Virus record (IMG/VR): IMGVR_UViG_2802429225_000009 | Coordinates: 1-29,934 of that record | Source of the DNA: a virus | Lineage: Duplodnaviria > Heunggongvirae > Uroviricota > Caudoviricetes | DNA: 29,934 bases | Direction: 5' to 3' (one strand) | Notes under the pieces: model-generated | What the model saw: only the letters and a program-made list of their open reading frames with translations | Databases searched by the model: none | Told to the model about the DNA's origin: nothing | Shown here: positions 1 to 29,934 of the stretch, one piece after another | How the letters are laid out: every line of letters starts with the position of its first letter | Position numbering within the stretch: the first letter of the stretch is position 1 | Program-made: the position numbers and the translations under genes

Positions 1-990
1 TTATGTGGATGAAATGTGGATGCCTCCTTTTAACGGATTAAGTGAAATTGCATCCTGGAGGAAATCAGGAGCGAGGTGCGCATAGGTCATAGTTTGCTGG
101 ATCGTGGCGTGCCCCATAATTCGCTGGAGCGTAAGTATATTTCCTCCATTAATCATAAAGTGAGCAGCAAAGGTATGGCGTAGAACATGTACAGCCTGTC
201 CTTTTGGTAGGTCTGGCTTAACACTGCGAAGCACCTTGCGATATTCCTCATAATTGACGTCAAATAAAAGGCCGGATTTCTTTGTTTTGATCTCACTAAC
301 AACTTCATCAGAGACAGGAATAATTCGAACTTTTCCGTTTTTAGTTTTGTTAAACGTCACGCGATTATTGATGATGTGTTCCGCGCGCAGATTTTTCGCT
401 TCTCCCCATCTCGCACCAGTACTGAGACAAAGTAGCGTAATCCGCCGGGCATCACCGCTTACTGCATCCAGTAATTTGGCGATTTCTTCCGTGGTGAGAT
501 ACGTCATTTCGGGTGATTTTCGTTTCAAAGAGGGGAGGGCGCGGAGCGGATTTTCTCCGTGAAATTCCCCGGCATTTGCCAGGAGTGTAAACATTCCTCC
601 GAGATCCGACTCATCACGCCGAACAGTAGACTCTTTTACTCCCAAAGATAAACGGGAGCTTCGATAAGCAGCCATGAAACGAGCATTAATCTGGCTAACC
701 CTTGGATCATTCATTTCTTTGATGATTTTTTTCAACCTGGTTAGAACGCCGTTAGCATATGGCTTATTGCGTCCACCCAATTCCCACCATAACGGAAGCA
801 GATCTGAGAGATGACGTTGCTCTGTTGGCTTTTCAAGCCATTCCTTATCGTGCATGTGGCTGAGAACATAACGCTCAAAGGCCACTGCATCTGCCTTTTT
901 CTTAAAAATCCGCTGAATCCGACGTCCACTTCGGCCACGCGGTCTAACATCCACTTTATACCGTCCACCATCGAGTGCTTTAATTGCCAT
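1..990 (-). CDS. int: Tyrosine recombinase, P2-type prophage integrase
   Basis: Minus-strand ORF whose translation from the second Met (MAIKALDGGRYKVDVRP...) matches the remembered N-terminus of P2 Int (MAIKKLDDGRYEVDIRP...). C-terminal HxxR...Y catalytic region (VLRHTFAAHF...MGHATIQQTMTYAHL). GGAGG lies 8 nt upstream of the ATG at 990. Track ORF 1..1023 starts 11 codons earlier without a good RBS. Stop codon is at 1-3. Confidence 0.9.
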   Translation of the reverse strand: MAIKALDGGRYKVDVRPRGRSGRRIQRIFKKKADAVAFERYVLSHMHDKEWLEKPTEQRHLSDLLPLWWELGGRNKPYANGVLTRLKKIIKEMNDPRVSQINARFMAAYRSSRLSLGVKESTVRRDESDLGGMFTLLANAGEFHGENPLRALPSLKRKSPEMTYLTTEEIAKLLDAVSGDARRITLLCLSTGARWGEAKNLRAEHIINNRVTFNKTKNGKVRIIPVSDEVVSEIKTKKSGLLFDVNYEEYRKVLRSVKPDLPKGQAVHVLRHTFAAHFMINGGNILTLQRIMGHATIQQTMTYAHLAPDFLQDAISLNPLKGGIHISST

Positions 991-1056
991 TGGCAAGCCC
1001 TCCGGTGAAACGAGGAAAGACATTTCCAGTTTGTAAAACGTAAGAATAATAAAGGG

Positions 1057-1359
1057 TTAACCAATTTTCCTTTCGGATGGGGGTAAATCCGTTGGCTCTT
1101 GCCCATAGTGTGCGAGAGCCGGAGCTATCTGCCCGGATTCAGGCGCAATTTTCCCAGTCATAAACCACAAGGCATATTTTTCGAACCGCGGGCAATTTAA
1201 GATTTTCATCATTACATCCCCTTTGGGTATGGATTCGCCAGTCTCATAACGCCATAGCGCGTTATGCGGAATACCTATTAACTCCGCAGCCTCATTGCGA
1301 CTTGTAATGCGCTCACTTTCACGCATTAGTTTTAGTTTTTCACCAATCTCCAAAATCAT
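1057..1359 (-). CDS. C: P2 C-type immunity repressor (HTH)
   Basis: Translation from the internal Met (MILEIGEKLKLMRESE...PKGDVMMKILNCPRFEKYALWFMTGKIAPESGQIAPALAHYGQEP...) is near-collinear with remembered P2 C (…TPPTDVMMNILQTPQFTKYTLWFMTNQIAPESGQIAPALAHFGQNE…). GGAG lies about 9 nt upstream of the ATG at 1359. Same strand and immediately upstream of int, as in the P2 Pc operon. Confidence 0.85.
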   Translation of the reverse strand: MILEIGEKLKLMRESERITSRNEAAELIGIPHNALWRYETGESIPKGDVMMKILNCPRFEKYALWFMTGKIAPESGQIAPALAHYGQEPTDLPPSERKIG

Positions 1360-1453
1360 ATTGCATTCTCCAAATATGTAGTGCATTATGCAAACAATGA
1401 GTTGAACTATGGGGTAAATATCTCACCTATACCCCAAACAGGGAGATTATCAC
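1360..1453. promoter_or_regulatory. Divergent Pc/Pe-type lysogeny switch region between C and cox
   Basis: 94-bp AT-rich gap between divergent start codons. TGCATT repeated at 1363-1368 and 1382-1387. 7-bp inverted repeat TGGGGTA / TACCCCA at 1410-1416 and 1430-1436, just upstream of the cox RBS. Role assigned by analogy to the P2 switch; promoter elements not mapped. Confidence 0.4.
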
Positions 1454-1780
1454 ATGAATGAAGAACTATTGAGGGCATTGTTTAAGATCCCAGACCCCAT
1501 CACCGTCGATGAATTTGCCCGCCGCACGGGCAAGACCGAATCAGCCGTAAGAAAGTTGGTGGAACGTCGGCTCATCCCTCTGGCCACTGAGCGTGAAGTT
1601 TTAGGCGAGGAAGGAAGTTCACGCCGCCTTCTCATCCTATGGAACGAGTGGCTCGAAATGGTCTATGACGCAACGAAACAGCTTCCTCCTGAGCGTAAAG
1701 ATTGGCGCAACCACTGGCTTAATAAAGCCAAGAAGCTGGCGGAAGATTTGGGATTAGGCTTCCTTAATTTTGCTGCATGA
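1454..1780 (+). CDS. cox: Cox/Apl-like excisionase and switch regulator (small HTH protein)
   Basis: First gene of the rightward early operon, divergent from C, 108 aa. GGGAG lies 8 nt upstream. HTH-like stretch (VDEFARRTGKTESAVRKLVER). Call rests on position and size more than on sequence identity. Confidence 0.65.
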   Translation: MNEELLRALFKIPDPITVDEFARRTGKTESAVRKLVERRLIPLATEREVLGEEGSSRRLLILWNEWLEMVYDATKQLPPERKDWRNHWLNKAKKLAEDLGLGFLNFAA

Positions 1781-1798
1781 GATGCAGGGAGTTTTGAT

Positions 1799-2140
1799 AT
1801 GAAACAGCAACGTAATTCACGCTTTCGTAATGGTGCTGAACGCCACGCTAACCGTTTCGCTACCAGTGCATCACGCAGCAACATCCGCTACAGCCTGAGT
1901 GATACACACGCAACGCCGGATGGCTACCCAGTAAAACAAATCGGCGAGCATGCCTGGCTGATTGAGAAAGCTGGAATCGTGGTTCACAAATGCCCACGCA
2001 ATCCGTTTACCGGAAACCGCATTTTTGCATTGAGCTGCGGCGACAATCAGTTCGGGCAGGATTTCACATTATACGAAGCACTACGCACGGTTGATCGTCT
2101 GCTTCGCGGGCAAAGTTTTATTAAACAGGCTGATTTATAA
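1799..2140 (+). CDS. Hypothetical early protein
   Basis: 113-aa ORF with GGGAG 9 nt upstream of the ATG, in the early operon. No recognisable motif. Confidence 0.5.
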   Translation: MKQQRNSRFRNGAERHANRFATSASRSNIRYSLSDTHATPDGYPVKQIGEHAWLIEKAGIVVHKCPRNPFTGNRIFALSCGDNQFGQDFTLYEALRTVDRLLRGQSFIKQADL

Positions 2141-2150
2141 CAGGTGCTTT

Positions 2151-2429
2151 ATGACCAAAGAGCATGCACAAGGTGTATTTATCCGTTTTATTGATTTTCG
2201 CGGTGAACTGTTATTACGCGCATCGGCTATTGATGCTGTAGTCCCGGCAGCAAAAGATGTGGCTACTTACCTTTATCTGAACGGCACGCGATTGTTTGTG
2301 GAACTTCCGTACCAGACCGTGCGCGAAATTATTAGCGAAGCTGAAAAAGCACGTCAGGTTAATGGCGATGAACCCTATATCGAAATTATCTGCATGGATT
2401 CAGAAGCTGAAATTCAAAAGGCAGATTAA
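2151..2429 (+). CDS. Hypothetical early protein
   Basis: Start re-set to ATG 2151 (MTKEHAQGVF...), which has AGGTG upstream. The track start at 2091 would overlap the previous gene. 92 aa. Confidence 0.45.
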   Translation: MTKEHAQGVFIRFIDFRGELLLRASAIDAVVPAAKDVATYLYLNGTRLFVELPYQTVREIISEAEKARQVNGDEPYIEIICMDSEAEIQKAD

Positions 2430-2440
2430 AGGGCGTTGCG

Positions 2441-2683
2441 ATGGATAAAGAATATAAAACTCTCGTCAATAAAGCACTTGAGCGCTTTCATTTTCGCATA
2501 AGCGCATCAGGCACTCATGCTGAACTCGCAGCCCGAGAGTCATTGACCAGGGCCATCAAGAGTATATACGACACAGCTTTTTACATTGACGACCCGGACG
2601 CGCTCGACGAGCTTTCCATACTCGTCTGCGCCGCAGAAAACGGGGACCATATTGAGCCATATAAACTGGGGAATATTGCATGA
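2441..2683 (+). CDS. Hypothetical early protein
   Basis: 80-aa ORF with AAGGG upstream, tightly packed in the early operon. Confidence 0.45.
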   Translation: MDKEYKTLVNKALERFHFRISASGTHAELAARESLTRAIKSIYDTAFYIDDPDALDELSILVCAAENGDHIEPYKLGNIA

Positions 2684-2793
2684 GTATATTTATCTCATGG
2701 CTTGTTCTGATTATTTCGGTGGCCTGCGCCATTGGGATTATGCGAATTATTCATTCAGTAAAAAAGATTGAACGCTTTTTCACTGACAAATAA
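2680..2793 (+). CDS. Possible small hydrophobic peptide (37 aa, one TM helix)
   Basis: ATG overlaps the stop of the upstream gene (ATGA). Translation MSIFISWLVLIISVACAIGIMRIIHSVKKIERFFTDK. Below the track's length cutoff; coupling and hydrophobicity are the only support. Confidence 0.25.
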   Translation: MSIFISWLVLIISVACAIGIMRIIHSVKKIERFFTDK

Positions 2794-2885
2794 CAGATTA
2801 AACAAAACACCAGATTAAACCCGAAAACCTGAAAACTATCCGCATTCGCGGAGGTATTCGCACACGTAAATAACGGAGATATAAA

Positions 2886-3302
2886 ATGAACGCAAAAGAA
2901 AAAAATATTATCAATACATTAAAAATAGTGTCAGCAGAGCAAGACAAGCTGTCCAGGGCAGCCCAGAAAGATAATCAACATATGGCAGCGCTTTACGCAC
3001 TGACCATCGCAATAGCCACCTCTGAAGCAGCCAAAGTTATTGAGGAACAGAGCAAAGAAATCGACACTCTTAAAACACAGTCAACAGTTGCAACCATGAA
3101 TCCGTCCAGCATTGGACGCTGCATTTATATTCTTGGTTCAGCAATGATGCTGCGATACACCATTATTGCCGAACTGCACGGCAAATACCTGATAACGCCT
3201 TACCACACAAAAGAGTCAGAGCTTCTGACAAATCTCCGCCTGATAGAACGCTCTCAAGCTGTATTCATTGATGACGCGCAACGTGCCGTATTTAACGCAT
3301 AG
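2886..3302 (+). CDS. Hypothetical protein in an AT-rich moron
   Basis: 138-aa ORF with GGAGA RBS. The gene is visibly more AT-rich than its surroundings and follows an AT-rich gap with short direct repeats. N-terminal half looks coiled-coil-like. Confidence 0.5.
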   Translation: MNAKEKNIINTLKIVSAEQDKLSRAAQKDNQHMAALYALTIAIATSEAAKVIEEQSKEIDTLKTQSTVATMNPSSIGRCIYILGSAMMLRYTIIAELHGKYLITPYHTKESELLTNLRLIERSQAVFIDDAQRAVFNA

Positions 3303-3325
3303 GGTTACCGGACAAAGGGGGCGCA

Positions 3326-3529
3326 ATGGCAATTAAGCATTTTCCCGTCGTTCGCTTTACCTCCAGAGGGCGCGAATACGAGGTCGACGAACGCCTGATT
3401 ACCACTATCGACAAACATCGTTCGGAAAAGGATGCACACCACATCTACCTCACTGACGGCACTTATTTCTGCGCCACCAACGTGGCGCGGGTGAATCTTA
3501 TCCGACAGGTACAGGAGCATCGTAAATGA
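3326..3529 (+). CDS. Hypothetical protein, first gene of a coupled four-gene operon
   Basis: 67 aa, GGGGG RBS. Its stop overlaps the next start (ATGA at 3526-3529). Confidence 0.5.
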   Translation: MAIKHFPVVRFTSRGREYEVDERLITTIDKHRSEKDAHHIYLTDGTYFCATNVARVNLIRQVQEHRK

Positions 3530-3744
3530 GCAGAAGGCGAATCACACGCAGGCATCGCCGCACACACATGAATTCCTTACCGACGCTGAAAGAACTCATT
3601 CAGCACGAGATCGCTGATTTCTGCGCAACGCTGGGGTCGCCAGGCGAACCGGAAACGCCAGAAGCGATGCAGCGCGAACTCATGATGCGCATCGATAACG
3701 TTTTTGACTTTTTCCTGAATAACAAAAGAGAGCAATCAACATGA
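3526..3744 (+). CDS. Hypothetical protein with a strongly basic N-terminus
   Basis: 72 aa (MSRRRITRRHRRTH...). ATGA overlaps at both ends (3526 and 3741). True start could be the internal Met (MNSLPTLKEL...). Confidence 0.4.
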   Translation: MSRRRITRRHRRTHMNSLPTLKELIQHEIADFCATLGSPGEPETPEAMQRELMMRIDNVFDFFLNNKREQST

Positions 3745-3944
3745 ACAAAAAGACCTGGTTTCGCGCATACATGTGGGCGCTGGTATGCGTCCTCGTCTCT
3801 CTCATTCTGTATGCAGGACTACTCCCCCGAATGATTTCATCAGACAGCTCCTTCCTGGTATTGCTGGGCATTTTCATTGCCATGCTGTACCCGGCAGGCG
3901 TTGTTCGCCTTTTCAGTAAGTACATCAAGGAAATCAAACAATGA
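3741..3944 (+). CDS. Small integral membrane protein (two predicted TM helices)
   Basis: 67 aa with two hydrophobic stretches (WALVCVLVSLILYAGLL; FLVLLGIFIAMLYPAGVV). Coupled by ATGA overlaps to both neighbours. Sits immediately upstream of the SPFH gene, the position an NfeD-type partner usually occupies. Confidence 0.55.
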   Translation: MNKKTWFRAYMWALVCVLVSLILYAGLLPRMISSDSSFLVLLGIFIAMLYPAGVVRLFSKYIKEIKQ

Positions 3945-4771
3945 AGAAATTCAAACCCTTTCAGATTCTCCCGCTTTTTGCCGCCATCCTGCTGGTTGGC
4001 TGCGATCGCGTTGAGCCAGGTAATGTGGGCATCAAAGTCAACAAGCTGGGCGACGACAAAGGCGTTGGCGAAGTGGTTGGCGTTGGCCGCTACTGGACTG
4101 GCTGGAATACCGAGGTTTACATCTTCCCGACCTTCAAACAAATGAAGACCTACGATGAGCCGTTCAGCTTCCAGATGAGTGACGGCACAACCATCGGCTA
4201 TCACATCGGTGTGGCCTACAAGGTTGATCCATCCAAAGTTACCACTGTGTTTCAGACCTACCGCAAAGGCGTGGATGACATTACCGACACCGACCTGCGC
4301 CAGAAGATCGCCGACGCACTCAACCGACTGGCCAGCAAAATGACCACCGATAAATTTATCGACGGTGGCAAGTCTGAACTGCTGGATTCAGCACTTAAAG
4401 ACATTCAGGCAGAAATGACACCTATCGGCATTCAGGTAATGAGCCTCTCTTATGTGGGTAAGCCGGAATACCCGCCAACCGTTATCGACAGCATTAATGC
4501 CAAAGTCACGGCAAACCAGAAAACTCTGCAACGCGAGCAGGAAGTTAAGCAACGCGAAGCAGAAGCCAACATGCTGCGCGCAGAAGCTGCCGGACAGGCT
4601 GATGCCATTCGAACAAAAGCCCAGGCTGAAGCCGACGCCATTCGTTTACGCGGTGAAGCTCTGCGCCAGAATCCCGGCGTTATGGAGCTGGAAGCGATTA
4701 ACAAATGGAACGGCACGCTACCGCAATACATGACCAGTAACACCGCTGTTCCGTTTGTTCCGGTGAAGTAA
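3941..4771 (+). CDS. SPFH/Band-7 (HflK/HflC-stomatin-like) lipoprotein
   Basis: 276 aa. N-terminal signal peptide with lipobox (AAILLVGC). Band-7 core followed by a C-terminal A/E/Q-rich coiled coil (QREQEVKQREAEANMLRAEAAGQADAIRTKAQAEADAIRLRGEA) typical of HflK/HflC-type proteins. Confidence 0.75.
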   Translation: MKKFKPFQILPLFAAILLVGCDRVEPGNVGIKVNKLGDDKGVGEVVGVGRYWTGWNTEVYIFPTFKQMKTYDEPFSFQMSDGTTIGYHIGVAYKVDPSKVTTVFQTYRKGVDDITDTDLRQKIADALNRLASKMTTDKFIDGGKSELLDSALKDIQAEMTPIGIQVMSLSYVGKPEYPPTVIDSINAKVTANQKTLQREQEVKQREAEANMLRAEAAGQADAIRTKAQAEADAIRLRGEALRQNPGVMELEAINKWNGTLPQYMTSNTAVPFVPVK

Positions 4772-4838
4772 TTCAACCCGGCCAGTGAAACCGCTGGCCG
4801 AAAATATAACGAATAAACAAAAAGCCAGAGGACAGAAC

Positions 4839-4985
4839 ATGCACAAAGCCTTTGAACGATGGATGCGCCAGCGTTACGGCAATCGCTATGACCTGACAAG
4901 GGATGTTGATGGCTACTACTGCCGCGAAATTGTGAAACGAATGTTTGAAGTGTGGTGTCACGCTCGCGGCCTGTACGCCGTGTAA
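4839..4985 (+). CDS. Hypothetical small protein
   Basis: Start re-set to ATG 4839 (MHKAFERWMRQRYGNRYDL...) with AGAGGA 7 nt upstream. The track start at 4785 is GTG inside a hairpin. 48 aa. Confidence 0.35.
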   Translation: MHKAFERWMRQRYGNRYDLTRDVDGYYCREIVKRMFEVWCHARGLYAV

Positions 4986-5019
4986 TCCGTGTCACTGTCA
5001 GAAGCTTAACCCATGTATA

Positions 5020-5146
5020 CACAAAAAAACCGCTTGCCATGCCGCAATCAGTCAGGTTACATTTCCGCTGCACCTCATAAAACGGGTGCCGGGTTTCGCA
5101 GCCTGCTGACAACCAAAGCGCACAACCGCGCCAGCGGTTTTTTTGT
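5020..5146. repeat. Perfect 15-bp inverted repeat pair flanking about 97 bp
   Basis: CACAAAAAAACCGCT at 5020-5034 and its exact reverse complement AGCGGTTTTTTTGTG at 5132-5146. The interior holds further short hairpins. No convincing ORF. Confidence 0.6.
5124..5143 (+). terminator. Candidate intrinsic terminator for the upstream early/moron operon
   Basis: ACCGC-GCCA-GCGGT hairpin (5-bp GC-rich stem, 4-nt loop) followed directly by TTTTTTT at 5137-5143. Stem is short, so confidence is modest. It coincides with the right arm of the 15-bp inverted repeat. Confidence 0.35.
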
Positions 5147-5323
5147 GCGTACTGTATTGCCACGTCTTTTTCGCACACGAATTATGGCGGGGCGTACGGG
5201 GCCGACTTCGGTCGGGCCGGGTTCTTTGGTTGCCGGTACTGCGAACCCCGTACGTCTCGCCACCCACAGTTTCGCAGCTCTGGATGGTGAGTTTTCAAAA
5301 CTTACAACCAAAGAGGCCACTCC

Positions 5324-5554
5324 ATGGCAAACCGCAAACAGCTCCGCGCTATCGCGGAGCGTCGTCACATCCAGACTGAAATCAACCGCAGACTTTCCCG
5401 CGCATTCCGCGTCGCTAAAATCATGCACATCAATATGCTGCATGAGCGTAGCTGCGAACTTTCAAACCTCTACTCATCCGCTGTTTTCAGTTATCTGGCG
5501 GATGATCTGCGCGAGCTTCAGCAGCTCATCCAGCAGCAAAACAAACTCCATTAA
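5324..5554 (+). CDS. Hypothetical protein
   Basis: 76-aa ORF with AAAGAGG 7 nt upstream. Predicted helical and basic. Lies upstream of A. Confidence 0.5.
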   Translation: MANRKQLRAIAERRHIQTEINRRLSRAFRVAKIMHINMLHERSCELSNLYSSAVFSYLADDLRELQQLIQQQNKLH

Positions 5555-5626
5555 TTCCTGTTCCGGGCCTTTCCTGCACCTTGCGGCGGGAGGCCTTCGC
5601 ACATCTGTAACAAGAGGATTGCCGCA

Positions 5627-5992
5627 ATGATTCTCGCCAACGACTTTCTTGAATACCTGCTCAACACAGAGCGTGATCTTGCCGTTCGCGTACGTGAACG
5701 TTATGACATGTACCTGAAATCCCTGCCTGTACCGCAGCTCGCTGACGGAAAGATTGTTATTGATGGTCGCTACATGATTGACAGCCACGAGGGAAATTAC
5801 AGGCTTTACCGCATTGAAGGTGGCACCCCGTCCGTTATTGGCATTTACCAGCGCCCATCCTCTGCAATCGTCGATGTGATTGCCGACAGCATCCGCATCA
5901 CACATCGCCATGCCGACACAGAAGACACCGTGCTGGAAATTCAGCGGCTGGCTGCCGTCTGCCGCGACACCCTGAATGGCATGACGAAGTAA
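5627..5992 (+). CDS. Hypothetical protein immediately upstream of A
   Basis: 121-aa ORF with AGAGGA RBS, tightly packed against the A start. Confidence 0.5.
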   Translation: MILANDFLEYLLNTERDLAVRVRERYDMYLKSLPVPQLADGKIVIDGRYMIDSHEGNYRLYRIEGGTPSVIGIYQRPSSAIVDVIADSIRITHRHADTEDTVLEIQRLAAVCRDTLNGMTK

Positions 5993-5998
5993 ATCACT

Positions 5999-8821
5999 AT
6001 GACGACAGAGTTCATCAGGGACTGGCAACAACCGCGCCACGCAGTAGGGCGTGAAGGAACGGGGATCCCCGCACCTGAATCCGCGCTTTCCTCCTGGCTG
6101 GATGCCTACCGGGCAGAGAACGAGCGCCGCCAGGAAATGGCTGATGCGGCGTTCTCCGCCACGCCGCTGGGCAACCTGATTAATAAAAGCCTGGACGCAC
6201 AGGAAAAACAGGACAAAACCATCACACTGGCAGGAGACGCCAGAAAACAGGCACGCGGCGCGGTGGATGAAGCCATGGCCTCGCTCCGCCTGCTGCCGTC
6301 CTATCTGCGCGATCCGCTTATTCGCCACCTCTCCTTCCTGCGCAAAAAACAGGAAGCTGATCGCCGGAAAGGCAAAAAGAGCTGGCAGGCTGAACGCTAC
6401 GCGCGCGGAACCCTGCGCAAAATATTCGAACGTCTGGATCGCACCGACCACCGCTGGCTGACACCGGGTTATCGCTCCCTTGCCGGACGCGAACACCTGG
6501 ATGATTTGCTTTACCTGCCGCAGCTCAACAAACACCAGATACAGACGCTGGCCGCCATGACGGCGGCGATGTTCAGCAGCACCTTCGAAAAACTCTGCGA
6601 TGGCTTTGGCGCGACCGATGGCGAGCTGACCATGGATGTAACCCTGAAGGCGTATCAGATGCTGGCCCGCATGGCGTTACACCTGCACGCCATGCCTCCA
6701 CATTATGACGCACTGACAACAGACAAAGACCGGAGGAACGAACCGGACACGGAGCTGCTGCCGGGCGCAATCCTTCGCCTGACCTGTGCAGAATGGTGGA
6801 AACGCAAACTGTGGCTGTTACGTTGCGAGTGGCGGGAAGAACAACTCCGCGCCGCCTGTCTGGTTTCCAGAAAAACATCTCCCTATCTGAGCCAGGACGC
6901 GTTAAGCGAGTTTCGCGCACAGCGCGAGAAAACACGCGATTTCCTGAAAAGTTTCATGCTGGAAAACGAAGACGGGTTCACGATTGATCTCGAGACAGTG
7001 TATTACGCGGGAGTAAGTAACCCGGTTCACCGTAAGGCAGAAATGATGGCCACCATGAAGGGGCTGGAGCTTCTGGCCGAAGCCCGTGGCGACAAAGCGG
7101 TGTTTCTGACTGTCACCTGCCCGTCAAAATACCACGCCACAACAGAGAACGGTCATCCGAATCCCAAATGGAACGGGGCCACCATGCGCGACTCCAGCGA
7201 TTACCTGGTTAACACGTTTTTTGCGGCGGTCCGCAAGAAACTGAACCGCGACGGCCTGCGCTGGTATGGCATCCGCACGGTGGAGCCTCACCATGACGGC
7301 ACCGTGCACTGGCATATGATGGTCTTTGCTCATCCGGAAGAAATCGACACCATTGTGTCCCACACCCGCGATATTGCCATTCAGGAAGATCGTCACGAGC
7401 TGGGTGATGATATTACCCCACGCTTTAAGGCGGAGCACGTCGACGGCTCAAAAGGCACACCGACCAGCTACATCGCCACCTACATCGGGAAAAACCTGGA
7501 CAGCCGTGCCGTGGATGGCATCGACCCGAAAACGGGCAAGCCACGCGTTGACCACGAAACAGGTAAATCAATGGCCGAGAGCGTGGAGCGCGCCATCGGC
7601 TGGGCGCGCCTTCACCGGGTCCGCCAGTTCCAGTTCTTTGGCATTCCCTCCCGTCAGGTGTGGCGTGAACTCCGCCGCCTTGCCAGCCAGATGGCACGCA
7701 ACCCGGAAGGCCCGCAACGGCTGAAGGATGACGCAATGGATGCGGTTCTTGCTGCCGCTGATGCCGGGTGTTTTGCCACCTACATTGAAAAACAGGGCGG
7801 CGTACTTGTTCCACGCAAAGACTACCTGATTCGCACCGCCTACGACCTCGCCGATGAGCTGAACGATTACGGCGAACAGAGTGTACAGATTTACGGGATC
7901 TGGTCGCCACTCATCGGGGAATCCTCCCGTGTGTGCACGCATCAGGATAACTGGAAGCTGGTAAGACGCAAACCGGAAGCGAAAGACAGCGCCCGCGAAA
8001 ATGGTTTTGACCTTCAGGGCGGCCCTGCCGCCCCTTGGACTCGTGGCAATAACTGTCCCCGTGTACAGGAAACGGACAACAACGGGACAGAACAGCCGGA
8101 AGAACGGCCAGCACCGTGGCCGCAGCTTCCTGACGGCGTTGAAGTAAATGAATGGATGCGCTCACTGAAACGGCACGAACGCCGGGCGCTGATGCGTTCG
8201 CTTCGTGACAAACAGGCAAAAAACAGCAGCGATGAAATGCAGAACTGGACACAGAGCCGCAAACAGCCACAGCCTTTGCCTGATAACCACGAGTTACTCG
8301 CTAAAGAATGGCGGGAGTCTGCTGAATCTCTCGGCCTGCATATCGGTGAACAGCAGATGCAGCACCTGTTACGGGGCGGCAGCCTGTACGTTGACGGCAG
8401 CATCATTGCACCGCAGGGATTTGAAATTGTACGCAAACCGGATACCCGCCCGGACAGCCGAATCACGCAGCTCTGGCAGCGCCTGAGCCGCAATCACGGC
8501 GTAAGCAGCACGGAGATCCGTCATAACCCGGTCGCCAGCTATCTGGAACAGCTGGGGGCATCAGACCCCGAAGCCGCCGCACGCCTGGCATCCACACTTC
8601 AGCAAGACCAGAACACCATGAAAACACCCGTTACCGTGCTTTCTGACATGCTGCGCGCCATCCGTGACGCAGAGCACGCACAGAGAATCAGTGAAACCAC
8701 TGAACGCGCCCGCCGCAAAGCAAACCTGCTGCGGGGTGGCCTGACCAGTGGAAACAAAAAACAGACAAAAACGGGATTTACAAATCCCGTAAATGAGCAA
8801 AAAACGCGCCGCGATATATGA
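5999..8821 (+). CDS. A: Rolling-circle replication initiator (HUH endonuclease), P2 gpA family
   Basis: 940-aa ORF. HUH-type motif (HHDGTVHWHMMVFAHPEE) and other blocks remembered from P2/186 A proteins. Position after the early genes matches P2. The C-terminal ~180 aa is longer than I recall for P2 A and overlaps the first palindromic site, so the true stop could be earlier if there is a sequencing frameshift. Confidence 0.85.
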   Translation: MTTEFIRDWQQPRHAVGREGTGIPAPESALSSWLDAYRAENERRQEMADAAFSATPLGNLINKSLDAQEKQDKTITLAGDARKQARGAVDEAMASLRLLPSYLRDPLIRHLSFLRKKQEADRRKGKKSWQAERYARGTLRKIFERLDRTDHRWLTPGYRSLAGREHLDDLLYLPQLNKHQIQTLAAMTAAMFSSTFEKLCDGFGATDGELTMDVTLKAYQMLARMALHLHAMPPHYDALTTDKDRRNEPDTELLPGAILRLTCAEWWKRKLWLLRCEWREEQLRAACLVSRKTSPYLSQDALSEFRAQREKTRDFLKSFMLENEDGFTIDLETVYYAGVSNPVHRKAEMMATMKGLELLAEARGDKAVFLTVTCPSKYHATTENGHPNPKWNGATMRDSSDYLVNTFFAAVRKKLNRDGLRWYGIRTVEPHHDGTVHWHMMVFAHPEEIDTIVSHTRDIAIQEDRHELGDDITPRFKAEHVDGSKGTPTSYIATYIGKNLDSRAVDGIDPKTGKPRVDHETGKSMAESVERAIGWARLHRVRQFQFFGIPSRQVWRELRRLASQMARNPEGPQRLKDDAMDAVLAAADAGCFATYIEKQGGVLVPRKDYLIRTAYDLADELNDYGEQSVQIYGIWSPLIGESSRVCTHQDNWKLVRRKPEAKDSARENGFDLQGGPAAPWTRGNNCPRVQETDNNGTEQPEERPAPWPQLPDGVEVNEWMRSLKRHERRALMRSLRDKQAKNSSDEMQNWTQSRKQPQPLPDNHELLAKEWRESAESLGLHIGEQQMQHLLRGGSLYVDGSIIAPQGFEIVRKPDTRPDSRITQLWQRLSRNHGVSSTEIRHNPVASYLEQLGASDPEAAARLASTLQQDQNTMKTPVTVLSDMLRAIRDAEHAQRISETTERARRKANLLRGGLTSGNKKQTKTGFTNPVNEQKTRRDI

Positions 8822-8868
8822 AGCGCGCACAAAACAGGCGAAAGCGGGATTTCAGAATCCCGTAAACG
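8771..8868. promoter_or_regulatory. Twin palindromic sites upstream of parM (candidate parC-like centromere/operator)
   Basis: CGGGATTT-ACA-AATCCCG at 8772-8789 (perfect 8-bp arms) and GGGATTTCAGAATCCC at 8846-8861 (7-bp arms). Both are followed by GTAAA, lie about 75 bp apart, and the second is 37 bp upstream of the parM start. Candidate -10 TAATTA at 8871-8876. Confidence 0.4.
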
Positions 8869-8897
8869 GTTAATTAACCAACATAAGGAAAATCGAC

Positions 8898-9857
8898 ATG
8901 AAAATTTGTATCGACGACGGCTCCACCAACATCAAGCTGGCATGGACTGAGAACGGCGAACGCCGCAACGCCATCAGCCCGAACAGCTTCAAGTCGGAAT
9001 GGTCTGCGCCGTTCGGTGGCACGCAGCCCGCAAACTACATGCTTGATGGCGTGCGCTATGGTTTTGATCCGGTCAGCGATCGCTTTGTCCAGACGACCGA
9101 CACGCAATACCAGTACAGCGATGTGAATGTCATTGCCATTCATCACGCGCTGGTCAAATCAGGTATCACACCACAGGAAGTGGATGTGGTTGTCACCCTG
9201 CCACTGAGCGAGTATTTCGACACAAACGCCCAGCCGGATATGACCAACATCAACCGCAAAAAAGCGAACGTTATGCGCCCGGTGGAGTATCAGAACAGTG
9301 AGGCATTCACTATCCGCAACGTACGGGTTATGCCTGAATCCATTCCGGCTGGCTTTAAGGCACTGGCTGACATGAGTCAGTTTGAATCCCTGCTGATTGT
9401 GGATTTGGGCGGAACCACGCTGGATGTGGCAAAGGTTCAGGGACAACTGGCAGGTATCAGCCAGGTGTTTTGCGATCCACACGTAGGCGTTTCTCTGATG
9501 GCCGATGCCGTGCTGTCGGTGATGGCCACCAACGGTATGCGTACCAGTCACCACATCGCTAATACCATTATCGAACATCGCCACGATGAAGCCTGGCTGC
9601 GCCAGCACATCCACAATAACGCACATTACGCCAGCCTGATGGCAGTTATTCGTGAAAAGGAGGAAACACTGAAACAACGCGTGATCCGCGCGCTGGCGGG
9701 TTTTTCGGGTTACGGGCGGGTGATGGTTGTAGGTGGAGGAGCGGAGATTGTGGCACCCGCTATCCGCGAAGCCTGCGGAGTTAATGCGACTTTCATCGCG
9801 GACGGGGTGCCACAGTTTGCTCTGGTTAATGGGCTGTACGCAATGGACAAGGAGTAA
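8898..9857 (+). CDS. parM: ParM/StbA actin-like segregation ATPase
   Basis: 319 aa. N-terminus MKICIDDGSTNIKLAW...ISPNSFKSEW...QYSDVNVIAIHHALVKSGI tracks remembered R1 ParM (MLVFIDDGSTNIKLQW...ISPNSFKREW...QYSDVNVVAVHHALLTSGL). Actin-fold phosphate motifs (DDGST; DLGGTTLD). AAGGA RBS. Confidence 0.85.
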   Translation: MKICIDDGSTNIKLAWTENGERRNAISPNSFKSEWSAPFGGTQPANYMLDGVRYGFDPVSDRFVQTTDTQYQYSDVNVIAIHHALVKSGITPQEVDVVVTLPLSEYFDTNAQPDMTNINRKKANVMRPVEYQNSEAFTIRNVRVMPESIPAGFKALADMSQFESLLIVDLGGTTLDVAKVQGQLAGISQVFCDPHVGVSLMADAVLSVMATNGMRTSHHIANTIIEHRHDEAWLRQHIHNNAHYASLMAVIREKEETLKQRVIRALAGFSGYGRVMVVGGGAEIVAPAIREACGVNATFIADGVPQFALVNGLYAMDKE

Positions 9858-9860
9858 ATC

Positions 9861-10176
9861 AATGACGACACCAACCAGACGGATAAGTTTCTATCTGAAG
9901 CCCGCCGTCGTCAAGAGCGAACGGGAGGCGTGCAGTTACCTCGACAGCCTGCCAGCCTCCGAACGCAGCCGCGCACAACGCGCGGCTTTTCTGGCTGGAC
10001 TGGCTCTTATAAAACGCACCCCCGCGTTGGCGTATTCGCTGGCAGAATGGTCAGAAGACGAAATACGGATGCCACCGCTACCAGTACAGCCTGAAAAACC
10101 TGCGCAACCAGCAGCAGACAGCGCCTCCCATATGCAGCAGGTGAAAAAGAATATTCAGGCGTTTTTCCCGAAGTGA
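9861..10176 (+). CDS. parR: ParR/StbB ribbon-helix-helix centromere-binding adaptor
   Basis: Start re-set to ATG 9861 (MTTPTRRISFYLKPAVV...YLDSLPASERSRAQRAAFLAGLALI), which resembles remembered R1 ParR (…RRTIAFKLNPDV…TLDSIPQGERSRLNRAALTAGLALY). AAGGAG RBS. Directly downstream of parM. Confidence 0.8.
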
Positions 10177-10190
10177 AAACAGGAGTAACT

Positions 10191-10478
10191 ATGTCCACCA
10201 TTACCAAAGAATGGTTACAACGTAAAATCACAGAGTTTAAATCGTGGCGCGAAGACATCCCGTTCGGTCTTGATGAAGACGATCACAATATGTTAATCGC
10301 ACTGGAAATCGCACTTGCATCACTGGAAGCAGAGCCAGTGGCATGGATGCACGCAAATAATCCTATTGGAATACCGGCGATAACAAGAAGTAAAGATGTT
10401 GCAGACAGCTGGCGCTCTAAGGGATGGAATGTATTGCCTCTTTATTCACTGACCCGCTCCATCAATTTATGCCATTAA
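10191..10478 (+). CDS. Hypothetical protein, first gene of the AT-rich cassette
   Basis: Start re-set to ATG 10191 (MSTITKEWLQRKI...) with AGGAG 7 nt upstream. 95 aa. AT-richness rises sharply from about 10180. Confidence 0.45.
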   Translation: MSTITKEWLQRKITEFKSWREDIPFGLDEDDHNMLIALEIALASLEAEPVAWMHANNPIGIPAITRSKDVADSWRSKGWNVLPLYSLTRSINLCH

Positions 10479-10489
10479 TGGAAGTAATC

Positions 10490-10849
10490 ATGATGAAAGA
10501 TAATTCCGGAAGCCAGCGTGCATCAGTTGCAGTTATGGTAATGATTAAATTTGTGAAACAGTACACCGGAAAGCCAATCTCGCTCCGGCAATTAAGCAAA
10601 GAAACCGTTTCACTGTCATATCTGGAGCAAATATTCAGATATTTACGGGAAAGTAGCCTGGTAAAAGCCACACGCGGCCCGGGTGGTGGATATATCCCAA
10701 CAAAAGAAAATTACAGTGTTGGTGATATTGTCCGGGCAATGAAATGTTCCGGATTATATACACAGCACGTTATTCTGGCTGCACTGGATAATATTTCTTT
10801 AACCAGCCTGCAGGAAGACACAAATTATCAGTTGTCTGCCATTGAATAA
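10490..10849 (+). CDS. Rrf2-family (IscR/NsrR-like) winged-helix regulator, short form
   Basis: Start re-set to ATG 10490. 119 aa. The family signature SLSYLEQIFRYLRESSLVKATRGPGGGYIPTKENYSVGDIVRAM aligns with remembered IscR ([47 protein letters not shown]). The downstream segment has one Cys rather than the three-Cys cluster-ligand set. Confidence 0.7.
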   Translation: MMKDNSGSQRASVAVMVMIKFVKQYTGKPISLRQLSKETVSLSYLEQIFRYLRESSLVKATRGPGGGYIPTKENYSVGDIVRAMKCSGLYTQHVILAALDNISLTSLQEDTNYQLSAIE

Positions 10850-10853
10850 GAAA

Positions 10854-10894
10854 ACCCGGAACGGGTGCGCAAATTCTTTGTGCGCCCGTTCCGG
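10854..10894. terminator. Bidirectional hairpin terminator between the convergent Rrf2-like and ogr-like genes
   Basis: 11 perfect base pairs (CCCGGAACGGG / CCCGTTCCGGG), extendable to about 17 with wobble pairs, around a 7-nt loop (AATTCTT). A-run upstream and T-rich sequence downstream. Sits between the two stop codons. Confidence 0.6.
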
Positions 10895-10917
10895 GTTGGA
10901 CAAGCGAAGCGCGTCAG

Positions 10918-11175
10918 CTATCCGGCCTGCAACAACTCCAGCGCCATCTGTTTTTCTTCCGGGCGCATTCGTTCAATCAACAGCTTTAACACGCCATTCT
11001 CCAGCCCGCTGGGCACCAGTGTGTGCGAGTAGGTCAGGTTCATCACCCAGGTGTGCCCACACTCGAGACGGGTGCAACGGTAATAAACATCTGCAAAGCG
11101 ATCATCTTTCCAGAAGGTCTTCTCAATCACTGCGCGTTCACCACAGCAAAAACATCGCGCTTTTTGTCTGCGCAT
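10918..11175 (-). CDS. Ogr/Delta-family zinc-finger late transcription activator
   Basis: Start re-set to the ATG at 11175 (MRRQKARCFCCGERAV...YYRCTRLECGHTWVMNLTYSHTL...) with GGGAGGTGG RBS. Cys pairs CxxC...CxxxC with spacing like remembered P2 Ogr (…CPLC…QCQNVNCSATF…). 85 aa. Confidence 0.65.
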   Translation of the reverse strand: MRRQKARCFCCGERAVIEKTFWKDDRFADVYYRCTRLECGHTWVMNLTYSHTLVPSGLENGVLKLLIERMRPEEKQMALELLQAG

Positions 11176-11240
11176 TTTCCACCTCCCGGAGCAGCGTTTT
11201 CCTGCTGCTGATTTTACCTGCTCTTTTCGCATGTCGCACA

Positions 11241-12275
11241 TCACTCCGGGGGCTCATCAAATTCAAGAATAAATTTCACCTCCCCCAGTCGCCTGATATC
11301 CGGGTCACTGTTGATTCCCTCCATGATCAGGCGGCGCATCGGAATAACCTCGTCCCTGTAATATGCCTCGCGGGATTTCAGTGGGTCACCAAGCCCGGCC
11401 GTATTTGCGGGAATGATGCCGGCAAGTCCGGGTGGGAAACGGTGCGCAACGAGCTGATCCTGGGCACTGATGGTTTTTATATTCAGGAACTCATCTTTTG
11501 TACCTGAATCCCCGATAGGGATCACCTTAACGCCTTCTTTGTCTCCGCCCGGTATATTGATAAACATGGATTTAAAATTGCCCGCCCCTTTTGACGCCTC
11601 TATCTTTTTACGGAATTCCGCCTCGAGCTCGGGATCCATGTCCGGGTCAGTGGAATACAGGATATAACCAAGATGTGCGCCGTTCTTGTAATACTTGCGG
11701 CGAAAGCGGGTGGCATCCACATTCAGCATGGCGGATTCCATCCCGTGAATATAATCCGGGACACCGTAAACCTGCTGTTGTGGGTCATAAATGGCCACGA
11801 ACACCACTTCGCCTGGCTGATAAACGAGATCTTCCAGTGCTGCCTGCACAATCACCGTGCCCCCCTCGTTGTTACGCCGCAGGTACAGAGAAGGTAACGT
11901 ATGCAGGCGCACCACTCGACCGAAGCCATTGCGCACTTTAAGCAACCCCATATCCCCGAATATCAGCAGATTGGTTACTGCTGCCGCCATGGCGGCGTGT
12001 GTCATACCACCACCACCCCGAAAACCCTGCATGATCATATTGACGCGCGCACGCAATACCGCGCCGTGATACGGTGCGATATTGGACAACATGGCGAGAT
12101 CCATGCGCTCAATTGGCGGCGTGTACCAGCCGTTATAGCCATCCCAGAGCGAGCCGTAATAACAGCCCCATGCAGCGACCGGCTCCGGGTCACCAAATTC
12201 AATAAACGTCATTTTGCTGGCTGTTTTTTTTGCCACGCCATCGTGTAACACGGGGTATTTTTTCTTTTTACTCAT
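11241..12275 (-). CDS. Q: Portal protein, P2 gpQ-like
   Basis: 344 aa, the length I recall for P2 Q. Immediately downstream of, and overlapping, the large terminase gene on the same strand; divergent from the O-N-M-L operon as in P2. Confidence 0.85.
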   Translation of the reverse strand: MSKKKKYPVLHDGVAKKTASKMTFIEFGDPEPVAAWGCYYGSLWDGYNGWYTPPIERMDLAMLSNIAPYHGAVLRARVNMIMQGFRGGGGMTHAAMAAAVTNLLIFGDMGLLKVRNGFGRVVRLHTLPSLYLRRNNEGGTVIVQAALEDLVYQPGEVVFVAIYDPQQQVYGVPDYIHGMESAMLNVDATRFRRKYYKNGAHLGYILYSTDPDMDPELEAEFRKKIEASKGAGNFKSMFINIPGGDKEGVKVIPIGDSGTKDEFLNIKTISAQDQLVAHRFPPGLAGIIPANTAGLGDPLKSREAYYRDEVIPMRRLIMEGINSDPDIRRLGEVKFILEFDEPPE

Positions 12276-14055
12276 CTGACAGGATCCATGTTGATTTGCG
12301 CTTGTGCTTATAGTTCAGGGGTTCATTACTTGCGGCATGAGCTATGGCAAAGAAGATGTCAGCGTGCCCGGTTTCTTCGCTACGTTCGGCGGTAAAAGTA
12401 ACTTTATTGCCACTGTTGGTGGATTCCTGACGAATGGCCAGGAACGATGCCGGAATATCCGTAGCTTCCTCATCCCACTCAATACGGTTGGCGTAAATCA
12501 GATCCAGCATCTTCATCACCAGGCGGTTTTTGGATTCCACGCTGTAATGAATGGCCACTGTTTCACGGCGGGCAAATCCCTGAACCAGCTCAAAGACACC
12601 GTAGCCAAGACCGGTGACGTCAATGCCGATAAACGTCATGTTATAGCGTGCCTTAATGCTGCGGATACGCTCTGCCATAAACTGGAATGACATGCTGCGC
12701 CAGTGGTGTTTTTCCAGCACGCGGAATCGTTCTGCCGCAACCAGCGGCGGTGCCAGCACAACAAATGTGGCGTTATCGCCGGAGCGCGCAGGGTCAAAGC
12801 CGCCCCAAACCTCACGGTTACCAAATGGCATGGGCTCTTCCGGGTGAAAATCCTCCCACGTACTGACATCAACACCACAACGCACAAGATCATCGAATTT
12901 AAAGACGCTCTCTTTGTCATCCACAAACACACACATAAACAGCATATTGAACGCTGTTTCGTTGTATCGCTCGCGCAGTTCGTTGATGTCAGCAAGGTTA
13001 AAGCCGCCGGCAATGGCATCTTCCAGCGTAACCACATAGCGCCACTGACCATCCGGACATTCACGCCCACCATCGCGCAGCTCATCAAAGGACGGAAACT
13101 CAACCCCTTTTCGTTTCGGATCGCCTTTGCGCCATTCATCGCCAGACCAGAACGGGTAACCCTGGTGTGTTTTGGATGACGGCGTGGAGAAATAGGTAAT
13201 GCGCCAGTGTTTATGGGTGGCCATCCCTGATGCCACTTCATTGAGACGGCGAAAACCGGGGATCCACAGGTATTCATCAATATACAGGTGGCCGCTGTTT
13301 GACTGCGCTGTGTTACTGTTGGTCGCCAGAAAATACAGTTCAGCCAGATTACTTAACTTAACCGGATTGCCTTTAATGGGAATGCCAAACTCTGTTTGTG
13401 CAATTTTTACAATATAAGTACGGAACACTTCGGCCTGACGTTTTGATGCCGATAAAAATATCTGTGTGTCGCCGGTTAATACTGCATCTTCAAATGCCTC
13501 AAACGCGAAGTAATACGTCGCCCCAATCTGGCGGGATTTAAGCAGGTTGCGTACACGGCGGAATTTGTTTTCACGCAGATGCAACTGATAAGCAAACAAC
13601 TTTTTCGTAAACGGCTCAAAACTTTCAGCAGTCAGTCCGGAAACGTCATTAGTTTTGCGGGGACGCTCTTTCTTACCTGCACCTTTTTCTCCGCGTTCTT
13701 CTTTTCCATAACGGCCAGGCTGGGGGATGTCCACTCCCATTCGCGCAATCTCAGCCATTCGTTCCGTGTGCTTGTTTCTGACCGACATTAGTTTGACGTG
13801 ATGACCAATCAGGCGGTCGAGTTCATCGTGTTCTTCCGGCGTTTTATGGTCACGCTCCGCCAGTACAGCGAGACGCCGGGCGATAACATCCTCCACACCT
13901 TCCGTATTGAGCTGCGTGTACCACTCAAACTTTGTCGCCCAGTAATAAACAATTCGCGGGCTGTTCAGTCCGAGTTTCTTTTGTATTTCTTTTGGTGTGT
14001 GCCTTTTCAGATAGAGCGATTTTGCAGCAGCAATCACCTCATCAGAATACGCCAT
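12268..14055 (-). CDS. P: Terminase large (ATPase) subunit, P2 gpP-like
   Basis: 595 aa. Walker-type region near the N-terminal third (RQIGATYYFAFEA...) and nuclease-domain acidic residues. Size and position match P2 P. Confidence 0.9.
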   Translation of the reverse strand: MAYSDEVIAAAKSLYLKRHTPKEIQKKLGLNSPRIVYYWATKFEWYTQLNTEGVEDVIARRLAVLAERDHKTPEEHDELDRLIGHHVKLMSVRNKHTERMAEIARMGVDIPQPGRYGKEERGEKGAGKKERPRKTNDVSGLTAESFEPFTKKLFAYQLHLRENKFRRVRNLLKSRQIGATYYFAFEAFEDAVLTGDTQIFLSASKRQAEVFRTYIVKIAQTEFGIPIKGNPVKLSNLAELYFLATNSNTAQSNSGHLYIDEYLWIPGFRRLNEVASGMATHKHWRITYFSTPSSKTHQGYPFWSGDEWRKGDPKRKGVEFPSFDELRDGGRECPDGQWRYVVTLEDAIAGGFNLADINELRERYNETAFNMLFMCVFVDDKESVFKFDDLVRCGVDVSTWEDFHPEEPMPFGNREVWGGFDPARSGDNATFVVLAPPLVAAERFRVLEKHHWRSMSFQFMAERIRSIKARYNMTFIGIDVTGLGYGVFELVQGFARRETVAIHYSVESKNRLVMKMLDLIYANRIEWDEEATDIPASFLAIRQESTNSGNKVTFTAERSEETGHADIFFAIAHAASNEPLNYKHKRKSTWILSDE

Positions 14056-14130
14056 AAATAAACCTCACCTGCTGATGCAATTTTAATTTATGCATTTTCA
14101 GCAAAGGCTTTTTTAAAAACGAATATCGCT

Positions 14131-14176
14131 TTTCGGTATTTTTCGGATATATGCGCATATCCGAAAGTACCGGAAA
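14131..14176. promoter_or_regulatory. Nested palindrome in the divergent late promoter region
   Basis: TTTCGGATAT-ATGCGC-ATATCCGAAA (14141-14166) has perfect 10-bp arms. It is flanked by further half-sites TTTCGG (14131-14136) and CCGGAAA (14170-14176). The centre (~14153.5) falls within 1 bp of the midpoint between the P start (14055) and the O start (14250). Confidence 0.45.
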
Positions 14177-14249
14177 TTAATCAGATGACGACGTTTTCAT
14201 TTCTCCGTTAAATAACGCCAGTTTAATTTTTATCAGCGGATTAATTCAG

Positions 14250-15146
14250 ATGACGAAGCAGAAAACAGACTGGGTTGTGGTTGCCACATCAGGCCCCACC
14301 ATCGACGGTCGGGAAATTGAACCGAAGTGGCTGACGGATGCCGCCGAGGTTTACAACCCGGACGAGCGAGCCGCCATGCTCTGGCCATATCACGCCGATT
14401 CCGGATGGCGTGCCTTCACCAATAACTACGGCATTGTTGATGCCCTGAAAGTCGAAAAATTTGGTGAAAAGGTGCAGCTTAAAGCACGCCTGATCCCAAA
14501 TCGCTTCCTGATTGAAGCCAATAAGGCCGGGCAGAAACTTTTTACCTCCATTGAAGTGCGGGAAAACTATCTGGGCACGGGCAAATTCTTTGTGTCCGGT
14601 ATCGCCGTGACGGATACCCCAGCCAGCATTAACACTACACGCCTGCAGTTTTCCATGGGGGAAGCCATCCATATGGGCAACGCAGAGGCGCTGAATTTTA
14701 CGCTGCAGCCTGATGATGAGCAGGCCAAACGCAACTTCTTCTCCCGCTTCTTCTCATCTGACAATCACCAACAGGGAATTTACCAAGCCATGAACGAAGA
14801 ACAGTTCAGCCAGTTAATGGGTGCCATTAATAAAACCAGTGAACGCCTGGACGAGCTGGAAAAAAACGTCGCGCAGTTCAGCGCGAAGGATGCCTCGAAA
14901 GATACCGGTGATAACAAGCCGGAAGGCAGCACCGGCGTTCAGGGGCAGGACAACGCAGAACAGAACAACAAGGACGACAAAACCTTCACGCTGACCACCG
15001 AGCAGGGCGAAAAGCTGTTCTCCACAGTGAACGCCATCGCGGAGAAGGTTACCAGTATGGAAACCGCATTTGCTGAACTCAGCAAGGACGCCACGAAGCT
15101 GCCGGGCAACAATCCGGCCGGTGGCGAAACTTTTAACCTGGTGTAA
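14250..15146 (+). CDS. O: Capsid scaffolding protein, P2 gpO-like
   Basis: 298 aa. First gene of the rightward late operon. Acidic, low-complexity C-terminal half. Position and size match P2 O. Confidence 0.8.
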   Translation: MTKQKTDWVVVATSGPTIDGREIEPKWLTDAAEVYNPDERAAMLWPYHADSGWRAFTNNYGIVDALKVEKFGEKVQLKARLIPNRFLIEANKAGQKLFTSIEVRENYLGTGKFFVSGIAVTDTPASINTTRLQFSMGEAIHMGNAEALNFTLQPDDEQAKRNFFSRFFSSDNHQQGIYQAMNEEQFSQLMGAINKTSERLDELEKNVAQFSAKDASKDTGDNKPEGSTGVQGQDNAEQNNKDDKTFTLTTEQGEKLFSTVNAIAEKVTSMETAFAELSKDATKLPGNNPAGGETFNLV

Positions 15147-15160
15147 CCGGAGAGAACGCA

Positions 15161-16174
15161 ATGAACATGACACCAGAAGCACAAAAGCTGGTTAATCAGT
15201 ACATCAGCGAACTGCAAAAAACATTCAGTGACTGCGGGAAATCAAGCGATCGTTTCTTTTCGCTGACCGAGCCACGCAGTATTGCTCTGCGTAAAGCCCT
15301 GCTGGAAAGCACGGAGTTTCTGAGTTTCATCACCTGCATGGACGTTCCGCACCCGCAGGGGCAGGTCGTCGCCGTGGGCGAATCCACACTGCGCACCGGT
15401 CGCGTGAAAAGCGGTCGTTTCGCTAAAGGTTCGGGCATCAAAGGCAACGAATTTAAACTCGTTGAAACTGATTCCTGCTGCGTGATCACCTGGGAACAAC
15501 TCGCCATCTGGGCGAATGCCGGCAGCCCGCAGGAATTTTTCAACCTGATGAACTCCGCCGCCGTCACCAACTTTGCGCTGGATATGCTGCGCATTGGCTT
15601 TAACGGTAAAACAGCAGCGGAAAACTCTGACCCGGAAAGTCACCCGAACGGCGAAGACGTCAACATCGGCTGGCATGAAATCGCCAAAAAGTGGGGAGAA
15701 CAGCCCGGCAATACCTCCCGTATTCTGACAGACGCCGTTACCCTGGGCGAAGGCGGCGATTATGTCGGTCTTGATGCCATGGCCTCAGACCTGATCCGCA
15801 CTTACATCCCGGCACAGTATCACAACGACCCACGACTTACCGTACTGGTCGGCGCAGACCTTGTGGCTGCTGAAGAACTACGCCTCTACAACAAAGAGGA
15901 TAAGCCTACCGAAAAAGTGGCCGCACAGTTGCTGACAAAGAACATTGCAGGCCGCAAGGCCATCATTCCGCCGTTTATGCCGGGCAAACGTATGGTGGTG
16001 ACCATGCTGCCAAACCTGCAGATCCTGACGCTGAAAGGCTCCCGCCGCCGCAAGGCAGAAGATGTGGGCGATCGCAAACAGTTCGAAAACTCATACTGGC
16101 GTTACGAGGGGTACGCCCTGGGCGATCCGGATTTATATGCTGCCGTAGATGAGTCTGCGGTCACCATCGCCTGA
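15161..16174 (+). CDS. N: Major capsid protein, P2 gpN-like
   Basis: 337 aa, immediately after the scaffold gene. Size and synteny as P2 N. Confidence 0.85.
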   Translation: MNMTPEAQKLVNQYISELQKTFSDCGKSSDRFFSLTEPRSIALRKALLESTEFLSFITCMDVPHPQGQVVAVGESTLRTGRVKSGRFAKGSGIKGNEFKLVETDSCCVITWEQLAIWANAGSPQEFFNLMNSAAVTNFALDMLRIGFNGKTAAENSDPESHPNGEDVNIGWHEIAKKWGEQPGNTSRILTDAVTLGEGGDYVGLDAMASDLIRTYIPAQYHNDPRLTVLVGADLVAAEELRLYNKEDKPTEKVAAQLLTKNIAGRKAIIPPFMPGKRMVVTMLPNLQILTLKGSRRRKAEDVGDRKQFENSYWRYEGYALGDPDLYAAVDESAVTIA

Positions 16175-16191
16175 TAAACGGAGCGCACGGT

Positions 16192-16902
16192 ATGCCAACG
16201 CCAATGCAGCGACAACGTGCCCGACAGATGGATGAGCGCCGTGCGGCGCTCATGACCAGAACGGACGGGAGCGCCATCAGCACAGAGAGTCAGCACATTA
16301 AGCTGCTGGCACTGGATAACGACATCAGACAACTGCACAACATGGAGCTGCTGTCTGACAAGCTGGAATTCAAACGGAACACGCTGCTGCCCCGCTGGCT
16401 GCCACACGCACAGGCTTATCTGGAGGGGGAACGCGTCTATCAGAATCCCATTCTGGTGTACTGCATCATCTGGCTGTTCGATACCGGGCAGTTTGAGATG
16501 GCGCTGCGGTGGGCTGACATTGCCATTGAGCAGGGGCAAAAGACGCCGGAGAACTTCAAAAGCGAGCTGCCAACGTTTGTGGCCCATTTCATTCTTGAAT
16601 GGGCAGAAACCGAAGCTGAACGTGGGAACAGTATCGCGCCATATTTTCAGCAGGTGTTTGAAAAAATCCGTGACAAATGGCGCGTGAATGAACGCCTTGC
16701 TGCCCGCTACTGGCGCTTTGCAGGCGTCCTGCTGCTGCGCGGCGATGACGGTAAACCGCTGGCCAGTGCAATTAACGATCCGGAGAGACTGCAACAGGCC
16801 GACCAGTGTCTGGAACGGGCTGCCTGGCTGCATCCAAAAATTCAGGTGAAAACCCTGCGCCAGCGCATTGCCGCAAGACTGCGCGCGTTGCAGGGCACGT
16901 AA
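16192..16902 (+). CDS. M: Terminase small (endonuclease/DNA-recognition) subunit, P2 gpM-like
   Basis: 236 aa, between the major capsid and head-completion genes as in P2. Confidence 0.8.
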   Translation: MPTPMQRQRARQMDERRAALMTRTDGSAISTESQHIKLLALDNDIRQLHNMELLSDKLEFKRNTLLPRWLPHAQAYLEGERVYQNPILVYCIIWLFDTGQFEMALRWADIAIEQGQKTPENFKSELPTFVAHFILEWAETEAERGNSIAPYFQQVFEKIRDKWRVNERLAARYWRFAGVLLLRGDDGKPLASAINDPERLQQADQCLERAAWLHPKIQVKTLRQRIAARLRALQGT

Positions 16903-17000
16903 ACGACTCCCAACAACCGGGCGGGCGCGGTGGAGGTGTGCCGGCAAAAGCCATCAGCACACTGCGGAAACCGGTCAGCCCGCCTTTCCCCGGAGTGAGC

Positions 17001-17495
17001 ATGTTTGACGGGAAAAGCATTCACTATCAGCAGGCCATTATTCAGAACGATGGATTCTGGCCGGATATTGATGCCGGCGATTTTGAAAAGAGCCGCAGCA
17101 TCCCCGCCGTCACGTCACACGAAACGGTGCTGACGGCACTGCTTTGCGCGGTAACAGAGATTAACACTGAACTGGCTGCACGCCGTGAATACTGGCAGGA
17201 ACAGGGCCACATCCGGGCCGCCGATATTCCGGGTTACACCGTGTTGCAACCAGAGCCGCGCAATACGGATGCACAACCTGAACGGATGCAGAACCACATT
17301 ACAGCACTGTACACCAAGGCTGTGTATGCCCGCGCAAAGGCCGATCTTTTGCCGGAATCTGCCAGCGTGGGGCGGCGCGAGGCGCAGCCATCATCAGAAG
17401 CCAGCGAAAGCCGCCGGACGTTGCTGGCTGAAGCGGCCATGGCGGTGCGGGCGCTGCTGGGCCGACCGCGTGCATCCATCGCGCTGATTGATTAA
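17001..17495 (+). CDS. L: Head completion/stabilisation protein, P2 gpL-like
   Basis: Start re-set to ATG 17001 (MFDGKSIHYQQAIIQNDGFWPDIDAGDF...), GGAG 7 nt upstream. 164 aa, close to P2 L (169 aa), with a matching FxPDID motif. The track ORF from 16806 overlaps the end of M. Confidence 0.8.
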   Translation: MFDGKSIHYQQAIIQNDGFWPDIDAGDFEKSRSIPAVTSHETVLTALLCAVTEINTELAARREYWQEQGHIRAADIPGYTVLQPEPRNTDAQPERMQNHITALYTKAVYARAKADLLPESASVGRREAQPSSEASESRRTLLAEAAMAVRALLGRPRASIALID

Positions 17496-17504
17496 GGAAA
17501 TGGT

Positions 17505-17978
17505 ATGACGCAACTCGCCAGCCTGACGGCATTCATTGAAAACAATCTGCCGGCACGCGCACGCATTCCGTTCACCAGTGACATGGACGACATCACGCTC
17601 GTTCCGTTTACGAAGTCGCTGGGGCACGGGCAGTTATGTACGCAGGTCCGAAAATATACGGCTTTTCTGCGATGGGACGCATGGCCCTATCGTCAGCTCA
17701 ATCCGGATTTGGTGTTTTCTCTGGTTGAAGCCTGGCTGGCAGACAACGGCGGCGACCTGCGCCAGCGCCTGGCACCGGATGCGCCAGCCGTTGACGTCGA
17801 AGTGGATGATGAAAATGAAGTGGCATGGCTGGAAATCAGTCTGCCGCTGGTTGATCCCATCACCCTGGTTGAGGACGAAAACGGCCCCATCCCCAGAGGC
17901 GGGAAACGTTACCAGCTGGAAAAGCCTGAAATCTGGGTGGCTCAGGCGCATCAGCTTCACTGTCAGGTGATGCCATGA
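17505..17978 (+). CDS. Putative tail completion protein (gpR-like)
   Basis: 157 aa, similar in size to P2 R, directly after L. Identity is by position and size only. Confidence 0.45.
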   Translation: MTQLASLTAFIENNLPARARIPFTSDMDDITLVPFTKSLGHGQLCTQVRKYTAFLRWDAWPYRQLNPDLVFSLVEAWLADNGGDLRQRLAPDAPAVDVEVDDENEVAWLEISLPLVDPITLVEDENGPIPRGGKRYQLEKPEIWVAQAHQLHCQVMP

Positions 17979-18688
17979 CGCGCCCAGTGATTAACGAGTC
18001 ACAACTCCGGCAGGTTCGTCGCGCCATCAGAGAGGCAGAACTTCCGCCGGCAAAGGCCAGAAAGCTGCTGGTTCGCATTGCGAAATACGGCCTGATACCG
18101 GCTGCACGACGCAATGTGAAAGCACAGCGAACACCGGAGGGGGCAGCCTGGGCACCACGAAAAAGACCGGATAAAGCCAGCGGCAGGTATAAAAACAAAA
18201 TGCTGCTGGGACTGCCGAAACTGCTGGCCATCAGGGTTGACGGCAGCGGGAAAAGTGTCCGCCTTTTCTTCAAAAAAGGGGCTTACAACACCGGCTCTCA
18301 TGGTGGGGCGGTCGCGTGGGTGCAACAGCACGGCGCAACCATCAAAGGCCGCGCCACAAAGCGCCGGGACAGCGAAGCCATGCGCACCCGTCCCGCCACA
18401 CGACGGCAGGCAGAACGCCTTCTTTCTCTGGGCTTTCGCGCCCCCGTCGGCGCAGTCAGCAAAAAGACCGGGCGCAGGGGGCGCAGAAAACCTTCCCTGA
18501 AATGGATTATGGAAAACATGAGTATGGCGCAGGCCGGACTGGTGATCAGCATTCTGAAAGGCGAGCAGAAAAAACGTGTATGGGAAATCAAAATCCCCTC
18601 CCGCGCATTTCTGGGAGCCAGCGATGCTGAATTTGCCCGCATTCTGGAAGCGCAGCTGCGTAGCCTGCATTACGGCGGCACGAGATAA
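17975..18688 (+). CDS. Putative virion morphogenesis / tail completion protein (gpS-like) with a basic C-terminal extension
   Basis: 237 aa, start overlapping the previous stop. Contains a WAPRKRP-type segment I associate with the gpS family. The Arg/Lys-rich C-terminal half is longer than P2 S (~150 aa). Confidence 0.5.
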   Translation: MTRPVINESQLRQVRRAIREAELPPAKARKLLVRIAKYGLIPAARRNVKAQRTPEGAAWAPRKRPDKASGRYKNKMLLGLPKLLAIRVDGSGKSVRLFFKKGAYNTGSHGGAVAWVQQHGATIKGRATKRRDSEAMRTRPATRRQAERLLSLGFRAPVGAVSKKTGRRGRRKPSLKWIMENMSMAQAGLVISILKGEQKKRVWEIKIPSRAFLGASDAEFARILEAQLRSLHYGGTR

Positions 18689-18707
18689 CAAAATCAGGAG
18701 ACAAACC

Positions 18708-19856
18708 ATGACATGGCCATCTGTCACGATTGAACAGTACAACACATTCAGCAGTTCACCGGACGGCGTGGAAAATACGCTGCTGTTTGTGGGCAATGCA
18801 CAAAACAACAAAGGTGAGGTTCTGCCGGTTAATGCCAACAGCGATCTGGATGAGCTACTGGGAAAGAACGCCAGCCCGCTGAAGAACTTCCTTCAGTCTG
18901 CACTGACCAATGCCGGACAGAATGCCTTTTTCTATGTTGCCGTTCTGCCGGAAGCCGGCAAAGGCAAAGAAGCAACGCCAGCCTGCCAGGTATGGCAGAA
19001 CGCCATACTGGCGGCTCAGGAAACTGTTTCAGTTGAAGGCGTGGTGATCACCGAGCCGGTCAGCACGAAGGATGACATCAACGCCATACAGGCGTTACGT
19101 CAGACCATCATCAATAAATATCAGCGCCGCATCTGGTTCATCCTGACCATCGCCGCCAACGACAACAGTAAAACCTGGGCGGAATACGTTGCCGAACTGA
19201 CCGCACTACAGAAAGGCATTGCAGCCCCGCAGGTCATGCTGGTTCCGGAGATTTTTGGATTTGAACCGGGCGTTCTTGCCGGTCGCCTGTGTAACAGCGC
19301 CGTCACCATTGCTGACAGTCCGGCACGTGTGGCAACCGGGCCCCTGTCCGCACTGAAAACCACAGAACGCCCGAAAGACAGCACAGGGCAGGCAATTGAT
19401 CTCGACACTCTGCAGGCGCTGGCAACCGCCCGCTACAGCGTGCCCATGTGGTATGCCGACTATGACGGCCTTTACTGGGCTGACGGTGTAACACTTGAGG
19501 TGGAAGGCGGGGACTACAACGTCATTGAGCATGTCCGCATTGCTGATAAGGTGGCGCGCCGCGTGCGGCTGATGGCCATCCCCAAGATTGCCGACCGCTC
19601 GCTGAACAGCACGCCGGGCAGCATTGCCGCACATGAAACGCTGTTTGCCCGCCCACTGCGTGCCATGGCGAAATCCATGCAAATTAACGGCATCACGTTT
19701 CCGGGCGAAGTGAAATCGCCCCGGAAAGGCGACGTGGTTATCACCTGGCAGGACGAAAAGACGGTCAGCATCAGCATTGTCGTCCGCCCTTACGCCTGCC
19801 CTAAAACCATCAAAGTGGGCATTCAGCTGGATAAATCTCTGGAGGAAAACGCATGA
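18708..19856 (+). CDS. Putative contractile tail sheath protein (not obviously P2 FI-like)
   Basis: Start re-set to ATG 18708 (MTWPSVTIEQYNTF...). 382 aa, followed directly by a ~150-aa gene and then chaperone and tape-measure genes, the canonical sheath-tube-chaperone-TMP order. Function inferred from synteny and size. Confidence 0.5.
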   Translation: MTWPSVTIEQYNTFSSSPDGVENTLLFVGNAQNNKGEVLPVNANSDLDELLGKNASPLKNFLQSALTNAGQNAFFYVAVLPEAGKGKEATPACQVWQNAILAAQETVSVEGVVITEPVSTKDDINAIQALRQTIINKYQRRIWFILTIAANDNSKTWAEYVAELTALQKGIAAPQVMLVPEIFGFEPGVLAGRLCNSAVTIADSPARVATGPLSALKTTERPKDSTGQAIDLDTLQALATARYSVPMWYADYDGLYWADGVTLEVEGGDYNVIEHVRIADKVARRVRLMAIPKIADRSLNSTPGSIAAHETLFARPLRAMAKSMQINGITFPGEVKSPRKGDVVITWQDEKTVSISIVVRPYACPKTIKVGIQLDKSLEENA

Positions 19857-20308
19857 CGACCCGCATTAACGGCATGGCGTTTGACACTTTTATCGGTGGA
19901 ACGGATATCCATGTGAAAAGCATCTCACTGGACATCAGCGATGAAAGCGCCGTTGCCAAAACCCGTGGCATCCCTGACGGCAAACTGCGCGGCCCTGTCA
20001 GTGCCGAAGGTGAAATCGAAATGAGTACCCGCAGCTTTAACCAGCTCGGGGAAGTGGCTGCTCAGGAGGGATCGTGGCGTGACCTGCCGCCAATGGATTT
20101 TGTGTTTTACGCCAACACGGGAACCGAAGAAATCCGCGTTGAAGCCTTCGGTTGTGAGCTGATGCTTTCCGGCCTGTTAAGCATTGACACCGAGAGCGCA
20201 GATCTGACCACGCACAAAATCAAGTACGTGGTGGCAAGCCCTGACTTTGTGCGTATCAACGGCGTGCCCGTTCTCTCAGAGAACGACGTGCGCGGACTGA
20301 TGGGGTGA
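19853..20308 (+). CDS. Putative tail tube protein
   Basis: 151 aa, ATGA-coupled to the putative sheath gene. Function inferred from synteny and size. Confidence 0.45.
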   Translation: MTTRINGMAFDTFIGGTDIHVKSISLDISDESAVAKTRGIPDGKLRGPVSAEGEIEMSTRSFNQLGEVAAQEGSWRDLPPMDFVFYANTGTEEIRVEAFGCELMLSGLLSIDTESADLTTHKIKYVVASPDFVRINGVPVLSENDVRGLMG

Positions 20309-20311
20309 ACC

Positions 20312-20608
20312 ATGCAGGAGCATGAGCGCACCATTATCACTCTGGGTATTCTGGGCGGAATCGCTGCCGCAAGTCGGGTGCTGGCTGGCGCAGAGCCGAT
20401 TACGTTGCGGTTGTTTGTGGGCCGAACCCTGCTGGGGAGCGCGCTGGGTGTTTCTGCCGCTGCCCTGCTGGTTCGCTACCCGAACCTTGACCCACTGGCC
20501 ATTGCCGGCGCAGGCACCGCAATGGGCGTTGCCGGTTACCAGATTGTTGAAATCTTCCTGCGTCATATGCGCCGGAAGCTGGGCGAGAAAGAGAACAAAG
20601 AGGAGTAA
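20312..20608 (+). CDS. Putative holin (small membrane protein with charged C-terminus)
   Basis: 98 aa. Two or three hydrophobic helices (IITLGILGGIAAASRVLAG; LLGSALGVSAAALLV; AIAGAGTAMGVAGYQIV) followed by a charged tail (RRKLGEKENKEE). Located just upstream of the peptidase gene. Confidence 0.5.
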   Translation: MQEHERTIITLGILGGIAAASRVLAGAEPITLRLFVGRTLLGSALGVSAAALLVRYPNLDPLAIAGAGTAMGVAGYQIVEIFLRHMRRKLGEKENKEE

Positions 20609-20613
20609 CAGCA

Positions 20614-20715
20614 ATGCTGTCCCGCAGGGAACAAAAAGCTGCCGCCATTGCCTGGAAAATTATCCGGGCACTGTGGTACTGGCTGCGCAAACCTCAGCAA
20701 CCTCATAAGGAGTAA
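20614..20715 (+). CDS. Possible 33-aa amphipathic peptide between the holin and endolysin genes
   Basis: ATG at 20614 with AGGAG 8 nt upstream. Translation MLSRREQKAAAIAWKIIRALWYWLRKPQQPHKE. Below the track cutoff. Confidence 0.25.
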   Translation: MLSRREQKAAAIAWKIIRALWYWLRKPQQPHKE

Positions 20716-20717
20716 AA

Positions 20718-21059
20718 ATGAAACTCTCCGATAAGCAACAACAATTTACCGTCATGATCGGAAAACTCATCCAGTTTGCCCATCAGCGCGGTTATGGCCT
20801 GACGTTCGGTGAGGCGTACCGCACGCCAGAACAGGCAAAACTCAACGCACAAAAGGGATCCGGCATTGCCAACAGCCTGCACTGCCAGCGGCTGGCCGTG
20901 GATTTTAATCTGTTTATTAACGGTGAATATCAGACCCGCACAGAGGCCTACCGTGAGCTGGGCGAGTACTGGGAATCCCTTGGTGGCGCATGGGGCGGTC
21001 GTTTTAAAAACCGACCGGATGGCAATCATTTCAGCCTTGAGCACGACGGCGTGCGCTGA
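20718..21059 (+). CDS. Peptidase M15-type endolysin (zinc D,D- or L,D-peptidase fold)
   Basis: 113 aa. Zinc-ligand pattern typical of small M15/VanY-like phage lysins: H...D in SLHCQRLAVDFNLF and a C-terminal H-x-H (NHFSLEH). Confidence 0.7.
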   Translation: MKLSDKQQQFTVMIGKLIQFAHQRGYGLTFGEAYRTPEQAKLNAQKGSGIANSLHCQRLAVDFNLFINGEYQTRTEAYRELGEYWESLGGAWGGRFKNRPDGNHFSLEHDGVR

Positions 21060-21065
21060 TTTTAC

Positions 21066-21115
21066 GCTTAATAAGCCTTCCTGCAGGCTTATTAAGCCCT
21101 CTTATTCTTGACTTT
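21066..21115 (+). terminator. Hairpin with T-rich tail inside the late operon (candidate attenuator)
   Basis: Perfect 12-bp stem GCTTAATAAGCC (21066-21077) / GGCTTATTAAGC (21086-21097) with an 8-nt loop, followed by CCTCTTATTCTTGACTTT. The T-tract is interrupted, so termination is probably partial. Confidence 0.4.
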
Positions 21116-21123
21116 AAAAGGAA

Positions 21124-21417
21124 ATGATGATGAACGATAAAAACACACAGACTACCGCAGAGAACACCATCACTTTACAGGTCGGCGAGCATGAACTGAC
21201 GTTTATCCCGACCGTAAAAGCCTACAACGACCTGCAGAACGACTTCATGCCGGATAACAAAATCGCGCCGCTGAAAAACTACCTGCGCCGTATCGTGATT
21301 AAAGAGCACCGCGATCTGCTGAACCAGTTGCTGGAAAAACCAGGAATGCCGGCCAGCCTGGCAACAGCCGTGAATAACGAGTTTGTGCCGGAAGTGGAAA
21401 TCACCGTAAAAAAATAA
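21124..21417 (+). CDS. Tail assembly chaperone (gpE/gpG-like), zero-frame product
   Basis: 97-aa acidic protein immediately upstream of the tape-measure gene. Ends in a poly-A slippery heptamer. Confidence 0.6.
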   Translation: MMMNDKNTQTTAENTITLQVGEHELTFIPTVKAYNDLQNDFMPDNKIAPLKNYLRRIVIKEHRDLLNQLLEKPGMPASLATAVNNEFVPEVEITVKK

Positions 21418-21605
21418 AAAGCCATCTGGGGGCCATTGATCGCAATGACCTGACCCGGATGCTGATTCTGCGCCGCCACTGGCTGCCCGGCGAGGATGAC
21501 TCGCCGCAGTCACTGGCTGCCGCCGTCTGGCTGGATAACCACTACTGGGAAAATATGAGCATCGCCGTCAATAACGGCATTATCCGTGCTTTTAAGGGAT
21601 CGTAA
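21124..21605 (+). CDS. Tail assembly chaperone, predicted -1 frameshift fusion product
   Basis: Slippery heptamer A_AAA_AAA at 21408-21414, just before the zero-frame stop (21415-21417). The -1 frame is open from there to a stop at 21603-21605 that overlaps the tape-measure ATG (extension ...IKSHLGAIDRNDLTRMLILRRHWLPGEDD...AFKGS). Confidence 0.45.
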
Positions 21606-23701
21606 TGTCACAACAGCGCCTTGAATTACTTCTTGAACTGACAGATCGCCTGACAAGGCCGTTGCGTGCAGCCGGGCGACAGGTTCAGGGATTTGCTGCA
21701 ACAAGTCGGGGAGCCTTTCGGGACATTGCTACCGGAGGCGCTGCGCTCTGGGGAGTGGGTGCAGCCATTCAGGGGGCACTGATGCCAGCCATTGAAATGG
21801 ACAGGGCGCTCGGTGAGGTGAAATCACTGGGCGTCGCAGAGTCCGGATTGCGTAAACTCAGCCGCGCCGCCGTTGATTTCACTATGGAATACGGCGGGGC
21901 TGCGCAGGATTTTGTGCGTGCTTCTTACGACATCCAGTCAGCCATTGCCGGGTTAACTGACGATGAGCTGTCCCGCTTCACCACCGCATCAGCAACGGTG
22001 GCAGCAGCAACCAAATCCAGCAGCCAGACCATTACCGCCTACATGGGCACCATGTACGGCATCTTTAAAGACCAGGCTGATGCCATGGGAAAAAGTAAAT
22101 GGGTGGAGCAGGTCGCCGGGCAAACCGCCACCGCCGTGCAAATGTTTAAAACAACCGGCGATAACATGTCAGCGGCGTTCACCACGCTGGGGGCTAGTGC
22201 AAAAGCGGCCGGTATTGATGCGGCTGAACAGTTCGCCGTGCTGGGACAACTACAGGCCACCATGAGTGGCAGCGAGGCCGGGACAAAATACAAGGCATTT
22301 CTTGCCGCAGTAGGTAGCGCCCAGAAAAAGCTGGGGCTTAATTTCGTGAATAAAGACGGCACCATGAAAAGTGTTGTCGAGATCATGAAACTTATCAGGG
22401 GTAAATTTGGTGATCTGTCAAAAGTGGCTGATTCCGATTTGCTAAAAAGCGCCTTTGGCTCCGATGAAGCTGTGGCCATGATTAAATTACTCAATGCGGA
22501 CATTGGCGGACTTGAAAAGAATATCGCCACGCTGGGCAATATCAAAGGTATGGATAAGGCTGTCGAAATGGCGCAGGCCATGGCTGATCCATGGGAACAG
22601 GCCGCTGCAATTATTAACGGCATTCGCATCGAAATTGGCACGCAGTTGTTGCCTGTTCTGTACCCGTTTATCCAGAAAAGCAACGAAGGCGGTAAATCCT
22701 TTGTTGCCTGGTTACGCCTGTATCCAAACATCACTCGCGCAATCGGCTTATTAAGCGCGGCACTTATTGGTGTTGCGGCGGTTGGCGCAACGGTCAATGT
22801 CGTAATGGGGGTTGCGAAATTTATCTGGGTGGGATTACGCATGGTCTGGATGGCCGTCATCGCCCCACTGAAATTAATCGTTTTTCTGTATCGCACAATG
22901 AGAGTGGTTATGCTTGCGTTCTGTGCTGCCGCCCGCATGGTAAGAGCAATATATCTGGCAATAAACATCGCCATGGGAGTGATGAATATTCGCGCCAGAG
23001 CACAACTGCTATTGATGGGCCTACAACGTGCCGGAATGCTCCTGCAGGCAGCAGCATTATCAGCCGTTTCTGTTGCCATGGGGATTTATTCCGCAGTCAC
23101 CAGCGGAGCCGCAATTGCAACACAGTTACTTTTCAGCCCCATCACATTAATCATCCTGGCACTGGCTGCGCTGGGTGTGGGCATTTATTTCCTGATTACC
23201 CGCTGGGATGAAATCAAAGCTGCACTGATGGATACCGCTGCATTTCAGTGGGTTGCCGGCATCATTAACAGCATGGGGGCGTGGTTCGGCAATGCATGGA
23301 GTGCAATCAGGGATGGCTGGAATGCACTGGTTAACTATTTTTCCACCCATTCACCACTGGATGCCCTGAAGGATCTCGCGGGCGGCATACTGAATATTTT
23401 CAGCAACCTCTGGGAACTGGTGAAACAGTCCTTCAGTGATTCATGGGGCTGGATTGTGGACAAACTCAACATGATCCCCGGCGTTAACATCGGCACATCA
23501 GAAAGCACAGGAAGTGGCGAAGGCTCCGTATTAACCGGCGGCAAAGCCATCAGTGCGGGACCGGGCGGCATTGCGGCAGAGATGCAGAACAACAGCGAAA
23601 ACCAGACCACCATCGACAACTCCCGTCGTGTGGTCAACGTCAATGTGCAGGATCCATCCCCTGCCCGTCTTAACGAGTGGATGGAGCTGCATGCATACTG
23701 A
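21605..23701 (+). CDS. Tail tape measure protein
   Basis: 698 aa. Alpha-helical, Ala/Gly-rich, with a central run of hydrophobic segments. Follows the chaperone frameshift site. Confidence 0.85.
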   Translation: MSQQRLELLLELTDRLTRPLRAAGRQVQGFAATSRGAFRDIATGGAALWGVGAAIQGALMPAIEMDRALGEVKSLGVAESGLRKLSRAAVDFTMEYGGAAQDFVRASYDIQSAIAGLTDDELSRFTTASATVAAATKSSSQTITAYMGTMYGIFKDQADAMGKSKWVEQVAGQTATAVQMFKTTGDNMSAAFTTLGASAKAAGIDAAEQFAVLGQLQATMSGSEAGTKYKAFLAAVGSAQKKLGLNFVNKDGTMKSVVEIMKLIRGKFGDLSKVADSDLLKSAFGSDEAVAMIKLLNADIGGLEKNIATLGNIKGMDKAVEMAQAMADPWEQAAAIINGIRIEIGTQLLPVLYPFIQKSNEGGKSFVAWLRLYPNITRAIGLLSAALIGVAAVGATVNVVMGVAKFIWVGLRMVWMAVIAPLKLIVFLYRTMRVVMLAFCAAARMVRAIYLAINIAMGVMNIRARAQLLLMGLQRAGMLLQAAALSAVSVAMGIYSAVTSGAAIATQLLFSPITLIILALAALGVGIYFLITRWDEIKAALMDTAAFQWVAGIINSMGAWFGNAWSAIRDGWNALVNYFSTHSPLDALKDLAGGILNIFSNLWELVKQSFSDSWGWIVDKLNMIPGVNIGTSESTGSGEGSVLTGGKAISAGPGGIAAEMQNNSENQTTIDNSRRVVNVNVQDPSPARLNEWMELHAY

Positions 23702-24041
23702 TAAACCGCTTTACATTGATTTGCTCATCACCGGCCGCAATCTCACGCTGAACAGCGCCAGTGAGCCGGTGTTATGCAACAACAGGGAAAGTATTGCCCA
23801 GGACTGCCAGCACGCCATCATTGAGAGCGGACTGGCAACGCGCCTGCTGGCTGAAAAAAGCCCGACGCTTCGTGCCGACATCATGATGCAGATGACACTG
23901 CTGATTGAAGATGATGAGCGCATCACACCTGGCACGGTCAGTGTGACAGAAGAAACCCTGCTTTCTGGTCGCCTGCTGATTAGCGCCCACACCGAAGATT
24001 TTTTTGAACCCCTGACTTTTACGGTATCTCTTGATGATTAA
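23691..24041 (+). CDS. Putative small baseplate protein (gpW/gp25-like by position)
   Basis: 116 aa starting at ATG 23691, overlapping the tape-measure stop. Directly upstream of the J-like gene, as W precedes J in P2. No sequence-level confirmation. Confidence 0.4.
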   Translation: MHTDKPLYIDLLITGRNLTLNSASEPVLCNNRESIAQDCQHAIIESGLATRLLAEKSPTLRADIMMQMTLLIEDDERITPGTVSVTEETLLSGRLLISAHTEDFFEPLTFTVSLDD

Positions 24042-25218
24042 CGGCAAACCTACCGCAGATTACGAGCGCATTCTGGCTGATAATGGCATGCCGGTAACCG
24101 AAGAACAGGCACGTGCTGAATTTGAAGCCATTGTCAAAGACGAAGGGCTTATCACCAACACATCCCGCATGTCGCCGTTCTGGCGACTGATTACAGCTAT
24201 CACCACAAAACCCGTAATGTGGCTGAAAGATGCGCTGGTTAATGTGGTGATGAAAAACCTGTTTCTGGCTGATGCCAGCGGTGTATTCGTTGATGTTTTT
24301 GCCTGGGCGGTAAACCTGCAACGCAAGGCCGCCACGCACGCAGCCGGCGTGATTCGTTTCACCAAAAACGACATTGATCACGCAGTTACCGTGCCGGCCG
24401 GTACGCAGATTCAGACAGAACGCATTAACGGCGTGATTTATACGCTGACCGTTGTCAGGGATACCGTTATTCCGGCAGGAACACTCAGCATGAACATCGA
24501 TGTTTCTGCGGAACAGGCCGGAGCCGGCTTTAACCTTGCGCCGGGATATTACCGCATCCTTCCGGTGGCGATTGATGGTATTGCCGGTGTTGAGAACGAT
24601 GAAAACTGGCTGACCACACCGGGTGCCAACGAAGAAAGCGATGACGAGCTGCGTGATCGTGTTCGCAATCAGTTTAATCTTGCCGGCGCTTATCACACAG
24701 ATGCTGTTTACCGGGGATTAATTGCCGGCGTTGCCGGCATCAGTGCCGACCGCATCTATTTTCTGCATGACGCACCACGCGGCCCCGGCACAGCAAATGC
24801 TTACATTCTGCTGGATACTGGCATCGCATCCGAACCGTTCGTTGATGCAGTAAACGCATTCATTAACGATGAAGGTCATCACGGACACGGTGATGATCTG
24901 CGCTGTTTTTCCATGCCTGAAACACGCCACACCCTGACCGTGACACTCTGGTTATATGCAACACTGAACCTCAGCGATGAGGAAATTCAGACGTTATTGC
25001 GCAATGTGGAAAATCTGGTTCGCTGTGCATTTCGAGAAAACAGCGATTATGACGTTCAGAAAACATGGCCGTATAGCCGTTTCAGCATGTCCAGACTGGG
25101 CGAAGAGATCCACCAGGTATTTCCACAGGTGGAGTCGGTTACATTTTCTCTTCCGGATATTCTCAGTGATCTGGCTGTTCCTCGTCTGGAATCCCTTACT
25201 GTGGAGGTGAGCGCGTGA
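24034..25218 (+). CDS. Baseplate J-like protein
   Basis: Start re-set to ATG 24034 (the track begins on TTG at 24031). 394 aa, upstream of an I-like gene and the fibre gene, matching the J-I-H order. Confidence 0.7.
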   Translation: MINGKPTADYERILADNGMPVTEEQARAEFEAIVKDEGLITNTSRMSPFWRLITAITTKPVMWLKDALVNVVMKNLFLADASGVFVDVFAWAVNLQRKAATHAAGVIRFTKNDIDHAVTVPAGTQIQTERINGVIYTLTVVRDTVIPAGTLSMNIDVSAEQAGAGFNLAPGYYRILPVAIDGIAGVENDENWLTTPGANEESDDELRDRVRNQFNLAGAYHTDAVYRGLIAGVAGISADRIYFLHDAPRGPGTANAYILLDTGIASEPFVDAVNAFINDEGHHGHGDDLRCFSMPETRHTLTVTLWLYATLNLSDEEIQTLLRNVENLVRCAFRENSDYDVQKTWPYSRFSMSRLGEEIHQVFPQVESVTFSLPDILSDLAVPRLESLTVEVSA

Positions 25219-25850
25219 AACTTCCGGAGATCCCTGAACTCCCGCTCCCCACCTGGATGAATAAAGGCGAGCCGTTAACGCTGGCACATTCATCGCATCG
25301 CTACTGGGAAAAGGTATACAGCTGGCTGACGTGGCCACTACAGCAGATTGATGTCGACACCTGCGCAGAGCCTTTACTTAACCTGCTGGCTTATCAGCGC
25401 AATATCACCCGATTTAAAGGTGAGCCGGTTTCGTTATTTCGCTTAAGAGTGAAACACGCGTTTATTAACGCTCAGGACTCGGGCGAACGCGCCGGCTTCG
25501 AACGCATCTTTAAGCGTCTTGGCGTGGGAGACGTTAAAACACTGGAACGGCAACTGCAGCATGACTGGGACGTTATTTTACTGCGCATTAATGACACCCA
25601 GTTAAGTGAAAACAACGCGCTGATGATGCAGCTCGTGCGCCAGTATGGTCGTACCTGCAGGCGCTATTTCTTTCAGGTAATCAATACAACCACTGCCCGG
25701 CTGACAGCCGGCACATTTGATGGCCATTACAGGTATCACACAGCAGAAGCAACGGTGAGAAAGGACACCATCTGGTTAACCGCTTCGCTACAGGCAGGAC
25801 ATTACGGCCTGTCCGTGGAGCATTACACATTACAGGCAGACGAAGCATGA
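25215..25850 (+). CDS. Baseplate/tail protein I-like
   Basis: 211 aa. Apparent GTG start at 25215 with GGAGG 7 nt upstream, overlapping the J stop (GTGA). Alternative ATG at 25257. Confidence 0.65.
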   Translation: MKLPEIPELPLPTWMNKGEPLTLAHSSHRYWEKVYSWLTWPLQQIDVDTCAEPLLNLLAYQRNITRFKGEPVSLFRLRVKHAFINAQDSGERAGFERIFKRLGVGDVKTLERQLQHDWDVILLRINDTQLSENNALMMQLVRQYGRTCRRYFFQVINTTTARLTAGTFDGHYRYHTAEATVRKDTIWLTASLQAGHYGLSVEHYTLQADEA

Positions 25851-27547
25851 GCACGATTATTACTGAACAGTACGAACACTGGTGTGCGAATCAGCTCATC
25901 AGTGGAAAACCTGCGCGCCCGGATACATTTGTTTTTGCATATATTCCGGGACAGGATGAATCCGCAGAGATCCCCCGCGATGAGATACTCCCTGATGAAT
26001 CCATGATTCAGTATCGTGCGCCGGTCACCCAGTACGGCCTCCTGTCGCCGAACGCGACCGCGTTTTCCATCATTCTGGACACGACAGTCGGCGACTTCGA
26101 ATACAACTGGATCGGCCTGCTGAACGAAGAAAGCGGCGTGCTCTGCATGATTGCACACACACCTCGTCAGCAAAAAATTAAAACAGCGAACGGCGTACAG
26201 GGAAACAACCTGATCCGCACATTTTCCATGGAGTTTGACGGCGCAGCCGCAGCAATGCATATCGATGTCAGTGCTGATGTCTGGCAGATTGATTTCACTG
26301 CACGCCTTGCAGGAATGGATGAGGCCCGCCGGCTGCTGGCGTTTGATCACTACGGTGAAGCCGCTTTTCTGGGGGATGGTTTTCAGGTCAGCTATCAGGA
26401 TGGTACCGCTACTGTTGCCGCCGGCGTGGGTTATGTGGGAGGTCTGCGCGTCAGTCTGCGCGAACCTTACAGCCTGCCGGCTGCGGTCGGGGATACCATT
26501 TGGATTGATGCAAGCTGGCAGGGATTTGTTACCGGCGAATGGAATACCGTTTTTACGTTCTGCGCCCGCCAGGAACATGCGTCCTATACAGACGGTAACG
26601 GCTTCCGACACTTTGTCGCGCCACTTGCGAAACTGACATCAGAAGGCTTACAGGATTTACGTCCACAGACGCCCGATGAAGAACAAAGCAATGCACTGGC
26701 AGAGCACGAAAAATCCCGCCGTCATCCGGACGCAACACTGAAGGAGAAAGGCTTTGCGCAGTACAGCAACTCCACCGACAGCGACGCAGAAGACCGCGCC
26801 GCCACATCAAAGGCAGTAAAAGCCGCAATGGATAAGGCAAAAGGCGCTGTTGAGCGTGACGGCGACACCATGACCGGGGAACTGAAAATCCGTGGTGTTA
26901 ATGCGCTGAGGATTTTCAACGAAGCCTTTGGTCTGATTTTTCGTCGTTCGGAAGAGTGCCTGCACCTTATCCCTACCAGTGAAGGTCAGGGCGAGAATGG
27001 CGATATTGGTCCACTTCGACCGTTCACTATTAATCTGCGGACGGGTGAAATATCCATGTCGCATAAAGTGTCTGTTGGCGGCGGTTCTCAGGTCAATGGT
27101 GCGCTGGGTATCGGCGTTCAGAACGCACTGGGCGGAAACTCAATTGCTTTCGGGGATAACGATACCGGCCTGAAACAGAATGGTGATGGCCTGCTGGATG
27201 TTTATGCCAATAGCGTGCATGTGTTGCGTTTTCAGAGTGGCAGTATCCAGAGTAATAAAGCTGTAAACGTTACAGGACGGGTAACACCGTCAGACTACGG
27301 AAACTTTGATGCCCGTTACCAGACCAAAACAGGCGGCGTGCAGGATGTGCGTTATGGTTCCGAAATGTATTACAACCCGGGAGGTAACCAGATATCCTGG
27401 ACATTTCGCTCACCTTCAGGCCACGGGTTATCCGGTATTAATGTGCAGGAAACCGGAAGTAATTCGGCAGATAACATCGGCGGCGTGTATTACCGACCGC
27501 TTCAGAAACTGATTAACGGTACCTGGTATAACGTGGCGAGTGTTTAA
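25847..27547 (+). CDS. H: Tail fibre protein, P2 gpH-like N-terminal region
   Basis: 566 aa. The segment EHEKSRRHPDATLKEKGFAQYSNSTDSDAEDRAATSKAVKAAMDKA matches the remembered conserved gpH block (EHEQSRRHPDASLTAKGFTQLSSATNSTSETLAATPKAVKAAYD). Distal part is Gly/Asn/Ser-rich. Confidence 0.85.
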   Translation: MSTIITEQYEHWCANQLISGKPARPDTFVFAYIPGQDESAEIPRDEILPDESMIQYRAPVTQYGLLSPNATAFSIILDTTVGDFEYNWIGLLNEESGVLCMIAHTPRQQKIKTANGVQGNNLIRTFSMEFDGAAAAMHIDVSADVWQIDFTARLAGMDEARRLLAFDHYGEAAFLGDGFQVSYQDGTATVAAGVGYVGGLRVSLREPYSLPAAVGDTIWIDASWQGFVTGEWNTVFTFCARQEHASYTDGNGFRHFVAPLAKLTSEGLQDLRPQTPDEEQSNALAEHEKSRRHPDATLKEKGFAQYSNSTDSDAEDRAATSKAVKAAMDKAKGAVERDGDTMTGELKIRGVNALRIFNEAFGLIFRRSEECLHLIPTSEGQGENGDIGPLRPFTINLRTGEISMSHKVSVGGGSQVNGALGIGVQNALGGNSIAFGDNDTGLKQNGDGLLDVYANSVHVLRFQSGSIQSNKAVNVTGRVTPSDYGNFDARYQTKTGGVQDVRYGSEMYYNPGGNQISWTFRSPSGHGLSGINVQETGSNSADNIGGVYYRPLQKLINGTWYNVASV

Positions 27548-27549
27548 CA

Positions 27550-28101
27550 ATGTTGCATTTAAAAAATATTACTGCGGGTAATCCGAAAACCGCGGAACAA
27601 TATCAGCTGACAAAACAATATGGTGTCACCTGGCTTTTTTCGGAAGACGGCAAAAACTGGTATGAAGAACAGAAGAACTTTGCCAGTGACACCATAAAAA
27701 TGGTTTACACCGGAGACGGGCGCGTGGTGTGGGTCGGTAAGGATGTGACAGGCATTGAACCCCGTAACGCCAGTGTTATTGAAGTTCCGGATATTACCGC
27801 TAATCGCCGTATTACCGCGCCTGGTTACTGGTTTTACCGCGATGGCAATTTTATCTTCGACTACAAACTTAAAGCGGAAGATGAGCGTGATGCACTGTTA
27901 AAACAGGCCAGTATCATGACCAGCGAATGGGAAAAAGACCTGCTGCTGGGATTAATCAGCGACGAAGACAGGGAAAAACTGAAAGCCTGCCGTATTTATA
28001 CAAAAACGTTACGGGAGATGACATTCAGCCAGGTTACAGATAAAGCATCGTATGCCGCGATTGTATGGCCAGAATTACCGCAGAACATTAGCGAGAATTA
28101 A
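27550..28101 (+). CDS. Tail fibre assembly protein (gpG/Tfa-like)
   Basis: 183 aa, immediately after the fibre gene. N-terminal conserved start and C-terminal VWPELP-type motif typical of P2 G / lambda Tfa family. Confidence 0.75.
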   Translation: MLHLKNITAGNPKTAEQYQLTKQYGVTWLFSEDGKNWYEEQKNFASDTIKMVYTGDGRVVWVGKDVTGIEPRNASVIEVPDITANRRITAPGYWFYRDGNFIFDYKLKAEDERDALLKQASIMTSEWEKDLLLGLISDEDREKLKACRIYTKTLREMTFSQVTDKASYAAIVWPELPQNISEN

Positions 28102-28107
28102 GAAGTA

Positions 28108-29934
28108 ATGAGCGCATTGTTGACGAAAGCATTTGAAAAGTGGGTTGCTGAATGCACAGCCAGTAATTTACCTGCACGCCCTGATGCTATTATTTTTGCC
28201 CTGATGGAGCGGGAACCAACGCGCGAAGATAATACCGTTCCGGAAGAAAAAATCACATATGCTGTGAATGAACTGACTTACGGCCAGTTAAGCCCGAACA
28301 ATATTGTGTGTAGCGCGGTTGTTCCTGATGACTGTGCATTCAGTTATGACTGGATTTGCCTTATCCATCAGGCCAGCGGAACACTATGCGGCGTAATAAA
28401 GACGCCTGTTCAACAAAAAGTAACAGGCGAATCACTTATTCGTAATTTCACAATTATATACAGCGGCATTGCTCAGGCTGCGCAAATTACCGTTCCTCCA
28501 CAGAGCTGGCAGGTAGATCTTTTCCCTGAAATAAACAAAAAAGCGCCACTGGACAGCCCGGCGTTCACCGGCACACCAACCACACCAACTCCGCCAGACG
28601 ATGCGGTCGGGCTGGAGATGGCGAACGCAGCGTTTGTTCGCAAACTGCTCGCCGCACTGGTTGACTCATCACCGGAAGCCCTGGACACACTGAACGAACT
28701 GGCAGCGGCGCTGGGCAATGACCCGAACTTTTCGACGACGGTCATTAGCGCGCTGGCGGGTAAACAACCGCTGAACGATTTGCTGACGGCAATCAGTGAA
28801 CTGACGAAACGGGCAGATAATCTTCTGTACTTTAATCAGGACGGGAATGTTTCTCTCTCTCCGCTGTCAGAAAAAGCCCGCGCATTACTGGCACTGGACA
28901 CACCTGAAGCCATGCGCACGGAACTTGAACTGAAAGCGGCTGCAACGATGGAGTCCCAGAGCAATATCCGCGACCGCACACCAGGCAGGCTGGCGCTGCC
29001 GGGGGCATTTGGATACGGAATGACAGAGCACGAGGGGATGGTGCTCGGCATTACAAATCTTGATGAGCTTGCGTTGATATGCATGAACACAGAACCAGGT
29101 CGATATTACACATCATCAATGTCATCAGGTGATTTAACTGGTGTAGTCGAATTTATCTGGCTGGACAACTGGCAGAATGACAAAACCAGCCAGACAGCAA
29201 CAAAACTTATTCTGTTTTACGGAAGAGACGGACGTATTCTTTCCAGCGTTCGCGGCTCTGACTACGGAGCCCCTGTTGTATGGAGAGATCTTACCCCATT
29301 AACTGGCAACACAACTGTAAAAGACGCGCAATCGGATATCCGGGATCGTACACCTGGCAGGCTGGCGCTGTCCGGCATGTATGGATTCGGCCAAGCATTT
29401 ACCAGCACCGAAGCCCTGACATTTAACGGACAGGCCGATTTTGCTGAATGGCTGAAAGAGGCCACCCCGGGGCGTTATGCGGTCAGTATTGCGGACTCTT
29501 CCACACTACTGGCGGGCACCACGAAATTTAACGGCATCATTGATGTGATGTGGTCACCCTTTGATAACGACGAGTCGGACACAACGCGCAAATTCAAAAC
29601 GCTGCTGTGTTTTAACCAGTATTACGAAGGTGAGCACAGTATTCATCGCCTGACTTACCGCTGGAGTGGAAACAACTGGAATGCAACAGTAAGCCCCATT
29701 ATTTACGACGGCGATTCGCTGGCGTTCCTGCTGTCCAGGACAGCTGGCTCAGGCTCATATTTCAAATACCCGGCAGTGGGTGTTCCGGTGCTGGCTGTTT
29801 ATCGCGGAACAACTTCCGGGGATAAAGAAATCAAAATTGGCCTGGGTGATGTGGTGCAGGGGTCACAACTGGGCGGAGTTAATCTTTCGTGCACAATATC
29901 TTCTGCGGGGGCTGGCTCCTACGGTTCCACACCG
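28108..29934 (+). CDS. Second tail fibre protein (side-tail-fibre / Stf-like), 3' partial
   Basis: Open frame from ATG 28108 to the window end (609 codons, no stop), absent from the ORF track because it has no in-window stop. N-terminus (MSALLTKAFEKWVAECTASNLPARPD...) parallels the first fibre. The segment SPEALDTLNELAAALGNDPNFSTTVISALAGKQPLNDLLTAISEL matches the conserved block of lambda Stf / Mu S / P1 S-type fibres as I remember them. Confidence 0.7.
   Translation, partial: MSALLTKAFEKWVAECTASNLPARPDAIIFALMEREPTREDNTVPEEKITYAVNELTYGQLSPNNIVCSAVVPDDCAFSYDWICLIHQASGTLCGVIKTPVQQKVTGESLIRNFTIIYSGIAQAAQITVPPQSWQVDLFPEINKKAPLDSPAFTGTPTTPTPPDDAVGLEMANAAFVRKLLAALVDSSPEALDTLNELAAALGNDPNFSTTVISALAGKQPLNDLLTAISELTKRADNLLYFNQDGNVSLSPLSEKARALLALDTPEAMRTELELKAAATMESQSNIRDRTPGRLALPGAFGYGMTEHEGMVLGITNLDELALICMNTEPGRYYTSSMSSGDLTGVVEFIWLDNWQNDKTSQTATKLILFYGRDGRILSSVRGSDYGAPVVWRDLTPLTGNTTVKDAQSDIRDRTPGRLALSGMYGFGQAFTSTEALTFNGQADFAEWLKEATPGRYAVSIADSSTLLAGTTKFNGIIDVMWSPFDNDESDTTRKFKTLLCFNQYYEGEHSIHRLTYRWSGNNWNATVSPIIYDGDSLAFLLSRTAGSGSYFKYPAVGVPVLAVYRGTTSGDKEIKIGLGDVVQGSQLGGVNLSCTISSAGAGSYGSTP
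28964..29384 (+). repeat. Intragenic direct repeat in the second fibre gene
   Basis: About 50 bp at 28964-29015 and 29338-29389 share roughly 80% identity, including a perfect 15-mer GGCAGGCTGGCGCTG (28984-28998 and 29358-29372). They encode a repeated SxIRDRTPGRLAL(P/S)G..G(Y/F)G motif 374 bp apart. Confidence 0.6.

Follow-up and report, generated by a model that had tools for sequence, protein, structure and literature searches.

SPFH proteins, which include HflK/C, prohibitins, stomatins and flotillins, build cages that fence off patches of membrane, although to our knowledge what the bacterial cages beyond HflK/C do is mostly not understood. Known arrangements include the HflK/HflC-FtsH complex of E. 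coli (PDB 7vhp, 7vhq, 7wi3, 9cz2), and the SPFH-NfeD operons (stomatin/QmcA-YbbJ, PDB 8z5g; YqiK-YqiJ; FloT-YuaF), in which an SPFH gene is co-transcribed with a small multi-helix partner and of which fusions exist. The only phage-borne SPFH protein with experimental data that we found in the literature is PM0222 (Pmorf0222) of Pasteurella multocida, a prophage HflK/C-like protein of 25-35 kDa that is present in outer-membrane vesicles and signals via TLR1/2, and whose deletion attenuates virulence (PMC9872710). The other reports on phage SPFH genes that we found are mentions at the level of annotation, with neither an experiment on a member of the family described below nor a link between SPFH proteins and anti-phage defence, and one paper calls the reason for the presence of an SPFH gene in phages unclear.

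The locus considered here belongs to a P2-like prophage and lies in a window of 29,934 nt, by which we mean the whole stretch of DNA that was analysed. Four co-directional genes, ORF1 to ORF4 (Table 1), are situated in its rightward early region, flanked by a repressor/cox-type switch (1057-1780) on one side and by the gpA replication gene (5999-8821) on the other. Each of the three junctions is an ATGA stop-start overlap (at 3526, 3741 and 3941), as the initial annotation had described them, and a purine-rich Shine-Dalgarno-like stretch is found 6-10 nt upstream of every start. Overlaps of 4 nt are common in Peduoviridae early operons, as another one occurs in the window at 2680-2683, five follow one another in P88, and P2 and 186 have several each; therefore, the overlaps mark no four-gene unit. 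In addition, a promoter scan found no sigma70-like site on the plus strand between 1050 and 5034, and ORF1 to ORF4 are thus a stretch of a longer transcript rather than an operon of their own. The position in the early operon predicts that ORF3 and ORF4 would be expressed in lytic growth and repressed in the lysogen, and expression in lysogens may also be compatible with the sequence.

Table 1. Features of the ORF1-ORF4 region, in coordinates of the window
Feature	Coordinates	Strand	Description	PHROG match
ORF1	3326..3529	+	67 aa; function unknown	phrog_3459, full length, E 7.9e-45
ORF2	3526..3744	+	72 aa	phrog_4144, profile positions 34-99 of 99
Inserted segment	3735..5011	+	absent from the collinear P88-like prophage L167 (blastn)	
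ORF3	3741..3944	+	67 aa, two transmembrane helices	phrog_1130 'membrane protein', E 1.3e-22
ORF4	3941..4771	+	276 aa, SPFH/Band-7 lipoprotein	phrog_200 'lipoprotein', E 7.8e-112
Signal peptide with lipobox LVGC	3941..4003	+	Cys21 codon 4001-4003; Asp at +2	
SPFH (Band_7) domain	4007..4567	+	residues 23-209; profile positions 2-176 of 176	
Long Ala/Glu/Gln-rich helix	4475..4669	+	residues 179-243 (DSSP on AF2 model)	
Hairpin	4779..4800	+	9-bp stem, 8 nt 3' of the ORF4 stop; MFE -17.9 kcal/mol, z-score -5.5	
48-aa ORF	4839..4985	+	function unknown	phrog_3871, E 1.3e-31

Comparison with the prophage L167 by blastn revealed which part of this region is inserted. Positions 1-3518, 3601-3734 and 5012-9000 of the window align with L167 and 3735-5011 are without a match, so that on this alignment the actual insertion is the latter segment and not the four genes; it holds ORF3, ORF4, the hairpin and the 48-aa ORF. 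The proposal that all four genes were inserted in the early region can thus be kept for ORF3 and ORF4, and ORF1 and ORF2 are resident early genes. The gpA type of the window was observed in 1340 E. coli genomes and the P2-type ORF3 with the signal-peptide segment in only 145, and ORF3 and ORF4 are missing from the early regions of both P2 and 186, as the initial annotation had suggested. Judged from these comparisons, ORF3 and ORF4 are an accessory cassette with boundaries at gene ends. Homology to P88 stops at 4800, where the hairpin ends, and this is the right edge of the shared block. The hairpin is at most a putative terminator, as a U-tract is found on neither strand and a terminator scan gave no call there; with such a hairpin and no sigma70-like site in the interval given above, the promoter and terminator of its own that a moron would have are not seen. 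The 48-aa ORF is absent from P88 and occurs in only three P2-like IMG/VR loci, and phiP27 has a copy at a different distance, indicative of an optional extra of the insert.

The conserved unit, as judged from gene neighbourhoods, is the pair of ORF3 and ORF4. The two genes are neighbours in each of the five phage backgrounds that were compared, which are P2-like, lambdoid Stx, P1-like, SSU5-like and virulent N4-like, and an ORF3 homologue directly precedes the SPFH gene in 83 of the first 86 loci examined. A scan of species genomes, for which an alignment of eight SPFH sequences was used because a set of 39 diverse homologues was too divergent, placed an ORF3 homologue directly 5' of the SPFH gene in about 55 of 78, with Enterobacterales, Dyella, Dependentiae and Methylumidiphilus among them. 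Moreover, the two proteins are fused in many distant homologues: about 15% of the best 150 cluster representatives have an N-terminal extension of 60-110 aa, the ORF3 HMM matches these extensions (E 4e-8 to 3e-3), and the close relative P0001 is also fused. Adjacency and fusion both bear out the view of ORF3 and ORF4 as a membrane pair. A model of a natural fusion, made with the ORF3 rows left out of the alignment, reached a pLDDT of 68, was of poor quality where the SPFH domain begins, and gave no information on how the helices pack against that domain.

The pair is widely distributed. Relatives of ORF4 were found in 379 deposited phage genomes, mostly of virulent lineages (N4-like, rV5-like, FelixO1-like, LUZ24-like and phiCbK-like), and roughly 30% of the complete genomes of E. 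coli match the region at the DNA level. Gp11 and gp12 of P88 share 98.5-99% protein identity with ORF3 and ORF4, and the mature ORF4 protein is 76-95% identical across unrelated phages. At the DNA level, comparison of ORF4 with phiP27 and with P1-like, N4-like and SSU5-like phages gave 23-64% per alignment window up to the one that contains the Cys21 codon, and higher values beyond it. In at least 23 genomes of Dyella/Rhodanobacteraceae, the pair is flanked by a BlaR1/M56 gene and by nrdAB, and no phage genes were seen around it in the two loci inspected. This setting argues for a fixed chromosomal locus without phage context, and for a cellular, non-antiviral origin of the pair.

ORF3 is, as first described, a 67-aa membrane protein with two hydrophobic helices. 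These are Lys/Arg-rich at their flanks, the charge distribution predicts an N-in/C-in topology, and the turn between the helices bears the motif LLPxM(I/V)S(S/A)xxS. Neither Pfam nor NCBIfam gave an assignment, the only Pfam match being a sub-threshold one to RseC_MucC (14.6 bits, cut-off 24.4). A homologue is positioned directly 5' of the SPFH gene in P88, RCS47, Pastis, Cyrano and phiP27, and it is unannotated in three of these five phage types (RCS47, Pastis and phiP27). A word-indexed protein search with ORF3 returned close E. coli relatives only, and the distant partners came from a custom ORF3 HMM.

Profile searches assigned phrog families to all four ORFs (Table 1), and matched ORF4 to Pfam Band_7 (PF01145) with 107.9 bits (cut-off 23.6, E 7.6e-31). 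The N-terminus of ORF4 reads MKKFKPFQILPLFAAILLVGC followed by DRVEPG, with a canonical lipobox at Cys21, and its signal peptide, MKKFK-PFQILPLFAAILLV-GC, fits the lipobox pattern [LVI][ASTVI][GAS]C, so the description of the fourth gene as a lipobox-bearing SPFH protein holds; lipidation at Cys21 is predicted. The lipobox cysteine is kept in 104 of 115 close homologues, where the +2 residue is Asp in 99 and Glu in 5, and is replaced by Tyr, Trp or Phe in ten others, which would keep an uncleaved signal anchor. Both the acidic +2 residue and the Cys-less variants fit a function at the inner membrane, and not transport to the outer membrane. In ORF4 itself the Asp at +2 precedes an Arg at +3, and the strength of the inner-membrane retention that this pair would confer is putative. 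The +2 position of distant homologues is taken by T, S or G.

The AF2 model of ORF4, of moderate confidence (pLDDT 72), has strands at residues 20-95 and helices at 97-162 ahead of the long helix. Foldseek listed HflC, HflK, erlin, prohibitin, stomatin, flotillin and QmcA(-YbbJ) as the top matches of this model (E 1e-13 to 8e-8), with a probability of 1.00 for HflC/K, erlin, prohibitin, stomatin and flotillin. In alignments, the long-helix region falls on the part of HflK, HflC and prohibitin-2 that forms the helical wall, and after it comes a conserved C-terminal KWNGxLP motif, of which W256 and G258 are invariant across distant homologues. The HflK/C-like C-terminal tail noticed in the initial annotation is therefore borne out by the modelled helix and by the presence of HflC and HflK among the nearest solved relatives. 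ORF4 nevertheless scored far under the cut-offs of the curated equivalogs TIGR01933 hflK (22.7 bits, cut-off 159.4) and TIGR01932 hflC (24.8 bits, cut-off 134.4), and is therefore neither HflK nor HflC.

We propose, with a probability of about 0.5, that ORF3 and ORF4 are a mobile cassette for a split SPFH scaffold that conditions the host inner membrane early in lytic growth. The proposal starts from what was observed, namely where the cassette begins and ends, the lipobox and the fold of ORF4, and the two genes being kept side by side or fused. From there we infer that ORF4 would be exported and lipid-modified at Cys21, that Asp+2 would hold it at the inner membrane on the periplasmic side, and that the SPFH domains and the long helix would let it oligomerise to a ring or cage of the kind built by HflK/C, prohibitin, stomatin and QmcA. 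ORF3 may be made in fixed proportion through translational coupling, and would supply the transmembrane helices that a lipid-anchored SPFH protein is missing, so that the two proteins could jointly fence off a patch of inner membrane. The stoichiometric co-expression once suggested for all four genes is plausible for ORF3 and ORF4, being adjacent here and fused in distant homologues, and falls away for the four, which are not one unit. Transcription of the pair from the early promoter would put its action at the start of lytic development. Its physiological output is a matter of speculation: the pair might condition the host inner membrane during infection by holding or shielding host membrane proteins and by keeping the membrane intact and energised, and would then be an auxiliary host-takeover function, neither a lysogeny switch nor a defence system. 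A general lytic role appears to be the best reading of 379 carriers that are mostly virulent, and of a cassette with no promoter of its own.

A more specific version, doubtful though possible, is that the two-piece SPFH cage assembles within minutes of infection on the periplasmic side of the host inner membrane and captures a specific conserved host machine, most likely FtsH or a complex for DNA entry or transport. Membrane proteolysis would thereby be reprogrammed, or the cell closed to later infections. The high conservation of mature ORF4 would be explained equally well by one specific conserved host target (e.g., FtsH) and by a generic membrane role. If such a capture does take place, the pair would be the first functionally defined viral SPFH scaffold, and a widespread host-takeover device of temperate and virulent phages of many families, borrowed from a cellular pair that is still present in Dyella.

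Superinfection exclusion, in which an inner-membrane scaffold would act early in infection and block the DNA entry of later phages in the manner of T4 Imm and P22 SieA, seems unlikely. A small inner-membrane pair that is encoded in an early operon, accessory, and horizontally mobile among phages of the same hosts would be suited to it, and an annotation paper speculates on an involvement in adsorption or in the entry of DNA; however, no match to a known exclusion family was found in Pfam, PHROGs or PADLOC. Genes for exclusion usually evolve fast and are confined to a single phage group, unlike a mature ORF4 so similar in unrelated phages, and the chromosomal copy that Dyella inherits vertically points to a cellular function.

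It is improbable that the pair is an HflK/C mimic, which would bind the periplasmic domain of FtsH or join HflK/C cages and bias the lysis-lysogeny decision via FtsH proteolysis. The best sequence and fold matches of ORF4 do include HflK and HflC in FtsH complexes, the predicted periplasmic orientation is the same, a mature domain so well conserved in unrelated phages is in line with a conserved host target, and the early operon lies beside the genetic switch. On the other hand, the equivalog scores given above are far under the family cut-offs, there is one SPFH gene instead of a K/C pair, and the window showed no CII-like substrate of FtsH. P2-type switches depend on C/Cox. The role in lysis-lysogeny decisions suggested in the initial annotation is weakened further by the finding that the family resides mainly in virulent phages, which have no such decision to take, and forms a stable chromosomal pair in Dyella.

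Two other roles would have the prophage act in the lysogen, and we consider both very improbable. The first is a defence or abortive-infection module, also raised at the outset, that would kill or arrest the lysogen upon infection by another phage. Many membrane effectors act in abortive infection, and an accessory prophage gene pair with a membrane component would be in keeping with this, but PADLOC-DB v2.0.0 gave no match for ORF1, ORF2 or ORF4 and a negligible one for ORF3 (to PDC-M18B, 21 residues, E 0.0078). This suggestion has accordingly lost ground, as the pair lies inside a repressed early operon where lytic expression is predicted, and outside the defence loci of P2 (old/tin region), is widespread in virulent phages, and belongs to a family that the literature found does not tie to defence. 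The second is lysogenic conversion, in which ORF4 made by the prophage would reach the cell surface or vesicles and alter the interaction of the bacterium with its host. PM0222 is a precedent as a prophage HflK/C-like vesicle protein, and triacylated lipoproteins act as TLR2 ligands; however, homology of PM0222 with ORF4 is putative only, Asp+2 and the Cys-less variants argue for inner-membrane residence, the location predicts repression in the lysogen, and the family is common in virulent phages. Two further candidates were rejected: a spanin-like role, thought of for a periplasmic coiled coil with a lipoprotein, in view of the early operon, the SPFH fold and the predicted inner-membrane location of both parts; and an outer-membrane receptor blocker of the Cor/Llp type, against which Asp+2 and the Cys-less variants argue.

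The least credible reading is that the products of ORF1 to ORF4 all work together in a single complex, which the run of ATGA junctions had suggested. ORF1 had no match in Pfam, NCBIfam, PADLOC or the PDB, where a sequence search gave chance-level matches only, and it is kept in the cassette-less relative L167; it is a resident early-operon gene of P88-like phages. Residues 19-67 of ORF2 are 69% identical to residues 52-100 of P88 gp10 (104 aa, ead/Ea22-like), its first 18 residues are unrelated to that protein, and PADLOC, NCBIfam and Pfam gave it no functional assignment. Most relatives carry a wHTH gene and the 5' portion of ead, both of which are missing from the window. ORF2 is thus a truncated or recombinant Ead/Ea22-like protein, and both ORFs are unrelated neighbours of the cassette in the early operon. 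Three ATGA junctions do occur in succession, and the same four-gene arrangement, with ORF1 at a distance of -615 nt from ORF4, recurs in 12 other examined loci. Comparative genomics nonetheless largely refutes the single complex and, with it, the four-gene operon as a functional unit: 4-nt overlaps are generic in such operons, ORF2 is a truncation product, ORF1 and an Ead-like gene are found where the cassette is absent, lambdoid, P1-like, SSU5-like and N4-like phages have ORF3 and ORF4 but neither ORF1 nor ORF2, and most cassette-bearing relatives carry one or two extra genes (wHTH, full-length ead) between ORF1 and ORF3, the distance to ORF4 also being -953, -974 or -997 nt.

The split scaffold that we prefer would be a compact two-piece version of an SPFH assembly with a predicted lipid anchor, of which natural fused and Cys-less variants exist. 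Being small and genetically tractable, the pair could show the role of a periplasm-facing SPFH scaffold, and why many unrelated phages carry one. Its genes are the same as P88 gp11/gp12 and PHROG families 1130 and 200, which are labelled 'membrane protein', 'lipoprotein' and 'putative serine protease'. The ORF4 family is therefore already annotated in hundreds of phage genomes and known by annotation alone, and we found no description of a function, a localisation or a partnership of the two proteins. For annotation, 'putative serine protease' is a misnomer, and the gene of 60-80 aa that lies 5' of the SPFH gene should be called.

Among the known systems, HflK/HflC resemble ORF4 in joining an SPFH domain to a long helix and, as predicted for ORF4, in having an inner-membrane anchor and most of the protein in the periplasm. 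Identity is only 16-18%, however, the anchor is a predicted lipid in ORF4 and an N-terminal helix in HflK/HflC, and a single SPFH gene with a 67-aa two-helix partner takes the place of the K/C heterodimer. PM0222 is likewise a prophage-borne SPFH protein of similar size, and its kinship with ORF4 is putative; it is a virulence factor of outer-membrane vesicles, whereas Asp+2 and the operon position predict otherwise for ORF4. T4 Imm and P22 SieA are, like the pair, small inner-membrane proteins of accessory phage genes, but they have no SPFH component and no sequence or family relationship to ORF3 or ORF4. The SPFH-NfeD operons share with the cassette the coupling of an SPFH gene to a small multi-helix partner. 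ORF3 differs from NfeD in that its 67 aa make up two helices alone, without the C-terminal OB-fold domain and without a Pfam match above threshold; in addition, the partner gene comes first in the cassette, unlike in the SPFH-NfeD pairs, and the SPFH part of ORF4 is predicted to be periplasmic, whereas that of QmcA-type proteins is cytoplasmic.

The two-gene system formed by ORF3, a small membrane protein, and ORF4, an SPFH/Band-7 lipoprotein, is real and widespread. The window that carries it is a P88-type, P2-like prophage belonging to the genus Xuanwuvirus in the family Peduoviridae. A promoter scan detected no sigma70-like site on the plus strand between 1050 and 5034, which indicated that ORF1-ORF4 are part of a longer early transcript. 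Further along, sigma70-like sites lie just upstream of IsrK (5034-5063) and of the C4 antisense RNA (5157-5185), and IsrK is ended by a hairpin with a T run (5124-5139). The 5013-5630 region resembles a control region of the P1/P4 type, for RNA immunity or an antirepressor, placed within a P2-like early region; a protein, an RNA or both are its candidate products. The ParM-like gene sits in an integrated P2-like prophage, and RefSeq relatives annotate an adjoining "partitioning/stability" partner gene. In a scan of species-representative genomes, an ORF4 copy with 100% protein identity was observed in the chromosome of Salmonella enterica strain s1 (L087, CP191473.1); thus, this prophage type is not restricted to E. 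coli.

Features of the prophage early region and unannotated ORF3 homologues in other phages
Feature	Position	Strand	Size or score	Remarks
Integrase	1-1023	minus		
Repressor-type regulator	1057-1386	minus		
ORF1	3326-3529		67 aa	phrog_3459
ORF2	3526-3744		72 aa	Ead/Ea22-like
ORF3	3741-3944		67 aa	two hydrophobic helices, Lys/Arg at both ends
ORF4	3941-4771		276 aa	lipoprotein signal peptide and Band_7
Hairpin	4779-4800		-17.9 kcal/mol	inside inserted segment
205-aa ORF	5013-5630		205 aa	size and position as "ash family protein" of relatives
IsrK	5070-5144	as 205-aa ORF	65.9 bits (Rfam)	inside 205-aa ORF
C4 antisense RNA	5180-5267	as 205-aa ORF	87.1 bits (Rfam)	inside 205-aa ORF
gpA replication endonuclease	5999-8821	rightward		early operon extends to gpA
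ParM-like partition gene	8898-9857			phrog_691, directly after gpA
Partner homologue, RCS47	L004 2730-2966			unannotated, directly upstream of SPFH gene
Partner homologue, Pastis	L006 2759-2962			unannotated, directly upstream of SPFH gene
Partner homologue, phiP27	L003 2759-2947			unannotated, directly upstream of SPFH gene

The initial annotation described ORF1-ORF4 correctly, in terms of their coordinates, the ATGA overlaps, the two-helix protein, and the lipobox, Band_7 domain and long C-terminal helix of ORF4. ATGA is present at all three junctions, with a purine-rich stretch 6-10 nt 5' of each start. Operons of this kind often contain 4-base overlaps (a further one at 2680-2683 in the window, five consecutive in P88 and several in P2 and 186), so they alone define no four-gene unit. 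The proposal of such a unit failed when the window was compared with an E. coli LR-62-2 prophage without the SPFH gene (locus L167). This prophage aligns with 1-3518, 3601-3734 and 5012-9000 and is otherwise collinear, and 3735-5011 has no counterpart in it. The inserted segment contains ORF3, ORF4, the stable hairpin and a 48-aa ORF, and the block common to P88 and the window stops at 4800. Both ORF1, whose family is of unknown function, and an Ead/Ea22-like gene occur whether the insert is present or not. Most relatives bearing the ORF3-ORF4 cassette have, between ORF1 and ORF3, a winged-helix gene as well as an ead gene of full length, which accounts for an ORF1-ORF4 distance of -953 to -997 nt, compared with -615 nt in the window. 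ORF2 arose by truncation or recombination: its residues 19-67 correspond to residues 52-100 of P88 gp10 (104 aa), and its first 18 residues are unrelated. A single four-protein complex is essentially excluded by these comparative data.

What is conserved as a unit is ORF3 together with ORF4. The SPFH gene was found in the P2-like phage P88, in phiP27 and many Stx2 phages (lambdoid; upstream of xis/int), in RCS47 and further P1-like phages, in the phage-plasmids Cyrano and SSU5, and in Pastis, a virulent N4-like Erwinia phage. In each of them an ORF3-related two-helix ORF of 62-78 aa overlaps the SPFH start codon or ends a few bases before it; it is missing from the annotation of the deposited RCS47, Pastis and phiP27 records. 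Of the first 86 loci fetched, mainly IMG/VR contigs, 83 encode an ORF3 homologue located 150-210 nt 5' of the SPFH start. Scanning one genome per species with a custom ORF3 HMM placed the partner immediately 5' of the SPFH gene in Enterobacterales, in ~45 Dyella/Rhodanobacteraceae genomes, and in one Dependentiae and one Methylumidiphilus MAG. The two genes are split by an apparent IS1 element in Shigella; the insert of ~770 bp (Shigella flexneri, L088 5021-5995; E. coli, L089) alters the C-terminus of the partner protein. An exhaustive search of 50%-identity cluster representatives yielded 2863 relatives at E <= 0.001, and ~15% of the top 150 carry an N-terminal extension of 60-110 aa. These extensions are matched by the ORF3 HMM, and after them comes an internal segment that resembles a signal peptide and contains a lipobox. 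P0001, a close relative 96% identical to ORF4, is likewise fused to the partner. One representative, P0129, has the two-helix module at the C-terminus of the SPFH lipoprotein instead of the usual N-terminal position; this would invert the module topology and may be a read-through or gene-calling artefact. The conserved adjacency and repeated fusion are strong evidence that ORF3 and ORF4 function jointly in a fixed proportion, and the membrane pair claimed in the initial annotation was borne out by these fusions and by an adjacent partner in all five phage types.

ORF4 scored 107.9 bits against Pfam Band_7 (cut-off 23.6) and fell short of the HflK/HflC family cut-offs by a wide margin, with weak sequence-level matches to HflK, HflC and prohibitin-2. 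Its AF2 model (pLDDT 72) comprises an N-terminal beta-rich part, helices at 97-162, strands at 164-176 and, near the C-terminus, a 65-residue helix at 179-243; Foldseek matched it to HflC and HflK (E 1e-13), erlin, prohibitin, stomatin, flotillin, QmcA-YbbJ and major vault protein. The N-terminus is a lipoprotein signal peptide, MKKFKPFQILPLFAAILLVGC followed by DRVEPG. The lipobox Cys is kept in 104 of 115 close homologues, with Asp (99) or Glu (5) at position +2. An Asp at this position is the classical inner-membrane retention signal of E. coli, acting via avoidance of the Lol pathway. The Cys is replaced by Tyr, Trp or Phe in 10 of the 115, which would keep an uncleaved signal anchor. As the acidic +2 residue and the Cys-replaced variants both point there, we infer that ORF4 remains attached to the inner membrane, on its periplasmic side. 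The replacement (P0046, P0048, P0057, P0058, P0113 and P0116-P0120) is recurrent in Klebsiella-type and SSU5-like phage-plasmid clades, and one such cluster occurs on 175 contigs. Its repetition in otherwise intact homologues suggests that lipidation is dispensable and the membrane anchor indispensable. ORF3 is predicted to be N-in/C-in and is most conserved at the inter-helix turn, with the consensus (L/A)(L/V)PxM(I/V)S(A/S)xxS; in the model of the natural fusion P0001, three helices at the N-terminus precede the SPFH body, and with a pLDDT of 68 it is too uncertain to reveal their packing. When the DNA is compared in 60-column windows with the phiP27, P1-like, N4-like and SSU5-like copies, identity is 23-64% ahead of the window holding the lipobox Cys21 codon (4001). 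That window itself reaches 68-75%, and beyond it the values are mostly 60-98% until close to the stop codon (~4760). Thus, ORF3 and the signal peptide diverge together, and the segment coding for the mature SPFH domain is either exchanged or conserved en bloc, behaving as a unit exchangeable apart from them.

ORF4 relatives were detected by tblastn in 379 of 50,697 phage records, most of them virulent (N4-like, rV5/PVP-SE1-like, FelixO1-like, LUZ24/PaP3-like, phiCbK-like and jumbo phages). A DNA match was present in 1631 of 5426 complete E. coli genomes, with 392 matching places on plasmids. The P2-type ORF3 and signal peptide occurred in only 145 E. coli genomes, versus 1340 with the gpA type of the window, which makes the pair accessory in the P88-type group; it is absent from P2 and 186. 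At least 23 Dyella/Rhodanobacteraceae genomes carry the pair in the chromosome at a single site flanked by a BlaR1/M56-type gene and the ribonucleotide reductase genes, and no phage genes were seen nearby at the two loci inspected. On the basis of this fixed locus, the ORF4 family is cellular in origin and was acquired by phages. In these genomes (within L101-L160; e.g., L121 5779-6813) the locus runs from the BlaR1/M56 peptidase gene, which has a small upstream ORF, to hemerythrin/nrdAB genes, and some Dyella genomes have a second copy elsewhere, roughly 40% identical.

We propose, with a probability of about 0.5, that ORF3 and ORF4 are a split SPFH scaffold conditioning the host inner membrane in lytic development. 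Lipid-anchored ORF4 would assemble into a ring or cage at the periplasmic side of that membrane, as in solved SPFH assemblies, and ORF3, made in step with it, would supply a ring of transmembrane helices, a part that is built into classical SPFH proteins. The fold, the lipobox, the boundaries of the insertion and the partnership of the two genes are established by the data; residence in the inner membrane, oligomerisation and timing are inferred. As the pair is transcribed with early genes and also carried by virulent phages, it probably acts in lytic development; our reasoned guess is that it holds or shields membrane proteins and keeps the membrane intact. Superinfection exclusion by the pair is plausible, at low odds. 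It is rather doubtful that ORF4 is an HflK/C mimic acting on FtsH: topology and fold agree with this and the mature domain is unusually conserved, but a role limited to lysis-lysogeny is at odds with the virulent carriers and the Dyella chromosomal locus. It is very unlikely that ORF4 is a lipoprotein of the cell surface or vesicles that acts on the animal host in the manner of PM0222, a prophage HflK/C-like protein of Pasteurella (PMC9872710); such a role clashes with the Asp+2 signal and the operon position. A defence or abortive-infection module, also raised initially, is very improbable, since PADLOC gave no meaningful match, the genes lie outside known P2 defence loci, and our literature search found no link between SPFH proteins and defence.

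Databases already list the pair, as P88 gp11/gp12 and as PHROGs 1130 and 200, often under the mistaken label "serine protease", and a recent study of a Schitoviridae phage considered it unclear why a phage should encode an SPFH lipoprotein (PMC13239085). We found no description in the literature of the obligatory two-helix partner, the partner-SPFH fusions, the lipobox-Cys-less variants or the cellular counterpart in Dyella, nor an interpretation of the pair as an SPFH system in two pieces that is anchored by lipid and faces the periplasm. The pair ranks, as a variant, among the known pairs of an SPFH protein and a membrane partner.

Follow-up and report, generated by a model that had tools for sequence, protein, structure and literature searches.

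The segment at 5013-5630 of the analysed DNA (29,934 nt in all, herein the window) is, with a probability of roughly 85%, an antisense-RNA immunity cassette of the P4/P1 type, carried by a P88-like prophage of the P2 family. The cassette is real, yet ordinary, because an RNA "immunity" switch is already known from phages P1 and P4; both of its RNAs belong to families that are already catalogued. The original prediction of a structured regulatory non-coding RNA together with a termination structure was correct in its headline, and every structure that it named lies where it had been placed. What it had taken for a single unknown element is instead, as Rfam reveals, an IsrK/SeqA-like RNA and a C4/CI-like RNA with their antisense target sites. 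Only two points are mildly new, a clade-specific inverted repeat and a nested epsilon-like gene, and they open no long-standing question.

Genomic setting of the cassette

The window is a P88-like prophage (Xuanwuvirus, P2 family) with genes for a P2-type integrase, C (the repressor, 1057-1386), Cox, gpA, portal and terminase. Judged by the genes that mark a P4 satellite (the alpha primase and sid/delta/psu), the element is not a satellite; its gene set is that of a helper-type phage equipped with the cassette. The cassette lies in the early operon, immediately 5' of an antirepressor-like gene and replication gene A. The description of the region as GC-rich holds only modestly: 4990-5320 has 54.1% GC, the window in its entirety 52.3%, and a high value is confined to C4 (65.9%).

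Two adjacent small RNAs of known families

The + strand carries two adjacent Rfam families, isrK and then C4, and not one novel RNA:

5034-5063, + strand: predicted sigma-70 promoter of IsrK (TTGCCA, 18 nt, TACATT), positional analogue of P4 PLE
5070-5144, + strand: IsrK/SeqA-like small RNA (RF01394, 65.9 bits, threshold 50, model positions 1-77 of 77)
5124-5146, + strand: IsrK intrinsic terminator (hairpin 5124-5139 plus U run; 5132-5146 is the right arm of the inverted repeat)
5180-5267, + strand: C4/CI-type antisense RNA (RF01695, 87.1 bits, threshold 45, model positions 1-87 of 87)

Both families stand above their gathering thresholds in the covariance-model search, and C4 starts about 35 nt past the end of IsrK. 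A scan of 4700-5800 at a cut-off of E <= 1 returned no Rfam family beyond these two and a sub-threshold match to c4-a1b1 (RF03163, 20.5 bits at 5057-5109, below the threshold of 46.7). The upstream target region performs the a1/b1 role, but it files under isrK and not under RF03163. Moreover, the RNA of 5010-5330 folds more stably than its shuffles (-130 vs -101 +/- 5 kcal/mol, z = -5.75).

Dense nested inverted repeats in a seemingly non-coding gap could also point to another kind of element: a retron (msr/msd), an attachment site resembling a tRNA, an origin of replication or several protein-binding sites. The chance of this is negligible: ARAGORN found neither a tRNA nor a tmRNA, the Rfam scan of 4700-5800 gave nothing but C4, isrK and c4-a1b1 at E <= 1, and the full-length matches to C4 and isrK account for every structure. 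The retron had been considered unlikely from the start, and indeed no reverse transcriptase is found among the neighbouring genes.

IsrK shows the layout of two hairpins, a single-stranded linker and an intrinsic terminator, and its model also matches the seqA region of P4 (60.8 bits). Hfq binding is a listed trait of the isrK family, to which the P4 seqA RNA belongs. Compensatory changes are seen in 6 of the 10 pairs of hairpins 1 and 2. The predicted hairpin with a T run (AACCGC-GCCA-GCGGTT and then Ts, 5124-5146) is present on the + strand and terminator-like; its stem reads AACCGC/GCGGTT, GACGCG/CGCGTC or ACACGC/GCGTGT depending on the clade, in an alignment too poor here for a formal count. 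The candidate promoter has 9 of 12 consensus matches, where 1.5 such sites are expected by chance in the region, and similar hexamers occupy the equivalent place in other clades, P4 included.

In the C4 fold, an outer stem of 17 bp (5185-5201 / 5246-5262) encloses two hairpins, the first with a UUCG loop and the second with a loop of 12 nt. An outer stem around a CCGAC-TTCG-GTCGG hairpin and a second hairpin had been recognised before, and only the length of 9 bp given for it has to be corrected, its arms being 17 nt long. The model also matches the CI RNA of P4 (74.9 bits). Among 68 distinct homologous sequences 96.8% of the cells are paired, and 18 of the 26 C4 pairs change on both sides, which bears out the call for compensatory base changes. 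The covariation score was 0.508 vs 0.214 in shuffles (the observed value was reached by 0 of 500), and it dropped to 0.07-0.11 when the partners were slid. Hairpin 2 was unable to vary in this set, because the homologue search pattern fixed its stem.

In the C4/CI RNAs, as they are described for P4 and P1, RNase P cuts the precursor at an acceptor-stem-like helix with a CCA-like tail after it; a mature RNA of about 77 nt is thereby released from the leader, represses downstream genes and confers superinfection immunity. The corresponding helix in the window ends in CGCCA, followed by CCC. The statement that the region is not tRNA-like was half right, as ARAGORN reports no tRNA but the C4/CI family has this acceptor-stem-like helix. 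A promoter-like sequence at 5157-5185 (TTGCCA-17-AATTAT) was considered as a C4 promoter and rejected: its start would fall in the 5' stem of C4, its -35 hexamer is unconserved in other clades, and its "-10" belongs to the conserved AATTATGG 5' flank of C4.

Recognition segments and their targets

C4 has two recognition segments, and each of them is complementary to one site upstream and one site downstream of the pair of segments:

5095-5101, + strand: a1 target TTCGCAG in the IsrK hairpin 2 loop, complement of a' in C4
5110-5118, + strand: b1 target CAACCAAAG in the linker of IsrK, complement of the b' loop in C4
5223-5232, + strand: C4 b' recognition loop UCUUUGGUUG, complement of b1 (5110-5118) and b2 (5305-5314)
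5239-5245, + strand: C4 a' recognition segment CUGCGAA, complement of a1 (5095-5101) and a2 (5271-5277)
5271-5277, + strand: a2 target TTCGCAG, just 3' of C4
5305-5314, + strand: b2 target CAACCAAAGA, overlapping the Shine-Dalgarno sequence AAGAGG (5311-5316); the ATG is at 5324

These single-stranded segments of C4 are hypervariable: 98 unique loci hold 40 different b' loops and 29 different a' segments in 57 a'/b' combinations. A complement of at least 7 nt to the segments of the same locus is found for a1 in 99%, a2 in 99%, b2 in 87% and b1 in 66% of the loci, with the target sites at fixed offsets, vs 1-2% for the foreign-loop control. Since b1 is recognisable in only 66% of the loci, the upstream sites may not have the same role in every clade. 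P88 is about 92% identical to the window in this region, yet a', b' and all four targets differ in matching fashion. The duplex of C4 with a1b1 has a predicted energy of -37.7 kcal/mol, and the one with a2..b2 of -34.2 kcal/mol.

The eta-like frame and the downstream genes

The RNAs are overlapped by a long reading frame, and further genes follow it on the same strand:

5013-5630, + strand: eta-like read-through ORF, 205 aa (Pfam Phage_ASH at aa 16-108)
5324-5554, + strand: epsilon-like "derepression protein" gene, 76 aa (PF25738 Derepression, 29.3 bits, threshold 27, a marginal match)
5627-5992, + strand: downstream gene, 121 aa, phrog_3237, its start coupled to the eta-like ORF stop
5999-8821, + strand: P2-type replication initiator gpA, 940 aa (PF05840, 437.9 bits)

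It had been claimed that the region has no credible coding frame and that the ORFs called on both strands are probably artefacts of its GC content. On the + strand this fails, for the ORF at 5013-5630 matches Phage_ASH, is the counterpart of P4 eta and is open in most homologous loci. On the - strand it holds: the frames at 5052-5267 (counterpart of P88 gp13) and 5075-5443 have no family matches, are open in 42 and 5 of the 93 loci, respectively, and were discarded as artefacts.

The eta-like ORF starts 5' of the predicted IsrK promoter and spans IsrK, C4, a2/b2 and, in another frame, the epsilon-like gene from end to end. At the 3' end of the ORF, its TGA (5628-5630) overlaps the next ATG (5627) as ATGA, and an ATGA overlap with the next gene marks the end of this frame in most enterobacterial clades. 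A weak Shine-Dalgarno candidate is all that precedes its start (AGAAG, 8 nt before the ATG at 5013). The Phage_ASH match derives from the translation of 5058-5337 (31.7 bits, threshold 26); P4 eta scores 82.2 bits on the same model, and Phage_ASH over the RNA region is common to P4 eta and a lambdoid Rha antirepressor. By BLASTP, the 205-aa product has no significant similarity to P4 eta, and the relation is visible only through the Phage_ASH HMM, i.e., through the shared RNA sequence. The eta-like frame is free of stops over 240 nt in 73 of 93 loci, vs 2 and 7 for the other two frames, although part of this openness is inherited because many loci are closely related. Additionally, it is open in 14 of 14 alleles of the overlapped epsilon-like gene, where resampling of synonymous codons expects 2.5-43%.

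The above-threshold Phage_ASH match, the frame open in 73 of 93 loci and the label "ash family protein" that PGAP gives here in many E. coli genomes might suggest that a protein-coding gene is primary and the RNA structures are incidental. We regard this as very improbable. The conserved coding frame that had been set against an RNA is not seen in the way that was meant: the frame is kept open, but its IsrK-C4 part shows no third-position substitution excess (position 2 is the most changed), and the eta-like peptide bears no mark of selection by codon position. In more distant members the frame is interrupted by stops, yet the RNA fold and the loop-target complementarity are kept. RNA covariation is strong in the helices, and the hypervariable positions are exactly the antisense sites, with concerted change at three places; RefSeq itself marks the "ash family protein" feature as an incomplete pseudogene. 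The former "cI protein" of P4 is an RNA in the present view (PMC4825925, PMC3632133, PMC10111431). The account of P4 in PMC10111431 describes eta as translated across the immunity RNAs, and this translation, on RNA from an upstream promoter, as preventing Rho-dependent termination (timm).

The 76-aa product of the epsilon-like gene shares 29% identity over 66 aa with P4 epsilon (BLASTP, E = 1e-8), and the gene shows a third-position substitution bias. It would be the first gene under the control of C4, at the position of P4 kil. The 121-aa protein has no similarity to P4 orf151, and an NCBIfam search with the small genes gave no matches. The gpA gene is probably the distal gene of the controlled transcription unit.

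Comparison with known RNA immunity systems

The window shares its order of elements with P4: both Rfam models match P4 (seqA and CI), and a promoter (a predicted one in the window), a target-bearing RNA with a terminator, an antisense RNA and a target on the Shine-Dalgarno sequence of the first gene succeed one another in both, paralleling the P4 gene order PLE-seqA-CI-seqC-kil/eta-epsilon-...-alpha. The spacing is almost the same as well: counted from the reference point, b2 lies at +96 in the window and +94 in P4, and the start codon at +115 and +113, respectively. In both, a Phage_ASH/eta-type ORF starts 5' of the internal promoter and spans the RNAs, and an epsilon homologue and then a replication gene lie downstream. 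Unlike the P4 satellite, the window is a full P2-like phage that has a C/Cox switch of its own, and its replication gene is a P2-type gpA, not an alpha primase. It lacks kil, in whose place the epsilon-like gene stands, nested out of frame in the eta-like ORF. The gap between IsrK and C4 is 35 nt vs about 107 nt in P4, and the 15-bp inverted repeat is present in the window but not in P4.

The immI region of P1/P7 (a1 b1 - c4 - a2 b2 - icd - ant1/2) shares with the window the C4 family, a'/b' and targets on both sides. As in the window, the downstream target of P1/P7 covers the site where ribosomes bind to the first ORF, and the controlled product is an antirepressor, as is predicted for the window (for P1, PMC8198154, citing Citron and Schuster 1990). 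In P1 the RNA adds a second immunity layer beside a protein repressor (PMC8198154), and in the window it would do likewise. In contrast to P1/P7, the upstream targets of the window score with isrK, while the P1-derived c4-a1b1 model reaches only 20.5 bits, and the downstream genes are unrelated to icd/ant as the literature describes them for P1.

The isrK - orf45 (STnc1160) - anrP region of Gifsy-1 has a layout like that of the window: an sRNA of the IsrK family is followed by a C4-like RNA inside an ORF and then by an antirepressor-like gene. In Gifsy-1, the sRNA comes from a promoter of its own, for which the window has a predicted counterpart, and ends at a leaky terminator; the C4-like RNA is processed and the small ORF around it translated, as would be the case in the window. 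IsrK and STnc1160 are highly transcribed in lysogens (PMC7067206). The Gifsy-1 ORF has 45 codons, ends at anrP and couples translation, whereas the frame in the window has 205 codons, begins 5' of the predicted promoter and extends over the antirepressor-like gene in full. The short IsrK RNA of Gifsy-1 activates, and does not repress, downstream translation (PMC4825925), and trans activation by IsrK is demonstrated for Gifsy-1 only.

Given this, IsrK of the window might be mainly a trans activator that pairs with the read-through transcript or sponges C4 via a1/b1; the opened structure would then turn on translation of the antirepressor-like gene, and IsrK would be more than a target for termination in cis. 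We consider such a main role possible but unlikely. When IsrK is provided in trans in Gifsy-1, translation of anrP rises by a factor of more than 100, and IsrK is complementary in part to the C4-like STnc1160 (PMC4825925); IsrK of the window likewise has perfect a1/b1 complements to C4, with the predicted duplex of -37.7 kcal/mol. However, the P4 seqA RNA, a homologue of IsrK, is required for the establishment of immunity, IsrK-like sequences of two P4-like prophages were required in S. Typhi TraDIS (PMC3632133), and the pairing of helix b-I, which involves a 3' part of orf45, is a feature described for Gifsy-1. The roles of IsrK as a trans activator and as a cis target are mutually compatible.

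The lambdoid and Stx-phage Phage_ASH-Rha genes (133 phage records) have about 70% nucleotide identity to the window from the IsrK start on, with the same layout of isrK, C4 and a2/b2. Unlike in the window, their Ash reading frame forms an in-frame fusion with a Rha-domain antirepressor, and the region of the left repeat arm differs because the promoter-proximal sequence differs.

The 15-bp inverted repeat

The perfect 15-nt inverted repeat, CACAAAAAAACCGCT (5020-5034) / AGCGGTTTTTTTGTG (5132-5146), is confirmed, but its arms do not enclose an RNA of the predicted local promoter: the left arm lies 5' of the IsrK start by the -35 hexamer, and the right arm is part of the IsrK terminator.

5020-5034, + strand: left arm of the repeat; its last base is the first of the -35 hexamer, and it supplies codons 3-8 of the eta-like frame

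The repeat extends to 23-nt arms with 87% complementarity (5015-5037 / 5130-5152). The left arm has an A7 run around -46 to -40 relative to the IsrK start, a position like that of an UP element. On the - strand, no adequate terminator hairpin exists at the left arm, and none was reported by the terminator scan. The repeat is limited to a clade: 15 nt are kept in 20 unique loci, the window included, and 10-11 nt in four more (L038 and L101, members of the clade, and L022 and L123 of a related clade), and it is absent from the P4-like and lambdoid clades of the surveyed loci. A complement between the A tract and a second T run in L034, L073 and L095 was examined as covariation and rejected, that T run not being the IsrK terminator.

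Possibly, the repeat acts in transcripts that read in from upstream, where the left arm would capture the 3' half and the U tract of the IsrK terminator; termination might be abolished, an RNase III-type duplex formed or the start region of the eta-like ORF masked, and read-in transcripts would thus be treated differently from those of the IsrK promoter itself. This role for the repeat is doubtful, although several observations speak for it. The length exceeds chance (the longest perfect inverted repeats in 300 shuffled versions of 4990-5320 had a mean of 7.5 nt and a maximum of 11), the repeat is kept in the loci just named, and the left arm occurs in read-in RNAs only, because it lies outside the IsrK-promoter transcript. 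Additionally, the predicted duplex (-27 kcal/mol) is stronger than the local terminator (-17.5 kcal/mol), and the read-in RNA of 5005-5155 folds at -57.7 kcal/mol with the long-range helix vs -43.5 kcal/mol with the left arm blocked. However, the arms show no covariation, being identical or merely shortened among relatives, and a competitor 97 nt away would be kinetically disfavoured, as the U tract is still inside the polymerase at termination. Other clades keep the A tract upstream of the -35 hexamer, with terminators that are not complementary to it, which suggests that the A tract is an UP-like promoter element or codes for Lys/Asn, and that the T tract belongs to the terminator.

A proposed mechanism

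On the homology with P4, P1/P7 and Gifsy-1, we postulate that in the lysogen the internal IsrK promoter would fire constitutively and that most of its transcripts would end at the IsrK terminator. Those that read through would be processed, with RNase P acting at the 5' end as far as the accounts of the homologous RNAs describe it, to stable C4. By the same homology, C4 would pair with a2/b2, and also with a1/b1 on nascent RNA, which would block translation of the epsilon-like gene and expose the RNA to Rho-dependent termination; the antirepressor-like gene and gpA would be off because of this translation block and termination. A superinfecting phage with a matching a'/b' type would be blocked likewise, so that a'/b' would set the specificity of immunity.

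The events after derepression are less certain. Transcripts from an upstream early promoter may then carry the start of the eta-like ORF (ATG 5013), and ribosomes in this frame could unfold the terminator, C4 and the target sites, keep Rho from acting and reach the 121-aa gene through the ATGA overlap. Read-in transcripts might thereby escape the RNA immunity in the way shown for P4 eta, and the 15-bp repeat may help by replacing the terminator hairpin in them.

We speculate, though the odds are clearly against it, that the cassette of P88-like phages is a four-layer overlapping device that reads the origin of a transcript, read-in RNAs cancelling the terminator, the antisense block and Rho together. 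In such a device, the 205-codon "spacer" ORF may have the sole role of carrying translation across the terminator, C4, the targets and the epsilon-like gene; only early-promoter RNAs may hold both the left repeat arm and the ORF start, while the internal-promoter RNAs may make the immunity RNAs. To our knowledge, an antirepressor nested out of frame in a read-through ORF, combined with a promoter-distal anti-terminator arm, is undescribed for P4, P1 and Gifsy-1.

Distribution and annotation

The RNA cassette is without annotation in the present prophage record. The homologous region occurs in 1283 of 5426 complete E. coli genomes and, additionally, in P88-type phages. Among the records listed for it, the region is annotated as a pseudogene "ash family protein", as hypothetical proteins or within over-long antirepressor CDSs, and there is no RNA gene among the annotated features listed. 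The value of the identification is mostly one for annotation. The cassette explains an RNA-based immunity layer over the antirepressor-like and replication genes of P2-like prophages. The a'/b' loops give a simple sequence read-out of the immunity type, with 57 combinations in our survey, and the co-variation of loops and targets is a clean natural data set on antisense specificity.

Results

A scan of the entire window against Rfam at curated thresholds gave exactly two matches, isrK and C4 antisense RNA, both inside the segment at 4990-5320, on the + strand and over the full model length. By the testable features of RF01695 and RF01394 the element belongs to both families, and it does not reach RF03163 (20.5 bits vs. 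a threshold of 46.7). The covariance models bear out the original prediction, made from the sequence alone, of a structured segment, as does RNA folding, in which the 321-nt region was 5.75 standard deviations more stable than shuffles.

Features of the cassette (window coordinates)
5070-5144, +, isrK RNA (RF01394), 65.9 bits, threshold 50
5180-5267, +, C4 antisense RNA (RF01695), 87.1 bits, threshold 45
5239-5245, +, a', exposed C4 recognition segment, complementary to a1 (5095-5101, loop of IsrK hairpin 2) and a2 (5271-5277, just 3' of C4)
5223-5232, +, b', exposed C4 recognition segment, complementary to b1 (5110-5118, IsrK linker) and b2 (5305-5314, about 35 nt beyond a2)

The hairpin with a T run that had been noticed earlier is the IsrK terminator, a terminator-like site on the + strand at 5124-5146, and the nested structure at 5186-5262 is C4, although its outer stem measures 17 bp and not the 9 bp described. 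The segment, called GC-rich, is only mildly so (54.1%, the whole window being at 52.3%); C4 by itself reaches 65.9%. The window is a P88-like P2-family prophage of the genus Xuanwuvirus, with the gene order integrase, C-type repressor, Cox, early-operon genes, SPFH lipoprotein, cassette, 76-aa gene, 121-aa gene, replication gene A, ParM, portal and terminase. The 76-aa gene (5324-5554, +) is a homologue of epsilon, the derepression protein of P4 (Pfam PF25738, 29.3 bits; 29% identity, E = 1e-8). Comparison of the segment with phage records gave 9 matches at 92-94% identity, while 133 further lambdoid or Stx phages match it from the IsrK start onward at ~70%.

A pattern scan of IMG/VR that fixed a portion of hairpin 1 and the hairpin 2 stem, and nothing else, yielded 120 loci, some 100 of them C4 cassettes. 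Among 68 distinct C4 sequences, 96.8% of cells were paired, two-sided changes occurred in 18 of the 26 pairs, and the covariation score was 0.508, compared with 0.214 for shuffles (0/500 reached the observed value) and ~0.07-0.11 for slid partners; compensatory changes were also found in 6/10 pairs of IsrK hairpins 1-2. The unpaired C4 segments are hypervariable (40 variants of the 12-nt loop b', 29 of a' and 57 combinations in 98 loci), and within each locus the matching complements a1, b1, a2 and b2 lie at fixed offsets. Same-locus complements of at least 7 nt were present for a1 and a2 in 99% of loci each, for b2 in 87% and for b1 in 66%, vs. 1-2% for foreign loops, and the differences between P88 and the window in a', in b' and in each of the four targets are coordinated. 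Concerted change of this kind marks an antisense immunity determinant. In the window, the b2 site overlaps the Shine-Dalgarno sequence of the epsilon-like gene (AAGAGG, 5311-5316; ATG at 5324).

The long ORFs had been dismissed on both strands as artefacts of high GC, which holds for the - strand (no family matches; corresponding frames open in only 42/93 and 5/93 loci) but not for the + strand ORF at 5013-5630, whose residues 16-108, the translation of IsrK and C4, match Pfam Phage_ASH. P4 eta belongs to the same family (82 bits), and a lambdoid antirepressor is a Phage_ASH-Rha fusion. This Ash frame is stop-free across 240 nt in 73/93 loci, compared with 2 and 7 for the other two frames. In most enterobacterial clades it begins upstream of the internal promoter, and its stop codon overlaps the start of the following gene as ATGA (TGA 5628-5630 and ATG 5627 in the window); in the window clade, it spans the entire epsilon-like gene in a different frame. 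All 14 epsilon-like alleles leave the Ash frame open, where synonymous resampling keeps it open in only 2.5-43% of cases, and substitutions in the epsilon-like gene prefer its own third positions (e.g., 17 vs. 7 and 7; 27 vs. 17 and 17). In the IsrK-C4 part, substitutions did not favour the third positions of the Ash frame; hence, selection does not act on the Ash peptide sequence, the frame being merely kept translatable. P4 eta reportedly starts upstream of the constitutive promoter PLE and is translated only on upstream-promoter transcripts, its translation blocking immunity-dependent termination (PMC10111431); a frame kept translatable agrees with this. In one relative (IMG/VR locus L091), the beginning of the epsilon-like gene (equivalent of window 5324-5400) carries an in-frame deletion, which preserves both the epsilon-like and the eta-like frames.

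The perfect 15-nt inverted repeat is indeed present (5020-5034 and 5132-5146) and extends to 23-nt arms with 87% complementarity; in 300 segment shuffles the longest inverted repeat averaged 7.5 nt, with a maximum of 11. Its right arm is formed by the IsrK terminator's 3' half together with its U run and GUG. Its left arm, codons 3-8 of the eta-like ORF, ends on the first base of the predicted -35 hexamer and carries an A7 run at about -46 to -40 relative to the IsrK start. Since the left arm lies upstream of that start, it would be missing from IsrK-promoter transcripts; on a read-in transcript, the long-range helix is predicted to be preferred by ~14 kcal/mol over the terminator-containing fold. 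The repeat reaches 15 nt in 20 unique clade loci including the window and 10-11 nt in 4 more (2 from a related clade), no compensatory changes in its arms were seen among the compared loci, and in other clades the A tract ahead of the -35 hexamer is all that is kept, their terminators being unrelated. A dedicated RNA function, as an anti-terminator or processing duplex for read-in transcripts, seems to us rather improbable. The alternative is that the repeat arose in this clade as a by-product of an A tract, UP-like or coding for Lys, opposite the terminator U tract; from its sequence, the left arm looks like a copied terminator 5' half, its A run extended to fit the U run. The IsrK terminator itself sits in a larger imperfect palindrome (5117-5150), CGCACAA-CCGC-GCCA-GCGG-TT(TTTTT)GTGCG.

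A second sigma-70-like match, TTGCCA-17-AATTAT (5157-5185), is found immediately 5' of C4, with a -10 hexamer that falls within the conserved AATTATGG sequence flanking C4. A start there would truncate the C4 outer stem, so this site is probably no promoter, but P1 reportedly possesses more than one c4 promoter.

Discussion

In P4, the same two Rfam models match the seqA region and the CI RNA, which, together with the epsilon homologue, makes the segment the counterpart of the P4 immunity region, P1/P7 immI and Gifsy-1 isrK-STnc1160-anrP, regions already handled as one system (PMC4825925, PMC3632133, PMC10111431, PMC8198154). The window shares with P4 the eta/Phage_ASH ORF and the epsilon homologue but lacks a kil gene, whose position is occupied by the epsilon-like gene, which lies inside the eta-like ORF in another frame; moreover, its IsrK-C4 spacing is tighter and it has the inverted repeat. 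The element is not a P4 satellite, since it is carried by a complete P2-like phage that encodes gpA (the replication initiator). The cassette is real, well explained by this known system and already known in kind.

The region has homologues in 1283 of 5426 complete E. coli genomes. Comparison of annotation at window 4990-5320, L125 2491-2754, L001 5033-5221 and L003 2141-3292 (L numbers denoting surveyed homologous loci) revealed that it is consistently protein-centred: the RefSeq record examined lists only a pseudogene ('ash family protein', marked incomplete), in P88 a hypothetical CDS occupies the opposite strand, in phage mEp460 a 383-aa 'transcriptional regulator' CDS (Phage_ASH + Phage_pRha) engulfs IsrK and C4, and no record examined lists an ncRNA feature at the cassette. 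The value of the cassette lies in annotation and in a tidy example of loop-target co-variation.

The analysis establishes the parts of the cassette, their order, covariation and complementarities, and its homologues suggest how it may work. The predicted internal promoter (5034-5063) would be constitutive in the lysogen, with most transcripts ending at the IsrK terminator and read-through RNA being processed to C4. C4 would pair with a2/b2 (and a1/b1) and switch off translation of the epsilon-like gene, enabling Rho to terminate ahead of the 121-aa gene (5627-5992, +) and gpA, while the a'/b' sequences would set immunity specificity. More tentatively, early-operon transcripts might include the eta-like start codon and, being translated, might evade the terminator, C4 and Rho and bring ribosomes to the 121-aa gene. 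Immunity would then have two layers, the protein repressor C and the RNA, like C1 and C4 in P1 (PMC8198154). By analogy with Gifsy-1, IsrK may also act in trans, as an activator or a C4 sponge (PMC4825925).

Two C4 cassettes with unlike a'/b' loops were found on one viral contig in L022 (250-278 and 7874-7902; one P4-like, the other related to the window type) and in L076 (7054-7082 and 7923-7951). Hence, a single element, or a phage with an embedded satellite, can hold two RNA immunity specificities.

Directly upstream of the cassette lie the SPFH/Band-7 lipoprotein gene (3941-4771) and a small gene, phrog_3871 (4785-4985). Homology to other P88-like phages begins only at ~5012-5020. A cargo (moron) insertion point, variable among relatives (P88, Shae_phiSM, ST131 prophage), therefore seems to lie at the junction immediately 5' of the eta-like start. 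Finally, although this P2-like prophage bears an integrase, its replication gene A is followed, as in P88, by a ParM-type partition ATPase gene (8898-9857), which hints at a plasmid-like maintenance option.

Follow-up and report, generated by a model that had tools for sequence, protein, structure and literature searches.

Twin dyad boxes upstream of parM in P88-like prophages as a probable variant of the type II centromere/operator

Gene A, the parMR module and the two dyads

Type II partition systems are a textbook feature of plasmids. The window analysed here (the whole stretch of 29,934 bp) was identified as a P88-like (Xuanwuvirus, P2-like) E. coli prophage with a complete parM-parR module aboard (Table 1). 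About a fifth of complete E. coli genomes (1,059 of 5,426) carry prophages of this kind. The names A, parM and parR, assigned beforehand by a sequence-only reading of the window, were correct, as attested by the matches to Phage_GPA, StbA_N/ParM_N and Plasmid_stab_B and by a profile match of ParR to the solved pB171 ParR structure (2JD3; E = 2.7e-14, nearly the whole length). ParM is 46-52% identical to plasmid ParMs. ParR, encoded directly downstream in the Plasmid_stab_B adaptor family, can be aligned to the ParRs of R1 and other plasmids. Nucleotide diversity in parM at codon positions 1, 2 and 3 is 0.006, 0.003 and 0.051, respectively, indicating strong purifying selection. Judged by these comparisons, ParM and ParR are bona fide members of their families.

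Table 1. Features of the gene A-parMR region, in window coordinates
Feature	Position	Strand	Description
gpA frame (gene A)	5999-8821	+	940 aa; Pfam Phage_GPA; stop TGA 8819-8821
Helically phased A-tract segment	8751-8885	+	10-11.5 bp period; spans both boxes; rank 1 of ~5,970 scan windows
Last 22 gpA codons	8755-8821	+	overlap repeat unit 1; stop kept in 76/84 loci
Repeat unit 1	8755-8793	+	39 nt: A-rich leader, box 1, TAAA; direct repeat
Box 1	8772-8789	.	CGGGATTTACAAATCCCG, 8-bp arms; dyad CGGGATTT-AC-AAATCCCG; in last gpA codons
Repeat unit 2	8828-8866	+	39 nt: A-rich leader, box 2, TAAA; direct repeat
Box 2	8845-8862	.	CGGGATTTCAGAATCCCG, 7-bp arms; dyad CGGGATT-TCAG-AATCCCG; intergenic
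TTAAT(T/C)AA element	8870-8877	+	TTAATTAA; between box 2 and parM ribosome-binding site; E. coli/Plesiomonas/Hafnia columns invariant
parM	8898-9857	+	actin-like partition ATPase, 319 aa; StbA_N 3.8e-82, ParM_N 1.1e-68, full length
parR	9862-10176	+	ribbon-helix-helix adaptor, 104 aa, begins MTTPTRRISFYLKP...; presumed box binder; Plasmid_stab_B 4.3e-24
Rrf2-like regulator gene	10490-10849		Rrf2-family winged-helix protein; same transcription unit as parMR

The sequence-only reading had noticed twin near-identical palindromes, each followed by GTAAA, the first of them within the last codons of the A frame. Both observations were confirmed by the sequence, box 1 overlapping the gpA codons T-G-F-T-N-P-V. 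Without the flanking C and G, the core palindromes are GGGATTT-ACA-AATCCC (8773-8788) and GGGATTT-CAG-AATCCC (8846-8861); the spacer, announced as 3 or 4 nt, is therefore 3 nt at both sites, and a separation put at about 75 bp measures 73 bp from start to start. The boxes stand at -125 and -52 relative to the parM start codon, the latter figure referring to the first G of box 2, which ends 36 nt ahead of the ATG. Each box is the palindromic part of a longer direct repeat of 39 nt whose 5' part is A-rich. The two copies of this repeat are 82% identical, have the same spacing of 73 and, with their dyads, occupy -143 to -32 relative to that ATG.

The dyads are confined to this place. A search of both strands of the 29,934 bp with CGGGATT-N4-AATCCCG, allowing up to two mismatches, returned only the two boxes; shuffled sequence gave 0.10 expected matches, and at least two matches in 1 of 100 shuffles. 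A complete P88-like genome of 34.5 kb has just two occurrences of GGGA-N8-TCCC, each of them upstream of parM, and the motif is present neither in the immunity/early-promoter region nor elsewhere in the phage genome.

The position of box 1 had raised doubt about the C-terminus of the A product. The same stop is found in 76 of 84 loci, 76 nt before parM (75 nt in two of these), and a coding signature runs across 8500-8754; on this evidence the frame and its stop are real and conserved. In the final ~20 codons, frameshift variants occur in 8 of the 84 loci and the third-position excess is lost. This suggests that the extreme tail of gpA is shaped by the DNA site more than by the protein.

Conservation of the boxes and of the ParR strand

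The ParM proteins of P2-like prophages of Plesiomonas and Hafnia are each 62% identical to that of the window, and exactly two GGG-N10-CCC boxes were found in each of the E. coli, Plesiomonas and Hafnia loci. They are spaced by 73, 72 and 73 bp, respectively, and lie at -125, -131 and -128 and at -52, -59 and -55 from the parM ATG (Plesiomonas L094, boxes at 3870 and 3942; Hafnia L092, boxes at 3873 and 3946). The probability of such a two-box arrangement arising by chance is about 1e-5 to 1e-6 per genus. The conserved core is (C/T)GGG-N10-CCC(G/A), the flanks and inner arms having diverged in Plesiomonas and Hafnia. In the Hafnia locus, a 167-aa open reading frame lies between A and parM, and the boxes are found ~420-490 bp past the A stop, adjoining parM. 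Likewise, in a second group of phages (group 2, below) the repeats abut parM even when other genes intervene. The boxes are linked to parMR and not to gene A. Divergence of flanks and inner arms and loss of hairpin potential, with the geometry kept, point to double-stranded protein-binding sites that travel with parMR.

Variation within the P88-like population is less telling. Across 223 P88-like loci the central GG/CC pairs never vary, and nucleotide diversity is 0.032 in the GGG/CCC arms versus 0.159 in the central 4 nt of the dyad. Three of 12 positions segregate in the box cores, whereas 17 of 34 do so in neighbouring DNA, a difference that is not significant. Conservation of the boxes within the population is thus only weakly above background and weakly informative. 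A common haplotype changes CCCG to CCTG in box 2, and the exact GGG-N10-CCC is missing from at least one box in 14 of 53 metagenomic loci. The ACAGGCAAAAACGGGA of repeat unit 2 is present in most E. coli relatives and also in the Serratia-type left arm. Scans of viral and metagenome data with the Plesiomonas and Hafnia ParMs for further intermediate lineages gave only P88-like or plasmid-type loci. Among other candidates, P0018 comes without upstream sequence, and P0023 and P0025 are AT-rich or plasmid-type.

ParR is mosaic among ~85 close relatives. Three types were distinguished, yet the N-terminal strand TTPTRRISFYLKP is invariant. Box haplotypes showed no association with ParR type, the same haplotypes being found with all three. 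Across more distant phages, a ParR strand of the form TRR(I/V)SFYL goes with the two-box layout in three lineages and NRKISFYL with 20-nt inverted arms separated by an exact 28-nt gap in six, a covariation based on these two groups only. The NRKISFYL-type layout, found in Serratia- and Enterobacter-type phages (group 2), is equally rigid, and both layouts fill the same interval from -130 to -50. Apart from copies in prophages, no plasmid was found with a ParR of the window's strand type; the closest plasmid ParR shows 48% identity and is accompanied by ordinary iterons.

DNA curvature, iterons and promoter compared with known centromeres

On the 60-nt scale as on the 130-nt scale, the A-tract phasing at 8751-8885 ranks first within the 29.9-kb window. 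It also ranks first in an R1-like parC control, and it was not seen in the Plesiomonas or Hafnia loci. Tandem direct iterons of 10-11 bp are absent from 8750-8890, the self-similarity at lags 10 and 11 remaining below z = 2, whereas the same autocorrelation gave z = 3.8 for the R1-like control and z = 4.7 for pOXA-48. The caveat that this site differs from the direct iterons of R1 therefore holds. Other apparent resemblances to R1 were discarded. A position weight matrix of R1 iterons fails to single out the boxes, either as sites or as 5 x 11 arrays: the array score at 8750 is only fourth, and the right arms AATCCCGTAAA fall in the top 0.6% of 11-mers, a figure that is uncorrected. Sub-iterons of 11 bp picked out by eye in the A-rich leader are unsupported by autocorrelation, and a 73-bp spacing that a repeat search also returned for the R1-like and pOXA-48 parC regions, at first sight a common feature, pairs non-equivalent iterons in R1. 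The R1 cluster-to-cluster distance is 96 bp in the register used here, versus 94 bp in the literature.

Box 2 had been said to overlap a candidate parM promoter. This was not borne out: a sigma-70 consensus scan, which may miss a weak or activated promoter, detected none in 8500-9000 or in the Plesiomonas and Hafnia loci, although it recovered the known promoter of the R1-like parC control. The TTAAT(T/C)AA element does not score as a sigma-70 promoter either.

The parC of plasmid R1 (type II ParMRC), reportedly treated by Dam and Gerdes in 1994, resembles the phage site in lying directly upstream of parM-parR and in having two repeat blocks. R1 ParR is 31-34% identical to the phage ParR (two alignments) and has the same ribbon-helix-helix N-terminus and conserved C-terminal tail. 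Both sites are rich in A-tracts and helically phased, R1 parC being experimentally curved (PMC2241845). They differ in construction: R1 parC is made of 2 x 5 tandem 11-bp direct iterons flanking the promoter TTGACT-16-TAAACT, whereas the phage site is a pair of 39-nt units with one 18-bp dyad each, shows neither lag-11 self-similarity nor a recognisable promoter, and lies half within a coding region. The closest plasmid relatives (IncL/M pOXA-48-like, IncFII, IncI1 and Kosakonia pwem22; ParM ~50-52% and ParR 22-48% identical) also have repeats in two clusters upstream of parM. Where these repeats are clear (pOXA-48-like, IncFII, Leclercia and Kosakonia), they are T-rich tandem direct iterons of 10-11 bp, and none of these parC regions contains GGG-N10-CCC dyads.

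Short symmetric operators bound cooperatively by pairs of dimers are characteristic of the ribbon-helix-helix repressors Arc, CopG and omega, and the phage boxes are similarly short and symmetric, a likeness of architecture. To our knowledge such proteins are pure repressors, a centromere role being known only for omega and ParG. Two systems on integrated elements offer further comparisons. Like the phage module, srpC of SXT/R391 ICEs belongs to a type II partition module on a normally integrated element; four short direct and inverted repeats upstream of its ParM-like gene were shown to bind the adaptor (PMC4489591). SrpR has no detectable ParR homology, whereas the phage adaptor clearly belongs to the ParR/StbB family; the repeat sequences are unrelated, and the host is an ICE rather than a phage. 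In the Corynebacterium prophage CGP3, the AlpAC/alpS system also combines a prophage-encoded actin-like protein, which forms filaments, with an adaptor binding its own upstream repeats, and it serves phage DNA transport and replication after induction (PMC5539076). AlpC and AlpA are not orthologues of ParM and ParR, alpS is a repeated TTAAnnG heptamer, and gene order and phage family are different.

A candidate centromere and the competing readings

In all described type II systems the repeats lie directly upstream of parM-parR (PMC5016525, PMC2241845). We consider it fairly likely that the boxes with their A-rich leaders form the parC-like centromere/operator of a type II ParMRC module, with ParR as the putative binder, and the site is probably a new architectural variant of such centromere/operators. 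The parC-type arrangement proposed by the sequence-only reading is partly supported, by its position upstream of parM-parR and by its geometry, kept in distant P2-like prophages. We infer that ParR is the best candidate binder because its N-terminal strand is invariant among relatives and the repeat layout differs where the strand differs. The case for an operator is weak, since no promoter was detectable. For the same reason parMR is probably transcribed by read-through from the early operon via gene A, which leaves autoregulation by ParR possible but unsupported.

Mechanistically, a ParR ribbon-helix-helix dimer would recognise the G/C triplets of each dyad, (C/T)GGGA-N8-TCCC(G/A), probably with a pair of dimers per box. 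Since 73 bp amount to about seven helical turns, the two boxes would be presented on one face of the curved, A-tract-phased stretch, so that the ~130-bp segment could wrap or loop around a ParR oligomer. The oligomer would offer the conserved C-terminal tails (NIQAFFPK) to the ends of growing ParM filaments, and, following excision or infection, the complex might drive extrachromosomal phage genomes apart or set their position. A bolder version, to which we give little credence, makes P88-like prophages facultative phage-plasmids that use the two-dyad centromere and ParMR for episomal persistence and active segregation. The centromere may then represent a distinct class, with four half-sites in inverted arrangement on curved, A-tract-phased DNA that lies half inside a replication gene, and no iteron array.

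In the literature searched, we found no description of a parC in P88 or P2-like phages. The usual description of a type II centromere is an array of direct iterons of 10-11 bp; the likely one in this prophage is cut down to two dyad boxes on curved DNA with phased A-tracts. Binding of ParR to them would widen the known grammar of ParR recognition and provide a cassette of ~1.4 kb in which to test the minimum of adaptor sites for ParM filament capture. It would also open to experiment the question why a phage that integrates maintains so costly a segregation machine, which might position replicating genomes, sustain a carrier state or provide stability ahead of integration. Should ParR not bind, the finding shrinks to a conserved regulatory dyad with another partner.

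Such a partner could be another dimeric protein, whether a host factor or a helix-turn-helix regulator of the phage, controlling parMR or the end of the early operon, with ParR acting elsewhere or non-specifically. Helix-turn-helix dimers classically bind sites built like these, 18-bp dyads with outer half-sites of 5 bp; the lack of direct iterons and of covariation between box haplotypes and the three ParR types agrees with this idea. We nevertheless regard it as unlikely, as the boxes travel with parMR through different genomic contexts, the motif does not recur in the immunity/early-promoter region or anywhere else in the phage genome, and no other regulator gene is consistently linked to them.

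The 39-nt duplication might instead have no function and be left over from an exchange of modules where gene A meets parMR. The locus is indeed highly mosaic, with a breakpoint in ParR, variable downstream accessory genes and a variable A tail, and the boxes are conserved within the population only weakly above background. This explanation is improbable given that spacing, geometry and distance to parM are kept in three genera despite diverged surroundings, and that the group-2 geometry is equally rigid in six lineages.

The palindromes could also act as hairpins, either as antisense (minus-strand) intrinsic terminators or as stem-loops in the 3' end of the A message with a role in its stability or processing. 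The stems in the window reach -9 to -11 kcal/mol, and none of 300 shuffles was as stable. Read on the minus strand, box 1 runs into TTTTTGTCTGTTTTTTG and was called terminator-like, the A-rich leader of the 39-nt repeat being able to serve as the T-tail. Only box 1 on the minus strand qualifies as a rho-independent terminator, and it is not conserved: in the Plesiomonas and Hafnia sites only GGG/CCC remains to pair, around a loop of 10 nt (-4 to -5 kcal/mol), and neither was called a terminator. Further, every arm change in the 223 loci is one-sided, with no compensatory double changes; the plus strand has no U-tract; no minus-strand gene lies between the boxes and a terminator-like site at 10854-10866 behind ogr; and there is no Rfam match. 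We accordingly hold a hairpin function to be quite improbable.

Operators of the Rrf2-like regulator, the alternative offered by the sequence-only reading, are strongly disfavoured: Rrf2-type dimers do bind dyads and the gene shares the transcription unit of parMR, but only 6 of 70 close relatives have it, as against 68 of 70 that keep both palindromes, and it is missing from the loci of Plesiomonas, Hafnia, Serratia and Enterobacter, the first two of which keep the boxes. There is similarly next to no likelihood that the palindromes belong to an origin of phage replication at which gpA acts: the annotation of the P2 record places the P2 ori within the 3' part of gene A, and box 1 too is within A, but the boxes remain with parM where A is separated from it, and the homologue of the P2 nick site, GCCGC.CCT.GGA.TC.TG.CAATAACTGT, is located at ~8017-8056, some 750 bp upstream of the boxes.

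Two boxes upstream of parM

Both palindromes that a sequence-only reading had noticed upstream of parM were confirmed exactly where it had placed them. Box 1 and box 2 lie 73 bp apart, are each directly followed by TAAA, and are the sole two matches to their pattern in the window, where 0.1 would be expected. They sit within a 39-nt direct repeat whose unit is A-rich in its 5' part. In L186, a complete relative of 34.5 kb, the pattern GGGA-N8-TCCC has only two occurrences, each of them upstream of parM. The window contains a third match (GGGAAATCAAAATCCC, 18582-18597, late-gene region) that L186 lacks; about 0.45 matches are expected by chance.

Genes and boxes around parMR in the window
Feature	Position	Strand	Remark
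gpA	5999-8821	+	replication endonuclease, 940 aa
Box 1	8772-8789		CGGGATTTACAAATCCCG
Box 2	8845-8862		CGGGATTTCAGAATCCCG
parM	8898-9857	+	
parR	9862-10176	+	
95-aa ORF	10191-10478	+	
Rrf2-like gene	10490-10849	+	
ogr-like gene	10918-11175	-	
Portal gene	11241-12275	-	

The window is a P88-like prophage (Xuanwuvirus, Peduoviridae), 95-97.5% identical over 8300-9400 to 14 deposited phages, P88 among them. Among complete E. coli genomes, 1,059 of 5,426 carry its 161-nt core region (100% identical to E. coli A36), nearly always on the chromosome. Since both a plus-strand terminator and a promoter are absent between them, parMR is probably co-transcribed with A.

The reality of the gpA C-terminus had been questioned. 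In 76 of 84 loci, the reading frame runs uninterrupted to one shared stop, and 8500-8754 shows the expected third-position excess of diversity, which is lost in the last 21 codons. In 8 of the 84 relatives, 1-nt indels in A-runs just before box 1 (8755-8821) shift the frame to stops lying 24-133 nt before parM. Together, these observations indicate that the C-terminus is real and that its extreme tail, which tolerates truncation or replacement, looks dispensable and shaped by the DNA site.

Conservation of the boxes across genera

About 250 viral contigs encode a ParM 97-99% identical to that of this phage; after these, the closest relatives are plasmid ParMs, with about 52% identity. A protein search revealed intermediate ParMs (54-62% identity) from P2-like prophages of Hafnia, Plesiomonas, Serratia and Enterobacter, encoded in every case between gpA and the portal gene. 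The Plesiomonas and Hafnia loci (group 1) each contain exactly two GGG-N10-CCC boxes within the 200 nt before parM, spaced 72 and 73 bp apart, respectively, at distances to the parM ATG that match E. coli; by chance, a pair like this would arise with a probability of about 1e-5 to 1e-6 per genus. In a three-way alignment with E. coli, the GGGA...CCC blocks are invariant amid diverged sequence. Box 1 of Plesiomonas overlaps the gpA end, as in the window, and both Hafnia boxes lie inside the 3' end of an unrelated 167-aa ORF, ~420-490 bp past gpA. This placement indicates that the boxes are part of parMR rather than of A.

Another layout was found upstream of parM in six distinct loci of Serratia and Enterobacter types (group 2: L095, L096, L100, L101, L183, L185). 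Two 20-nt inverted arms, (C/T)GGGAAC(G/A)A(A/T)ATAGAAAAAT, begin at -118 to -121; a spacer of exactly 28 nt, variable in sequence, lies between them, and a conserved TTTAAACGGC(A/T)TTTCAT element follows. This inverted repeat is a candidate second centromere design within one phage family. As the group 2 left arm and, in most E. coli relatives, box 2 have ACAGGCAAAAACGGGA in common, the upstream regions of both are homologous.

ParR as the candidate ligand, and other readings

We lean towards the boxes being a centromere/operator bound by ParR. The ParR N-terminal strand TRR(I/V)SFYL goes with the group 1 layout and NRKISFYL with that of group 2, a covariation weakened by having two states only. 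In the E. coli group, ParR is a mosaic of at least three types, ~52-55% identical overall, versus 98-99% for ParM. The first 14 residues, which include the presumed DNA-reading strand, are invariant across these types, with a recombination breakpoint directly after the N-terminal MTTPTRRISFYLKP; the C-terminal tail NI(Q/R)A(F/L)FP(E/K) is also conserved. Identical box haplotypes occur with every ParR type. One frequent haplotype has CCCG changed to CCTG in box 2. Within the population, the box cores showed no significant excess of conservation over adjacent DNA.

The earlier proposal of a parC-type centromere is plausible, and its caveat about iterons was well founded. R1 parC consists of 2 x 5 tandem 11-bp iterons flanking a promoter, is strongly curved and binds one ParR dimer per iteron (PMC2241845, PMC5016525). 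The phage region resembles it in its position upstream of parM, in its two-block layout and in having the top 10-11.5 bp AA periodicity of the window (rank 1 of ~5,970; the R1-like control also ranked 1), an A-tract phasing not found in Plesiomonas or Hafnia. However, the lag-10/11 self-similarity of the R1-like (z = 3.8) and pOXA-48 (z = 4.7) centromeres is absent from the phage region, and a matrix from R1 iterons had no specificity for the boxes. Prophage copies aside, the nearest plasmid ParR shares 48% identity, and its site has ordinary iterons. The design of the boxes is probably a new architectural variant of the known type II kind of system; among prophages, AlpAC/alpS of CGP3 is the closest functional precedent (PMC5539076). 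ParR dimers would recognise the G/C triplets within each dyad; with about 7 helical turns of curved DNA between them, the boxes would seed a ParR complex, wrapped or looped, able to capture ParM filament ends, and extrachromosomal phage genomes may thereby be segregated or positioned.

The geometry of the 18-bp dyad also suits a helix-turn-helix dimer, which could be the binder. A hairpin function is improbable: the E. coli stems reach -9 to -11 kcal/mol, and box 1 with its T-rich tail is minus-strand terminator-like, but this stability is unmatched in Plesiomonas and Hafnia, where GGG/CCC alone pair around a 10-nt loop (-4 to -5 kcal/mol) and the terminator scan called none. No compensatory double change in arm pairs was seen among 223 P88-like loci, and no Rfam family matched. 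The suggestion that the boxes are operators of the Rrf2-like regulator is not supported: of the 70 close relatives whose downstream sequence is long enough, only 6 carry that gene, versus 68 that keep both palindromes, and it is absent from distant relatives keeping the boxes. Nor was the supposed overlap of box 2 with a promoter borne out: a consensus scan that recovered the known promoter of R1-like parC found none in the window, Plesiomonas or Hafnia. A replication origin at the boxes was dismissed because a P2-type nick-site homologue, GCCGC.CCT.GGA.TC.TG.CAATAACTGT (~8017-8056; peptide GIAAPRSPVNNC in P2, GPAAPWTRGNNC in the window), lies ~750 bp upstream of box 1 in gene A, where the P2 record also puts the gpA nick site; it is the likely, predicted rolling-circle origin.

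Accessory genes and unusual records

The 95-aa ORF and Rrf2-like gene (10191-10849) make up a cassette seen in only 6 of 70 close relatives, each time with window-type ParR; it is a moron-like accessory insertion that separates parR from the terminator. A long G+C-rich inverted repeat, CCCGGAACGGGTGCGC...GCGCCCGTTCCGGG (10854-10890), separates the Rrf2-like gene end from the convergent ogr-like gene; its inner part was called a minus-strand terminator, and the whole is likely a predicted bidirectional terminator closing both units. Upstream of gene A (3941-4771, 5013-5630), genes for an SPFH/Band 7 family protein and an Ash-family protein are accessory and unusual for a P2-like early operon.

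L186 (NZ_CP148288.1, 1-34461) is a complete P88-like genome with integrase, gpA, parMR and structural genes, and its record describes it as a circular 'plasmid' of 34.5 kb from an E. coli isolate. In complete E. coli genomes, by contrast, 1,110 of 1,111 matches are chromosomal. L186 could be either an episomal state or merely an induced circular form. A contig labelled as from a Firmicute, 'Vagococcus sp. WN89Y' (L083, NZ_JBQPOM010000071.1), bears a P88-like prophage whose ParM matches that of E. coli at 97% identity; probably the assembly is contaminated or the contig misassigned.

The interval from A to the portal gene is a hot spot of moron exchange. Cargo beside parMR differs per lineage: a HicAB toxin-antitoxin pair in Serratia (L095, 5450-6084), a KAP NTPase and a methyltransferase in Enterobacter (L096, 5411-6757), and, between A and parM, the 167-aa ORF in Hafnia (L092, 3453-3956).

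Follow-up and report, generated by a model that had tools for sequence, protein, structure and literature searches.

The parMR cassette at positions 8898-10176 of the window (the whole 29,934-nucleotide stretch of viral DNA analyzed here) most plausibly encodes a functional ParMR motor that works on phage genomes in their transient circular form, either during gpA-driven replication or while lysogeny is being established. We give this reading a probability of roughly 50%. Four observations favor it: parMR keeps a fixed position after the replication gene, it appears to have been captured more than once, its sequence is strongly constrained, and the phages that carry it are overwhelmingly integrated. 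With comparable confidence, we regard parMR as a vertically inherited core part of the replication operon in one large lineage of P2-like phages, which comprises P88 (Xuanwuvirus) in Escherichia and related phages of Hafnia, Plesiomonas, Serratia and Enterobacter.

The window is a P2-family prophage that is 99.9% identical to the chromosome of E. coli A36 over the 2 kb tested. Its assignment to Xuanwuvirus (P88-like phages) is based on P2-type gpA, Q, P, O, N, M, L, ogr and int/C/cox genes, together with high nucleotide identity to P88. The integrase gene (1-1023, minus strand) is followed by genes for a C-type repressor and cox, and then by a series of small early genes, one of which encodes an SPFH/Band 7 domain protein (3941-4771; Pfam, 7.6e-31). 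Next comes a 550-nt stretch without an annotated gene (4772-5323) that contains two promoter-like sites (5034-5063 and 5157-5185) and a terminator-like hairpin on the plus strand (5124-5139). Downstream of this gap lie an ORF of the "derepression" family (5324-5554), a 121-aa ORF, gpA and parMR, and this run of genes may constitute a separate transcription unit. The gpA gene (5999-8821, plus strand; "replication endonuclease" in RefSeq) encodes a 940-aa rolling-circle replication endonuclease whose residues 179-503 match Pfam Phage_GPA at 2.6e-131. Residues 504-940 match no domain, and this long C-terminal region terminates in the first of two palindromic boxes described below.

A 76-nt spacer separates the end of gpA from parM (8898-9857), which is followed by parR (9862-10176; its ATG lies inside an ORF that opens with the GTG at 9733). 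Both genes are on the plus strand, in the same orientation as gpA. The initial annotation had described a complete parM/parR locus, close to the R1 type, directly after gene A in an integrase-carrying P2-family phage; the ORF boundaries agree exactly with the span it gave, and the placement is borne out by the positions of gpA and the integrase gene. Beyond parR, the plus strand encodes a hypothetical protein of 95 aa (10191-10478; PHROG 660/60, no assigned function) and then a regulator of the Rrf2 family (10490-10849). Both genes are variable cargo of a hotspot between gpA and gpQ, a region that differs among related phages, and they lie outside the partition cassette. In the Serratia and Enterobacter relatives, the same hotspot holds HicAB and a KAP NTPase. 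An inverted repeat with 21-nt arms (10853-10897), located between the Rrf2 gene on the plus strand and ogr on the minus strand, forms a strong hairpin and is probably a bidirectional terminator that ends the gpA-parMR-cargo transcription unit. On the opposite strand beyond the hairpin are ogr, portal gene Q, terminase gene P and then P2-type head genes. Joined to these head genes is a tail module (17505-25218) that is of HP1 type, not P2 type, with DUF2586 (18576-19856), HP1_Orf24 (19853-20308), DUF2590 and baseplate J. The tails of the related phage PhiSM have been described as long and non-contractile-looking (PMC6456863). No LexA box was found near the operon.

ParM (319 aa; PHROG 691, "partition protein") is an actin-fold segregation ATPase. 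It matches the Pfam families StbA_N (PF06406, 3.8e-82) and ParM C-terminal domain (PF21523, 1.1e-68), and its residues 2-316 align with the sequence of the R1 ParM crystal structure (1mwk) with an E value of 5.5e-92, at approximately 50% identity over 315 residues as read by eye from the alignment. These profile matches confirm the earlier proposal of a ParM-type actin. In R1 ParM, nucleotide binding and hydrolysis involve DDGSTN, the glutamate of MPESIPAG, the aspartate of DLGGTT, and GGGAE. A residue-by-residue alignment to R1 ParM finds the motifs DDGSTNIK, MPESIPAG, DLGGTTLD and GGGAE intact in the window, and the nucleotide-binding columns are invariant in phage ParM relatives of 53-93% identity. 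Among 73 nucleotide alleles, parM has a dN/dS ratio of about 0.05 with a median dS of 0.08, and is thus under strong purifying selection. The ORF is intact at 319 aa in 88 of 88 sampled loci (the window, deposited phages and 80 IMG/VR contigs), a sample biased toward intact parM because the IMG/VR loci were the best-scoring matches.

ParR (104 aa) matches PF10784 (Plasmid_stab_B) at 1.9e-24. As a single sequence, it gives a weak match to pB171 ParR (0.009), and a profile built from twelve phage and plasmid ParRs matches pB171 ParR (2jd3) over its full length at 2.9e-16. In known ParR proteins, a DNA-binding ribbon-helix-helix domain is joined through a flexible linker to a tail that binds ParM. 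An AlphaFold model made with 24 homologues (mean pLDDT 65.8) places helices at residues 20-29, 32-52 and 54-61, disorder at 62-86, and a C-terminal helix at 87-101. At the N-terminus, the predicted layout therefore has a ribbon-helix-helix region (about residues 6-61); a variable linker rich in proline (62-86) leads from it to a helix (87-101) that ends in the conserved NIxAxFP tail. The model agrees with the known plan, with the N-terminal strand expected to form only in a dimer.

Sequence variation in ParR follows the same division. Residues R6, F10, L12 and P14 are invariant, as are N97 and F102 in the tail. The 88-locus sample contains 49 distinct ParR proteins, which fall into two main types over the conserved residues 1-65, are hypervariable at residues 66-90 and share an invariant NIxAxFP tail that putatively binds ParM; a large protein database holds dozens of ParR clusters at 90% identity. 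From this pattern, selection appears to act on DNA binding and on the capture of ParM, leaving the intervening spacer free to vary. The rarer type is the one found in the window (PASERSRAQRAAF, with the tail KKNIQAFFPK). E. coli-type ParRs are 101-107 aa long and lack approximately 25 residues that the ParRs of plasmids and of Hafnia and Serratia phages retain after the ribbon-helix-helix. As separate observations, ParR evolves far faster than ParM (window 9862-10176; loci L019-L101), and a recombination break between phage lineages falls inside parR, where matches end near window positions 10015-10060.

These data bear on the idea that the cassette is a decaying, plasmid-derived passenger with no present role, or that ParR is retained merely as a local transcription regulator. 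P2 and most of its relatives lack the cassette, truncated ParM clusters occur in the protein database (P0006, P0010 and P0017), and one prophage record carries a frameshifted parM, all of which would fit decay. The dN/dS ratio of parM is not that of a decaying gene, however, and the ORFs are intact throughout the sample of 88, even if that sample favors intact copies. The invariance of the ATPase motifs and of the putative ParM-binding tail, the occurrence of the cassette in phages isolated as viable virions, and a second, independent capture described below likewise oppose this explanation, which we consider the least probable of all.

Near the operon, a single repeated element was found, a direct repeat of 39 nt whose copies lie at 8755-8793, within the last gpA codons, and at 8828-8866, in the spacer between gpA and parM (both on the plus strand). 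Each copy contains the 18-bp palindrome CGGGATTTnnnAATCCCG: box 1 (CGGGATTTACAAATCCCG) is at 8772-8789 and box 2 (CGGGATTTCAGAATCCCG) at 8845-8862, 73 bp apart. On the basis of their sequence and position, we propose the two boxes as a candidate parC and ParR operator. Relative to the parM start codon, they lie at -126 and -53 in almost every one of 86 related loci, with at most about two substitutions. In a Plesiomonas phage, two GGG..CCC boxes are 72 bp apart as measured, and in a Hafnia phage two such boxes are about 73 bp apart as read by eye; the ParMs of both are 61-62% identical to that of the window, and in both the second box lies approximately 54-59 nt from the parM ATG. The Hafnia phage has an extra ORF between gpA and parM, yet the boxes remain beside parM, which indicates that they are tied to the cassette and not to gpA. 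The upstream regions of the Serratia and Enterobacter relatives have a different architecture with large inverted repeats, and the two-box model therefore does not extend to them. Within E. coli, no covariation was found between the N-terminal type of ParR and the sequence of the boxes, as both types share the same boxes; at this depth, covariation thus does not link the boxes to ParR. The one IncI-type plasmid whose parM upstream region was examined has 400 nt of AT-rich sequence with several iterons and no motif in common with the phage boxes. Given two palindromes in place of a multi-iteron plasmid array, the phage element departs from the usual form of parC.

Between box 2 and parM, per-column variability across 55 distinct upstream sequences reveals a nearly invariant TTAATTAA element (8870-8877, plus strand), followed by an AAGGA ribosome-binding site (8885-8889, plus strand). 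The sequence TTAATCAA is present also in two other loci, L006 and L013. The TTAATTAA element may be a weak -10 region, and so part of a promoter belonging to parMR itself. A consensus promoter scan of the gpA-parM spacer found none, and no plus-strand terminator was found between gpA and parM.

The cassette is widespread in E. coli. Of 5426 complete genomes, 1303 (24%) carry parM, at 95-99% nucleotide identity in almost all cases, and the carriers include O157:H7 and ExPEC strains. The gene is also present in fourteen deposited phage genomes, including P88, PhiSM, 520873, 503458 and vB_EcoM-569R5. Every annotated one of these already labels it as a partition gene or ParM, the cassette is named in RefSeq, and PHROGs families exist for both proteins. 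The initial annotation held that P2-type phages carry no partition system and presented the locus as an anomaly. The first statement is correct for P2 itself and fails for the family, and while parMR is indeed present in the window, it is a conserved and annotated feature of a large P2-like lineage, and in that sense not unusual. A scan of genome contigs with the single ParM protein retrieved only three near-identical loci, as the patterns were too specific. A contig labeled Vagococcus sp. (NZ_JBQPOM010000071.1) holds a prophage whose ParM is 97% identical to the E. coli type; this label probably reflects contamination or mislabeling.

Phage-type ParM is rare on plasmids, being found in only six of 72,556 PLSDB records. 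Five of these are records of at least 228 kb in which the cassette lies beside a gpA gene, and the sixth is the 34.4-kb record of a whole P88-like phage. No plasmid ParM is 60-95% identical to the phage type, and the true plasmid ParMs, which number in the thousands, reach no more than 53% identity to it.

More divergent homologues place parMR consistently in P2-like phages. ParM relatives of 53-62% identity, from Hafnia, Plesiomonas, Serratia and Enterobacter, are all in P2-like prophages, where parMR sits after the replication gene and before ogr/Q; relatives at 48-53% identity are found in ICE or plasmid contexts. The synteny of parMR with the replication gene is retained in five divergent gpA-type lineages. 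In a neighbor-joining tree of ParM, the relatives from P2-like phages join the E. coli clade and are separate from the sequences of plasmids, ICEs and R1. In a metagenomic P2-like phage (L102, 3638-8300), gpA is replaced by a Toprim primase, and the parMR at the usual site is of plasmid origin, its ParM nesting among ParMs of conjugative plasmids. By this placement, P2-like phages appear to have captured parMR at least twice at the same position, and the primase-type phage would appear to represent a second, independent capture.

Adjacent to this fixed site is a hotspot rich in anti-phage cargo, and ParR alleles diversify quickly, as genetic conflict might produce. One could therefore imagine that the prophage ParR and ParM serve as a competition device, disturbing the partition of parMR plasmids or excluding superinfecting related phages. 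PADLOC defense-system models gave no match to the locus or to the hotspot cargo, however, and parMR is conserved while the adjoining cargo turns over. Plasmid ParMs reach 53% identity to the phage type at most, with no intermediate class, and no motif is common to the phage boxes and the one plasmid centromere examined. Moreover, the pairing of both N-terminal ParR types with the same boxes argues against a specificity race at the DNA level. Incompatibility with parMR plasmids, which had been offered at the outset as a possible function, is accordingly very unlikely, as is the competition explanation in general.

A partition locus could instead maintain the phage as a plasmid, and the initial annotation had suggested a phage-plasmid lifestyle. 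To look for circular forms, we built an attP junction from a single circular record (the int end, the record origin and the methyltransferase gene) and searched for it in all complete E. coli genomes. None of the 443 genomes that carry the same int and methyltransferase ends contains an intact junction; among the matches listed, the alignment always breaks at position 743 and none covers 80% of the junction. All 443 genomes carry the phage integrated. Likewise, the complete E. coli genomes contain 1443 copies of parM, of which 1441 are chromosomal. Lysogens of PhiSM, whose ParM is 99.1% identical to that of the window, are integrated at pdxB in K-12 (PMC6456863). The window contains no plasmid-type replicon, and the annotated early region shows no replication gene other than gpA. 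The chromosomal location of the copies, the lack of an intact attP and the lack of a plasmid replicon together disfavor stable plasmid lysogeny. Whereas a phage-plasmid is extrachromosomal in its lysogens, these phages are found in the chromosome, and plasmid lysogeny does not seem to be their usual state, with the caveat that assemblies can miss transient or low-abundance circles.

A weaker form of this idea is a dual lifestyle, in which the cassette would sustain a low-copy plasmid prophage whenever integration is impossible (with attB missing, the site occupied or the host new), so that the phage alternates between integrated and episomal states. Pfeifer et al. (2021), whose putative phage-plasmids include P88, and Rousset et al. 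(2022), who suggest an episomal state and refer to "around a fourth of P2-like phages", have already proposed it. The most direct evidence is pZ1323PEC0009-2 (NZ_CP148288.1, 1-34461), the circular 34.4-kb "plasmid" mentioned above, which comprises an entire P88-like phage; besides the integrase and parMR, it encodes a hok/gef toxin and a com/methyltransferase pair. Its gene table lacks several structural genes, which are possibly pseudogenes. In addition, a 32-kb Plesiomonas contig is essentially one phage genome, the conserved AT-rich element upstream of parM could be an autoregulated promoter, and P2-like plasmid prophages do exist (Arsenophonus pArsFIN13 and, as cited in the literature, Burkholderia KS14). 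A phage-sized parMR phage accounts for just one of the 72,556 PLSDB records, however, and the plasmid records also include pENTAS02, a P2-like phage that has an integrase but lacks par genes. A circular record is therefore not evidence of par-dependent maintenance, and we rejected the notion that P2-like "plasmid" records are specific to parMR carriers. Several other phage-sized plasmid records also carry gpA. Records 520873 and 503458, considered as extrachromosomal contigs, were likewise rejected, as they are linear prophage cut-outs with host flanks and many frameshifts. The chromosomal copies and the attP result weigh against a dual lifestyle as they do against stable plasmid lysogeny, and gpA is in the lytic operon; a true P2-like phage-plasmid has RepA and a ParA-like ATPase and no integrase. 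On balance, we consider a dual lifestyle unlikely, although it is a better prospect than competition or passenger status. In a separate observation, 9,111-bp plasmids of K. pneumoniae encode a gpA-type replication endonuclease 51% identical to the core of the window gpA, which suggests that gpA-like rolling-circle initiators can drive small plasmids.

A motor acting on transient circles accommodates both the integrated state and the position of parMR. P2-family phages replicate to, and package from, monomeric circles. Under this hypothesis, ParR dimers would bind both 18-bp palindromes ahead of parM, the C-terminal helix of ParR would capture the ends of ParM filaments, and ATP-driven polymerization of ParM would push pairs of circular phage genomes apart. 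The substrate would be the extrachromosomal circle that exists once the phage has infected or excised, at the stage at which gpA produces monomeric circles. A likely benefit would be that genomes are spread or segregated for efficient replication and packaging, or that copies reach both daughter cells before integration. Long-term carriage would depend on Int-mediated integration and not on a plasmid state. Positioning or segregation of excised or infecting circles fits the place of parMR behind the replication gene, and it has a precedent in the AlpAC system of prophage CGP3. Three observations count against the motor: the candidate centromere has only two sites, as opposed to the multi-iteron parC of plasmids; E. 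coli-type ParR is shorter than plasmid ParRs by the segment noted above; and the conserved TTAAT element leaves room for a separate promoter and for expression in lysogens. Because P2 and most P2-like phages thrive without the cassette, any benefit must be conditional.

More generally, and more tentatively, small integrating temperate phages of Gram-negative bacteria may use a captured plasmid actin as a viral cytoskeleton, which, with a minimal two-palindrome centromere, would move gpA-made monomeric circles in lytic growth or the establishment of lysogeny, and which would have been acquired at least twice at the same site. We judge this broader proposal to be somewhat more doubtful than the motor itself. 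If it is true, a prophage family present in 24% of complete E. coli genomes becomes a tractable model for actin-driven positioning of phage genomes. If parMR positions or segregates transient circles, actin-based handling of viral genomes extends from CGP3, the one studied case, to a model Gram-negative host, and a minimal pair of ParR and centromere is defined as well. If a facultative plasmid state is instead correct, the boundary between integrative prophages and phage-plasmids blurs. Sequence analysis by itself only narrows the options for the role of parMR.

The locus itself is already known: it is annotated and very common in P88-like phages, and the episomal idea is in print. The report on PhiSM counts the partition gene as fitness cargo. 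Our literature search found no functional study of P88 ParM, Peduoviridae ParM or Xuanwuvirus. New here are the two-palindrome candidate centromere, kept in position in Hafnia and Plesiomonas phages; the short ParR with its hypervariable linker and invariant tail; the second capture; and the result for the attP junction.

Among known systems, R1 ParMRC and pB171 par2 have the same order of parM followed by parR. All nucleotide-binding motifs of R1 ParM are shared, and the R1 and pB171 ParRs have the same layout of ribbon-helix-helix, linker and C-terminal tail with an invariant N and F. Unlike these plasmid systems, the phage cassette resides on an integrating phage, and its 76-nt upstream region with two palindromes contrasts with a long array of direct iterons around the promoter. 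The E. coli phage-type ParR, at 101-107 aa, is missing the segment after the ribbon-helix-helix, and the phage ParM forms its own clade by neighbor joining.

The closest relatives of the cassette are in P88, PhiSM, 520873, vB_EcoM-569R5 and PhiR44_2, which have it at the same position with 94-97% nucleotide identity and ParMs that are 94-99% identical. The window differs from other P88-like phages in its rarer ParR type, its cargo (the 95-aa ORF and the Rrf2 gene) and its HP1-type tail module. The P2-like plasmid prophages pArsFIN13 and KS14 share with the window a P2-type gpA, virion genes and plasmid-style maintenance genes. However, pArsFIN13 encodes a RepA initiator together with a ParA-like AAA ATPase and lacks an integrase; in the window, an integrase is present, a plasmid replicon is absent and the partition system is of the actin type.

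The nearest functional parallel is AlpC/AlpA of the Corynebacterium glutamicum prophage CGP3, which binds circular phage DNA, is induced early and is required for efficient replication (PMC4446434). Like parMR, AlpAC comprises an actin-like ATPase and a co-transcribed DNA-binding adaptor in an integrated prophage, with the adaptor site upstream of the operon (PMC4446434). AlpC differs in being a distant actin-like protein outside the ParM/StbA family, and in belonging to a Gram-positive host. The function of AlpAC was established experimentally, whereas that of parMR in the window is inferred.

Follow-up and report, generated by a model that had tools for sequence, protein, structure and literature searches.

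Which protein reads the symmetric element that lies between the two divergent late operons of a P2-like prophage, and does this one element serve both of them? The question is raised by the window studied here, i.e. the whole stretch of 29,934 nucleotides of the IMG/VR virus record IMGVR_UViG_2802429225_000009, in which a first-pass annotation had pointed out a nested palindrome between the terminase and scaffold start codons. Below we describe the prophage and the element, then the conservation of the element and its distance to the predicted promoters, and finally the candidate binder, the alternatives and the known systems.

The prophage and its late operons

The window is a P2-like E. coli prophage; of 5426 complete E. 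coli genomes, 42 carry it. In the phage collection, nucleotide searches in near and distant modes find no relative among the sequenced phages; relatives are reached via E. coli genomes and by tblastn with the terminase. With the scaffold protein, the genome-contig search gives one locus only, which is from E. albertii. The closest phages by terminase protein share at most 60% identity and belong to other Peduoviridae genera, with Yersinia, Escherichia/Cronobacter, Salmonella, Aeromonas, Salinivibrio and Vibrio as source hosts. According to the RefSeq annotation of a 99.6% identical copy, the prophage carries an integrase, a C-type repressor, Cox, a replication endonuclease, ParM, an Rrf2 regulator and an ogr/Delta-like zinc-finger gene, followed by portal and terminase on the minus strand, while the plus strand shows one long array, from scaffold, capsid and small terminase via lysis to a tail module of the K139/HP1 type.

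In the window, the leftward late operon begins with the terminase large subunit (P2 gpP homologue, 12268..14055, minus strand), followed by the portal (gpQ homologue, 11241..12275, minus), and directly downstream of the portal lies a gene for an Ogr/Delta-like C4 zinc-finger protein of 85 aa (10918..11175, minus), which we propose as the binder of the palindrome. The long rightward late operon (head, lysis and tail) begins with the capsid scaffold (gpO homologue, 14250..15146, plus). The terminase(-portal) and scaffold operons thus diverge across a short non-coding gap, which is the arrangement of the P2/186 type.

A few other features of the window are also recorded here. A ParM-type segregation ATPase with a partner gene and the Rrf2-family regulator (8898-9857 and 10490-10849) lie between the replication gene and ogr, and in a relative with 73% identity, E7-1N7, this position is taken by other cargo. 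The convergent Rrf2 and ogr genes have a long GC-rich inverted repeat between them (10853-10896, AACCCGGAACGGGTGCGCA ... TGCGCCCGTTCCGGGTT), probably a terminator for both directions, at which the early transcripts as well as those of terminase-portal-ogr would end. In the gap between endolysin and tail chaperone, a hairpin GCTTAATAAGCCT-N6-AGGCTTATTAAGC followed by TTCTTGACTTT (21066-21110) has no TTCGG unit, and could be an internal attenuator or terminator with a promoter-like TTGACT after it.

Sequence and symmetry of the palindrome

The terminase-scaffold gap, 14056-14249, is 194 bp long with its midpoint at 14152.5, and the centre of the palindrome is at 14153.5, so the symmetry centre is indeed placed within 1 bp of the midpoint between the two start codons, as had been claimed. 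The inner palindrome occupies 14141..14166 and reads TTTCGGATAT-ATGCGC-ATATCCGAAA, with the core TTCGG-N14-CCGAA. Here the repeat finder agrees with the first-pass annotation, which had described a 26-bp element having perfect 10-bp arms: the arms 14141-14150 and 14157-14166 are 10 nt each, 100% complementary, and 6 nt apart. We propose the inner palindrome as the primary activator site, common to both late promoters. The full array, 14130-14177, reads TTTTCGGTAT TTTTCGGATAT ATGCGC ATATCCGAAA G TACCGGAAAT, and the repeat finder also pairs TTTCGG at 14131-14136 with CCGAAA at 14161-14166. The left outer half-site, TTTTCGGTAT at 14130..14139, is upstream of its inner counterpart by 10 bp (one helical turn); the right outer half-site, TACCGGAAAT at 14168..14177, mirrors it imperfectly, its GAAA being offset by 10 bp from that of the right inner half-site. 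The array of four units noticed at the outset is therefore present, but not as four exact TTTCGG/CCGAAA copies, since the fourth unit is CCGGAAA (14170-14176) and is made imperfect by an extra G.

Our analysis confirms that the palindrome is real and more than a product of chance. With at most 3 mismatches allowed, the pattern TTCGGNTAT-N6-ATANCCGAA is found a single time in the window, where 0.07 occurrences are expected. Folded as a DNA hairpin, the 56-nt stretch reaches -12 kcal/mol (z = -3.46), and none of 200 shuffles folds equally well. The bare TTTCGG/CCGAAA hexamers are found 21 times in 30 kb, approximately the chance frequency, and they are in no other intergenic gap of the window. 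It had also been suggested to look for the half-site upstream of the other late genes; within the window, the other intergenic gaps of the late region (16903-17000, 20609-20717, 21060-21129 and 11176-11240) are all free of the TTCGG-type unit. The two further exact matches to CCGAA-N5-CNGAA, at 2705 (-) and 27583 (+), lie within coding sequence and are taken as chance. As to the classical motif TGT-N12-ACA, there is no match in 14056-14249, and all six matches of the window are elsewhere.

Conservation of the element

Within the E. coli lineage, 16 distinct copies, some of them from IMG/VR contigs, show changes at all 6 positions of the spacer but at a single position of the arms, the latter in the copy that is most distant. 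Ten relatives, with flanks as little as 73% identical, keep the inner arms in a gap that otherwise diverges. Arms that are conserved around a spacer that is free to change are characteristic of two half-sites recognized by their sequence, and not of a structure that depends on pairing. In two variants the terminase-proximal third of the gap is replaced and the gap is longer by 36 bp, with the array kept. These are L003 (FHI_NMBU_10) and L005 (Z1324SEC0014), seen in columns 70-140 of alignment A1; the extra 36 bp contain a tandem CGTTCCGTAA CGTTCCGTAA repeat in the predicted terminase leader, and the palindrome and a -10-like AATAAT stay at unchanged offset. A different observation concerns E7-1N7 (L009, 15618-15641), in which the spacer CCACAA gives, together with the left arm, a perfect DnaA-box 9-mer TTATCCACA, and in which a TGT-N12-ACA match, TGTTTTCGGTTATCCACA, overlaps the left arm. 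Both are found in no other copy and are thus probably coincidental.

Across genera, each related genome examined has a single TTCGG-N14-CCGAA, and it is invariably located in the terminase-scaffold gap. The N14 carriers are the E. coli relatives including E7-1N7, Yersinia YenM_324, Cronobacter ESSI-2, Aeromonas A051 and Vibrio K139; an N13 version is present in Escherichia ev239, Salinivibrio SMHB1 and Vibrio yong1. In Salmonella SW5 and Haemophilus HP1 the site is degenerate or extended, its 10-bp phasing being unchanged. Absence of the site from homologous phages had been named as a result that would speak against a regulatory element; what we find is that the element is kept in this gap in several phage genera. 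Outer units, TTC(G/T/C)G and CNGAA(A/C), are located 10 bp outside the inner ones in most lineages, and are weak or degenerate in several, the inner inverted pair being by far the best conserved part.

We then scanned IMG/VR for exact matches to the 18 specified bases. Overall, 38 contigs match; 36 of these have the match in the gap from which the terminase and scaffold genes diverge. The remaining two, on metagenome contigs (L021 5706-5729 and L027 3295-3318), are one very AT-rich sequence, AAATTCGGATATTACATAATATCCGAATTT, and no terminase or scaffold similarity is found near these matches. In addition, the corresponding gap of Pseudoalteromonas PY3 (L018, about 2395-2425) is without the TTCGG dyad. 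It has a TTCCTA-N11-TAGGAA palindrome, and the Ogr-like protein of this phage is more divergent (ECGATFRITQSFDHFLNPP). PY3 may represent a third specificity class, and as a single case it fits a co-variation of protein and site.

Predicted promoters and their distance to the palindrome

A strict sigma-70 scan detects no promoter in the terminase-scaffold gap. The promoters given below are predictions from an anchored comparison of the two flanks. On the scaffold side, the predicted late promoter (PO equivalent) is at 14185..14213 on the plus strand, with a -35-like ATGACG (14185-14190), a 17-bp spacer and a -10-like TTAAAT (14208-14213), and transcription would start near 14220-14221. On the terminase side, the predicted promoter (PP equivalent) is at 14094..14122 on the minus strand, with a -35-like TCGTTT (14122-14117), again a 17-bp spacer and a -10-like GAAAAT (14099-14094), giving a start near 14086-14087. 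The terminase-side sequence CTGAAAAT is also the -10 region of the P2 PF promoter.

The comparison includes 46 distinct promoter sides, many of them closely related, each read as it would be transcribed, with the first C of the nearer CCGAA of the inner pair as position 1. In about 11 lineages, and on both sides, positions 48-53 (a 47-nt offset) hold a -10-like hexamer, examples being TTAAAT, GAAAAT, CATAAT, TATGAT and AATACT. The mean match to TATAAT is 3.39 at these positions, against about 1.7 at other offsets, and A2 and T6 are present together in 25 of the 46 sides. In addition, xTGxxx at positions 25-30 leaves a 17-bp spacer to the -10-like hexamer. With starts predicted near 14221 (+) and 14086 (-), 135 bp apart, the dyad centre would be about -67.5 from each; the nearer inner half-sites would lie at -60..-56 and the outer half-sites at -50..-46, the left one with respect to the terminase promoter and the right one with respect to the scaffold promoter.

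Two or three IMG/VR lineages (L022, L032 and L049) show another spacing, both -10 hexamers being about 10 bp closer. L049 is without both outer units and L022/L032 without the scaffold-side one, and all keep a perfect inner dyad, which is predicted to lie near -57, like the -55.5 of P2. Since the -10 hexamers are shifted by one turn in these lineages, the same dyad would appear to work from two positions, and the outer units are predicted to appear where the extra helical turn needs bridging.

The terminase starts give independent support to the -10 assignment. In K139, yong1, SMHB1, YenM_324, ESSI-2 and SW5 (loci L010, L012, L013, L016, L017 and L019 for the ATG-hexamer distance), the terminase ATG lies 6-8 nt past the -10-like hexamer and is without a Shine-Dalgarno sequence, a spacing of the leaderless type. 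This predicts that terminase mRNAs are leaderless in several K139-type phages. In the window lineage, the terminase leader is about 30 nt long and has GGTGAGG.

On the scaffold side, ATTAAT(T)CAGATGACGA is found twice, over the predicted -35 region (14176-14191) and over the scaffold start codon (14240-14256). The ATG at 14185 in the first copy opens an ORF of 8 codons only, located upstream of the predicted start site. The gene start may have been duplicated long ago, or the pair may be coincidental.

The Ogr-like protein as candidate binder

The product of 10918-11175 belongs to Pfam PF04606 (E = 2.1e-11, 44 bits against a cut-off of 26.3), and has the Ogr-like zinc finger CX2CX22CX4C with cysteines 8, 11, 34 and 39. 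Its identity to P2 Ogr is 23% over 43 aligned residues. In the multiple alignment, the Ogr-like proteins of the carrier phages show 19% identity to P2 Ogr; they keep CX2CX22CX4C and have ECGHTFVxNLxFSHTLSPS in common. Every site-bearing phage genome examined, complete or partial, has a PF04606 protein after or near the portal, as shown for the window, E7-1N7, YenM_324, ev239, ESSI-2, SW5, K139 (orf13) and L032; in the partial loci L023 and L049, no Ogr-like ORF is found just after the portal. A search of PDB by sequence finds no member of the Ogr/Delta family, only weak zinc-ribbon matches.

Some genes of this family are missing from the annotations or only loosely named there. In A051 there is an unannotated Ogr-family ORF of 84 aa (L015 5388-5642, plus), and in yong1 one of 150 aa with two tandem zinc-finger domains (L017 5725-6177, plus). 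SMHB1 has the tandem two-domain form as well (145 aa), annotated only as 'transcriptional regulator'. HP1 has an unannotated Ogr-like gene downstream of the portal (L058 2418-2710, minus; NC_001697 about 10417-10709), which is split over two frames (...IYCTVCNSNQ / ...YYCACKNPLCGHRFVMNMEFSHT...), indicating a frameshift or a sequencing error.

Other regulators are not common to the site carriers: repressors are of the C type or the CI type, CII and Rrf2 are not shared, and the immunity modules differ. We also considered the Rrf2 regulator (10490-10849) as the binder and rejected it, as its gene is found in this E. coli lineage only and is absent from the annotations of E7-1N7, YenM_324, ev239, ESSI-2 and K139, all of which keep the site. 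We assign the site to the phage's own Ogr-like protein, and consider this assignment probable. As the site has no TGT-N12-ACA match, the evidence for it is entirely that of co-occurrence and position. The first-pass annotation had proposed a shared site for a symmetric regulator, possibly the Ogr-like protein, and the sequence comparison agrees with it in four respects: the half-sites are conserved, there is one site per genome, the distance to the -10 hexamers is fixed, and ogr co-occurs.

A model of late activation

From these results we suggest that the symmetric array of about 46 bp at 14130-14177 would be an upstream activator-binding region common to both divergent late promoters. The Ogr/Delta-family protein encoded at 10918-11175 (minus) would bind the inner TTCGG-N14-CCGAA dyad as a symmetric oligomer, and would make further contacts with the outer half-sites, which lie one turn of the helix away to the left and to the right. 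The bound activator would then activate RNA polymerase at both weak promoters, so that transcription from near 14086 would run leftward through terminase, portal and probably ogr, and that from near 14221 rightward from scaffold through the tail genes. P2 Ogr contacts the alpha subunit of RNA polymerase, and by analogy the protein studied here may do the same. We infer the identity of the binder, its stoichiometry, the start sites and the alpha contact.

As judged from sequence, it is rather likely that the array is the late-activator operator of a P2-like prophage of the K139/HP1 type and is bound by the prophage's own Ogr-like protein. There is a further picture to which we lean only slightly. 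In this picture, Ogr/Delta proteins of the K139/HP1 type would recognize 9-bp TTCGGATAT units, four of which at 10-bp phasing extend over about 46 bp and would be occupied by a dimer of dimers or by two fused-domain proteins; one complex near -67.5 would drive two divergent promoters, one of them often leaderless, with a specificity and a geometry unlike those of TGT-N12-ACA.

Alternative explanations

Could the same binder instead use two back-to-back sites, each of them a direct repeat CCGAA-N5-CNGAA belonging to one promoter and centred near -53, so that the overall symmetry merely follows from the divergence of the promoters? Such repeats are present on both sides in most lineages, and the pair formed by the nearer inner and the outer unit, centred near -53, is close to the -55 of P2. 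SW5 also keeps its left-outer and right-inner units, while the left-inner and right-outer ones are degenerate. However, it is the inner inverted pair that is best conserved, with its spacing held at N13/N14, and the outer units are the ones that degenerate; L049 and L022/L032 lose outer units and keep a perfect inner dyad, with their -10 hexamers 10 bp closer. We thus regard the two-site arrangement as unlikely. A host transcription factor, or a phage protein other than the Ogr-like one, acting on the palindrome as repressor or activator is still less probable. The motif is unlike the known Ogr/B/Delta consensus, and the hosts, being all Gammaproteobacteria, could have a factor in common; but the exact motif in IMG/VR is almost confined to the terminase-scaffold gap of P2-like genomes, and no other phage regulator is conserved across the carriers (Rrf2 is missing in E7-1N7 and K139, and the immunity modules differ). 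A full-text literature search for the motif strings also returns nothing relevant, with unrelated primer or shRNA matches only and no description of the motif. To our knowledge, no E. coli regulator has a TTCGG-N14-CCGAA consensus.

There is hardly any room for a structural role in DNA or RNA (a cruciform, a terminator or an attenuator hairpin) or for a packaging (cos) signal, although a 19-bp interrupted hairpin is possible (-12 kcal/mol, z = -3.46) and the palindrome lies next to the terminase gene. The terminator scan does not call the palindrome, no T-run comes after it and the stem is AT-rich; moreover, the palindrome is upstream of both predicted starts, so that it would be transcribed by neither late operon. 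The arms are conserved as sequence and not merely as pairing partners. As for cos, the P2 cos 19-mer has no match here with at most 3 mismatches, and the cos sites of P2 and 186 are located beyond the portal gene, unlike the palindrome.

Implications

The element is a candidate operator by which late genes would be controlled in the K139/HP1-type Peduoviridae, a large branch of P2-like prophages that has been little studied and ranges over E. coli, Yersinia, Cronobacter, Aeromonas and Vibrio, with degenerate sites in phages of Salmonella and Haemophilus. The motif can serve as an annotation marker of the late-promoter hub, and predicts start sites as well as leaderless terminase mRNAs. If the assignment is true, the Ogr/Delta family would cover at least two unrelated-looking recognition sequences. 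In that case, as no family member is detectable by sequence in PDB, the conserved and easily synthesised site would be a defined substrate for studies of how these proteins read DNA. The known logic of P2-type late regulation is left unchanged.

Comparison with P2, 186, K139 and P4

The first-pass annotation had taken each classical P2 late promoter to have its own activator site, and a single shared symmetric site to be a different architecture. For this promoter pair, the phage records show otherwise. In the GenBank record of P2, one 'activator binding site; pO, pP promoters' is annotated at 3057-3087 for the two promoters; the transcripts start at 3016 (-) and 3127 (+), and TGT-N12-CCA at 3063-3080 is centred 55.5 bp from each. 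The record of 186 likewise has a single B-protein site (3798-3817, 'activation of pV and p12 promoters'), located between the homologues of terminase and scaffold. The B gene itself is elsewhere in the 186 genome. In Smp131, PP' and PO' are an identical 18 bp (PMC3931495). From the shared sites of P2, 186 and Smp131, a symmetric site common to divergent late promoters is an established design, and it is the layout that the window also shows.

The likeness to P2 includes the divergent terminase and scaffold operons with one dyad-type site between them, and a small C4 zinc-finger activator of PF04606; the P2 promoters are weak and depend on their activator. As predicted for the terminase mRNAs of several K139-type phages, the transcript from PV of P2 is leaderless, its annotated start being the first base of the V coding sequence. 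The differences lie in the site and its surroundings. The P2 site is of the TGT-N12-ACA type (in this P2 gap TGT-N12-CCA) and the 186 site of the TGTTGT type, with no TTCGG units, whereas the window has TTCGG-N14-CCGAA and two outer half-sites. The dyad of the window is predicted at about -67.5 and that of P2 is at -55.5, so the former would lie farther upstream by about one helical turn. There are four late promoters in P2, and its ogr adjoins att; in the window this site is the only one found, and ogr comes after the portal.

K139 is the closest sequenced relative of the element itself. Its orf16/orf17 gap shows nearly the same inner palindrome, TTTCGGATAT-AACCCC-ATATCCGAAT, the arms being identical to those in the window; outer units are present as well, and its orf13 encodes an 83-aa zinc-finger protein beyond the portal gene, with orf14 between. 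Only the putative sigma-70 promoters P16 and P17 are annotated in this gap in the K139 record, and no activator site. The -10 signal of the putative P16 (15488-15493, in L019 15488-15519) overlaps the left palindrome arm, and the -35/-10 signals listed in the record do not match the hexamers at their coordinates. That ogr follows the portal in K139 and Smhb1 is already in print (PMC8537503).

The proteins of yong1 (150 aa) and SMHB1 (145 aa), both with N13 sites, consist of two fused Ogr-like domains and resemble P4 Delta in this. Delta of the satellite P4 is a tandem-duplicated Ogr-like activator. Unlike P4, yong1 and SMHB1 are helper-type phages and not satellites, and their sites are of the TTCGG type. 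Compared with P2 and 186, the window differs in the recognition sequence, the four-unit phased array and the predicted extra helical turn; the motif and its spacing are new, while the architecture is ordinary.

Follow-up and report, generated by a model that had tools for sequence, protein, structure and literature searches.

Virion and lysis genes of an HP1-like prophage in Escherichia coli and the probable position of its hub and spike

The viral record IMGVR_UViG_2802429225_000009 was analyzed over 29,934 nucleotides, here called the window, and its late genes raise the question of whether a P2-type head module has been joined to a tail module of other origin, and where the genes for the baseplate hub and the spike are to be found. 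The original prediction had described such a mosaic, with a tail gene order unlike that of P2 and without hub or spike gene. Our analysis makes it very probable that these are the late genes, for virion and lysis, of a temperate member of the HP1 subgroup of Peduoviridae integrated in E. coli, with hub and spike encoded past the fibres.

Head and tail genes of the window

A P2-family head module of six genes was present, with portal and large terminase transcribed leftward and scaffold, capsid, small terminase and gpL-like adaptor rightward; order and sizes are those of the P2 family.

11241..12275, minus strand: portal protein (gpQ-like), 344 aa; Pfam Phage_portal; 54% identity to HP1 orf15, 37% to P2 gpQ
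12268..14055, minus strand: large terminase (gpP-like), 595 aa; Terminase_6N, Terminase_6C, Terminase_5; 53% identity to HP1, 44% to P2
14250..15146, plus strand: capsid scaffold/protease (gpO-like), 298 aa; PF05929, 4.3e-37
15161..16174, plus strand: major capsid protein, P2 family (gpN-like), 337 aa; PF05125, 5.8e-83
16192..16902, plus strand: small terminase (gpM-like), 236 aa; PF05944, 2e-36
17001..17495, plus strand: head completion protein/head-tail adaptor (gpL-like; HP1 orf20); PF05926, 3.8e-28; phrog_71

Between positions 17001 and 25850 lie the late (virion and lysis) genes. The genes listed in the original prediction were found in the same places and the same order, each with a strong match to a Pfam or PHROG profile: after the adaptor follow gpR-like and gpS-like proteins, sheath, tube, holin, M15 endolysin, chaperone, tape measure, DUF2590, gpJ-like and gpI-like proteins, and then the fibres. 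All virion ORFs inside the window are intact.

17505..17978, plus strand: tail terminator (gpR-like; HP1 orf21); PF06891, 4.6e-16; phrog_65
17975..18688, plus strand: tail completion protein (gpS-like; HP1 orf22); PF05069, 1.4e-8; phrog_26, 4e-24
18708..19856, plus strand: contractile tail sheath by profile and predicted fold (DUF2586; HP1 orf23); PF10758, 3.4e-127; phrog_907, 2e-147
19853..20308, plus strand: probable tail tube (Phage_HP1_Orf24 family); PF10772, 1.1e-49; phrog_1182 'tail protein'
20312..20608, plus strand: holin (P2 gpY-type); PF04550, 5.5e-28; phrog_175; 39% identity to P2 gpY
20718..21059, plus strand: endolysin, M15 peptidase; PF13539, 3.2e-11; endolysin PHROGs; 80% identity to the SI7 endolysin
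21066..21097, plus strand: hairpin with 13-bp stem in the gap between endolysin and chaperone, candidate terminator or attenuator; top terminator-like site of the scan
21124..21417, plus strand: tail assembly chaperone (gpE-like; HP1 orf26); PF10963 (Phage_TAC_10), 1.6e-26; 40% identity to HP1 orf26
21408..21605, plus strand: slippery site A_AAA_AAA (21408-21414) and predicted -1 extension; DUF6890 at 21459-21605, PF21830, 3.5e-24
21605..23701, plus strand: tape measure protein (HP1 orf27); PF10145, 7.5e-29; phrog_28, 8.9e-92
23691..24041, plus strand: small baseplate protein DUF2590 (HP1 orf28); PF10761, 5.2e-36; 58% identity to HP1 orf28
24034..25218, plus strand: baseplate wedge protein (gpJ-like; HP1 orf29); PF04865 (Baseplate_J), 1.1e-31; phrog_6
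25215..25850, plus strand: baseplate wedge protein (gpI-like; HP1 orf30); PF09684 (Tail_P2_I), 7.4e-5; phrog_1228, 8.2e-82
25847..27547, plus strand: tail fibre 1; Phage_tail_fib N-terminal domain and fibre repeats
27550..28101, plus strand: tail fibre assembly protein (gpG-like); PF02413, 1.4e-22; 42% identity to P2 gpG
28108..29934, plus strand: tail fibre 2, cut by the window end; 609 codons open to the last base

Comparison of this map with the P2 record bore out that the tail gene order is not that of P2. The predicted likeness to the HP1 branch held as well: gene by gene, orf20-orf32 of HP1 and the corresponding part of Salmonella phage SI7 are collinear with the map, and there, too, the lysis cassette stands between the tube and chaperone genes. 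HP1 and SI7 share one order: adaptor, terminator, Neck1, sheath, tube, holin, lysin, chaperone, tape measure, DUF2590, J, I, fibre, fibre assembly, orf33, orf34 and orf35. HP1-type tail families (DUF2586 sheath, Phage_HP1_Orf24 tube, DUF2590 and Phage_TAC_10) were matched with E-values from 1e-26 to 1e-127.

The description as a mosaic of P2-type head and non-P2 tail proved misleading. When closeness was scored by blastp best hits, every head and tail protein was nearer to HP1 or SI7 than to P2; besides portal and large terminase, this concerned the major capsid protein (48% identity to SI7, 31% to HP1, 29% to P2), the small terminase (40% to HP1 vs. 25% to P2) and the gpL-like adaptor (34% vs. 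28%). A recent recombinant, in which a P2-subgroup head from an enteric phage and an HP1-type tail met at the gpL/gpR boundary, would account for the P2-like order and sizes of the head genes, and some parts of this prophage do resemble P2: the integrase has 54% identity, the holin 39% (to gpY) and the fibre assembly protein 42% (to gpG). However, head proteins have 42-55% and tail proteins 36-60% identity to SI7, similar values without a break at 17.5 kb, the GC content has no step at the junction either, the same combination of head and tail occurs in HP1, SI7, ESSI-2, phiO18P and others, and the blastp results already point toward head genes nesting within the HP1 subgroup. We therefore consider a recent recombinant very improbable. 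Judged from these comparisons, there appears to be no point peculiar to this prophage at which head and tail recombined, because its head proteins, too, are closer to HP1 than to P2.

The chaperone gene carries a predicted programmed frameshift. Positions 21378 to 21605 form an open stretch in the -1 frame, and the heptamer lies in the correct phase shortly 5' of the chaperone stop codon; HP1 and SI7 have identical geometry, with A_AAA_AAC as the heptamer. The -1 extension is predicted to yield a gpE+E'-like frameshift product. In the lysis cassette no spanin gene was found, while HP1 and SI7 each have one.

Both ends of the prophage fall outside the window; in HP1 the cos site adjoins attP (PMC2771037). 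Further genes of the prophage encode an ogr/delta-type regulator, ParM/StbB and an integrase resembling that of P2. Its lineage, found in about 41 of the 5426 complete E. coli genomes, is undescribed as a phage, while the HP1 subgroup and the gene arrangement themselves are already known. No sequenced phage has a sheath more than 56% identical to the one encoded here. The prophage is a genus-level lineage separate from SI7/SW3/SW5, ESSI-2 and vB_YenM_324, because apart from the fibre tips no nucleotide-level match to these closest phages was obtained.

Probable hub and spike genes past the right end

Neither Pfam/PHROG profiles nor tblastn with the P2 proteins matched any ORF in the window to gpD, gpV, gpU or gpX, so that, as predicted, there is no hub or spike gene between the tape measure and the gpJ-like gene. 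The end of the window is the end of a contig inside the second fibre gene, and contig L005 (GCA_002965345.1) stops at the same place with the same truncated gene of 609 codons. The window lacks the orf33-35 genes because its source contig ends there. A second contig, L004 (GCA_014519945.1), is 100% identical over window positions 17550-29934 and extends farther. Beyond the window end it encodes the second fibre at its full size (645 aa, as in E. coli A36), DUF4376, a 237-aa protein, HP1_ORF34 (191 aa) and a 565-aa protein, followed by hok, com, a methyltransferase and the host genes raiA/bamD. Two complete E. coli genomes share this right end, and the genome from which the window derives would presumably carry orf33-35 as well.

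Hub and spike are very probably not missing: in this lineage one fused, VgrG-like gene (orf35-like) located after the fibres would encode both, and their apparent absence is best explained by the contig break, together with a gene position and a gene fusion that are specific to HP1-type phages. Of the two explanations offered in the original prediction, a location beyond the right end was upheld by the orf33/34/35 homologues of L004 and the predicted fused fold, whereas highly divergent genes in the usual place were not found; as in HP1, the genes would have been moved elsewhere and fused. A prophage that is defective, or a remnant of tailocin type, truly lacking hub and spike and unable to form a working tail, could likewise show a window without these genes and an abrupt end inside a gene. 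We regard this as highly improbable, as the end coincides with that of the L005 contig, the virion ORFs are unbroken, and the identical contig and the two complete genomes have intact orf33-35 immediately downstream.

The identity of the 565-aa orf35-like protein was supported by its match to phrog_2258 'baseplate protein' (4e-233) and by its predicted structure. In an AF2 model, made on a 99%-identical protein, the N-terminal 240 residues had pLDDT >80. The top Foldseek matches in the PDB were full-length VgrG-type spikes (Alg8 7aef_q at 2e-16, Pvc8, VgrG, Afp8), followed by the hub-only proteins Mu gp44, pyocin R2 hub and T4 gp27 with TMt (TM-score normalized to target length) of 0.5-0.6; E-values for the hub half ranged from 1e-16 to 1e-8, and BFVD matches were named 'Phage protein D' or 'Late control GPD'. 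The model thus confirms a gpD-like hub fold for the N-terminus. The C-terminus is a putative gpV/gp5-like spike, to which weak matches of this half to the T4 gp5 beta-helix and the VgrG OB-fold in a PDB profile search (E 0.004-0.02) and the literature point; its beta-helix is poorly modelled (pLDDT <50, residues 353-456). For HP1, the fusion of gpD and gpV in orf35 was already noted in a 2023 paper.

The only Pfam match of the 191-aa orf34-like protein was HP1_ORF34 'baseplate complex protein', next to a PHROG family of unknown function; its link to gpU is called uncertain in the literature, and hhalign against P2 gpU (PF06995) gave no support for homology (probability 0.1). Matches of the 237-aa orf33-like protein were confined to PHROG families of unknown function, with none in Pfam, and neither protein had a meaningful sequence match in the PDB. 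It is possible, if rather unlikely, that HP1-type phages build an inner baseplate of another kind than P2, Mu and T4, with a single-chain VgrG-like hub-spike and orf33-like and orf34-like proteins in place of the tube-initiator/LysM parts of gpU/gpX type. In that case HP1 would have in its tail module a contractile machine of ancient paralogous origin, nearer to the spikes of extracellular contractile injection systems (eCIS) and type VI secretion systems (T6SS) than to P2.

Beyond annotation the result matters little, the window being a truncated, otherwise normal HP1-subgroup prophage. It is a reminder to prophage callers and annotators that HP1-type Peduoviridae have their essential hub and spike genes after the fibres, at the very end of the prophage, usually labelled 'hypothetical protein' by RefSeq.

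Sheath, probable tube and proposed tail assembly

The sheath proposed in the original prediction was recovered by both profile searches, as DUF2586 and as phrog_907 'tail sheath'. For its AF2 model (pLDDT 75) every one of the best 48 Foldseek matches in the PDB was a contractile sheath protein (lowest E 5.5e-10), and the predicted fold confirms that the DUF2586 protein is a contractile sheath. The next protein, 50% identical to HP1 orf24 (blastp), probably forms the tube, given its family and position, published HHpred results and mass spectrometry of the HP1-subgroup phage ACA1: ACA1 virions contain homologues of both proteins, which HHpred relates to P2 FI and FII (PMC10612066 Tables S1/S2). 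Our own hhalign comparison with P2 FII and PDB profile search found no similarity of the tube protein to FII or to any solved tube, and the PDB profile search gave no sequence-level match for the sheath. These null results, together with a Pfam name for the sheath family that is merely 'DUF2586', might suggest that the two are misassigned and that the real ones lie elsewhere or the tail is non-contractile, but this is extremely improbable, as the predicted DUF2586 structure matches contractile sheaths only, the homologues are in ACA1 virions and tied to FI and FII, and these genomes of ~30-36 kb hold no other candidate genes.

For the HP1-subgroup prophage we propose the following tail. The tape measure, held by a chaperone pair of gpE/E+E' type, would sit on the central hub, hub and spike being a single orf35-like chain encoded with the orf33-like and orf34-like proteins at the far right end of the prophage. 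Wedges of DUF2590 (gpW-like), gpJ-like and gpI-like proteins would complete the baseplate and bear two kinds of fibre; DUF2590 has been published as a gpW/gp25-like sheath initiator, its equivalence to gpW coming from published HHpred only (PMC10612066). Upon the baseplate the Orf24-type tube and the DUF2586 sheath would polymerize, the tail would be capped by the gpR-like and gpS-like proteins, and the P2-type head would be joined to it via the gpL-like adaptor. The holin-endolysin cassette lies within the late gene string, in the interval between tube and chaperone, as in HP1.

Comparison with known phages and injection systems

The closest sequenced phages are Salmonella SI7/SW3/SW5 (Irrigatiovirus), Cronobacter ESSI-2 (Seongnamvirus) and Yersinia vB_YenM_324, with sheaths ~55-56% identical. 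They have the same late gene order, including DUF6890 and gp22-24, the counterparts of orf33-35; SI7 differs in its Rz-like spanin gene and single fibre gene. With HP1 (Hpunavirus) the prophage shares an identical order from portal to fibre assembly protein, the place of the lysis cassette, the families DUF2586, Phage_HP1_Orf24, DUF2590 and HP1_ORF34, the -1 frameshift site in the chaperone gene and, after the fibres, an orf33-35 block with a putative gpD-gpV fusion (here on L004, outside the window). Nevertheless, protein identity to HP1 is only 23-58%, the endolysin is an M15 peptidase where HP1 has a SAR muramidase, the holin resembles P2 gpY, a gene like Rz/LysB is lacking, and the prophage has two fibre cassettes where HP1 has one; the regulator, ParM/StbB genes and integrase mentioned above also set the prophage apart.

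The best full-length structural matches of the orf35-like protein are VgrG, Pvc8, Afp8 and Alg8 of T6SS and extracellular contractile injection systems. Sequence identity is ~10-14%, and the orf35-like protein is a phage tail protein encoded outside the window, with a C-terminal half of low confidence; the likeness lies in a gp27-like hub and a putative gp5-like OB fold/beta-helix in one chain.

With P2 (Peduovirus) the prophage has in common the six-gene head module, gpR-like and gpS-like proteins and the functional parts of a simple contractile tail; both also have a regulator of ogr type and a replication protein of gpA type, and their integrases are similar. No P2 match at all was obtained in blastp for sheath, tube, DUF2590, J, I and orf33-35, and blastp and tblastn found no homologues of FI, FII, W, V, U, D or X below E = 0.1. 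P2 has its lysis genes between L and R, separate gpD and gpV, and the order L-X-lysis-R-S, V-W-J-I-H-G, then FI-FII-E-T-U-D, unlike that of the window. This difference between the P2 and HP1 tails is ancient, lineage-wide and published (PMC2771037; PMC10612066).

Gene map of the window

The window holds a prophage and opens with a tyrosine integrase gene on the minus strand, stop codon first. Besides a gpA-type replication gene, the early region carries a ParM/StbB partition pair, a regulator of the Rrf2 family and a zinc-finger gene of the ogr/delta type, and the P2-family head module comprises portal and large terminase genes directed leftward and scaffold, capsid and small terminase genes directed rightward. 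From 17001 onward the gene series was exactly that of the original prediction, each member giving a strong profile match.

Features of the prophage in the window (the entries from 17001 onward are profile matches)
1-1023, minus: tyrosine integrase
5999-8821: gpA-type replication protein, early region
17001-17495, plus: gpL-like adaptor
17505-17978, plus: gpR-like tail terminator
17975-18688, plus: gpS-like completion protein
18708-19856, plus: DUF2586 / phrog_907 'tail sheath'
19853-20308, plus: Phage_HP1_Orf24 (putative tube)
20312-20608, plus: holin
20718-21059, plus: M15 endolysin
21124-21417, plus: Phage_TAC_10 chaperone
21459-21605, plus: DUF6890
21605-23701, plus: tape measure
23691-24041, plus: DUF2590
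24034-25218, plus: Baseplate_J
25215-25850, plus: gpI-like protein
25847-27547, plus: fibre 1
27550-28101, plus: gpG-like fibre assembly protein
from 28108, plus: fibre 2, reading frame open to the last base of the window

No look-alike of gpD, gpV, gpU or gpX was detected in the window by Pfam and PHROG profiles or by tblastn with the P2 proteins, in agreement with the predicted absence of a hub or spike gene between the tape-measure and J-like genes. When P2 X, U, D, V, W, FI, FII, E and LysA/B/C were searched by tblastn against the window and L004, a contig from GCA_014519945.1, nothing significant was returned, which argues against a hidden P2-type hub or spike. The Ogr-type late-promoter motif TGT-N12-ACA was matched 6 times against 7.2 expected, with none in the P/O intergenic region, and a sigma-70 promoter scan gave nothing useful; the operon boundaries therefore remain putative.

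An actin-like plasmid partition pair was observed at 8898-10176 of this integrase-bearing P2/HP1-type prophage. The ParM protein contains StbA_N and a ParM C-terminal domain (3.8e-82), and its partner is an StbB/Plasmid_stab_B protein. Just upstream of the two genes a 39-nt repeat occurs twice (8755-8793 and 8828-8866), each copy with the palindrome CGGGATTT...AATCCCG; these repeats could be a parC-like centromere or an operator. The same partition genes are present in the copies of E. coli A36 and MB07081. The pair could point to a plasmid-like or segregating stage of the phage, and is more unusual than the tail finding itself. The early region also encodes an SPFH/Band-7 protein (3941-4771), an unusually long gpA-type replication protein (940 aa) and the Rrf2-family regulator (10424-10849), and a hairpin with 21-nt arms (10853-10897) separates the Rrf2 gene from the convergent ogr gene.

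The right end of the prophage and its probable hub-spike protein

A look-up of the fibre assembly protein yielded contig PTSR01000022.1 (GCA_002965345.1), which ends exactly at the window end, 29934, with the same 609-codon cut gene (fibre 2). As this contig stops at the same base, the right end of the window is an assembly break. The contig L004 is 100% identical over window positions 17550-29934 and then runs on through the 645-aa fibre 2, a DUF4376 protein and proteins of 237 aa, 191 aa (HP1_ORF34) and 565 aa, followed by hok/gef, com, a DNA methyltransferase gene and the host genes raiA, bamD and rluD. E. coli A36 and MB07081, both complete genomes, have the same right end, and the identical prophage copies are about 6 kb longer than the assembly-shortened prophage of the window. 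The 237-, 191- and 565-aa proteins are homologous to HP1 orf33, orf34 and orf35 and to gp22-24 of the Salmonella phage SI7; the 191-aa protein bears the Pfam name 'HP1 ORF34 baseplate complex protein' and the 565-aa protein the PHROG name 'baseplate protein' (4e-233). The suggestion that hub and spike might lie beyond the right end is thus probably correct, as L004 and the complete genomes carry orf33-, orf34- and orf35-like genes downstream. Hub and spike would then exist as a fused protein, relocated to the far right end of the prophage, outside the window.

A structure model was obtained, from an alignment of 36 sequences, for a representative that is 99% identical to the 565-aa protein. 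The first 240 residues had pLDDT above 80 and the C-terminal third was poor, which is what a monomer model should give for a trimeric beta-helix. Foldseek against the PDB placed full-length fused hub-spikes on top (Alg8, Pvc8, T6SS VgrG and Afp8, E 1e-16 to 1e-13), followed by the hub-only Mu gp44, MuSo2 43-kDa protein, pyocin R2 hub and T4 gp27, and the BFVD matches were named 'Phage protein D' or 'Late control GPD'. In a profile search of PDB sequences, residues 312-344 resembled the VgrG OB fold and residues 409-503 the T4 gp5 beta-helix, both weakly but coherently. Neither the orf33-like and orf34-like sequences nor the orf34 alignment profile gave anything meaningful against PDB chains. 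The orf34 family aligned to P2 gpU with an hhalign probability of 0.1, leaving an equivalence unconfirmed, and this link is termed uncertain in the literature.

After the putative hub-spike gene the right end carries cargo that encodes a toxin (Hok/Gef), a zinc-ribbon protein (Com) and a DNA methyltransferase (N6/N4) (L004 16871-18212; L001 35420-35563). In some strains the same late region sits beside raiA/bamD; in E. coli A36, whose early region is partly different, it sits beside serS. The stretch 25847-29934 holds two tail-fibre cassettes in a row, both with an N-terminal Phage_tail_fib domain, whereas HP1 and SI7 have one; fibre 1 is paired with the gpG-like assembly protein and fibre 2 with the DUF4376 protein outside the window. 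In the RefSeq record of E. coli MB07081 (L009 20109-21620), fibre 2 is annotated as a partial pseudogene, and another partial pseudogene, of a 'shikimate transporter', comes after it within the tail region of the prophage; this may reflect either a quirk of the annotation or an insertion at fibre 2.

Sheath, putative tube, chaperone and lysis genes

The AF2 model of the DUF2586 protein (pLDDT 75) had no matches other than contractile sheath proteins; among the top 48 PDB entries were DSY3957, Lin1278, the phage Milano sheath, the AFP sheath, phage 812 and T4 gp18. The predicted fold thus confirms the proposed sheath. At the sequence level, sheath and tube gave nothing meaningful against PDB chains, a 57-sequence profile of the tube had no match in the PDB, and the tube family aligned to P2 FII with an hhalign probability of 0.1, so that this equivalence too is unconfirmed. 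Published HHpred analysis ties HP1 orf23/orf24 to P2 FI/FII, and purified virions of ACA1, a phage of the HP1 subgroup, were found to contain homologues of both (PMC10612066). From its family, its place right after the sheath, the published HHpred result and the ACA1 virion detection, we infer that the Phage_HP1_Orf24 protein is the tube.

The chaperone gene ends in GTA AAA AAA TAA, with an A_AAA_AAA heptamer (21408-21414) in canonical phase; the open stretch of the -1 frame runs from 21378 to 21605, through the annotated DUF6890 ORF (48 aa). HP1 and SI7 have A_AAA_AAC at the same place and 60-63 open codons up to the tape-measure start. Because of the heptamer phase, the open -1 frame and the same geometry in HP1 and SI7, DUF6890 is most likely not a separate gene but the E'-type extension in a frameshift pair like gpE/E+E'; the same feature is annotated in the ACA1 paper (PMC10612066).

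While HP1 and SI7 have a spanin gene after the endolysin, the window has a holin and an M15 endolysin, and tblastn with P2 LysA/B/C, HP1 orf25 and SI7 Rz against the window and L004 revealed no recognisable Rz/Rz1 or LysB/LysC-like spanin. The gap between holin and endolysin is filled by a 33-codon ORF (20614-20715, MLSRREQKAAAIAWKIIRALWYWLRKPQQPHKE), and a strong hairpin with a 13-bp stem (21066-21097) lies between endolysin and chaperone.

Together, the parts fit a minimal contractile-tail plan. Hub and spike would be an orf35-like trimer joined by the orf34-like and orf33-like proteins; wedges of DUF2590 (gpW-like), gpJ-like and gpI-like proteins would bear the two fibre types; the tape measure would work with its chaperone pair; tube and sheath would be capped by the gpR-like and gpS-like proteins, and the gpL-like adaptor would link tail to head. 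The family memberships and two of the folds are shown, and we infer how the parts assemble and what the orf33-like and orf34-like proteins do.

Relation to HP1, SI7 and P2

The original prediction described P2-type head genes joined to a tail module of non-P2 gene order. A recent mosaic was rejected, as by blastp the head proteins are also of HP1 lineage.

Identity of window proteins to HP1 and P2 (blastp)
Portal: 54% to HP1, 37% to P2
Large terminase: 53% to HP1, 44% to P2
Small terminase: 40% to HP1, 25% to P2
gpL-like protein: 34% to HP1, 28% to P2

In the blastp comparison with P2, HP1 and SI7, identity to SI7 was alike in head and tail proteins, and GC content showed no step at the L/R boundary. 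With the head nearer to HP1 than to P2, the even identity to SI7 and the flat GC content, there is no head/tail junction specific to this prophage. The impression of a mosaic is the long-known difference that separates the P2 subgroup from the HP1 subgroup (Lavigne et al.); a 2023 study (PMC10612066) argued that one of the two clades anciently gained a tail-module paralogue of older origin. The truly mobile pieces here are small: the P2-like integrase (54%), the gpY-like holin, the gpG-like fibre assembly protein and the fibre tip. The tip of fibre 1 and its assembly gene share 91-95% DNA identity with Stx phage phiP27 and Actinobacillus phage vB_Apl-pPE4, and beyond the fibre tip no phage record matched at the nucleotide level.

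Searching with the sheath (tblastn), the nearest sequenced phages, at about 55%, were Cronobacter ESSI-2 with its E. coli relatives, Yersinia vB_YenM_324 and Salmonella SW3/SW5/SI7, followed by phiO18P, F108, HP1/HP2, phi3 and Vibrio phages, all of them HP1-subgroup Peduoviridae. At least 80% of the region was covered at 96-98% identity in about 41 of 5426 complete E. coli genomes. The sole new element is this E. coli prophage lineage, without earlier description as a phage.

The non-P2, HP1-like tail order that had been predicted was confirmed by the phage records. Haemophilus phage HP1 (orf20-orf32) and SI7 have gene for gene the same order as the window, including the lysis cassette between tube and chaperone, whereas P2 runs L-X-lysis-R-S, then V-W-J-I-H-G, then FI-FII-E-T-U-D. 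The gene order of the window is thus ordinary for the HP1 subgroup: a normal late region, real but ordinary, shortened by the contig end, in an arrangement known ever since the HP1 genome was sequenced.

Follow-up and report, generated by a model that had tools for sequence, protein, structure and literature searches.

Lysis cassettes of related phages

In HP1 the lysis genes follow the tube gene, in the order tube orf24, hol, lys, the Rz-like orf25, orf26 and TMP (PMC7312051). Lysis is carried out by a pinholin and a SAR muramidase, not by an M15 peptidase (PMC7312051). HP1 and the ESSI-2-like Peduoviridae (Evevirus, Tresduoquattuorvirus) share a genomic slot which runs from sheath and tube through holin and endolysin to the tail chaperone and the tape measure. 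The ESSI-2-like phages carry an i-spanin gene and an overlapping o-spanin gene after the endolysin (the Rz-like orf25 in HP1), and no open reading frame (ORF) separates holin from endolysin in these phages. P2 also embeds its lysis genes, Y-K-lysA-lysB-lysC, in a morphogenetic late operon, where they lie between the tail genes X and R/S and end in an annotated attenuator hairpin.

Spanins are missing from around 15% of the phages that infect Gram-negative bacteria, and the sole characterised substitute is gp28 of phiKT, a disruptin (10.1101/515445). Candidate disruptins have been defined as proteins of <80 aa with a charge of >= +4 and a predicted amphipathic helix, without a transmembrane domain (TMD) or signal, encoded in a lysis cassette that lacks spanins (10.1101/515445).

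Here we describe the lysis genes found in a window of 29,934 nucleotides, the whole stretch of viral DNA analysed (IMG/VR record IMGVR_UViG_2802429225_000009). These genes occupy the HP1 and ESSI-2-like slot, and the endolysin (75-84% aa identity) and PF04550 holin are shared with the ESSI-2-like phages. The position after the tube gene differs from that in P2, but the holin is homologous to P2 gpY (43% identity, tblastn) and a hairpin again follows the last lysis gene. The M15 endolysin belongs to a different family from P2 K, and neither the LysA regulator nor the LysB/LysC spanins are present in the prophage. Unlike HP1 and the ESSI-2-like phages, the clade of the window has an extra small gene between holin and endolysin, and a hairpin in place of the spanin genes.

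Identity and placement of the lysis module

An E. coli prophage of the P2/HP1-like (Peduoviridae) type has its lysis module at positions 20312-21059 (Table 1). Family matches and peptide properties bear out the preliminary description, which had named a holin-like 98-aa protein, an M15-type peptidase and a possible 33-aa amphipathic peptide.

Table 1. Features of the lysis module and its boundaries in the window.
Feature	Coordinates	Strand	Evidence
Tail tube gene, 151 aa	19853..20308	+	PF10772 Phage_HP1_Orf24, E 1e-49; PHROG 1182 tail protein; upstream module boundary
Holin, 98 aa, P2 gpY family	20312..20608	+	PF04550 Phage_holin_3_2, 97.7 bits (cut-off 25), 85/86 profile positions covered; PHROG 175 'holin', E 1e-32
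Small ORF, 33-aa allele	20614..20715	+	Shine-Dalgarno sequence, conserved start, pN/pS, core motif
Endolysin, 113 aa, M15/LAS-type metallopeptidase	20718..21059	+	PF13539 Peptidase_M15_4, 44.1 bits (cut-off 25); PHROG endolysin families
Stem-loop, 13-bp stem	21066..21097	+	Terminator-like match; stem conserved
Tail assembly chaperone (TAC) gene, 97 aa	21124..21417	+	PF10963 Phage_TAC_10, E 1.6e-26; downstream module boundary

The same description had treated the position of lysis genes among tail genes as anomalous. This does not hold, as the same order is typical of HP1, the ESSI-2-like phages and ~58 IMG/VR loci, and lysis genes inside the tail operon are ordinary for this phage family. HP1 orf24 fills the same slot as the tail tube gene of the window. 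The order tube, holin, endolysin, (spanins), chaperone also occurs in ESSI-2-like and Yersinia relatives, and in ESSI2_ev239 and vB_YenM_324 it reads tube-holin-endolysin-i-spanin-o-spanin-TAC. A canonical lysis cassette elsewhere in the prophage would have counted against the assignment, and PHROG scans covering all hypothetical ORFs of the prophage gave no second cassette.

By family match and predicted topology, the 98-aa protein is a P2 gpY-type holin. Hydropathy analysis, which the preliminary description had proposed for this protein and for the 33-aa product, gives two clear hydrophobic segments at about 7-27 and 34-56. A weaker third segment, recognised by eye at about 61-83, falls below the threshold of the scan. 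The C-terminal tail at 84-98 is charged, with 10 charged residues.

Two further ORFs, one of 128 aa (20322-20708) and one of 100 aa (20809-21111), were rejected as genes, since both are out-of-frame overlaps without a family match or lipobox. A sigma-70 promoter scan of 19700-21800 found none. Late promoter dyads of the P2 Ogr type (TGT-N12-ACA) occurred 6 times where 7.2 were expected, and none of them was informative. The phage collection contains no cultured phage of this clade.

A small gene between holin and endolysin

The ATG of the small ORF is preceded at 8 nt by a GAGGAG Shine-Dalgarno (SD) sequence, and its stop codon lies within the SD region of the endolysin gene, which begins 109 nt downstream of the holin gene. 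The peptide is normally 35 aa long. In most relatives codon 34 is CAA and the ORF ends at a TGA which shares bases with the endolysin ATG, and a CAA-to-TAA change at codon 34 gives the 33-aa allele of the window. Start codon and SD are both conserved, and in diverged lineages ATGA/GTGA overlaps are seen at both ends of the ORF. In lineages that lack the peptide, holin and endolysin genes overlap. The small ORF is predicted to be translationally coupled to both holin and endolysin.

Among close alleles the NG86 pN/pS of the small ORF is 0.18-0.42, and for pairs whose synonymous sites are saturated it stays below 0.8 without correction. These values are 5-10 times those of the neighbouring genes. 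Indels are in frame in three loci (L019, P0033, P0034). In raw counts, polymorphic sites number 7/9/10 at the three codon positions, with no third-position excess. A non-coding reading of this count was rejected, since many first-position changes are synonymous Leu/Arg changes and the NG86 pN/pS is <1; the count is therefore retained as a sign that constraint is weak. The core A-I-x-W-[KR]-[IV]-[IL]-R-A-L-W is common to the diverged homologues in L109-L116 and L022, although their codons for it differ synonymously. The other two frames are interrupted by stops in L111 and L113. In the window allele all three frames are fairly open, so frame openness alone is no evidence for a gene. Other gene callers do predict the small ORF, and PGAP leaves this conserved small gene unannotated. 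The pattern of substitution suggests that it is a fast-evolving gene under weak purifying selection, and that the peptide is translated and selected for is probable.

The small ORF is confined to an Escherichia/Citrobacter clade. The peptide matched no family in Pfam, PHROG or NCBIfam, and a tblastn search with the 33-aa sequence found nothing in 50,697 phage records. An exhaustive family HMM search of 1.84 billion representatives recovered only three family representatives, together with P0042, which was rejected as a spurious repeat protein. A scan of genome contigs with the tube protein matched only E. albertii, and the clade is therefore narrow.

Within this clade the peptide is not universal. 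L112, L115 and L117 lack both spanins and peptide, and such lineages are found on 16 contigs. The L010 allele has a stop at codon 28, P0040 and P0041 carry frameshifts, and W-to-R changes also occur. With its gene deleted in one nested sublineage, and with alleles broken by nonsense or frameshift changes elsewhere, the peptide would be an accessory factor and not an essential one. Among 5,426 complete genomes of E. coli, neither the L022-type junction nor the peptide-less L112-type junction was found. Strains that carry the prophage include E. coli MB07081 (NZ_CM129880) and FHI_NMBU_10 (NZ_CP046539), and GCA_946061835.1 represents a natural lineage without the peptide. The phylogeny shows the clade to be monophyletic with peptide-bearing lineages basal, which puts the gain of the peptide and the loss of the spanins on one shared branch, and the association between them is based on that single evolutionary branch.

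The first ~18 residues of the peptide match the endolysin N-terminus in register. Shuffle tests of this match gave p <= 0.001 in five of six lineages, and in the hhalign alignment residues 1-19 of the peptide pair with residues 1-19 of the endolysin (P = 0.001). Because of this match, a partial tandem duplication that copied the 5' end of the endolysin gene is the likely origin of the peptide. The parental endolysin N-terminus has a charge of +1 to +3 and a hydrophobic moment of 0.35-0.41, and every intact peptide is shifted from it towards higher positive charge, Trp content and amphipathicity. An origin of the peptide C-terminus from the holin 3' end is inseparable from the SD constraint and is not claimed.

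Such an origin would also suit a functionless peptide. The small ORF could be a duplication scar which inherited its ribosome-binding site and stays open only to deliver ribosomes to the endolysin, a possible but doubtful reading under which the clade would have no dedicated outer-membrane step and would rely on shear or osmotic rupture. Stop and start codons overlap at both ends of the ORF, and the codons for the C-terminal 'KE' of the peptide are themselves the endolysin SD sequence. The weak constraint, with raw counts that lack a third-position excess, the natural deletion, nonsense and frameshift alleles and the lineages with neither peptide nor spanins are all in keeping with a scar. It would not, however, explain why pN/pS is <1 in both sets of comparisons, why the core W-K-I-I-R-A-L-W is retained across lineages through synonymous codon changes, or why the shift in charge, Trp and amphipathicity is directional in every intact member. 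The endolysin also has a strong SD of its own, and coupling through the small ORF is therefore not obviously needed.

Possible function of the peptide

Our favoured hypothesis is that the peptide has a disruptin-like function at the outer membrane. The window peptide is cationic (+6) and Trp-rich, with a hydrophobic moment of 0.62, and hydropathy gives no transmembrane segment. Across the family the peptides are 33-41 aa long (41 aa in the L022 homologue), with charges of +6 to +10 and moments of 0.50-0.83. In the AF2 prediction, residues 4-24 form a helix (pLDDT 77.6). Charge and moment are comparable with those of gp28 (+7, 0.68) and of classical antimicrobial peptides. The family thus has the size, charge, predicted helix and lack of TMD or signal by which disruptin candidates are defined, and it is encoded between holin and endolysin where spanins are absent.

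The likeness to gp28 is one of properties and context. Both are small proteins without a TMD or signal, with a charge of about +7 and predicted amphipathic helices, and in each case the gene lies between those for holin and endolysin in a spanin-less phage. gp28 is longer, at 56 aa, and the phiKT gene order is endolysin-peptide-holin as opposed to holin-peptide-endolysin. The peptide also differs from gp28 in its derivation from the endolysin N-terminus and its natural absence from some members of the clade. BLASTP of the peptide against gp28 gave no alignment at E <= 100. gp28 itself has no family beyond one near-identical protein (10.1101/515445), so sequence homology to gp28 is not a strict criterion for a disruptin. 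Function has been shown for gp28 only.

These properties appear to fit a membrane-active cationic peptide better than an antiholin or lysis timer, the role considered in the preliminary description. Such a regulator would be cytoplasmic and would bind either the charged tail at the holin C-terminus or the inner leaflet of the inner membrane, where it would change the moment of holin triggering. Because the holin starts from one Met only and lacks a dual-start motif, an antiholin could come only from a separate gene, and one that lies just 3' of the holin gene and is translated in a coupled manner would be made in fixed stoichiometry. P2 does use a separate regulator, LysA, but the peptide shows no similarity to it (hhalign P = 0.15). 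A dispensable, fast-evolving protein would suit a modulator of timing. Of the antiholins lambda S107, P2 LysA, T4 RI and P1 LydB, most are membrane proteins, although T4 RIII is cytoplasmic, and the peptide lacks a TMD. Thus neither an alternative-start form of the holin nor a holin-binding membrane protein is indicated by the holin start or the peptide topology. Moreover, sister phages which carry spanins and homologous holins have no such gene, so the peptide is no general partner of this holin type, and its appearance coincides instead with the loss of spanins. An antiholin or timer is therefore improbable.

In its most far-reaching form the disruptin hypothesis would have the 33/35-aa gene, for a cationic, Trp-rich peptide of antimicrobial type, take over outer-membrane disruption after deletion of the spanins and found a second, independently evolved disruptin family. 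We give this a probability of roughly 0.3. The broader view, in which the module is as described here and the peptide functions in lysis in some accessory way, has somewhat better than even odds.

Loss of the spanins

In the ~58 IMG/VR relatives the gap between endolysin and TAC genes is ~490 nt and contains a TMD ORF and a lipobox ORF. Sister lineages have an i-spanin gene and an overlapping o-spanin gene directly after the endolysin, and in relatives that bear spanins the o-spanin stop overlaps the TAC start. In the window only 64 nt separate the endolysin stop from the chaperone start, and the gap is 68-100 nt in all ~30 loci of the clade.

The preliminary description had found no Rz/Rz1-like spanin pair but had allowed for a nested one. 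A relaxed lipobox scan, covering both strands, all frames and all starts, recovered 7/7 control o-spanins (4/7 in a stricter version). In the window it returned only antisense, out-of-context ORFs and no plausible o-spanin, and in the rest of the prophage, taken from L001, it gave no candidates. The +1 and +2 frames within the endolysin gene contain no lipobox with a signal peptide, so the search for an embedded lipoprotein ORF in the peptidase region was negative. Queries with the i- and o-spanins of relatives gave only noise by tblastn against the prophage, and PHROG scans of its 20 hypothetical ORFs found no spanin. No i-spanin TMD ORF paired with an o-spanin lipobox ORF is thus present near the cassette, and the absence of the pair is upheld. 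The whole Escherichia/Citrobacter clade, including the window, has lost the i-/o-spanin pair.

Nested spanins have been overlooked before, for example in LambdaSo, and ~6 kb of the prophage falls outside the window. With these searches negative, however, a spanin function hidden within the endolysin or holin gene, placed elsewhere in the prophage or provided by an unrecognised protein type is very improbable. The identity of the cassette, its ordinary placement and the loss of spanins are, taken jointly, very likely.

Where relatives have their spanin genes, directly 3' of the endolysin stop, the window has the stem-loop. Its stem is kept across 11 diverged loci, and four pairs show compensatory double changes. 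The element resembles a terminator or attenuator.

The endolysin

A profile of 13 endolysin homologues matches two L-Ala-D-Glu peptidases, Ply500 of Listeria phage A500 (2vo9, E 0.0017) and the endolysin of phage T5 (2mxz, E 0.009). Residues H55, D62, D101 and H104 are invariant in the 13 homologues and align with the SxH / AVD / DxxH motifs of 8q2g, 2vo9 and 2mxz, and judged by this alignment the H...D...H Zn-binding triad and the catalytic Asp are intact. The H-x6-D...D-x2-H zinc site and the LAS/M15 fold signature are common to the window enzyme, Ply500 and the T5 endolysin, but the similarity is distant (profile E 0.002-0.009), and the window enzyme is shorter and lacks a cell-wall-binding domain. 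It most likely acts as an L-alanyl-D-glutamate endopeptidase. The maximum 17-residue Kyte-Doolittle mean is 0.55, therefore the enzyme has no hydrophobic segment; it is predicted to be soluble, without a signal or SAR sequence, and of the cytoplasmic, holin-dependent type.

That the peptidase is instead a virion-associated tail lysin used in infection is barely credible: its gene is flanked by tail genes, and M15 domains do occur in tail proteins of some phages (PHROG 1768 aligns within a 1577-position profile), but the protein is a bare catalytic domain without a structural domain, its gene always lies directly downstream of the holin and, in relatives, upstream of the spanins with overlapping stop and start codons, and an enzyme of 79% identity sits in the classical P2-position lysis cassette of L023.

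Implications for lysis in this clade

If the peptide is a disruptin, lysis would begin with the holin accumulating in the inner membrane, triggering and forming holes. The endolysin and the 4-kDa peptide would then escape to the periplasm, where the endolysin would cut L-Ala-D-Glu bonds in the peptidoglycan. The peptide would bind and destabilise the outer membrane, as phiKT gp28 does, and so partly compensate for the lost spanins.

A short membrane-active peptide of this kind, with a helix of ~22 residues, would be suited to the lambda Rz/Rz1 complementation assay. The lineages with and without the peptide, together with the sister phages that bear spanins, would be ready-made natural controls. 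The locus provides a natural case in E. coli of a well-understood four-gene cassette in which the loss of the spanins and the gain of a very small gene for a cationic peptide share one evolutionary branch. Should the peptide prove to be a disruptin, it would show how duplication of the 5' end of an adjacent gene can give rise to a new one, and that the disruptin solution to lysis is recurrent.

The lysis module and its carrier prophage

The lysis cassette of this prophage has a defined gene content, occupies the slot usual for its phage family, has lost its spanins and carries a conserved coding gene for a small cationic amphipathic peptide. The holin gene, the small ORF and the M15 peptidase gene are all present where the preliminary description placed them. 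The ATG of the small ORF is preceded at 8 nt by GAGGAG, and the ORF ends, at its stop codon, inside the endolysin ribosome-binding site AAGGAG. Genes for the sheath (DUF2586) and tube (PF10772, HP1_Orf24) lie 5' of the module; 3' of it come those for the tail assembly chaperone (PF10963) and the tape measure.

Features of the lysis module (positions in the window)
Feature	Position	Strand	Remarks
Holin, 98 aa	20312-20608	+	Pfam PF04550 Phage_holin_3_2, 97.7 bits (cut-off 25); PHROG 175 'holin'
Small ORF, 33 aa	20614-20715	+	between holin and endolysin genes
Endolysin, 113 aa	20718-21059	+	PF13539 Peptidase_M15_4, 44.1 bits (cut-off 25); several PHROG endolysin families
Stem-loop, 13 bp	21066-21097		directly 3' of the endolysin stop

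A hydropathy scan places hydrophobic segments of the holin at residues ~7-27 and ~34-56, together with a highly charged C-terminal tail; a third, weaker segment (~61-83) was called by eye and lies under the scan threshold. This pattern is consistent with the class I topology reported for the P2 holin Y. A class I topology comprises three segments. The endolysin has neither a signal nor a SAR segment. A profile of 13 homologues matches the L-alanyl-D-glutamate peptidases Ply500 (2vo9, E 0.0017) and T5 endolysin (2mxz, E 0.009), and the zinc ligands and catalytic Asp (H55, D62, D101, H104) are invariant among homologues. That the peptidase is instead a virion lysin is hardly credible for a gene set beside a holin gene, even if the tail genes around it might suggest so. 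Two overlapping ORFs on the + strand, 20322-20708 (128 aa) and 20809-21111 (100 aa), have no family match, signal peptide or lipobox. They run out of frame over the holin and endolysin genes, are open in relatives too, and are most likely by-products of stop-poor composition.

The window is E. coli prophage DNA. Among 5,426 complete E. coli genomes, 42 have a match to the 1.7-kb region, chromosomal every time, and in 41 the identity is 95% or more. One carrier, as annotated by PGAP, holds a P2-like prophage with integrase, gpA-type replication endonuclease, Ogr, portal/terminase and GPO/N/M/L/R/S homologues. In the window-type prophage L001, PGAP annotates ParM-type partition genes and an SPFH-domain protein in the early region, a truncated second tail-collar fibre gene and a shikimate transporter pseudogene fragment in the tail-fibre region (window ~28100-29934; L001 28309-29820), and a Hok/Gef toxin with a Com and DNA methyltransferase pair at the right end (L001 34700-36041).

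Lysis genes beside tail genes

The preliminary description held that lysis genes normally form their own unit, a premise that is wrong for this phage family, as seen in HP1, ESSI-2-like phages, IMG/VR loci and P2. Haemophilus phage HP1 runs from sheath orf23 and tube orf24 through hol, lys, Rz-like orf25 and orf26 to tape measure orf27; the paper on HP1 lysis (PMC7312051) likewise sets hol and lys between ORF24 (tail tube) and ORF25. The order is tube, holin, M15 endolysin, i-spanin, o-spanin, chaperone in Escherichia phage ESSI2_ev239 and Yersinia phage vB_YenM_324, and an IMG/VR scan with the endolysin as query found tube-holin-endolysin-chaperone in all but two of 80 loci. In P2 the Y-K-lysA-lysB-lysC set lies between tail gene X and tail genes R/S and is followed by an annotated attenuator; its holin gpY is 43% identical to the window holin. 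By position the window cassette is an HP1/ESSI-2-type lysis module; its sequences place it in the M15 endolysin and P2 Y holin families. A lysis cassette embedded in this way is already known.

An M15 endolysin with 79% aa identity was also observed in a classical P2-position cassette (L023, IMG/VR UViG 2847745031_000004, 2000-4600), ordered head completion, gpX-like, two membrane proteins, endolysin and a 162-aa i-spanin in which a lipobox o-spanin is embedded. The M15 endolysin is used with spanins in two other cassette architectures, and is therefore a mobile module.

Loss of the spanins

In ESSI-2-like loci an i-spanin ORF with an N-terminal transmembrane segment follows, its start overlapping the endolysin stop. 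A lipobox o-spanin ORF with a conserved PNV-YQEN motif lies over the i-spanin 3' half and ends at the chaperone start, and the endolysin-to-chaperone distance is ~490 nt. It is just 68-100 nt in the window and in every member of the spanin-less clade (L004-L022, L084, L092, L097, L105, L109-L117), whose hosts are E. coli, E. albertii and Citrobacter freundii.

The window cassette encodes nothing that qualifies as a spanin. All frames and all start codons were scanned for a lipobox; the scan, which recovered 7/7 control o-spanins (host BamD was the internal positive of a separate scan), gave four ORFs in the window, all antisense or out of context, and none in the rest of the prophage. Searches by tblastn with eleven spanin proteins of relatives gave noise only, and no spanin, holin or endolysin came from PHROG scans of 20 prophage ORFs that are hypothetical or poorly named. 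Because none of these three checks gave a spanin elsewhere, the preliminary description was correct in reporting no Rz/Rz1, and its interpretation is partly supported: the missing spanins stand, the unusual placement does not. Nor does the prophage have a second lysis cassette, which that description had named as evidence against its reading. Hidden spanins, such as a nested pair missed by simple ORF reading, are very unlikely after these scans.

In the clade the place of the spanins is filled by the stem-loop. It is kept in 11 diverged members, where compensatory double changes preserve four base pairs, and is followed by a conserved TTGAC(A/T); spanin-bearing relatives, in which the o-spanin and chaperone genes overlap, do not have it. 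The stem-loop may act as a terminator or an attenuator, comparable to that annotated at the end of the P2 lysis genes. Further downstream (window 21400-21605 region), the tail chaperone gene ends in GTA AAA AAA TAA. From the A-run the -1 frame stays open into a 48-aa DUF6890 ORF (21459-21605), with its stop codon overlapping the start of the tape-measure gene; the arrangement resembles the classical programmed -1 frameshift of tail chaperones (P2 E/E+E', lambda G/GT).

A small gene between holin and endolysin

The window allele of the small ORF is slightly atypical, with TAA at codon 34; most relatives have CAA, giving a 35-aa ORF whose TGA overlaps the endolysin ATG. Close alleles differ by 12 synonymous versus 13 missense site changes (hand count, allele alignment), the latter mostly conservative (R/K, E/D, I/V, A/V, Y/H/R). 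Their NG86 pN/pS is 0.18-0.42; that of the flanking genes is 0.00-0.15 in most comparisons and at most 0.30 where alleles differ by one or two changes. One allele (L019) has an in-frame 3-nt deletion. Diverged contexts, obtained via holin homologues of 68-93% identity, encode versions of 31, 35, 36, 39 and 41 aa. All start at or overlapping the holin stop and end at or just beyond the endolysin start, and they share the core A-I-x-W-[KR]-[IV]-[IL]-R-[AT]-L-W with different synonymous codons. In L111 and L113 both alternative frames contain stops. In the C-terminal tail (codons 27-31, window ~20692-20706; P0033, P0034), in-frame 9-nt 'QQP' units occur in 0, 1 or 2 copies, which suggests slippage in a short tandem repeat.

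Several automatic gene callers call the ORF, and homologues of 35, 36, 39 and 41 aa are annotated (L110, L111, L114, L116). RefSeq/PGAP leaves it unannotated in the window-type prophage (L001 20810-20918 = window 20609-20717), and NCBI has one homologue, named hypothetical protein. Pfam, PHROG and NCBIfam contain no model of the family and the phage collection no match to it, and when 1.84 billion representative proteins were searched exhaustively by HMM, only its own three representatives came back.

Net charge is +6 to +10 in all intact members, which have 1-3 Trp and a best 18-residue helical hydrophobic moment of 0.50-0.83. The parental endolysin N-terminus has a charge of +1 to +3, no Trp and a moment of 0.35-0.41. 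Comparison moments are 0.68 for phiKT gp28 (charge +7), 0.89 for LL-37, 0.66 for cecropin A and 0.51 for magainin 2. From the single sequence, AlphaFold2 models residues 4-24 as a helix (mean pLDDT 77.6), and a hydropathy scan finds no hydrophobic segment of membrane-spanning length.

Origin and constraint

Peptide residues 1-18 align in register with endolysin residues 1-18 (for example MKLTDRQQKRAAIAWKIL versus MKLSDKQQQFTVMIGKLI). The ungapped BLOSUM62 score exceeds that of shuffled peptides in 5/6 lineages (p <= 0.001), and profile-profile alignment sets peptide 1-19 on endolysin 1-19 (P = 0.001; other run P = 0.011). Because the N-termini match in register, a partial tandem duplication at the 5' end of the endolysin gene is the probable origin of the small gene. 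The spanin-less clade is monophyletic, on a long branch, in each of the neighbour-joining trees built from tube, holin, endolysin and chaperone, and its basal lineage is the peptide-bearing L022/L116. Peptide-less lineages are nested among peptide-bearing ones and group together in the holin tree. The simplest history would be peptide gain and spanin loss on the same branch, one later peptide loss and some recombination afterwards. Gain and loss are a single evolutionary coincidence, which as an association has no statistical weight.

Selective constraint on the peptide is weak. Between diverged lineages its uncorrected pN/pS is 0.3-0.8, versus 0.0-0.15 for the endolysin, and its raw polymorphic sites show no third-position excess. 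Some alleles are disrupted or changed: L010 has a stop at codon 28, the two clusters P0040 and P0041 are frameshifted, and W-to-R variants occur. The ORF is missing entirely from three spanin-less lineages (L112, L115, L117), the holin stop overlapping the endolysin start as in ESSI-2-like phages. Since such lineages exist, the peptide is not indispensable, as would be expected of an accessory that makes lysis better and not of an essential component. Lambda spanin mutants likewise lyse in cultures that are shaken and low in Mg2+.

A proposed route through the outer membrane

We infer the canonical holin-endolysin pathway, in which holes formed by the holin would let the cytoplasmic M15 peptidase and the 4-kDa peptide reach the periplasm, where the peptidase would cut peptidoglycan stem peptides. 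For the outer-membrane step we tentatively favour a disruptin-like action of the peptide, at a probability of roughly 30%. The phiKT disruptin gp28 is the only characterised spanin substitute, and its discoverers predicted unrelated peptides of such kind in other spanin-less phages (bioRxiv 10.1101/515445). Like the peptide here, gp28 is small, charged (+7), helical and TMD-less, and its gene stands between those for holin and endolysin in a coliphage that has no spanins. The two have no homology, and the peptide qualifies on every computable measure for nominating disruptin candidates.

It is possible, if somewhat less likely, that the duplication left no more than a scar without function, its frame held open only for translational coupling; the broken alleles sit well with this, the core shared through different codons less so. 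A cytoplasmic timing regulator or antiholin, as proposed in the preliminary description, would suit the position next to the holin gene, and is unlikely for so cationic and amphipathic a product, which has no membrane-spanning segment.

The combination of a spanin-less state with an endolysin-derived cationic mini-gene appears to be undescribed in the literature searched. While the placement of the cassette, the main claim made for it, is ordinary, the small gene is a concrete and cheap experimental way into how spanin-less phages breach the outer membrane.

Follow-up and report, generated by a model that had tools for sequence, protein, structure and literature searches.

Two tail-fibre cassettes, the second with a probably chimeric fibre, in the receptor-binding region of an HP1/P2-type Escherichia prophage

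The window, that is, the whole stretch of 29,934 nucleotides analysed here, comes from an Escherichia prophage of the HP1/P2 type (Peduoviridae-like) and stops within its receptor-binding region. At this end lie a J-like and a gpI-like baseplate gene, a first fibre gene (fibre 1), a tail fibre assembly gene and a second fibre gene (fibre 2) that runs off the window (Table 1). A contig identical to window positions 21108-29934 (L006; 100% over 8827 nt) completes the locus in the order J, I, fibre 1, Caudo_TAP, fibre 2 (645 aa), DUF4376, a 237-aa protein, HP1_ORF34 and a 565-aa spike-like protein, and the gene order in E. coli A36 is the same. The array is tight: the stop codon of the gpI-like gene overlaps the fibre 1 start (ATGA, as read at the junction), and this 4-nt overlap is followed by gaps of 2, 6 and 13 nt. 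A search for a sigma-70-like promoter within the array found none, and terminator-like matches within it are weak only.

Table 1. Features at the right end of the window
Feature	Position	Strand	Evidence
Baseplate J-like gene	24031..25218	+	PF04865, E 1.1e-31; position as HP1 orf29 and SI7 gp18
gpI-like baseplate gene	25215..25850	+	PF09684, E 7e-5; 52% identity to SI7 gp19, 48% to HP1 orf30
Fibre 1, 566 aa	25847..27547	+	PF12571 at aa 3-157, E 2.8e-29; PF03406 at aa 297-335
Horizontally shared segment: fibre 1 distal part and nearly whole assembly gene	26870..28070	+	Nucleotide comparison with L003 and L004
Tail fibre assembly gene for fibre 1, 183 aa	27550..28101	+	PF02413 Caudo_TAP, E 1.4e-22; phrog_136 tail fibre assembly, E 1.7e-59
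Fibre 2, first 609 of 645 codons, open at window end	28108..29934	+	Open frame; PF12571, E 5.7e-12
Anchor domain at the N-terminus of fibre 2 (aa 1-~143), paralogous to the fibre 1 start	28108..28538	+	PF12571, E 5.7e-12; 37% identical to fibre 1
Conserved shaft block, APLDSPAFTGTPT...ALDTLNELAAALGNDPNF...ELELKAAATME	28539..28959	+	Identity to Stf-type fibres; gp4 and phrog matches
Knob-like module 1, aa 285-408	28960..29331	+	Module HMM, E 3.5e-42 (sequence in HMM seed)
Direct repeat copy 1, motif NIRDRTPGRLALPGAFGYG	28964..29018	+	Repeat family D1
Knob-like module 2, aa 409-536	29332..29715	+	
Direct repeat copy 2, motif DIRDRTPGRLALSGMYGFG; left edge of common module 2-head-chaperone cassette	29336..29390	+	Repeat search; Stf-type homology from 29335
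Fibre 2 distal head domain, aa 537-609 of 645, cut by window end	29716..29934	+	98-99% aa identity to Stf-type C-terminus

Haemophilus phage HP1 (orf31/orf32) and Salmonella phage SI7 (gp20/gp21), both Peduoviridae, share this tail order (tape measure, DUF2590, J, I, fibre, chaperone, orf33-like, ORF34, spike). However, HP1 and SI7 have a single fibre and a single chaperone, whereas the lineage of the window adds fibre 2, with only its first ~138 aa in common with the HP1/SI7 fibre, and a DUF4376 chaperone. By gene content, the tail module holds two fibre-plus-chaperone cassettes against one in characterised relatives. We call fibre 1 the resident fibre because it is fibre 1, and not fibre 2, that is collinear with HP1 orf31 and SI7 gp20 over its N-terminal ~340 aa (37-44% identical); fibre 2 lacks residues ~140-340 of this region. 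The distal parts and chaperones of HP1 and SI7 gave no BLASTP match to those of the window and are unrelated to them. Residues 342-565 of fibre 1 match the Mu fibre protein S (5yvq, E 1e-18), and the segment covering the distal part of fibre 1 and nearly the whole assembly gene is 90-94% identical in nucleotide sequence to phage vB_Apl-pPE4 (L003) and an E. coli W prophage (L004), homology being absent on either side; a phiP27 match spans 26817-27998. We read fibre 1 as the resident HP1-type fibre, built of the HP1-type N-terminal ~340 aa, PF03406 and a horizontally acquired, Mu S-like tip.

Since the window truncates its gene, fibre 2 could be taken for a non-functional leftover of recombination, a decaying or unexpressed fragment in a phage that relies on fibre 1 alone. 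The second fibre is indeed a pseudogene or truncated in some relatives (E. coli A2, K_EC180), and megablast matched its anchor in no more than 32 of 5426 complete E. coli genomes. Against this, fibre 2 is not a pseudogene: its ORF closes intact in the identical contig, 111 nt past the window. The part in the window is identical to a partial protein (P0001) and to a full-length one (P0002), and fibre 2 is 97-100% conserved in 27 clusters and at least 90% conserved in more, from E. coli, E. marmotae, E. ruysiae and Salmonella. The anchor domain scores above the Pfam threshold, the gene lies upstream of, and in the same orientation as, essential baseplate and spike genes, and the second assembly gene that the first-pass annotation had proposed to look for past the window is there, as a DUF4376 chaperone gene starting 13 nt after the fibre 2 stop. 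We consider it unlikely that fibre 2 is a mere leftover.

The locus had been described as two co-directional tail-fibre genes with an assembly gene between them, a common N-terminal domain and different distal parts, and this description holds: PF12571 is found in both proteins, the N-termini are 37% identical over 153 aa (E 3e-25), and no other part of fibre 1 aligns with fibre 2. The accompanying proposal of duplication followed by divergence of the receptor-binding regions fares worse, as the distal regions are unrelated and horizontally acquired, with 90-94% and 88-89% nucleotide matches elsewhere. Neither do the N-termini look like products of a recent duplication, given their low identity and the unequal lengths that they have in common with HP1/SI7. 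The fibre 2 anchor defines a subfamily of its own, with ~19 clusters at 50% identity; a tblastn search of 50,697 phage records matched it in 41, at one place each, and in the 32 E. coli genomes its homology stops at 28518-28538.

The shaft block (APLDSPAFTGTPT...ALDTLNELAAALGNDPNF) that follows the anchor is found in Stf-type prophage fibres directly downstream of PF03406; amino acid identity to these fibres is 82-85% for their block 1 and 76-78% for their block 2. It also matches the tail collar fibre gp4 (9d93, E 9e-12) and phrog_7032, 8713, 2631 and 454. A lambda Stf / Mu S-type block had been assigned to fibre 2. What was meant is most plausibly PF03406, which is present in Stf-type proteins; this domain sits in fibre 1 and was not detected in fibre 2 at E <= 1. 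The likeness of fibre 2 to Stf-type side tail fibres (E. coli W, vB_Apl-pPE4; PF08400 N-terminus, ~1040 aa) extends from the shaft block through module 2 and the head, which are 94-99% identical in amino acids and 88-89% in nucleotides, and a phrog_2636 match covers fibre 2 aa 401-645. In the Stf-type loci the same DUF4376 chaperone gene comes next, and the upstream neighbour, a Mu S-like fibre tip with Caudo_TAP, is the same too. The differences lie in the N-terminal ~270 aa (PF08400, a coiled region and PF03406, against the 140-aa PF12571 anchor of fibre 2), in module 1, which is only about 51% identical, and in module number: a set of three modules with two shaft blocks is found in E. coli W Stf and in most Stf-type proteins listed, fibre 2 has two modules and one block, and the second fibre of pPE4 has one of each. 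These alignments suggest that fibre 2 is an added chimera in which a ~140-aa PF12571 anchor was fused to an Stf-type distal region, apparently exactly where Stf-type fibres carry the PF03406 repeat. This distal region would comprise the shaft block, two ~124-aa knob-like modules and the head, served by a chaperone of the DUF4376 type.

A direct repeat of ~50 bp, 374 bp apart, had been reported in fibre 2 and proposed as a substrate for variation in length or specificity. The repeat and its in-frame motif stand, IRDRTPGRLAL being encoded at aa 287 and aa 411; the copies are 55 nt long, and their start-to-start distance is corrected to 372 nt, or 124 codons. Were the repeat a recent intragenic duplication, a population should often contain fibre 2 variants that differ in length or specificity, produced by RecA-dependent deletion or expansion. 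Two in-frame direct copies that encode the same 11 residues are in keeping with this, as is a module number that varies between alleles at the locus. Efficient RecA recombination in E. coli, however, requires roughly 23-27 identical bp; the copies are identical at 43/55 positions (78%), their longest exact run is 15 nt, and six synonymous differences separate them inside the shared peptide. The module bodies are only ~25-29% identical in protein, so that the duplication is old or the modules are of separate origin. Exactly two motifs, at aa 287 and 411, are present in 57/57 clusters of close homologues from the window's own lineage, and zero to two modules among alleles with the same anchor. 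We find a recent, still active duplication quite improbable; what survives of the proposal is an evolutionary link between the motif and fibre variation.

The repeat is rather the sequence IRDRTPGRLAL..G..G.G with which each of two diverged modules of ~124 aa begins, the conserved motif D-R-T-x-G-R-L-A-x-x-G-x-x-G-x-G marking the N-terminal boundary of the knob-like module. Aligned with each other, the two units score 121, far above chance (29.9 +/- 4.4 in shuffles), and without the motif they still score 47 (28.5 +/- 4.4, maximum 43 in 300 shuffles). The predicted fold of the modules most resembles, with modest scores, knob-type domains of phage and pyocin receptor-binding proteins, an assignment made from a monomer model (pLDDT 74.9) with a shallow alignment of 27 sequences. 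In BFVD, the model has significant matches to tail fibres from phages Goslar and Av-05 (TM 0.64-0.70, E about 4e-7).

DUF4376 proteins are tail-fibre chaperones that have been studied by experiment, and knob duplication beside such a chaperone is known (PMC10579305, PMC7289586). Alteromonas phages A5 (gp8/gp9) and V22 (gp26/gp27) likewise combine an anchor, a stem, one or two tandem knobs of low mutual identity, a head and a separate DUF4376 chaperone (PMC10579305), a likeness of architecture; modules of this type, like those of fibre 2, are common to unrelated phage types (PMC10579305). In contrast to A5 and V22, the hosts here are enterobacteria and fibre 2 is the second of two fibres.

Comparison with Stf-type loci places the breakpoints at the motif. 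Homology to the window stops at 29002 in the E. coli W prophage and in L005, at 29018 in pPE4 and at 29019 in L002, and in all four it resumes at 29335. Both window segments map to a single contiguous block-motif-module stretch of L005 (3901-4041 and 4001-4539), an arrangement from which the module 1 body (29003-29334) is missing. At the A36 locus, homology starts at the position equivalent to 29335 and continues into the DUF4376 gene. Likewise, among the matches listed (126 E. coli genomes matched), those that include fibre 2 start at the second motif (query 389-390), and most of them extend into the DUF4376 gene. Most Stf-type loci that share the 29335 boundary are probably descendants of one event and hence non-independent observations. 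Module number is one or two at the equivalent locus of other E. coli genomes; the Stf-type proteins have two to three motifs by regex detection, and 15 representatives with the fibre 2 anchor have zero, one or two modules in differing orders. We looked for the modules in 135 more distant PF12571 proteins and found none.

We favour, as the likely explanation of the whole locus, two fibre-plus-chaperone cassettes with a chimeric second fibre, in which the repeat is a knob-like module boundary motif serving as a portable junction between fibre genes. Modules would be added, removed or replaced when fibre genes from different prophages recombine at the motif, in the shaft block or at the anchor end, and the outermost module would travel with head and matching chaperone gene as a unit; module 2, the head and the chaperone gene do appear to form one cassette common to the window and Stf-type prophage fibres. 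The motif would then be tied to length and specificity variation on an evolutionary scale only. We infer that the breakpoints were produced by homologous recombination in motif-coding DNA; selection for correctly folded chimeras, as opposed to a recombination preference for that DNA, can be another source of breakpoints that coincide with the motif.

Module swapping among phage fibre genes is a well-known route to altered host range. Conserved-motif recombination in the T-even distal fibre genes (gp37/gp38) and mosaic fibres in P2, Mu, P1, lambda and T4 were reportedly described by Tetart et al. (1998), Haggard-Ljungquist et al. (1992) and Sandmeier (1994). As in those systems, the variable receptor-binding segments are bordered by short conserved sequences on which exchange junctions fall, and the chaperone gene moves with the tip; the junction motif of the window differs in being another sequence, which marks the start of a repeated globular module. 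The mosaicism is of the classic kind, and what is unusual is the second fibre cassette in an HP1-type tail module.

The two fibres might also be alternatives, one or the other being selected by site-specific inversion in the manner of the Mu G or P1 C segments, or by some other programmed switch, with the genes responsible located past the window. The window does stop short of the locus end, and fibre 1 resembles Mu S/U (also P2 H/G, which carry PF03406) in PF03406, in the match to the S receptor-binding region and in its Caudo_TAP chaperone. Unlike Mu, the locus has no invertible segment, invertase or S'/U' alternatives, and fibre 2 lacks PF03406. The Cin/Gin-type invertase that was to be looked for past the window is not there: in the completed loci (L006, A36, 7_33_46A and others) the stretch from the fibres to the host flank contains no recombinase, the two fibre genes and their chaperone genes all lie on one strand with no oppositely oriented alternatives, and long inverted repeats flanking the fibre genes are absent. 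Neither the window nor L006 contains AAACCNNGGTTT, the crossover core of Gin/Cin/Hin sites. A programmed switch is hardly credible here, and for the sequenced relatives it is already refuted.

From gene order and intactness, we infer that both fibres would be made from one late operon and both be present on the virion, with two receptor specificities; a dual specificity of this kind, which had been raised as a possibility, is plausible. Fibre 2 could, however, be made without occupying the baseplate-wedge fibre site in its own right, either competing with fibre 1 for the six sites, which would give mixed or alternative virions, or branching off fibre 1. Both proteins start with a PF12571-family domain, HP1-type baseplates of characterised relatives go with one fibre gene, and fibre 2 is without part of the resident N-terminal region; at 37% identity, the anchors could dock at shared sites or at separate ones, and no observation here speaks directly against this reading. 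We hold such competition or branching to be possible, though less likely than not. It concerns assembly geometry only and is compatible with the chimeric-cassette explanation preferred above. In RM10740 it is the first fibre that is broken. With this genome and the broken second fibres of A2 and K_EC180 among the relatives, selection to retain both fibres is not absolute.

The first-pass annotation described two consecutive tail-fibre genes with related N-termini and different distal regions. This core observation is correct, because BLASTP aligns the two proteins over their first ~150 residues only (37% identity, E 3e-25) and both carry PF12571 there: Pfam places the domain at aa 3-157 of fibre 1 (102.5 bits) and at aa 3-137 of fibre 2 (46.3 bits), the gathering threshold being 23 bits. 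The ORF list and three-frame translation give four co-directional genes at the locus, and the two genes upstream of fibre 1 are Baseplate_J and Tail_P2_I according to Pfam. The assembly gene scores 80.7 bits for PF02413 (cut-off 22.1), the Caudo_TAP family that includes lambda Tfa, Mu U and P2 G; NCBIfam has no family for either fibre or either chaperone. The 'lambda Stf / Mu S-type block' assigned earlier to fibre 2, most plausibly the PF03406 repeat of lambda Stf, Mu S and P2 H fibres, belongs to the other gene: it lies in fibre 1 at aa 297-335 (51 bits, E 1e-13), while a full-length Pfam search of fibre 2 at E <= 1 detected PF12571 only and not PF03406. Fibre 1 is laid out as an HP1-type N-terminal region, the PF03406 repeat and a Mu S-like distal part, with aa 342-565 matching Mu fibre protein S in its receptor-binding region (5yvq, E 1e-18). 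By blastn, 26870-28070 (distal fibre 1 plus the assembly gene) shares 90-94% nucleotide identity with phage vB_Apl-pPE4 and an E. coli W prophage, and the two flanks of this segment show no homology to them.

Features of the two-fibre locus (positions in the window unless a locus or fibre 2 residues are given)
Feature	Position	Strand	Remarks
Fibre 1	25847-27547	+	566 aa; ATG overlaps stop of upstream gpI-like gene
Assembly gene	27550-28101	+	183 aa; Caudo_TAP, PF02413; start 2 nt past fibre 1 stop
Fibre 2	28108-29934	+	ATG six bases past preceding stop; 609 codons, open to last window base
Anchor	fibre 2 aa 1-143	+	homology in related E. coli loci stops at 28518-28538
Shaft block	fibre 2 aa 144-280	+	reads APLDSPAFTGTPT...ALDTLNELAAALGNDPNF
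Module 1	fibre 2 aa 285-408	+	about 51% identical to Stf module 1
Module 2	fibre 2 aa 409-536	+	94-97% identical to Stf module 3
Head	fibre 2 aa 537-645	+	98-99% identical to Stf C-terminus
Direct repeat copies	28964-29018 and 29336-29390	+	55 nt, 78% identical, 372-nt spacing = 124 codons
DUF4376 (PF14301) chaperone gene	L006:8952-9533, beyond the window	+	193 aa; 13 nt past fibre 2 stop
Decaying fibre genes in relatives	L011:4501-6084, L010:4501-5325, L012:3788-6031, L008:2012-3940		

The locus was completed with L006, a contig of E. coli GCA_014519945.1 that is 100% identical to 21108-29934 across 8827 nt and supplies the 111 nt of fibre 2 missing from the window. The possibility, raised with the original description, that fibre 2 is a pseudogene is rejected for this allele, since the ORF closes intact at 645 aa in L006; its window portion is identical to a partial protein of Escherichia sp. 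MOD1-EC5950 and to full-length 645-aa proteins. A second assembly gene had been anticipated past the window, and one is present as the DUF4376 gene, whose counterpart in the E. coli relative A36 scores 57.3 bits in Pfam (cut-off 25). Beyond it, L006 carries a 237-aa gene, the HP1_ORF34 baseplate gene, a 565-aa spike-like gene, hok, com with an N6 methyltransferase gene, and host genes, and the gene order is the same in A36 (96.9% nucleotide identity) and in a second relative, 7_33_46A. The stretch from the spike gene to the host flank (L006:13313-14654) holds accessory genes of the prophage end, encoding a Hok/Gef toxin, a Com zinc-ribbon protein and an N6 DNA methyltransferase. Junctions are tight in both cassettes (a 4-nt overlap, then 2-, 6- and 13-nt gaps), which lie within the baseplate operon. 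A scan of the L006 fibre region found no sigma-70-like promoter between the cassettes, a result that says nothing on Ogr-type late promoters, and no convincing terminator there, only weak terminator-like matches. The G+C content is 0.45 over 27550-28538 (assembly gene plus fibre 2 anchor) versus 0.50-0.57 in adjoining segments, which fits a separate origin of that stretch.

Paired fibre tips and chaperones are also found in the invertible segments of Mu (G), P1 (C) and e14 (P), served by Gin, Cin and Pin; those systems have an invertase, inverted sites and opposed tip and chaperone genes, whereas this locus has none of them. The first-pass annotation had suggested looking to the right of the window for a Cin/Gin-type invertase with crossover sites, and the extension through L006 shows neither; in L006, A36 and 7_33_46A alike, the DNA from the fibres to the chromosomal flank encodes no recombinase or serine invertase. 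Both fibre genes and both chaperone genes are on the + strand with no oppositely oriented alternatives, the fibre region has no long inverted repeats, and AAACCNNGGTTT, which we take to be the core of Gin/Cin/Hin crossover sites, is absent from the window and L006. With no recombinase, a single coding strand and no AAACCNNGGTTT, we reject an invertase-driven switch for this allele. The other short repeats of the region (D2-D20 and I1-I17; 14-29 nt, mostly 71-93% identical, with I7 the one exact 14-nt inverted pair) are taken as chance.

The tail module is HP1-type (Hpunavirus/Irrigatiovirus-like) in its gene order and in having an HP1_ORF34 family protein (PF25759, E 1e-53). HP1 (Haemophilus) and SI7 (Salmonella), both Peduoviridae, share the order seen here (TMP, DUF2590, J, I, fibre, chaperone, orf33-like, ORF34, spike), but each has one fibre and one chaperone, and the window's lineage has an extra pair. 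HP1 orf31 and SI7 gp20 align collinearly with fibre 1 along about 340 residues (37-44% identity); fibre 2 has only its first ~138 residues in common with them (27-32% identity). A tblastn search of 50,697 phage records with the fibre 2 anchor matched 41 records, in one place each and at no more than 33% identity. In an exhaustive HMMER search of 1.84 billion representatives, the anchor forms a discrete subfamily (19 representatives at E <= 1e-30, 58% identity or more), below which scores fall sharply to 43% identity, the start of the general PF12571 family; this search was used for diversity, as word-indexed protein searches with short queries (the module profile, the 145-aa anchor) returned short fragments only. 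Because of the collinearity with HP1 and SI7, the single-place matches and the discrete anchor subfamily, sequence comparison identifies fibre 1 as the resident fibre and fibre 2 with its DUF4376 gene as the added cassette. By megablast, at least 32 of 5426 complete E. coli genomes contain the anchor DNA, and one of these, A36, has the exact two-module allele. We found no relevant description of a two-fibre HP1/P2-like phage in the literature.

Elsewhere in the window, the early and replication region (1820-10059) shares about 94% identity with phage P88 and other Xuanwuvirus genomes; for the late/tail region, with its HP1/SI7 gene order, megablast gave no match in the phage collection. Two Peduoviridae lineages seem to be combined in this prophage. 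In vB_Apl-pPE4 (L003:5293-9948) and the E. coli W prophage (L004:1-5307), a Mu S-like fibre tip with Caudo_TAP is followed by a Stf-type fibre with DUF4376 in other phage backgrounds, and both fibres there have N-terminal anchors differing from those of the window. The two-cassette unit seems to travel together, with the anchors alone exchanged.

Fibre 2 itself is composite. Stf-type fibres, the ~1040-aa prophage side tail fibres, have a PF08400 anchor, whereas fibre 2 carries a PF12571 anchor on a Stf-type distal region. Its shaft block is 76-85% identical to one or two such blocks in Stf-type fibres and also matches a solved tail collar fibre (9d93, E 9e-12). In Stf-type proteins this block starts directly after the PF03406 repeat (...AVKTVMDETKTKAPLDSPAFTG); the fibre 2 anchor has therefore replaced everything up to that point. 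Fibre 2 alleles with otherwise unrelated heads end alike, in ...G.(L/I)(C/S)L(F/V)(V/M)R.. (GRICLFVRIE, GLVSLFVRAT, WWICLVMRAE), as seen at L006:7001-8938 and at the related loci L008:4501-5793 and L002:9262-11301. Because all of these alleles precede a DUF4376 gene, the shared tail may be a chaperone-recognition element.

The direct repeat reported for fibre 2 is real, as a repeat search confirms, though it measures 55 nt at a spacing of 372 nt and not ~50 bp at 374 bp. The copies agree at 43 of 55 bases, the longest exact run is 15 nt, and they differ synonymously at four codons inside IRDRTPGRLAL and at six across the 22 aligned codons. At the protein level, the 124-aa units that they begin align with a score of 121 (29.9 +/- 4.4 when shuffled) and, minus the motif, with a score of 47 (28.5 +/- 4.4, maximum 43 in 300 shuffles). 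The two ~124-aa modules are thus old and diverged, with the repeat as the stretch in which they are best conserved, and a recent tandem duplication is ruled out by the nucleotide and protein divergence of the copies.

Homology breakpoints, mapped by blastn of the window against five related loci, coincide with this repeat. Homology ends at 29002 (block 2 of the E. coli W prophage, and L005), 29018 (vB_Apl-pPE4) and 29019 (L002), all inside or at the end of copy 1, and restarts at 29335, one base ahead of copy 2. The window positions 28863-29002 (92%) and 29335-29873 (88%) are joined in L005, where they match a single uninterrupted stretch (3901-4041 and 4001-4539); compared with it, the window has the 372-nt module 1 body inserted between the two motif copies. 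L005:1041-4714 is a Stx2e-encoding prophage remnant of E. coli O139:H1 P15-25 that keeps only the last module and head of a Stf-type fibre plus DUF4376, fused beside a truncated terminase gene. Searching with the A36 locus gave matches in a total of 126 genomes; the listed fibre 2 matches start at query base 389-390, the first base or two of the second motif, and most of them continue through the head and most of the DUF4376 gene. Thus module 2, head and chaperone form one shared cassette, bounded on the left by the motif. The G+C content changes along with the segments (0.54, 0.50, 0.45, 0.45, 0.57, 0.49, 0.53). We infer that the breakpoints arose by homologous recombination in motif-coding DNA, rather than by selection of viable chimeras, and most Stf-type loci with this boundary probably reflect one ancestral event. 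The conserved first 20 residues of this ~124-aa enterobacterial knob-like module mark exchange junctions.

An AlphaFold2 model of full-length fibre 2 (42-sequence alignment) reached a mean pLDDT of 40.7 and is usable for secondary-structure pattern only. Module 2 modelled separately from an alignment of 27 diverse modules (pLDDT 74.9) has a helix and six strands, the motif itself being of low confidence. Foldseek found nothing in the PDB at E <= 0.001 (6cl5: probability 0.72, TM 0.39), and a ten-module profile gave chance matches only against PDB sequences (E >= 0.1). Among viral predicted structures there were two significant matches, the tail fibres of phages Goslar and Av-05 (E about 4e-7, TM 0.64-0.70, 27-28% identity). 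The module is called knob-like here, as a candidate relative of the knob-type domains known from the fibres of phages and R-pyocins (e.g. PDB 6CL6). A close architectural precedent for fibre 2 is provided by Alteromonas phage fibres, which combine a distal head and a DUF4376 chaperone with a single knob domain or with two that share little identity, an architecture common to unrelated phage families (PMC10579305).

The repeat had also been proposed as a substrate for recombinational length or specificity variation, and length does vary between lineages. Each of the 57 closest protein clusters (90-100% identity; E. coli, E. marmotae, E. ruysiae and Salmonella) has exactly two copies of the motif (IRDRTPGRLAL..G..G.G), at aa 287 and 411, and the window's lineage gives no sign of ongoing variation in module number. 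By regular expression, the listed Stf-type proteins have two or three motifs. At the same chromosomal position in other E. coli, fibre 2 has 430-431 aa with one module or 679 aa with the order module-block-module, and 15 representatives with a fibre 2-type anchor have 0, 1 or 2 modules, with modules and shaft block in varied order. Lineages thus do differ in fibre length through gaining and losing modules. The module is absent from all of 135 more distant PF12571 proteins. RecA-dependent recombination needs a minimal length of homology, and frequent RecA-dependent deletion at the repeat is unlikely because the longest exact run is 15 nt. Some relatives have decaying fibre genes: in E. coli A2, fibre 2 survives as separate pseudogene fragments, K_EC180 has a version cut short at 274 aa, strain 33-6 has a prophage remnant in which IS1 lies directly against the start of fibre 2, and fibre 1 is split in RM10740.

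The locus is an ordinary, well-documented kind of tail-fibre mosaicism and reveals no new mechanism; what it adds is a further fibre-chaperone cassette within a tail module of HP1 type, the PF12571-for-PF08400 anchor swap and the definition of the ~124-aa module. Judging from the intact genes, their tight junctions and the lack of an internal sigma-70-like promoter or strong terminator-like match, both cassettes would be co-expressed late; the chaperone of each cassette would fold its fibre trimer, which would dock on the baseplate through its PF12571 anchor. Fibre 1 would show a Mu S-like tip and fibre 2 the knob-knob-head tip common to Stf-type prophage fibres, which could give the phage two receptor specificities; the two anchors might occupy separate baseplate sites or compete for the same six. 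It is conceivable, though we lean against it, that both fibres are co-mounted on one HP1-type baseplate via the two diverged PF12571 anchors (37% identity) and that IRDRTPGRLAL..G..G.G is a true recombination hotspot. If so, this would be a temperate myophage of the P2/HP1 type with two receptor specificities at once, which is not seen in the 41 sequenced phages with a related anchor, and the hotspot would allow knob modules, heads and DUF4376 chaperones to be exchanged among enterobacterial prophages whose tail types differ.

Tail fibres determine which bacteria a phage or tailocin attacks, and the locus maps their units of exchange: the baseplate anchor, the shaft block, the motif-led knob-like module or modules, and the head moving with its DUF4376 chaperone. 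Such a map could aid the design of chimeric fibres for host-range engineering and helps to annotate prophage fibres, since 'shikimate transporter' is the wrong name given to many of them. This label is a propagated misannotation, in many NCBI records, of Stf-type fibre proteins and fragments, carried by the proteins P0061, P0063, P0076, P0121 and others, and by L011:5014-6084 in one of the related loci.
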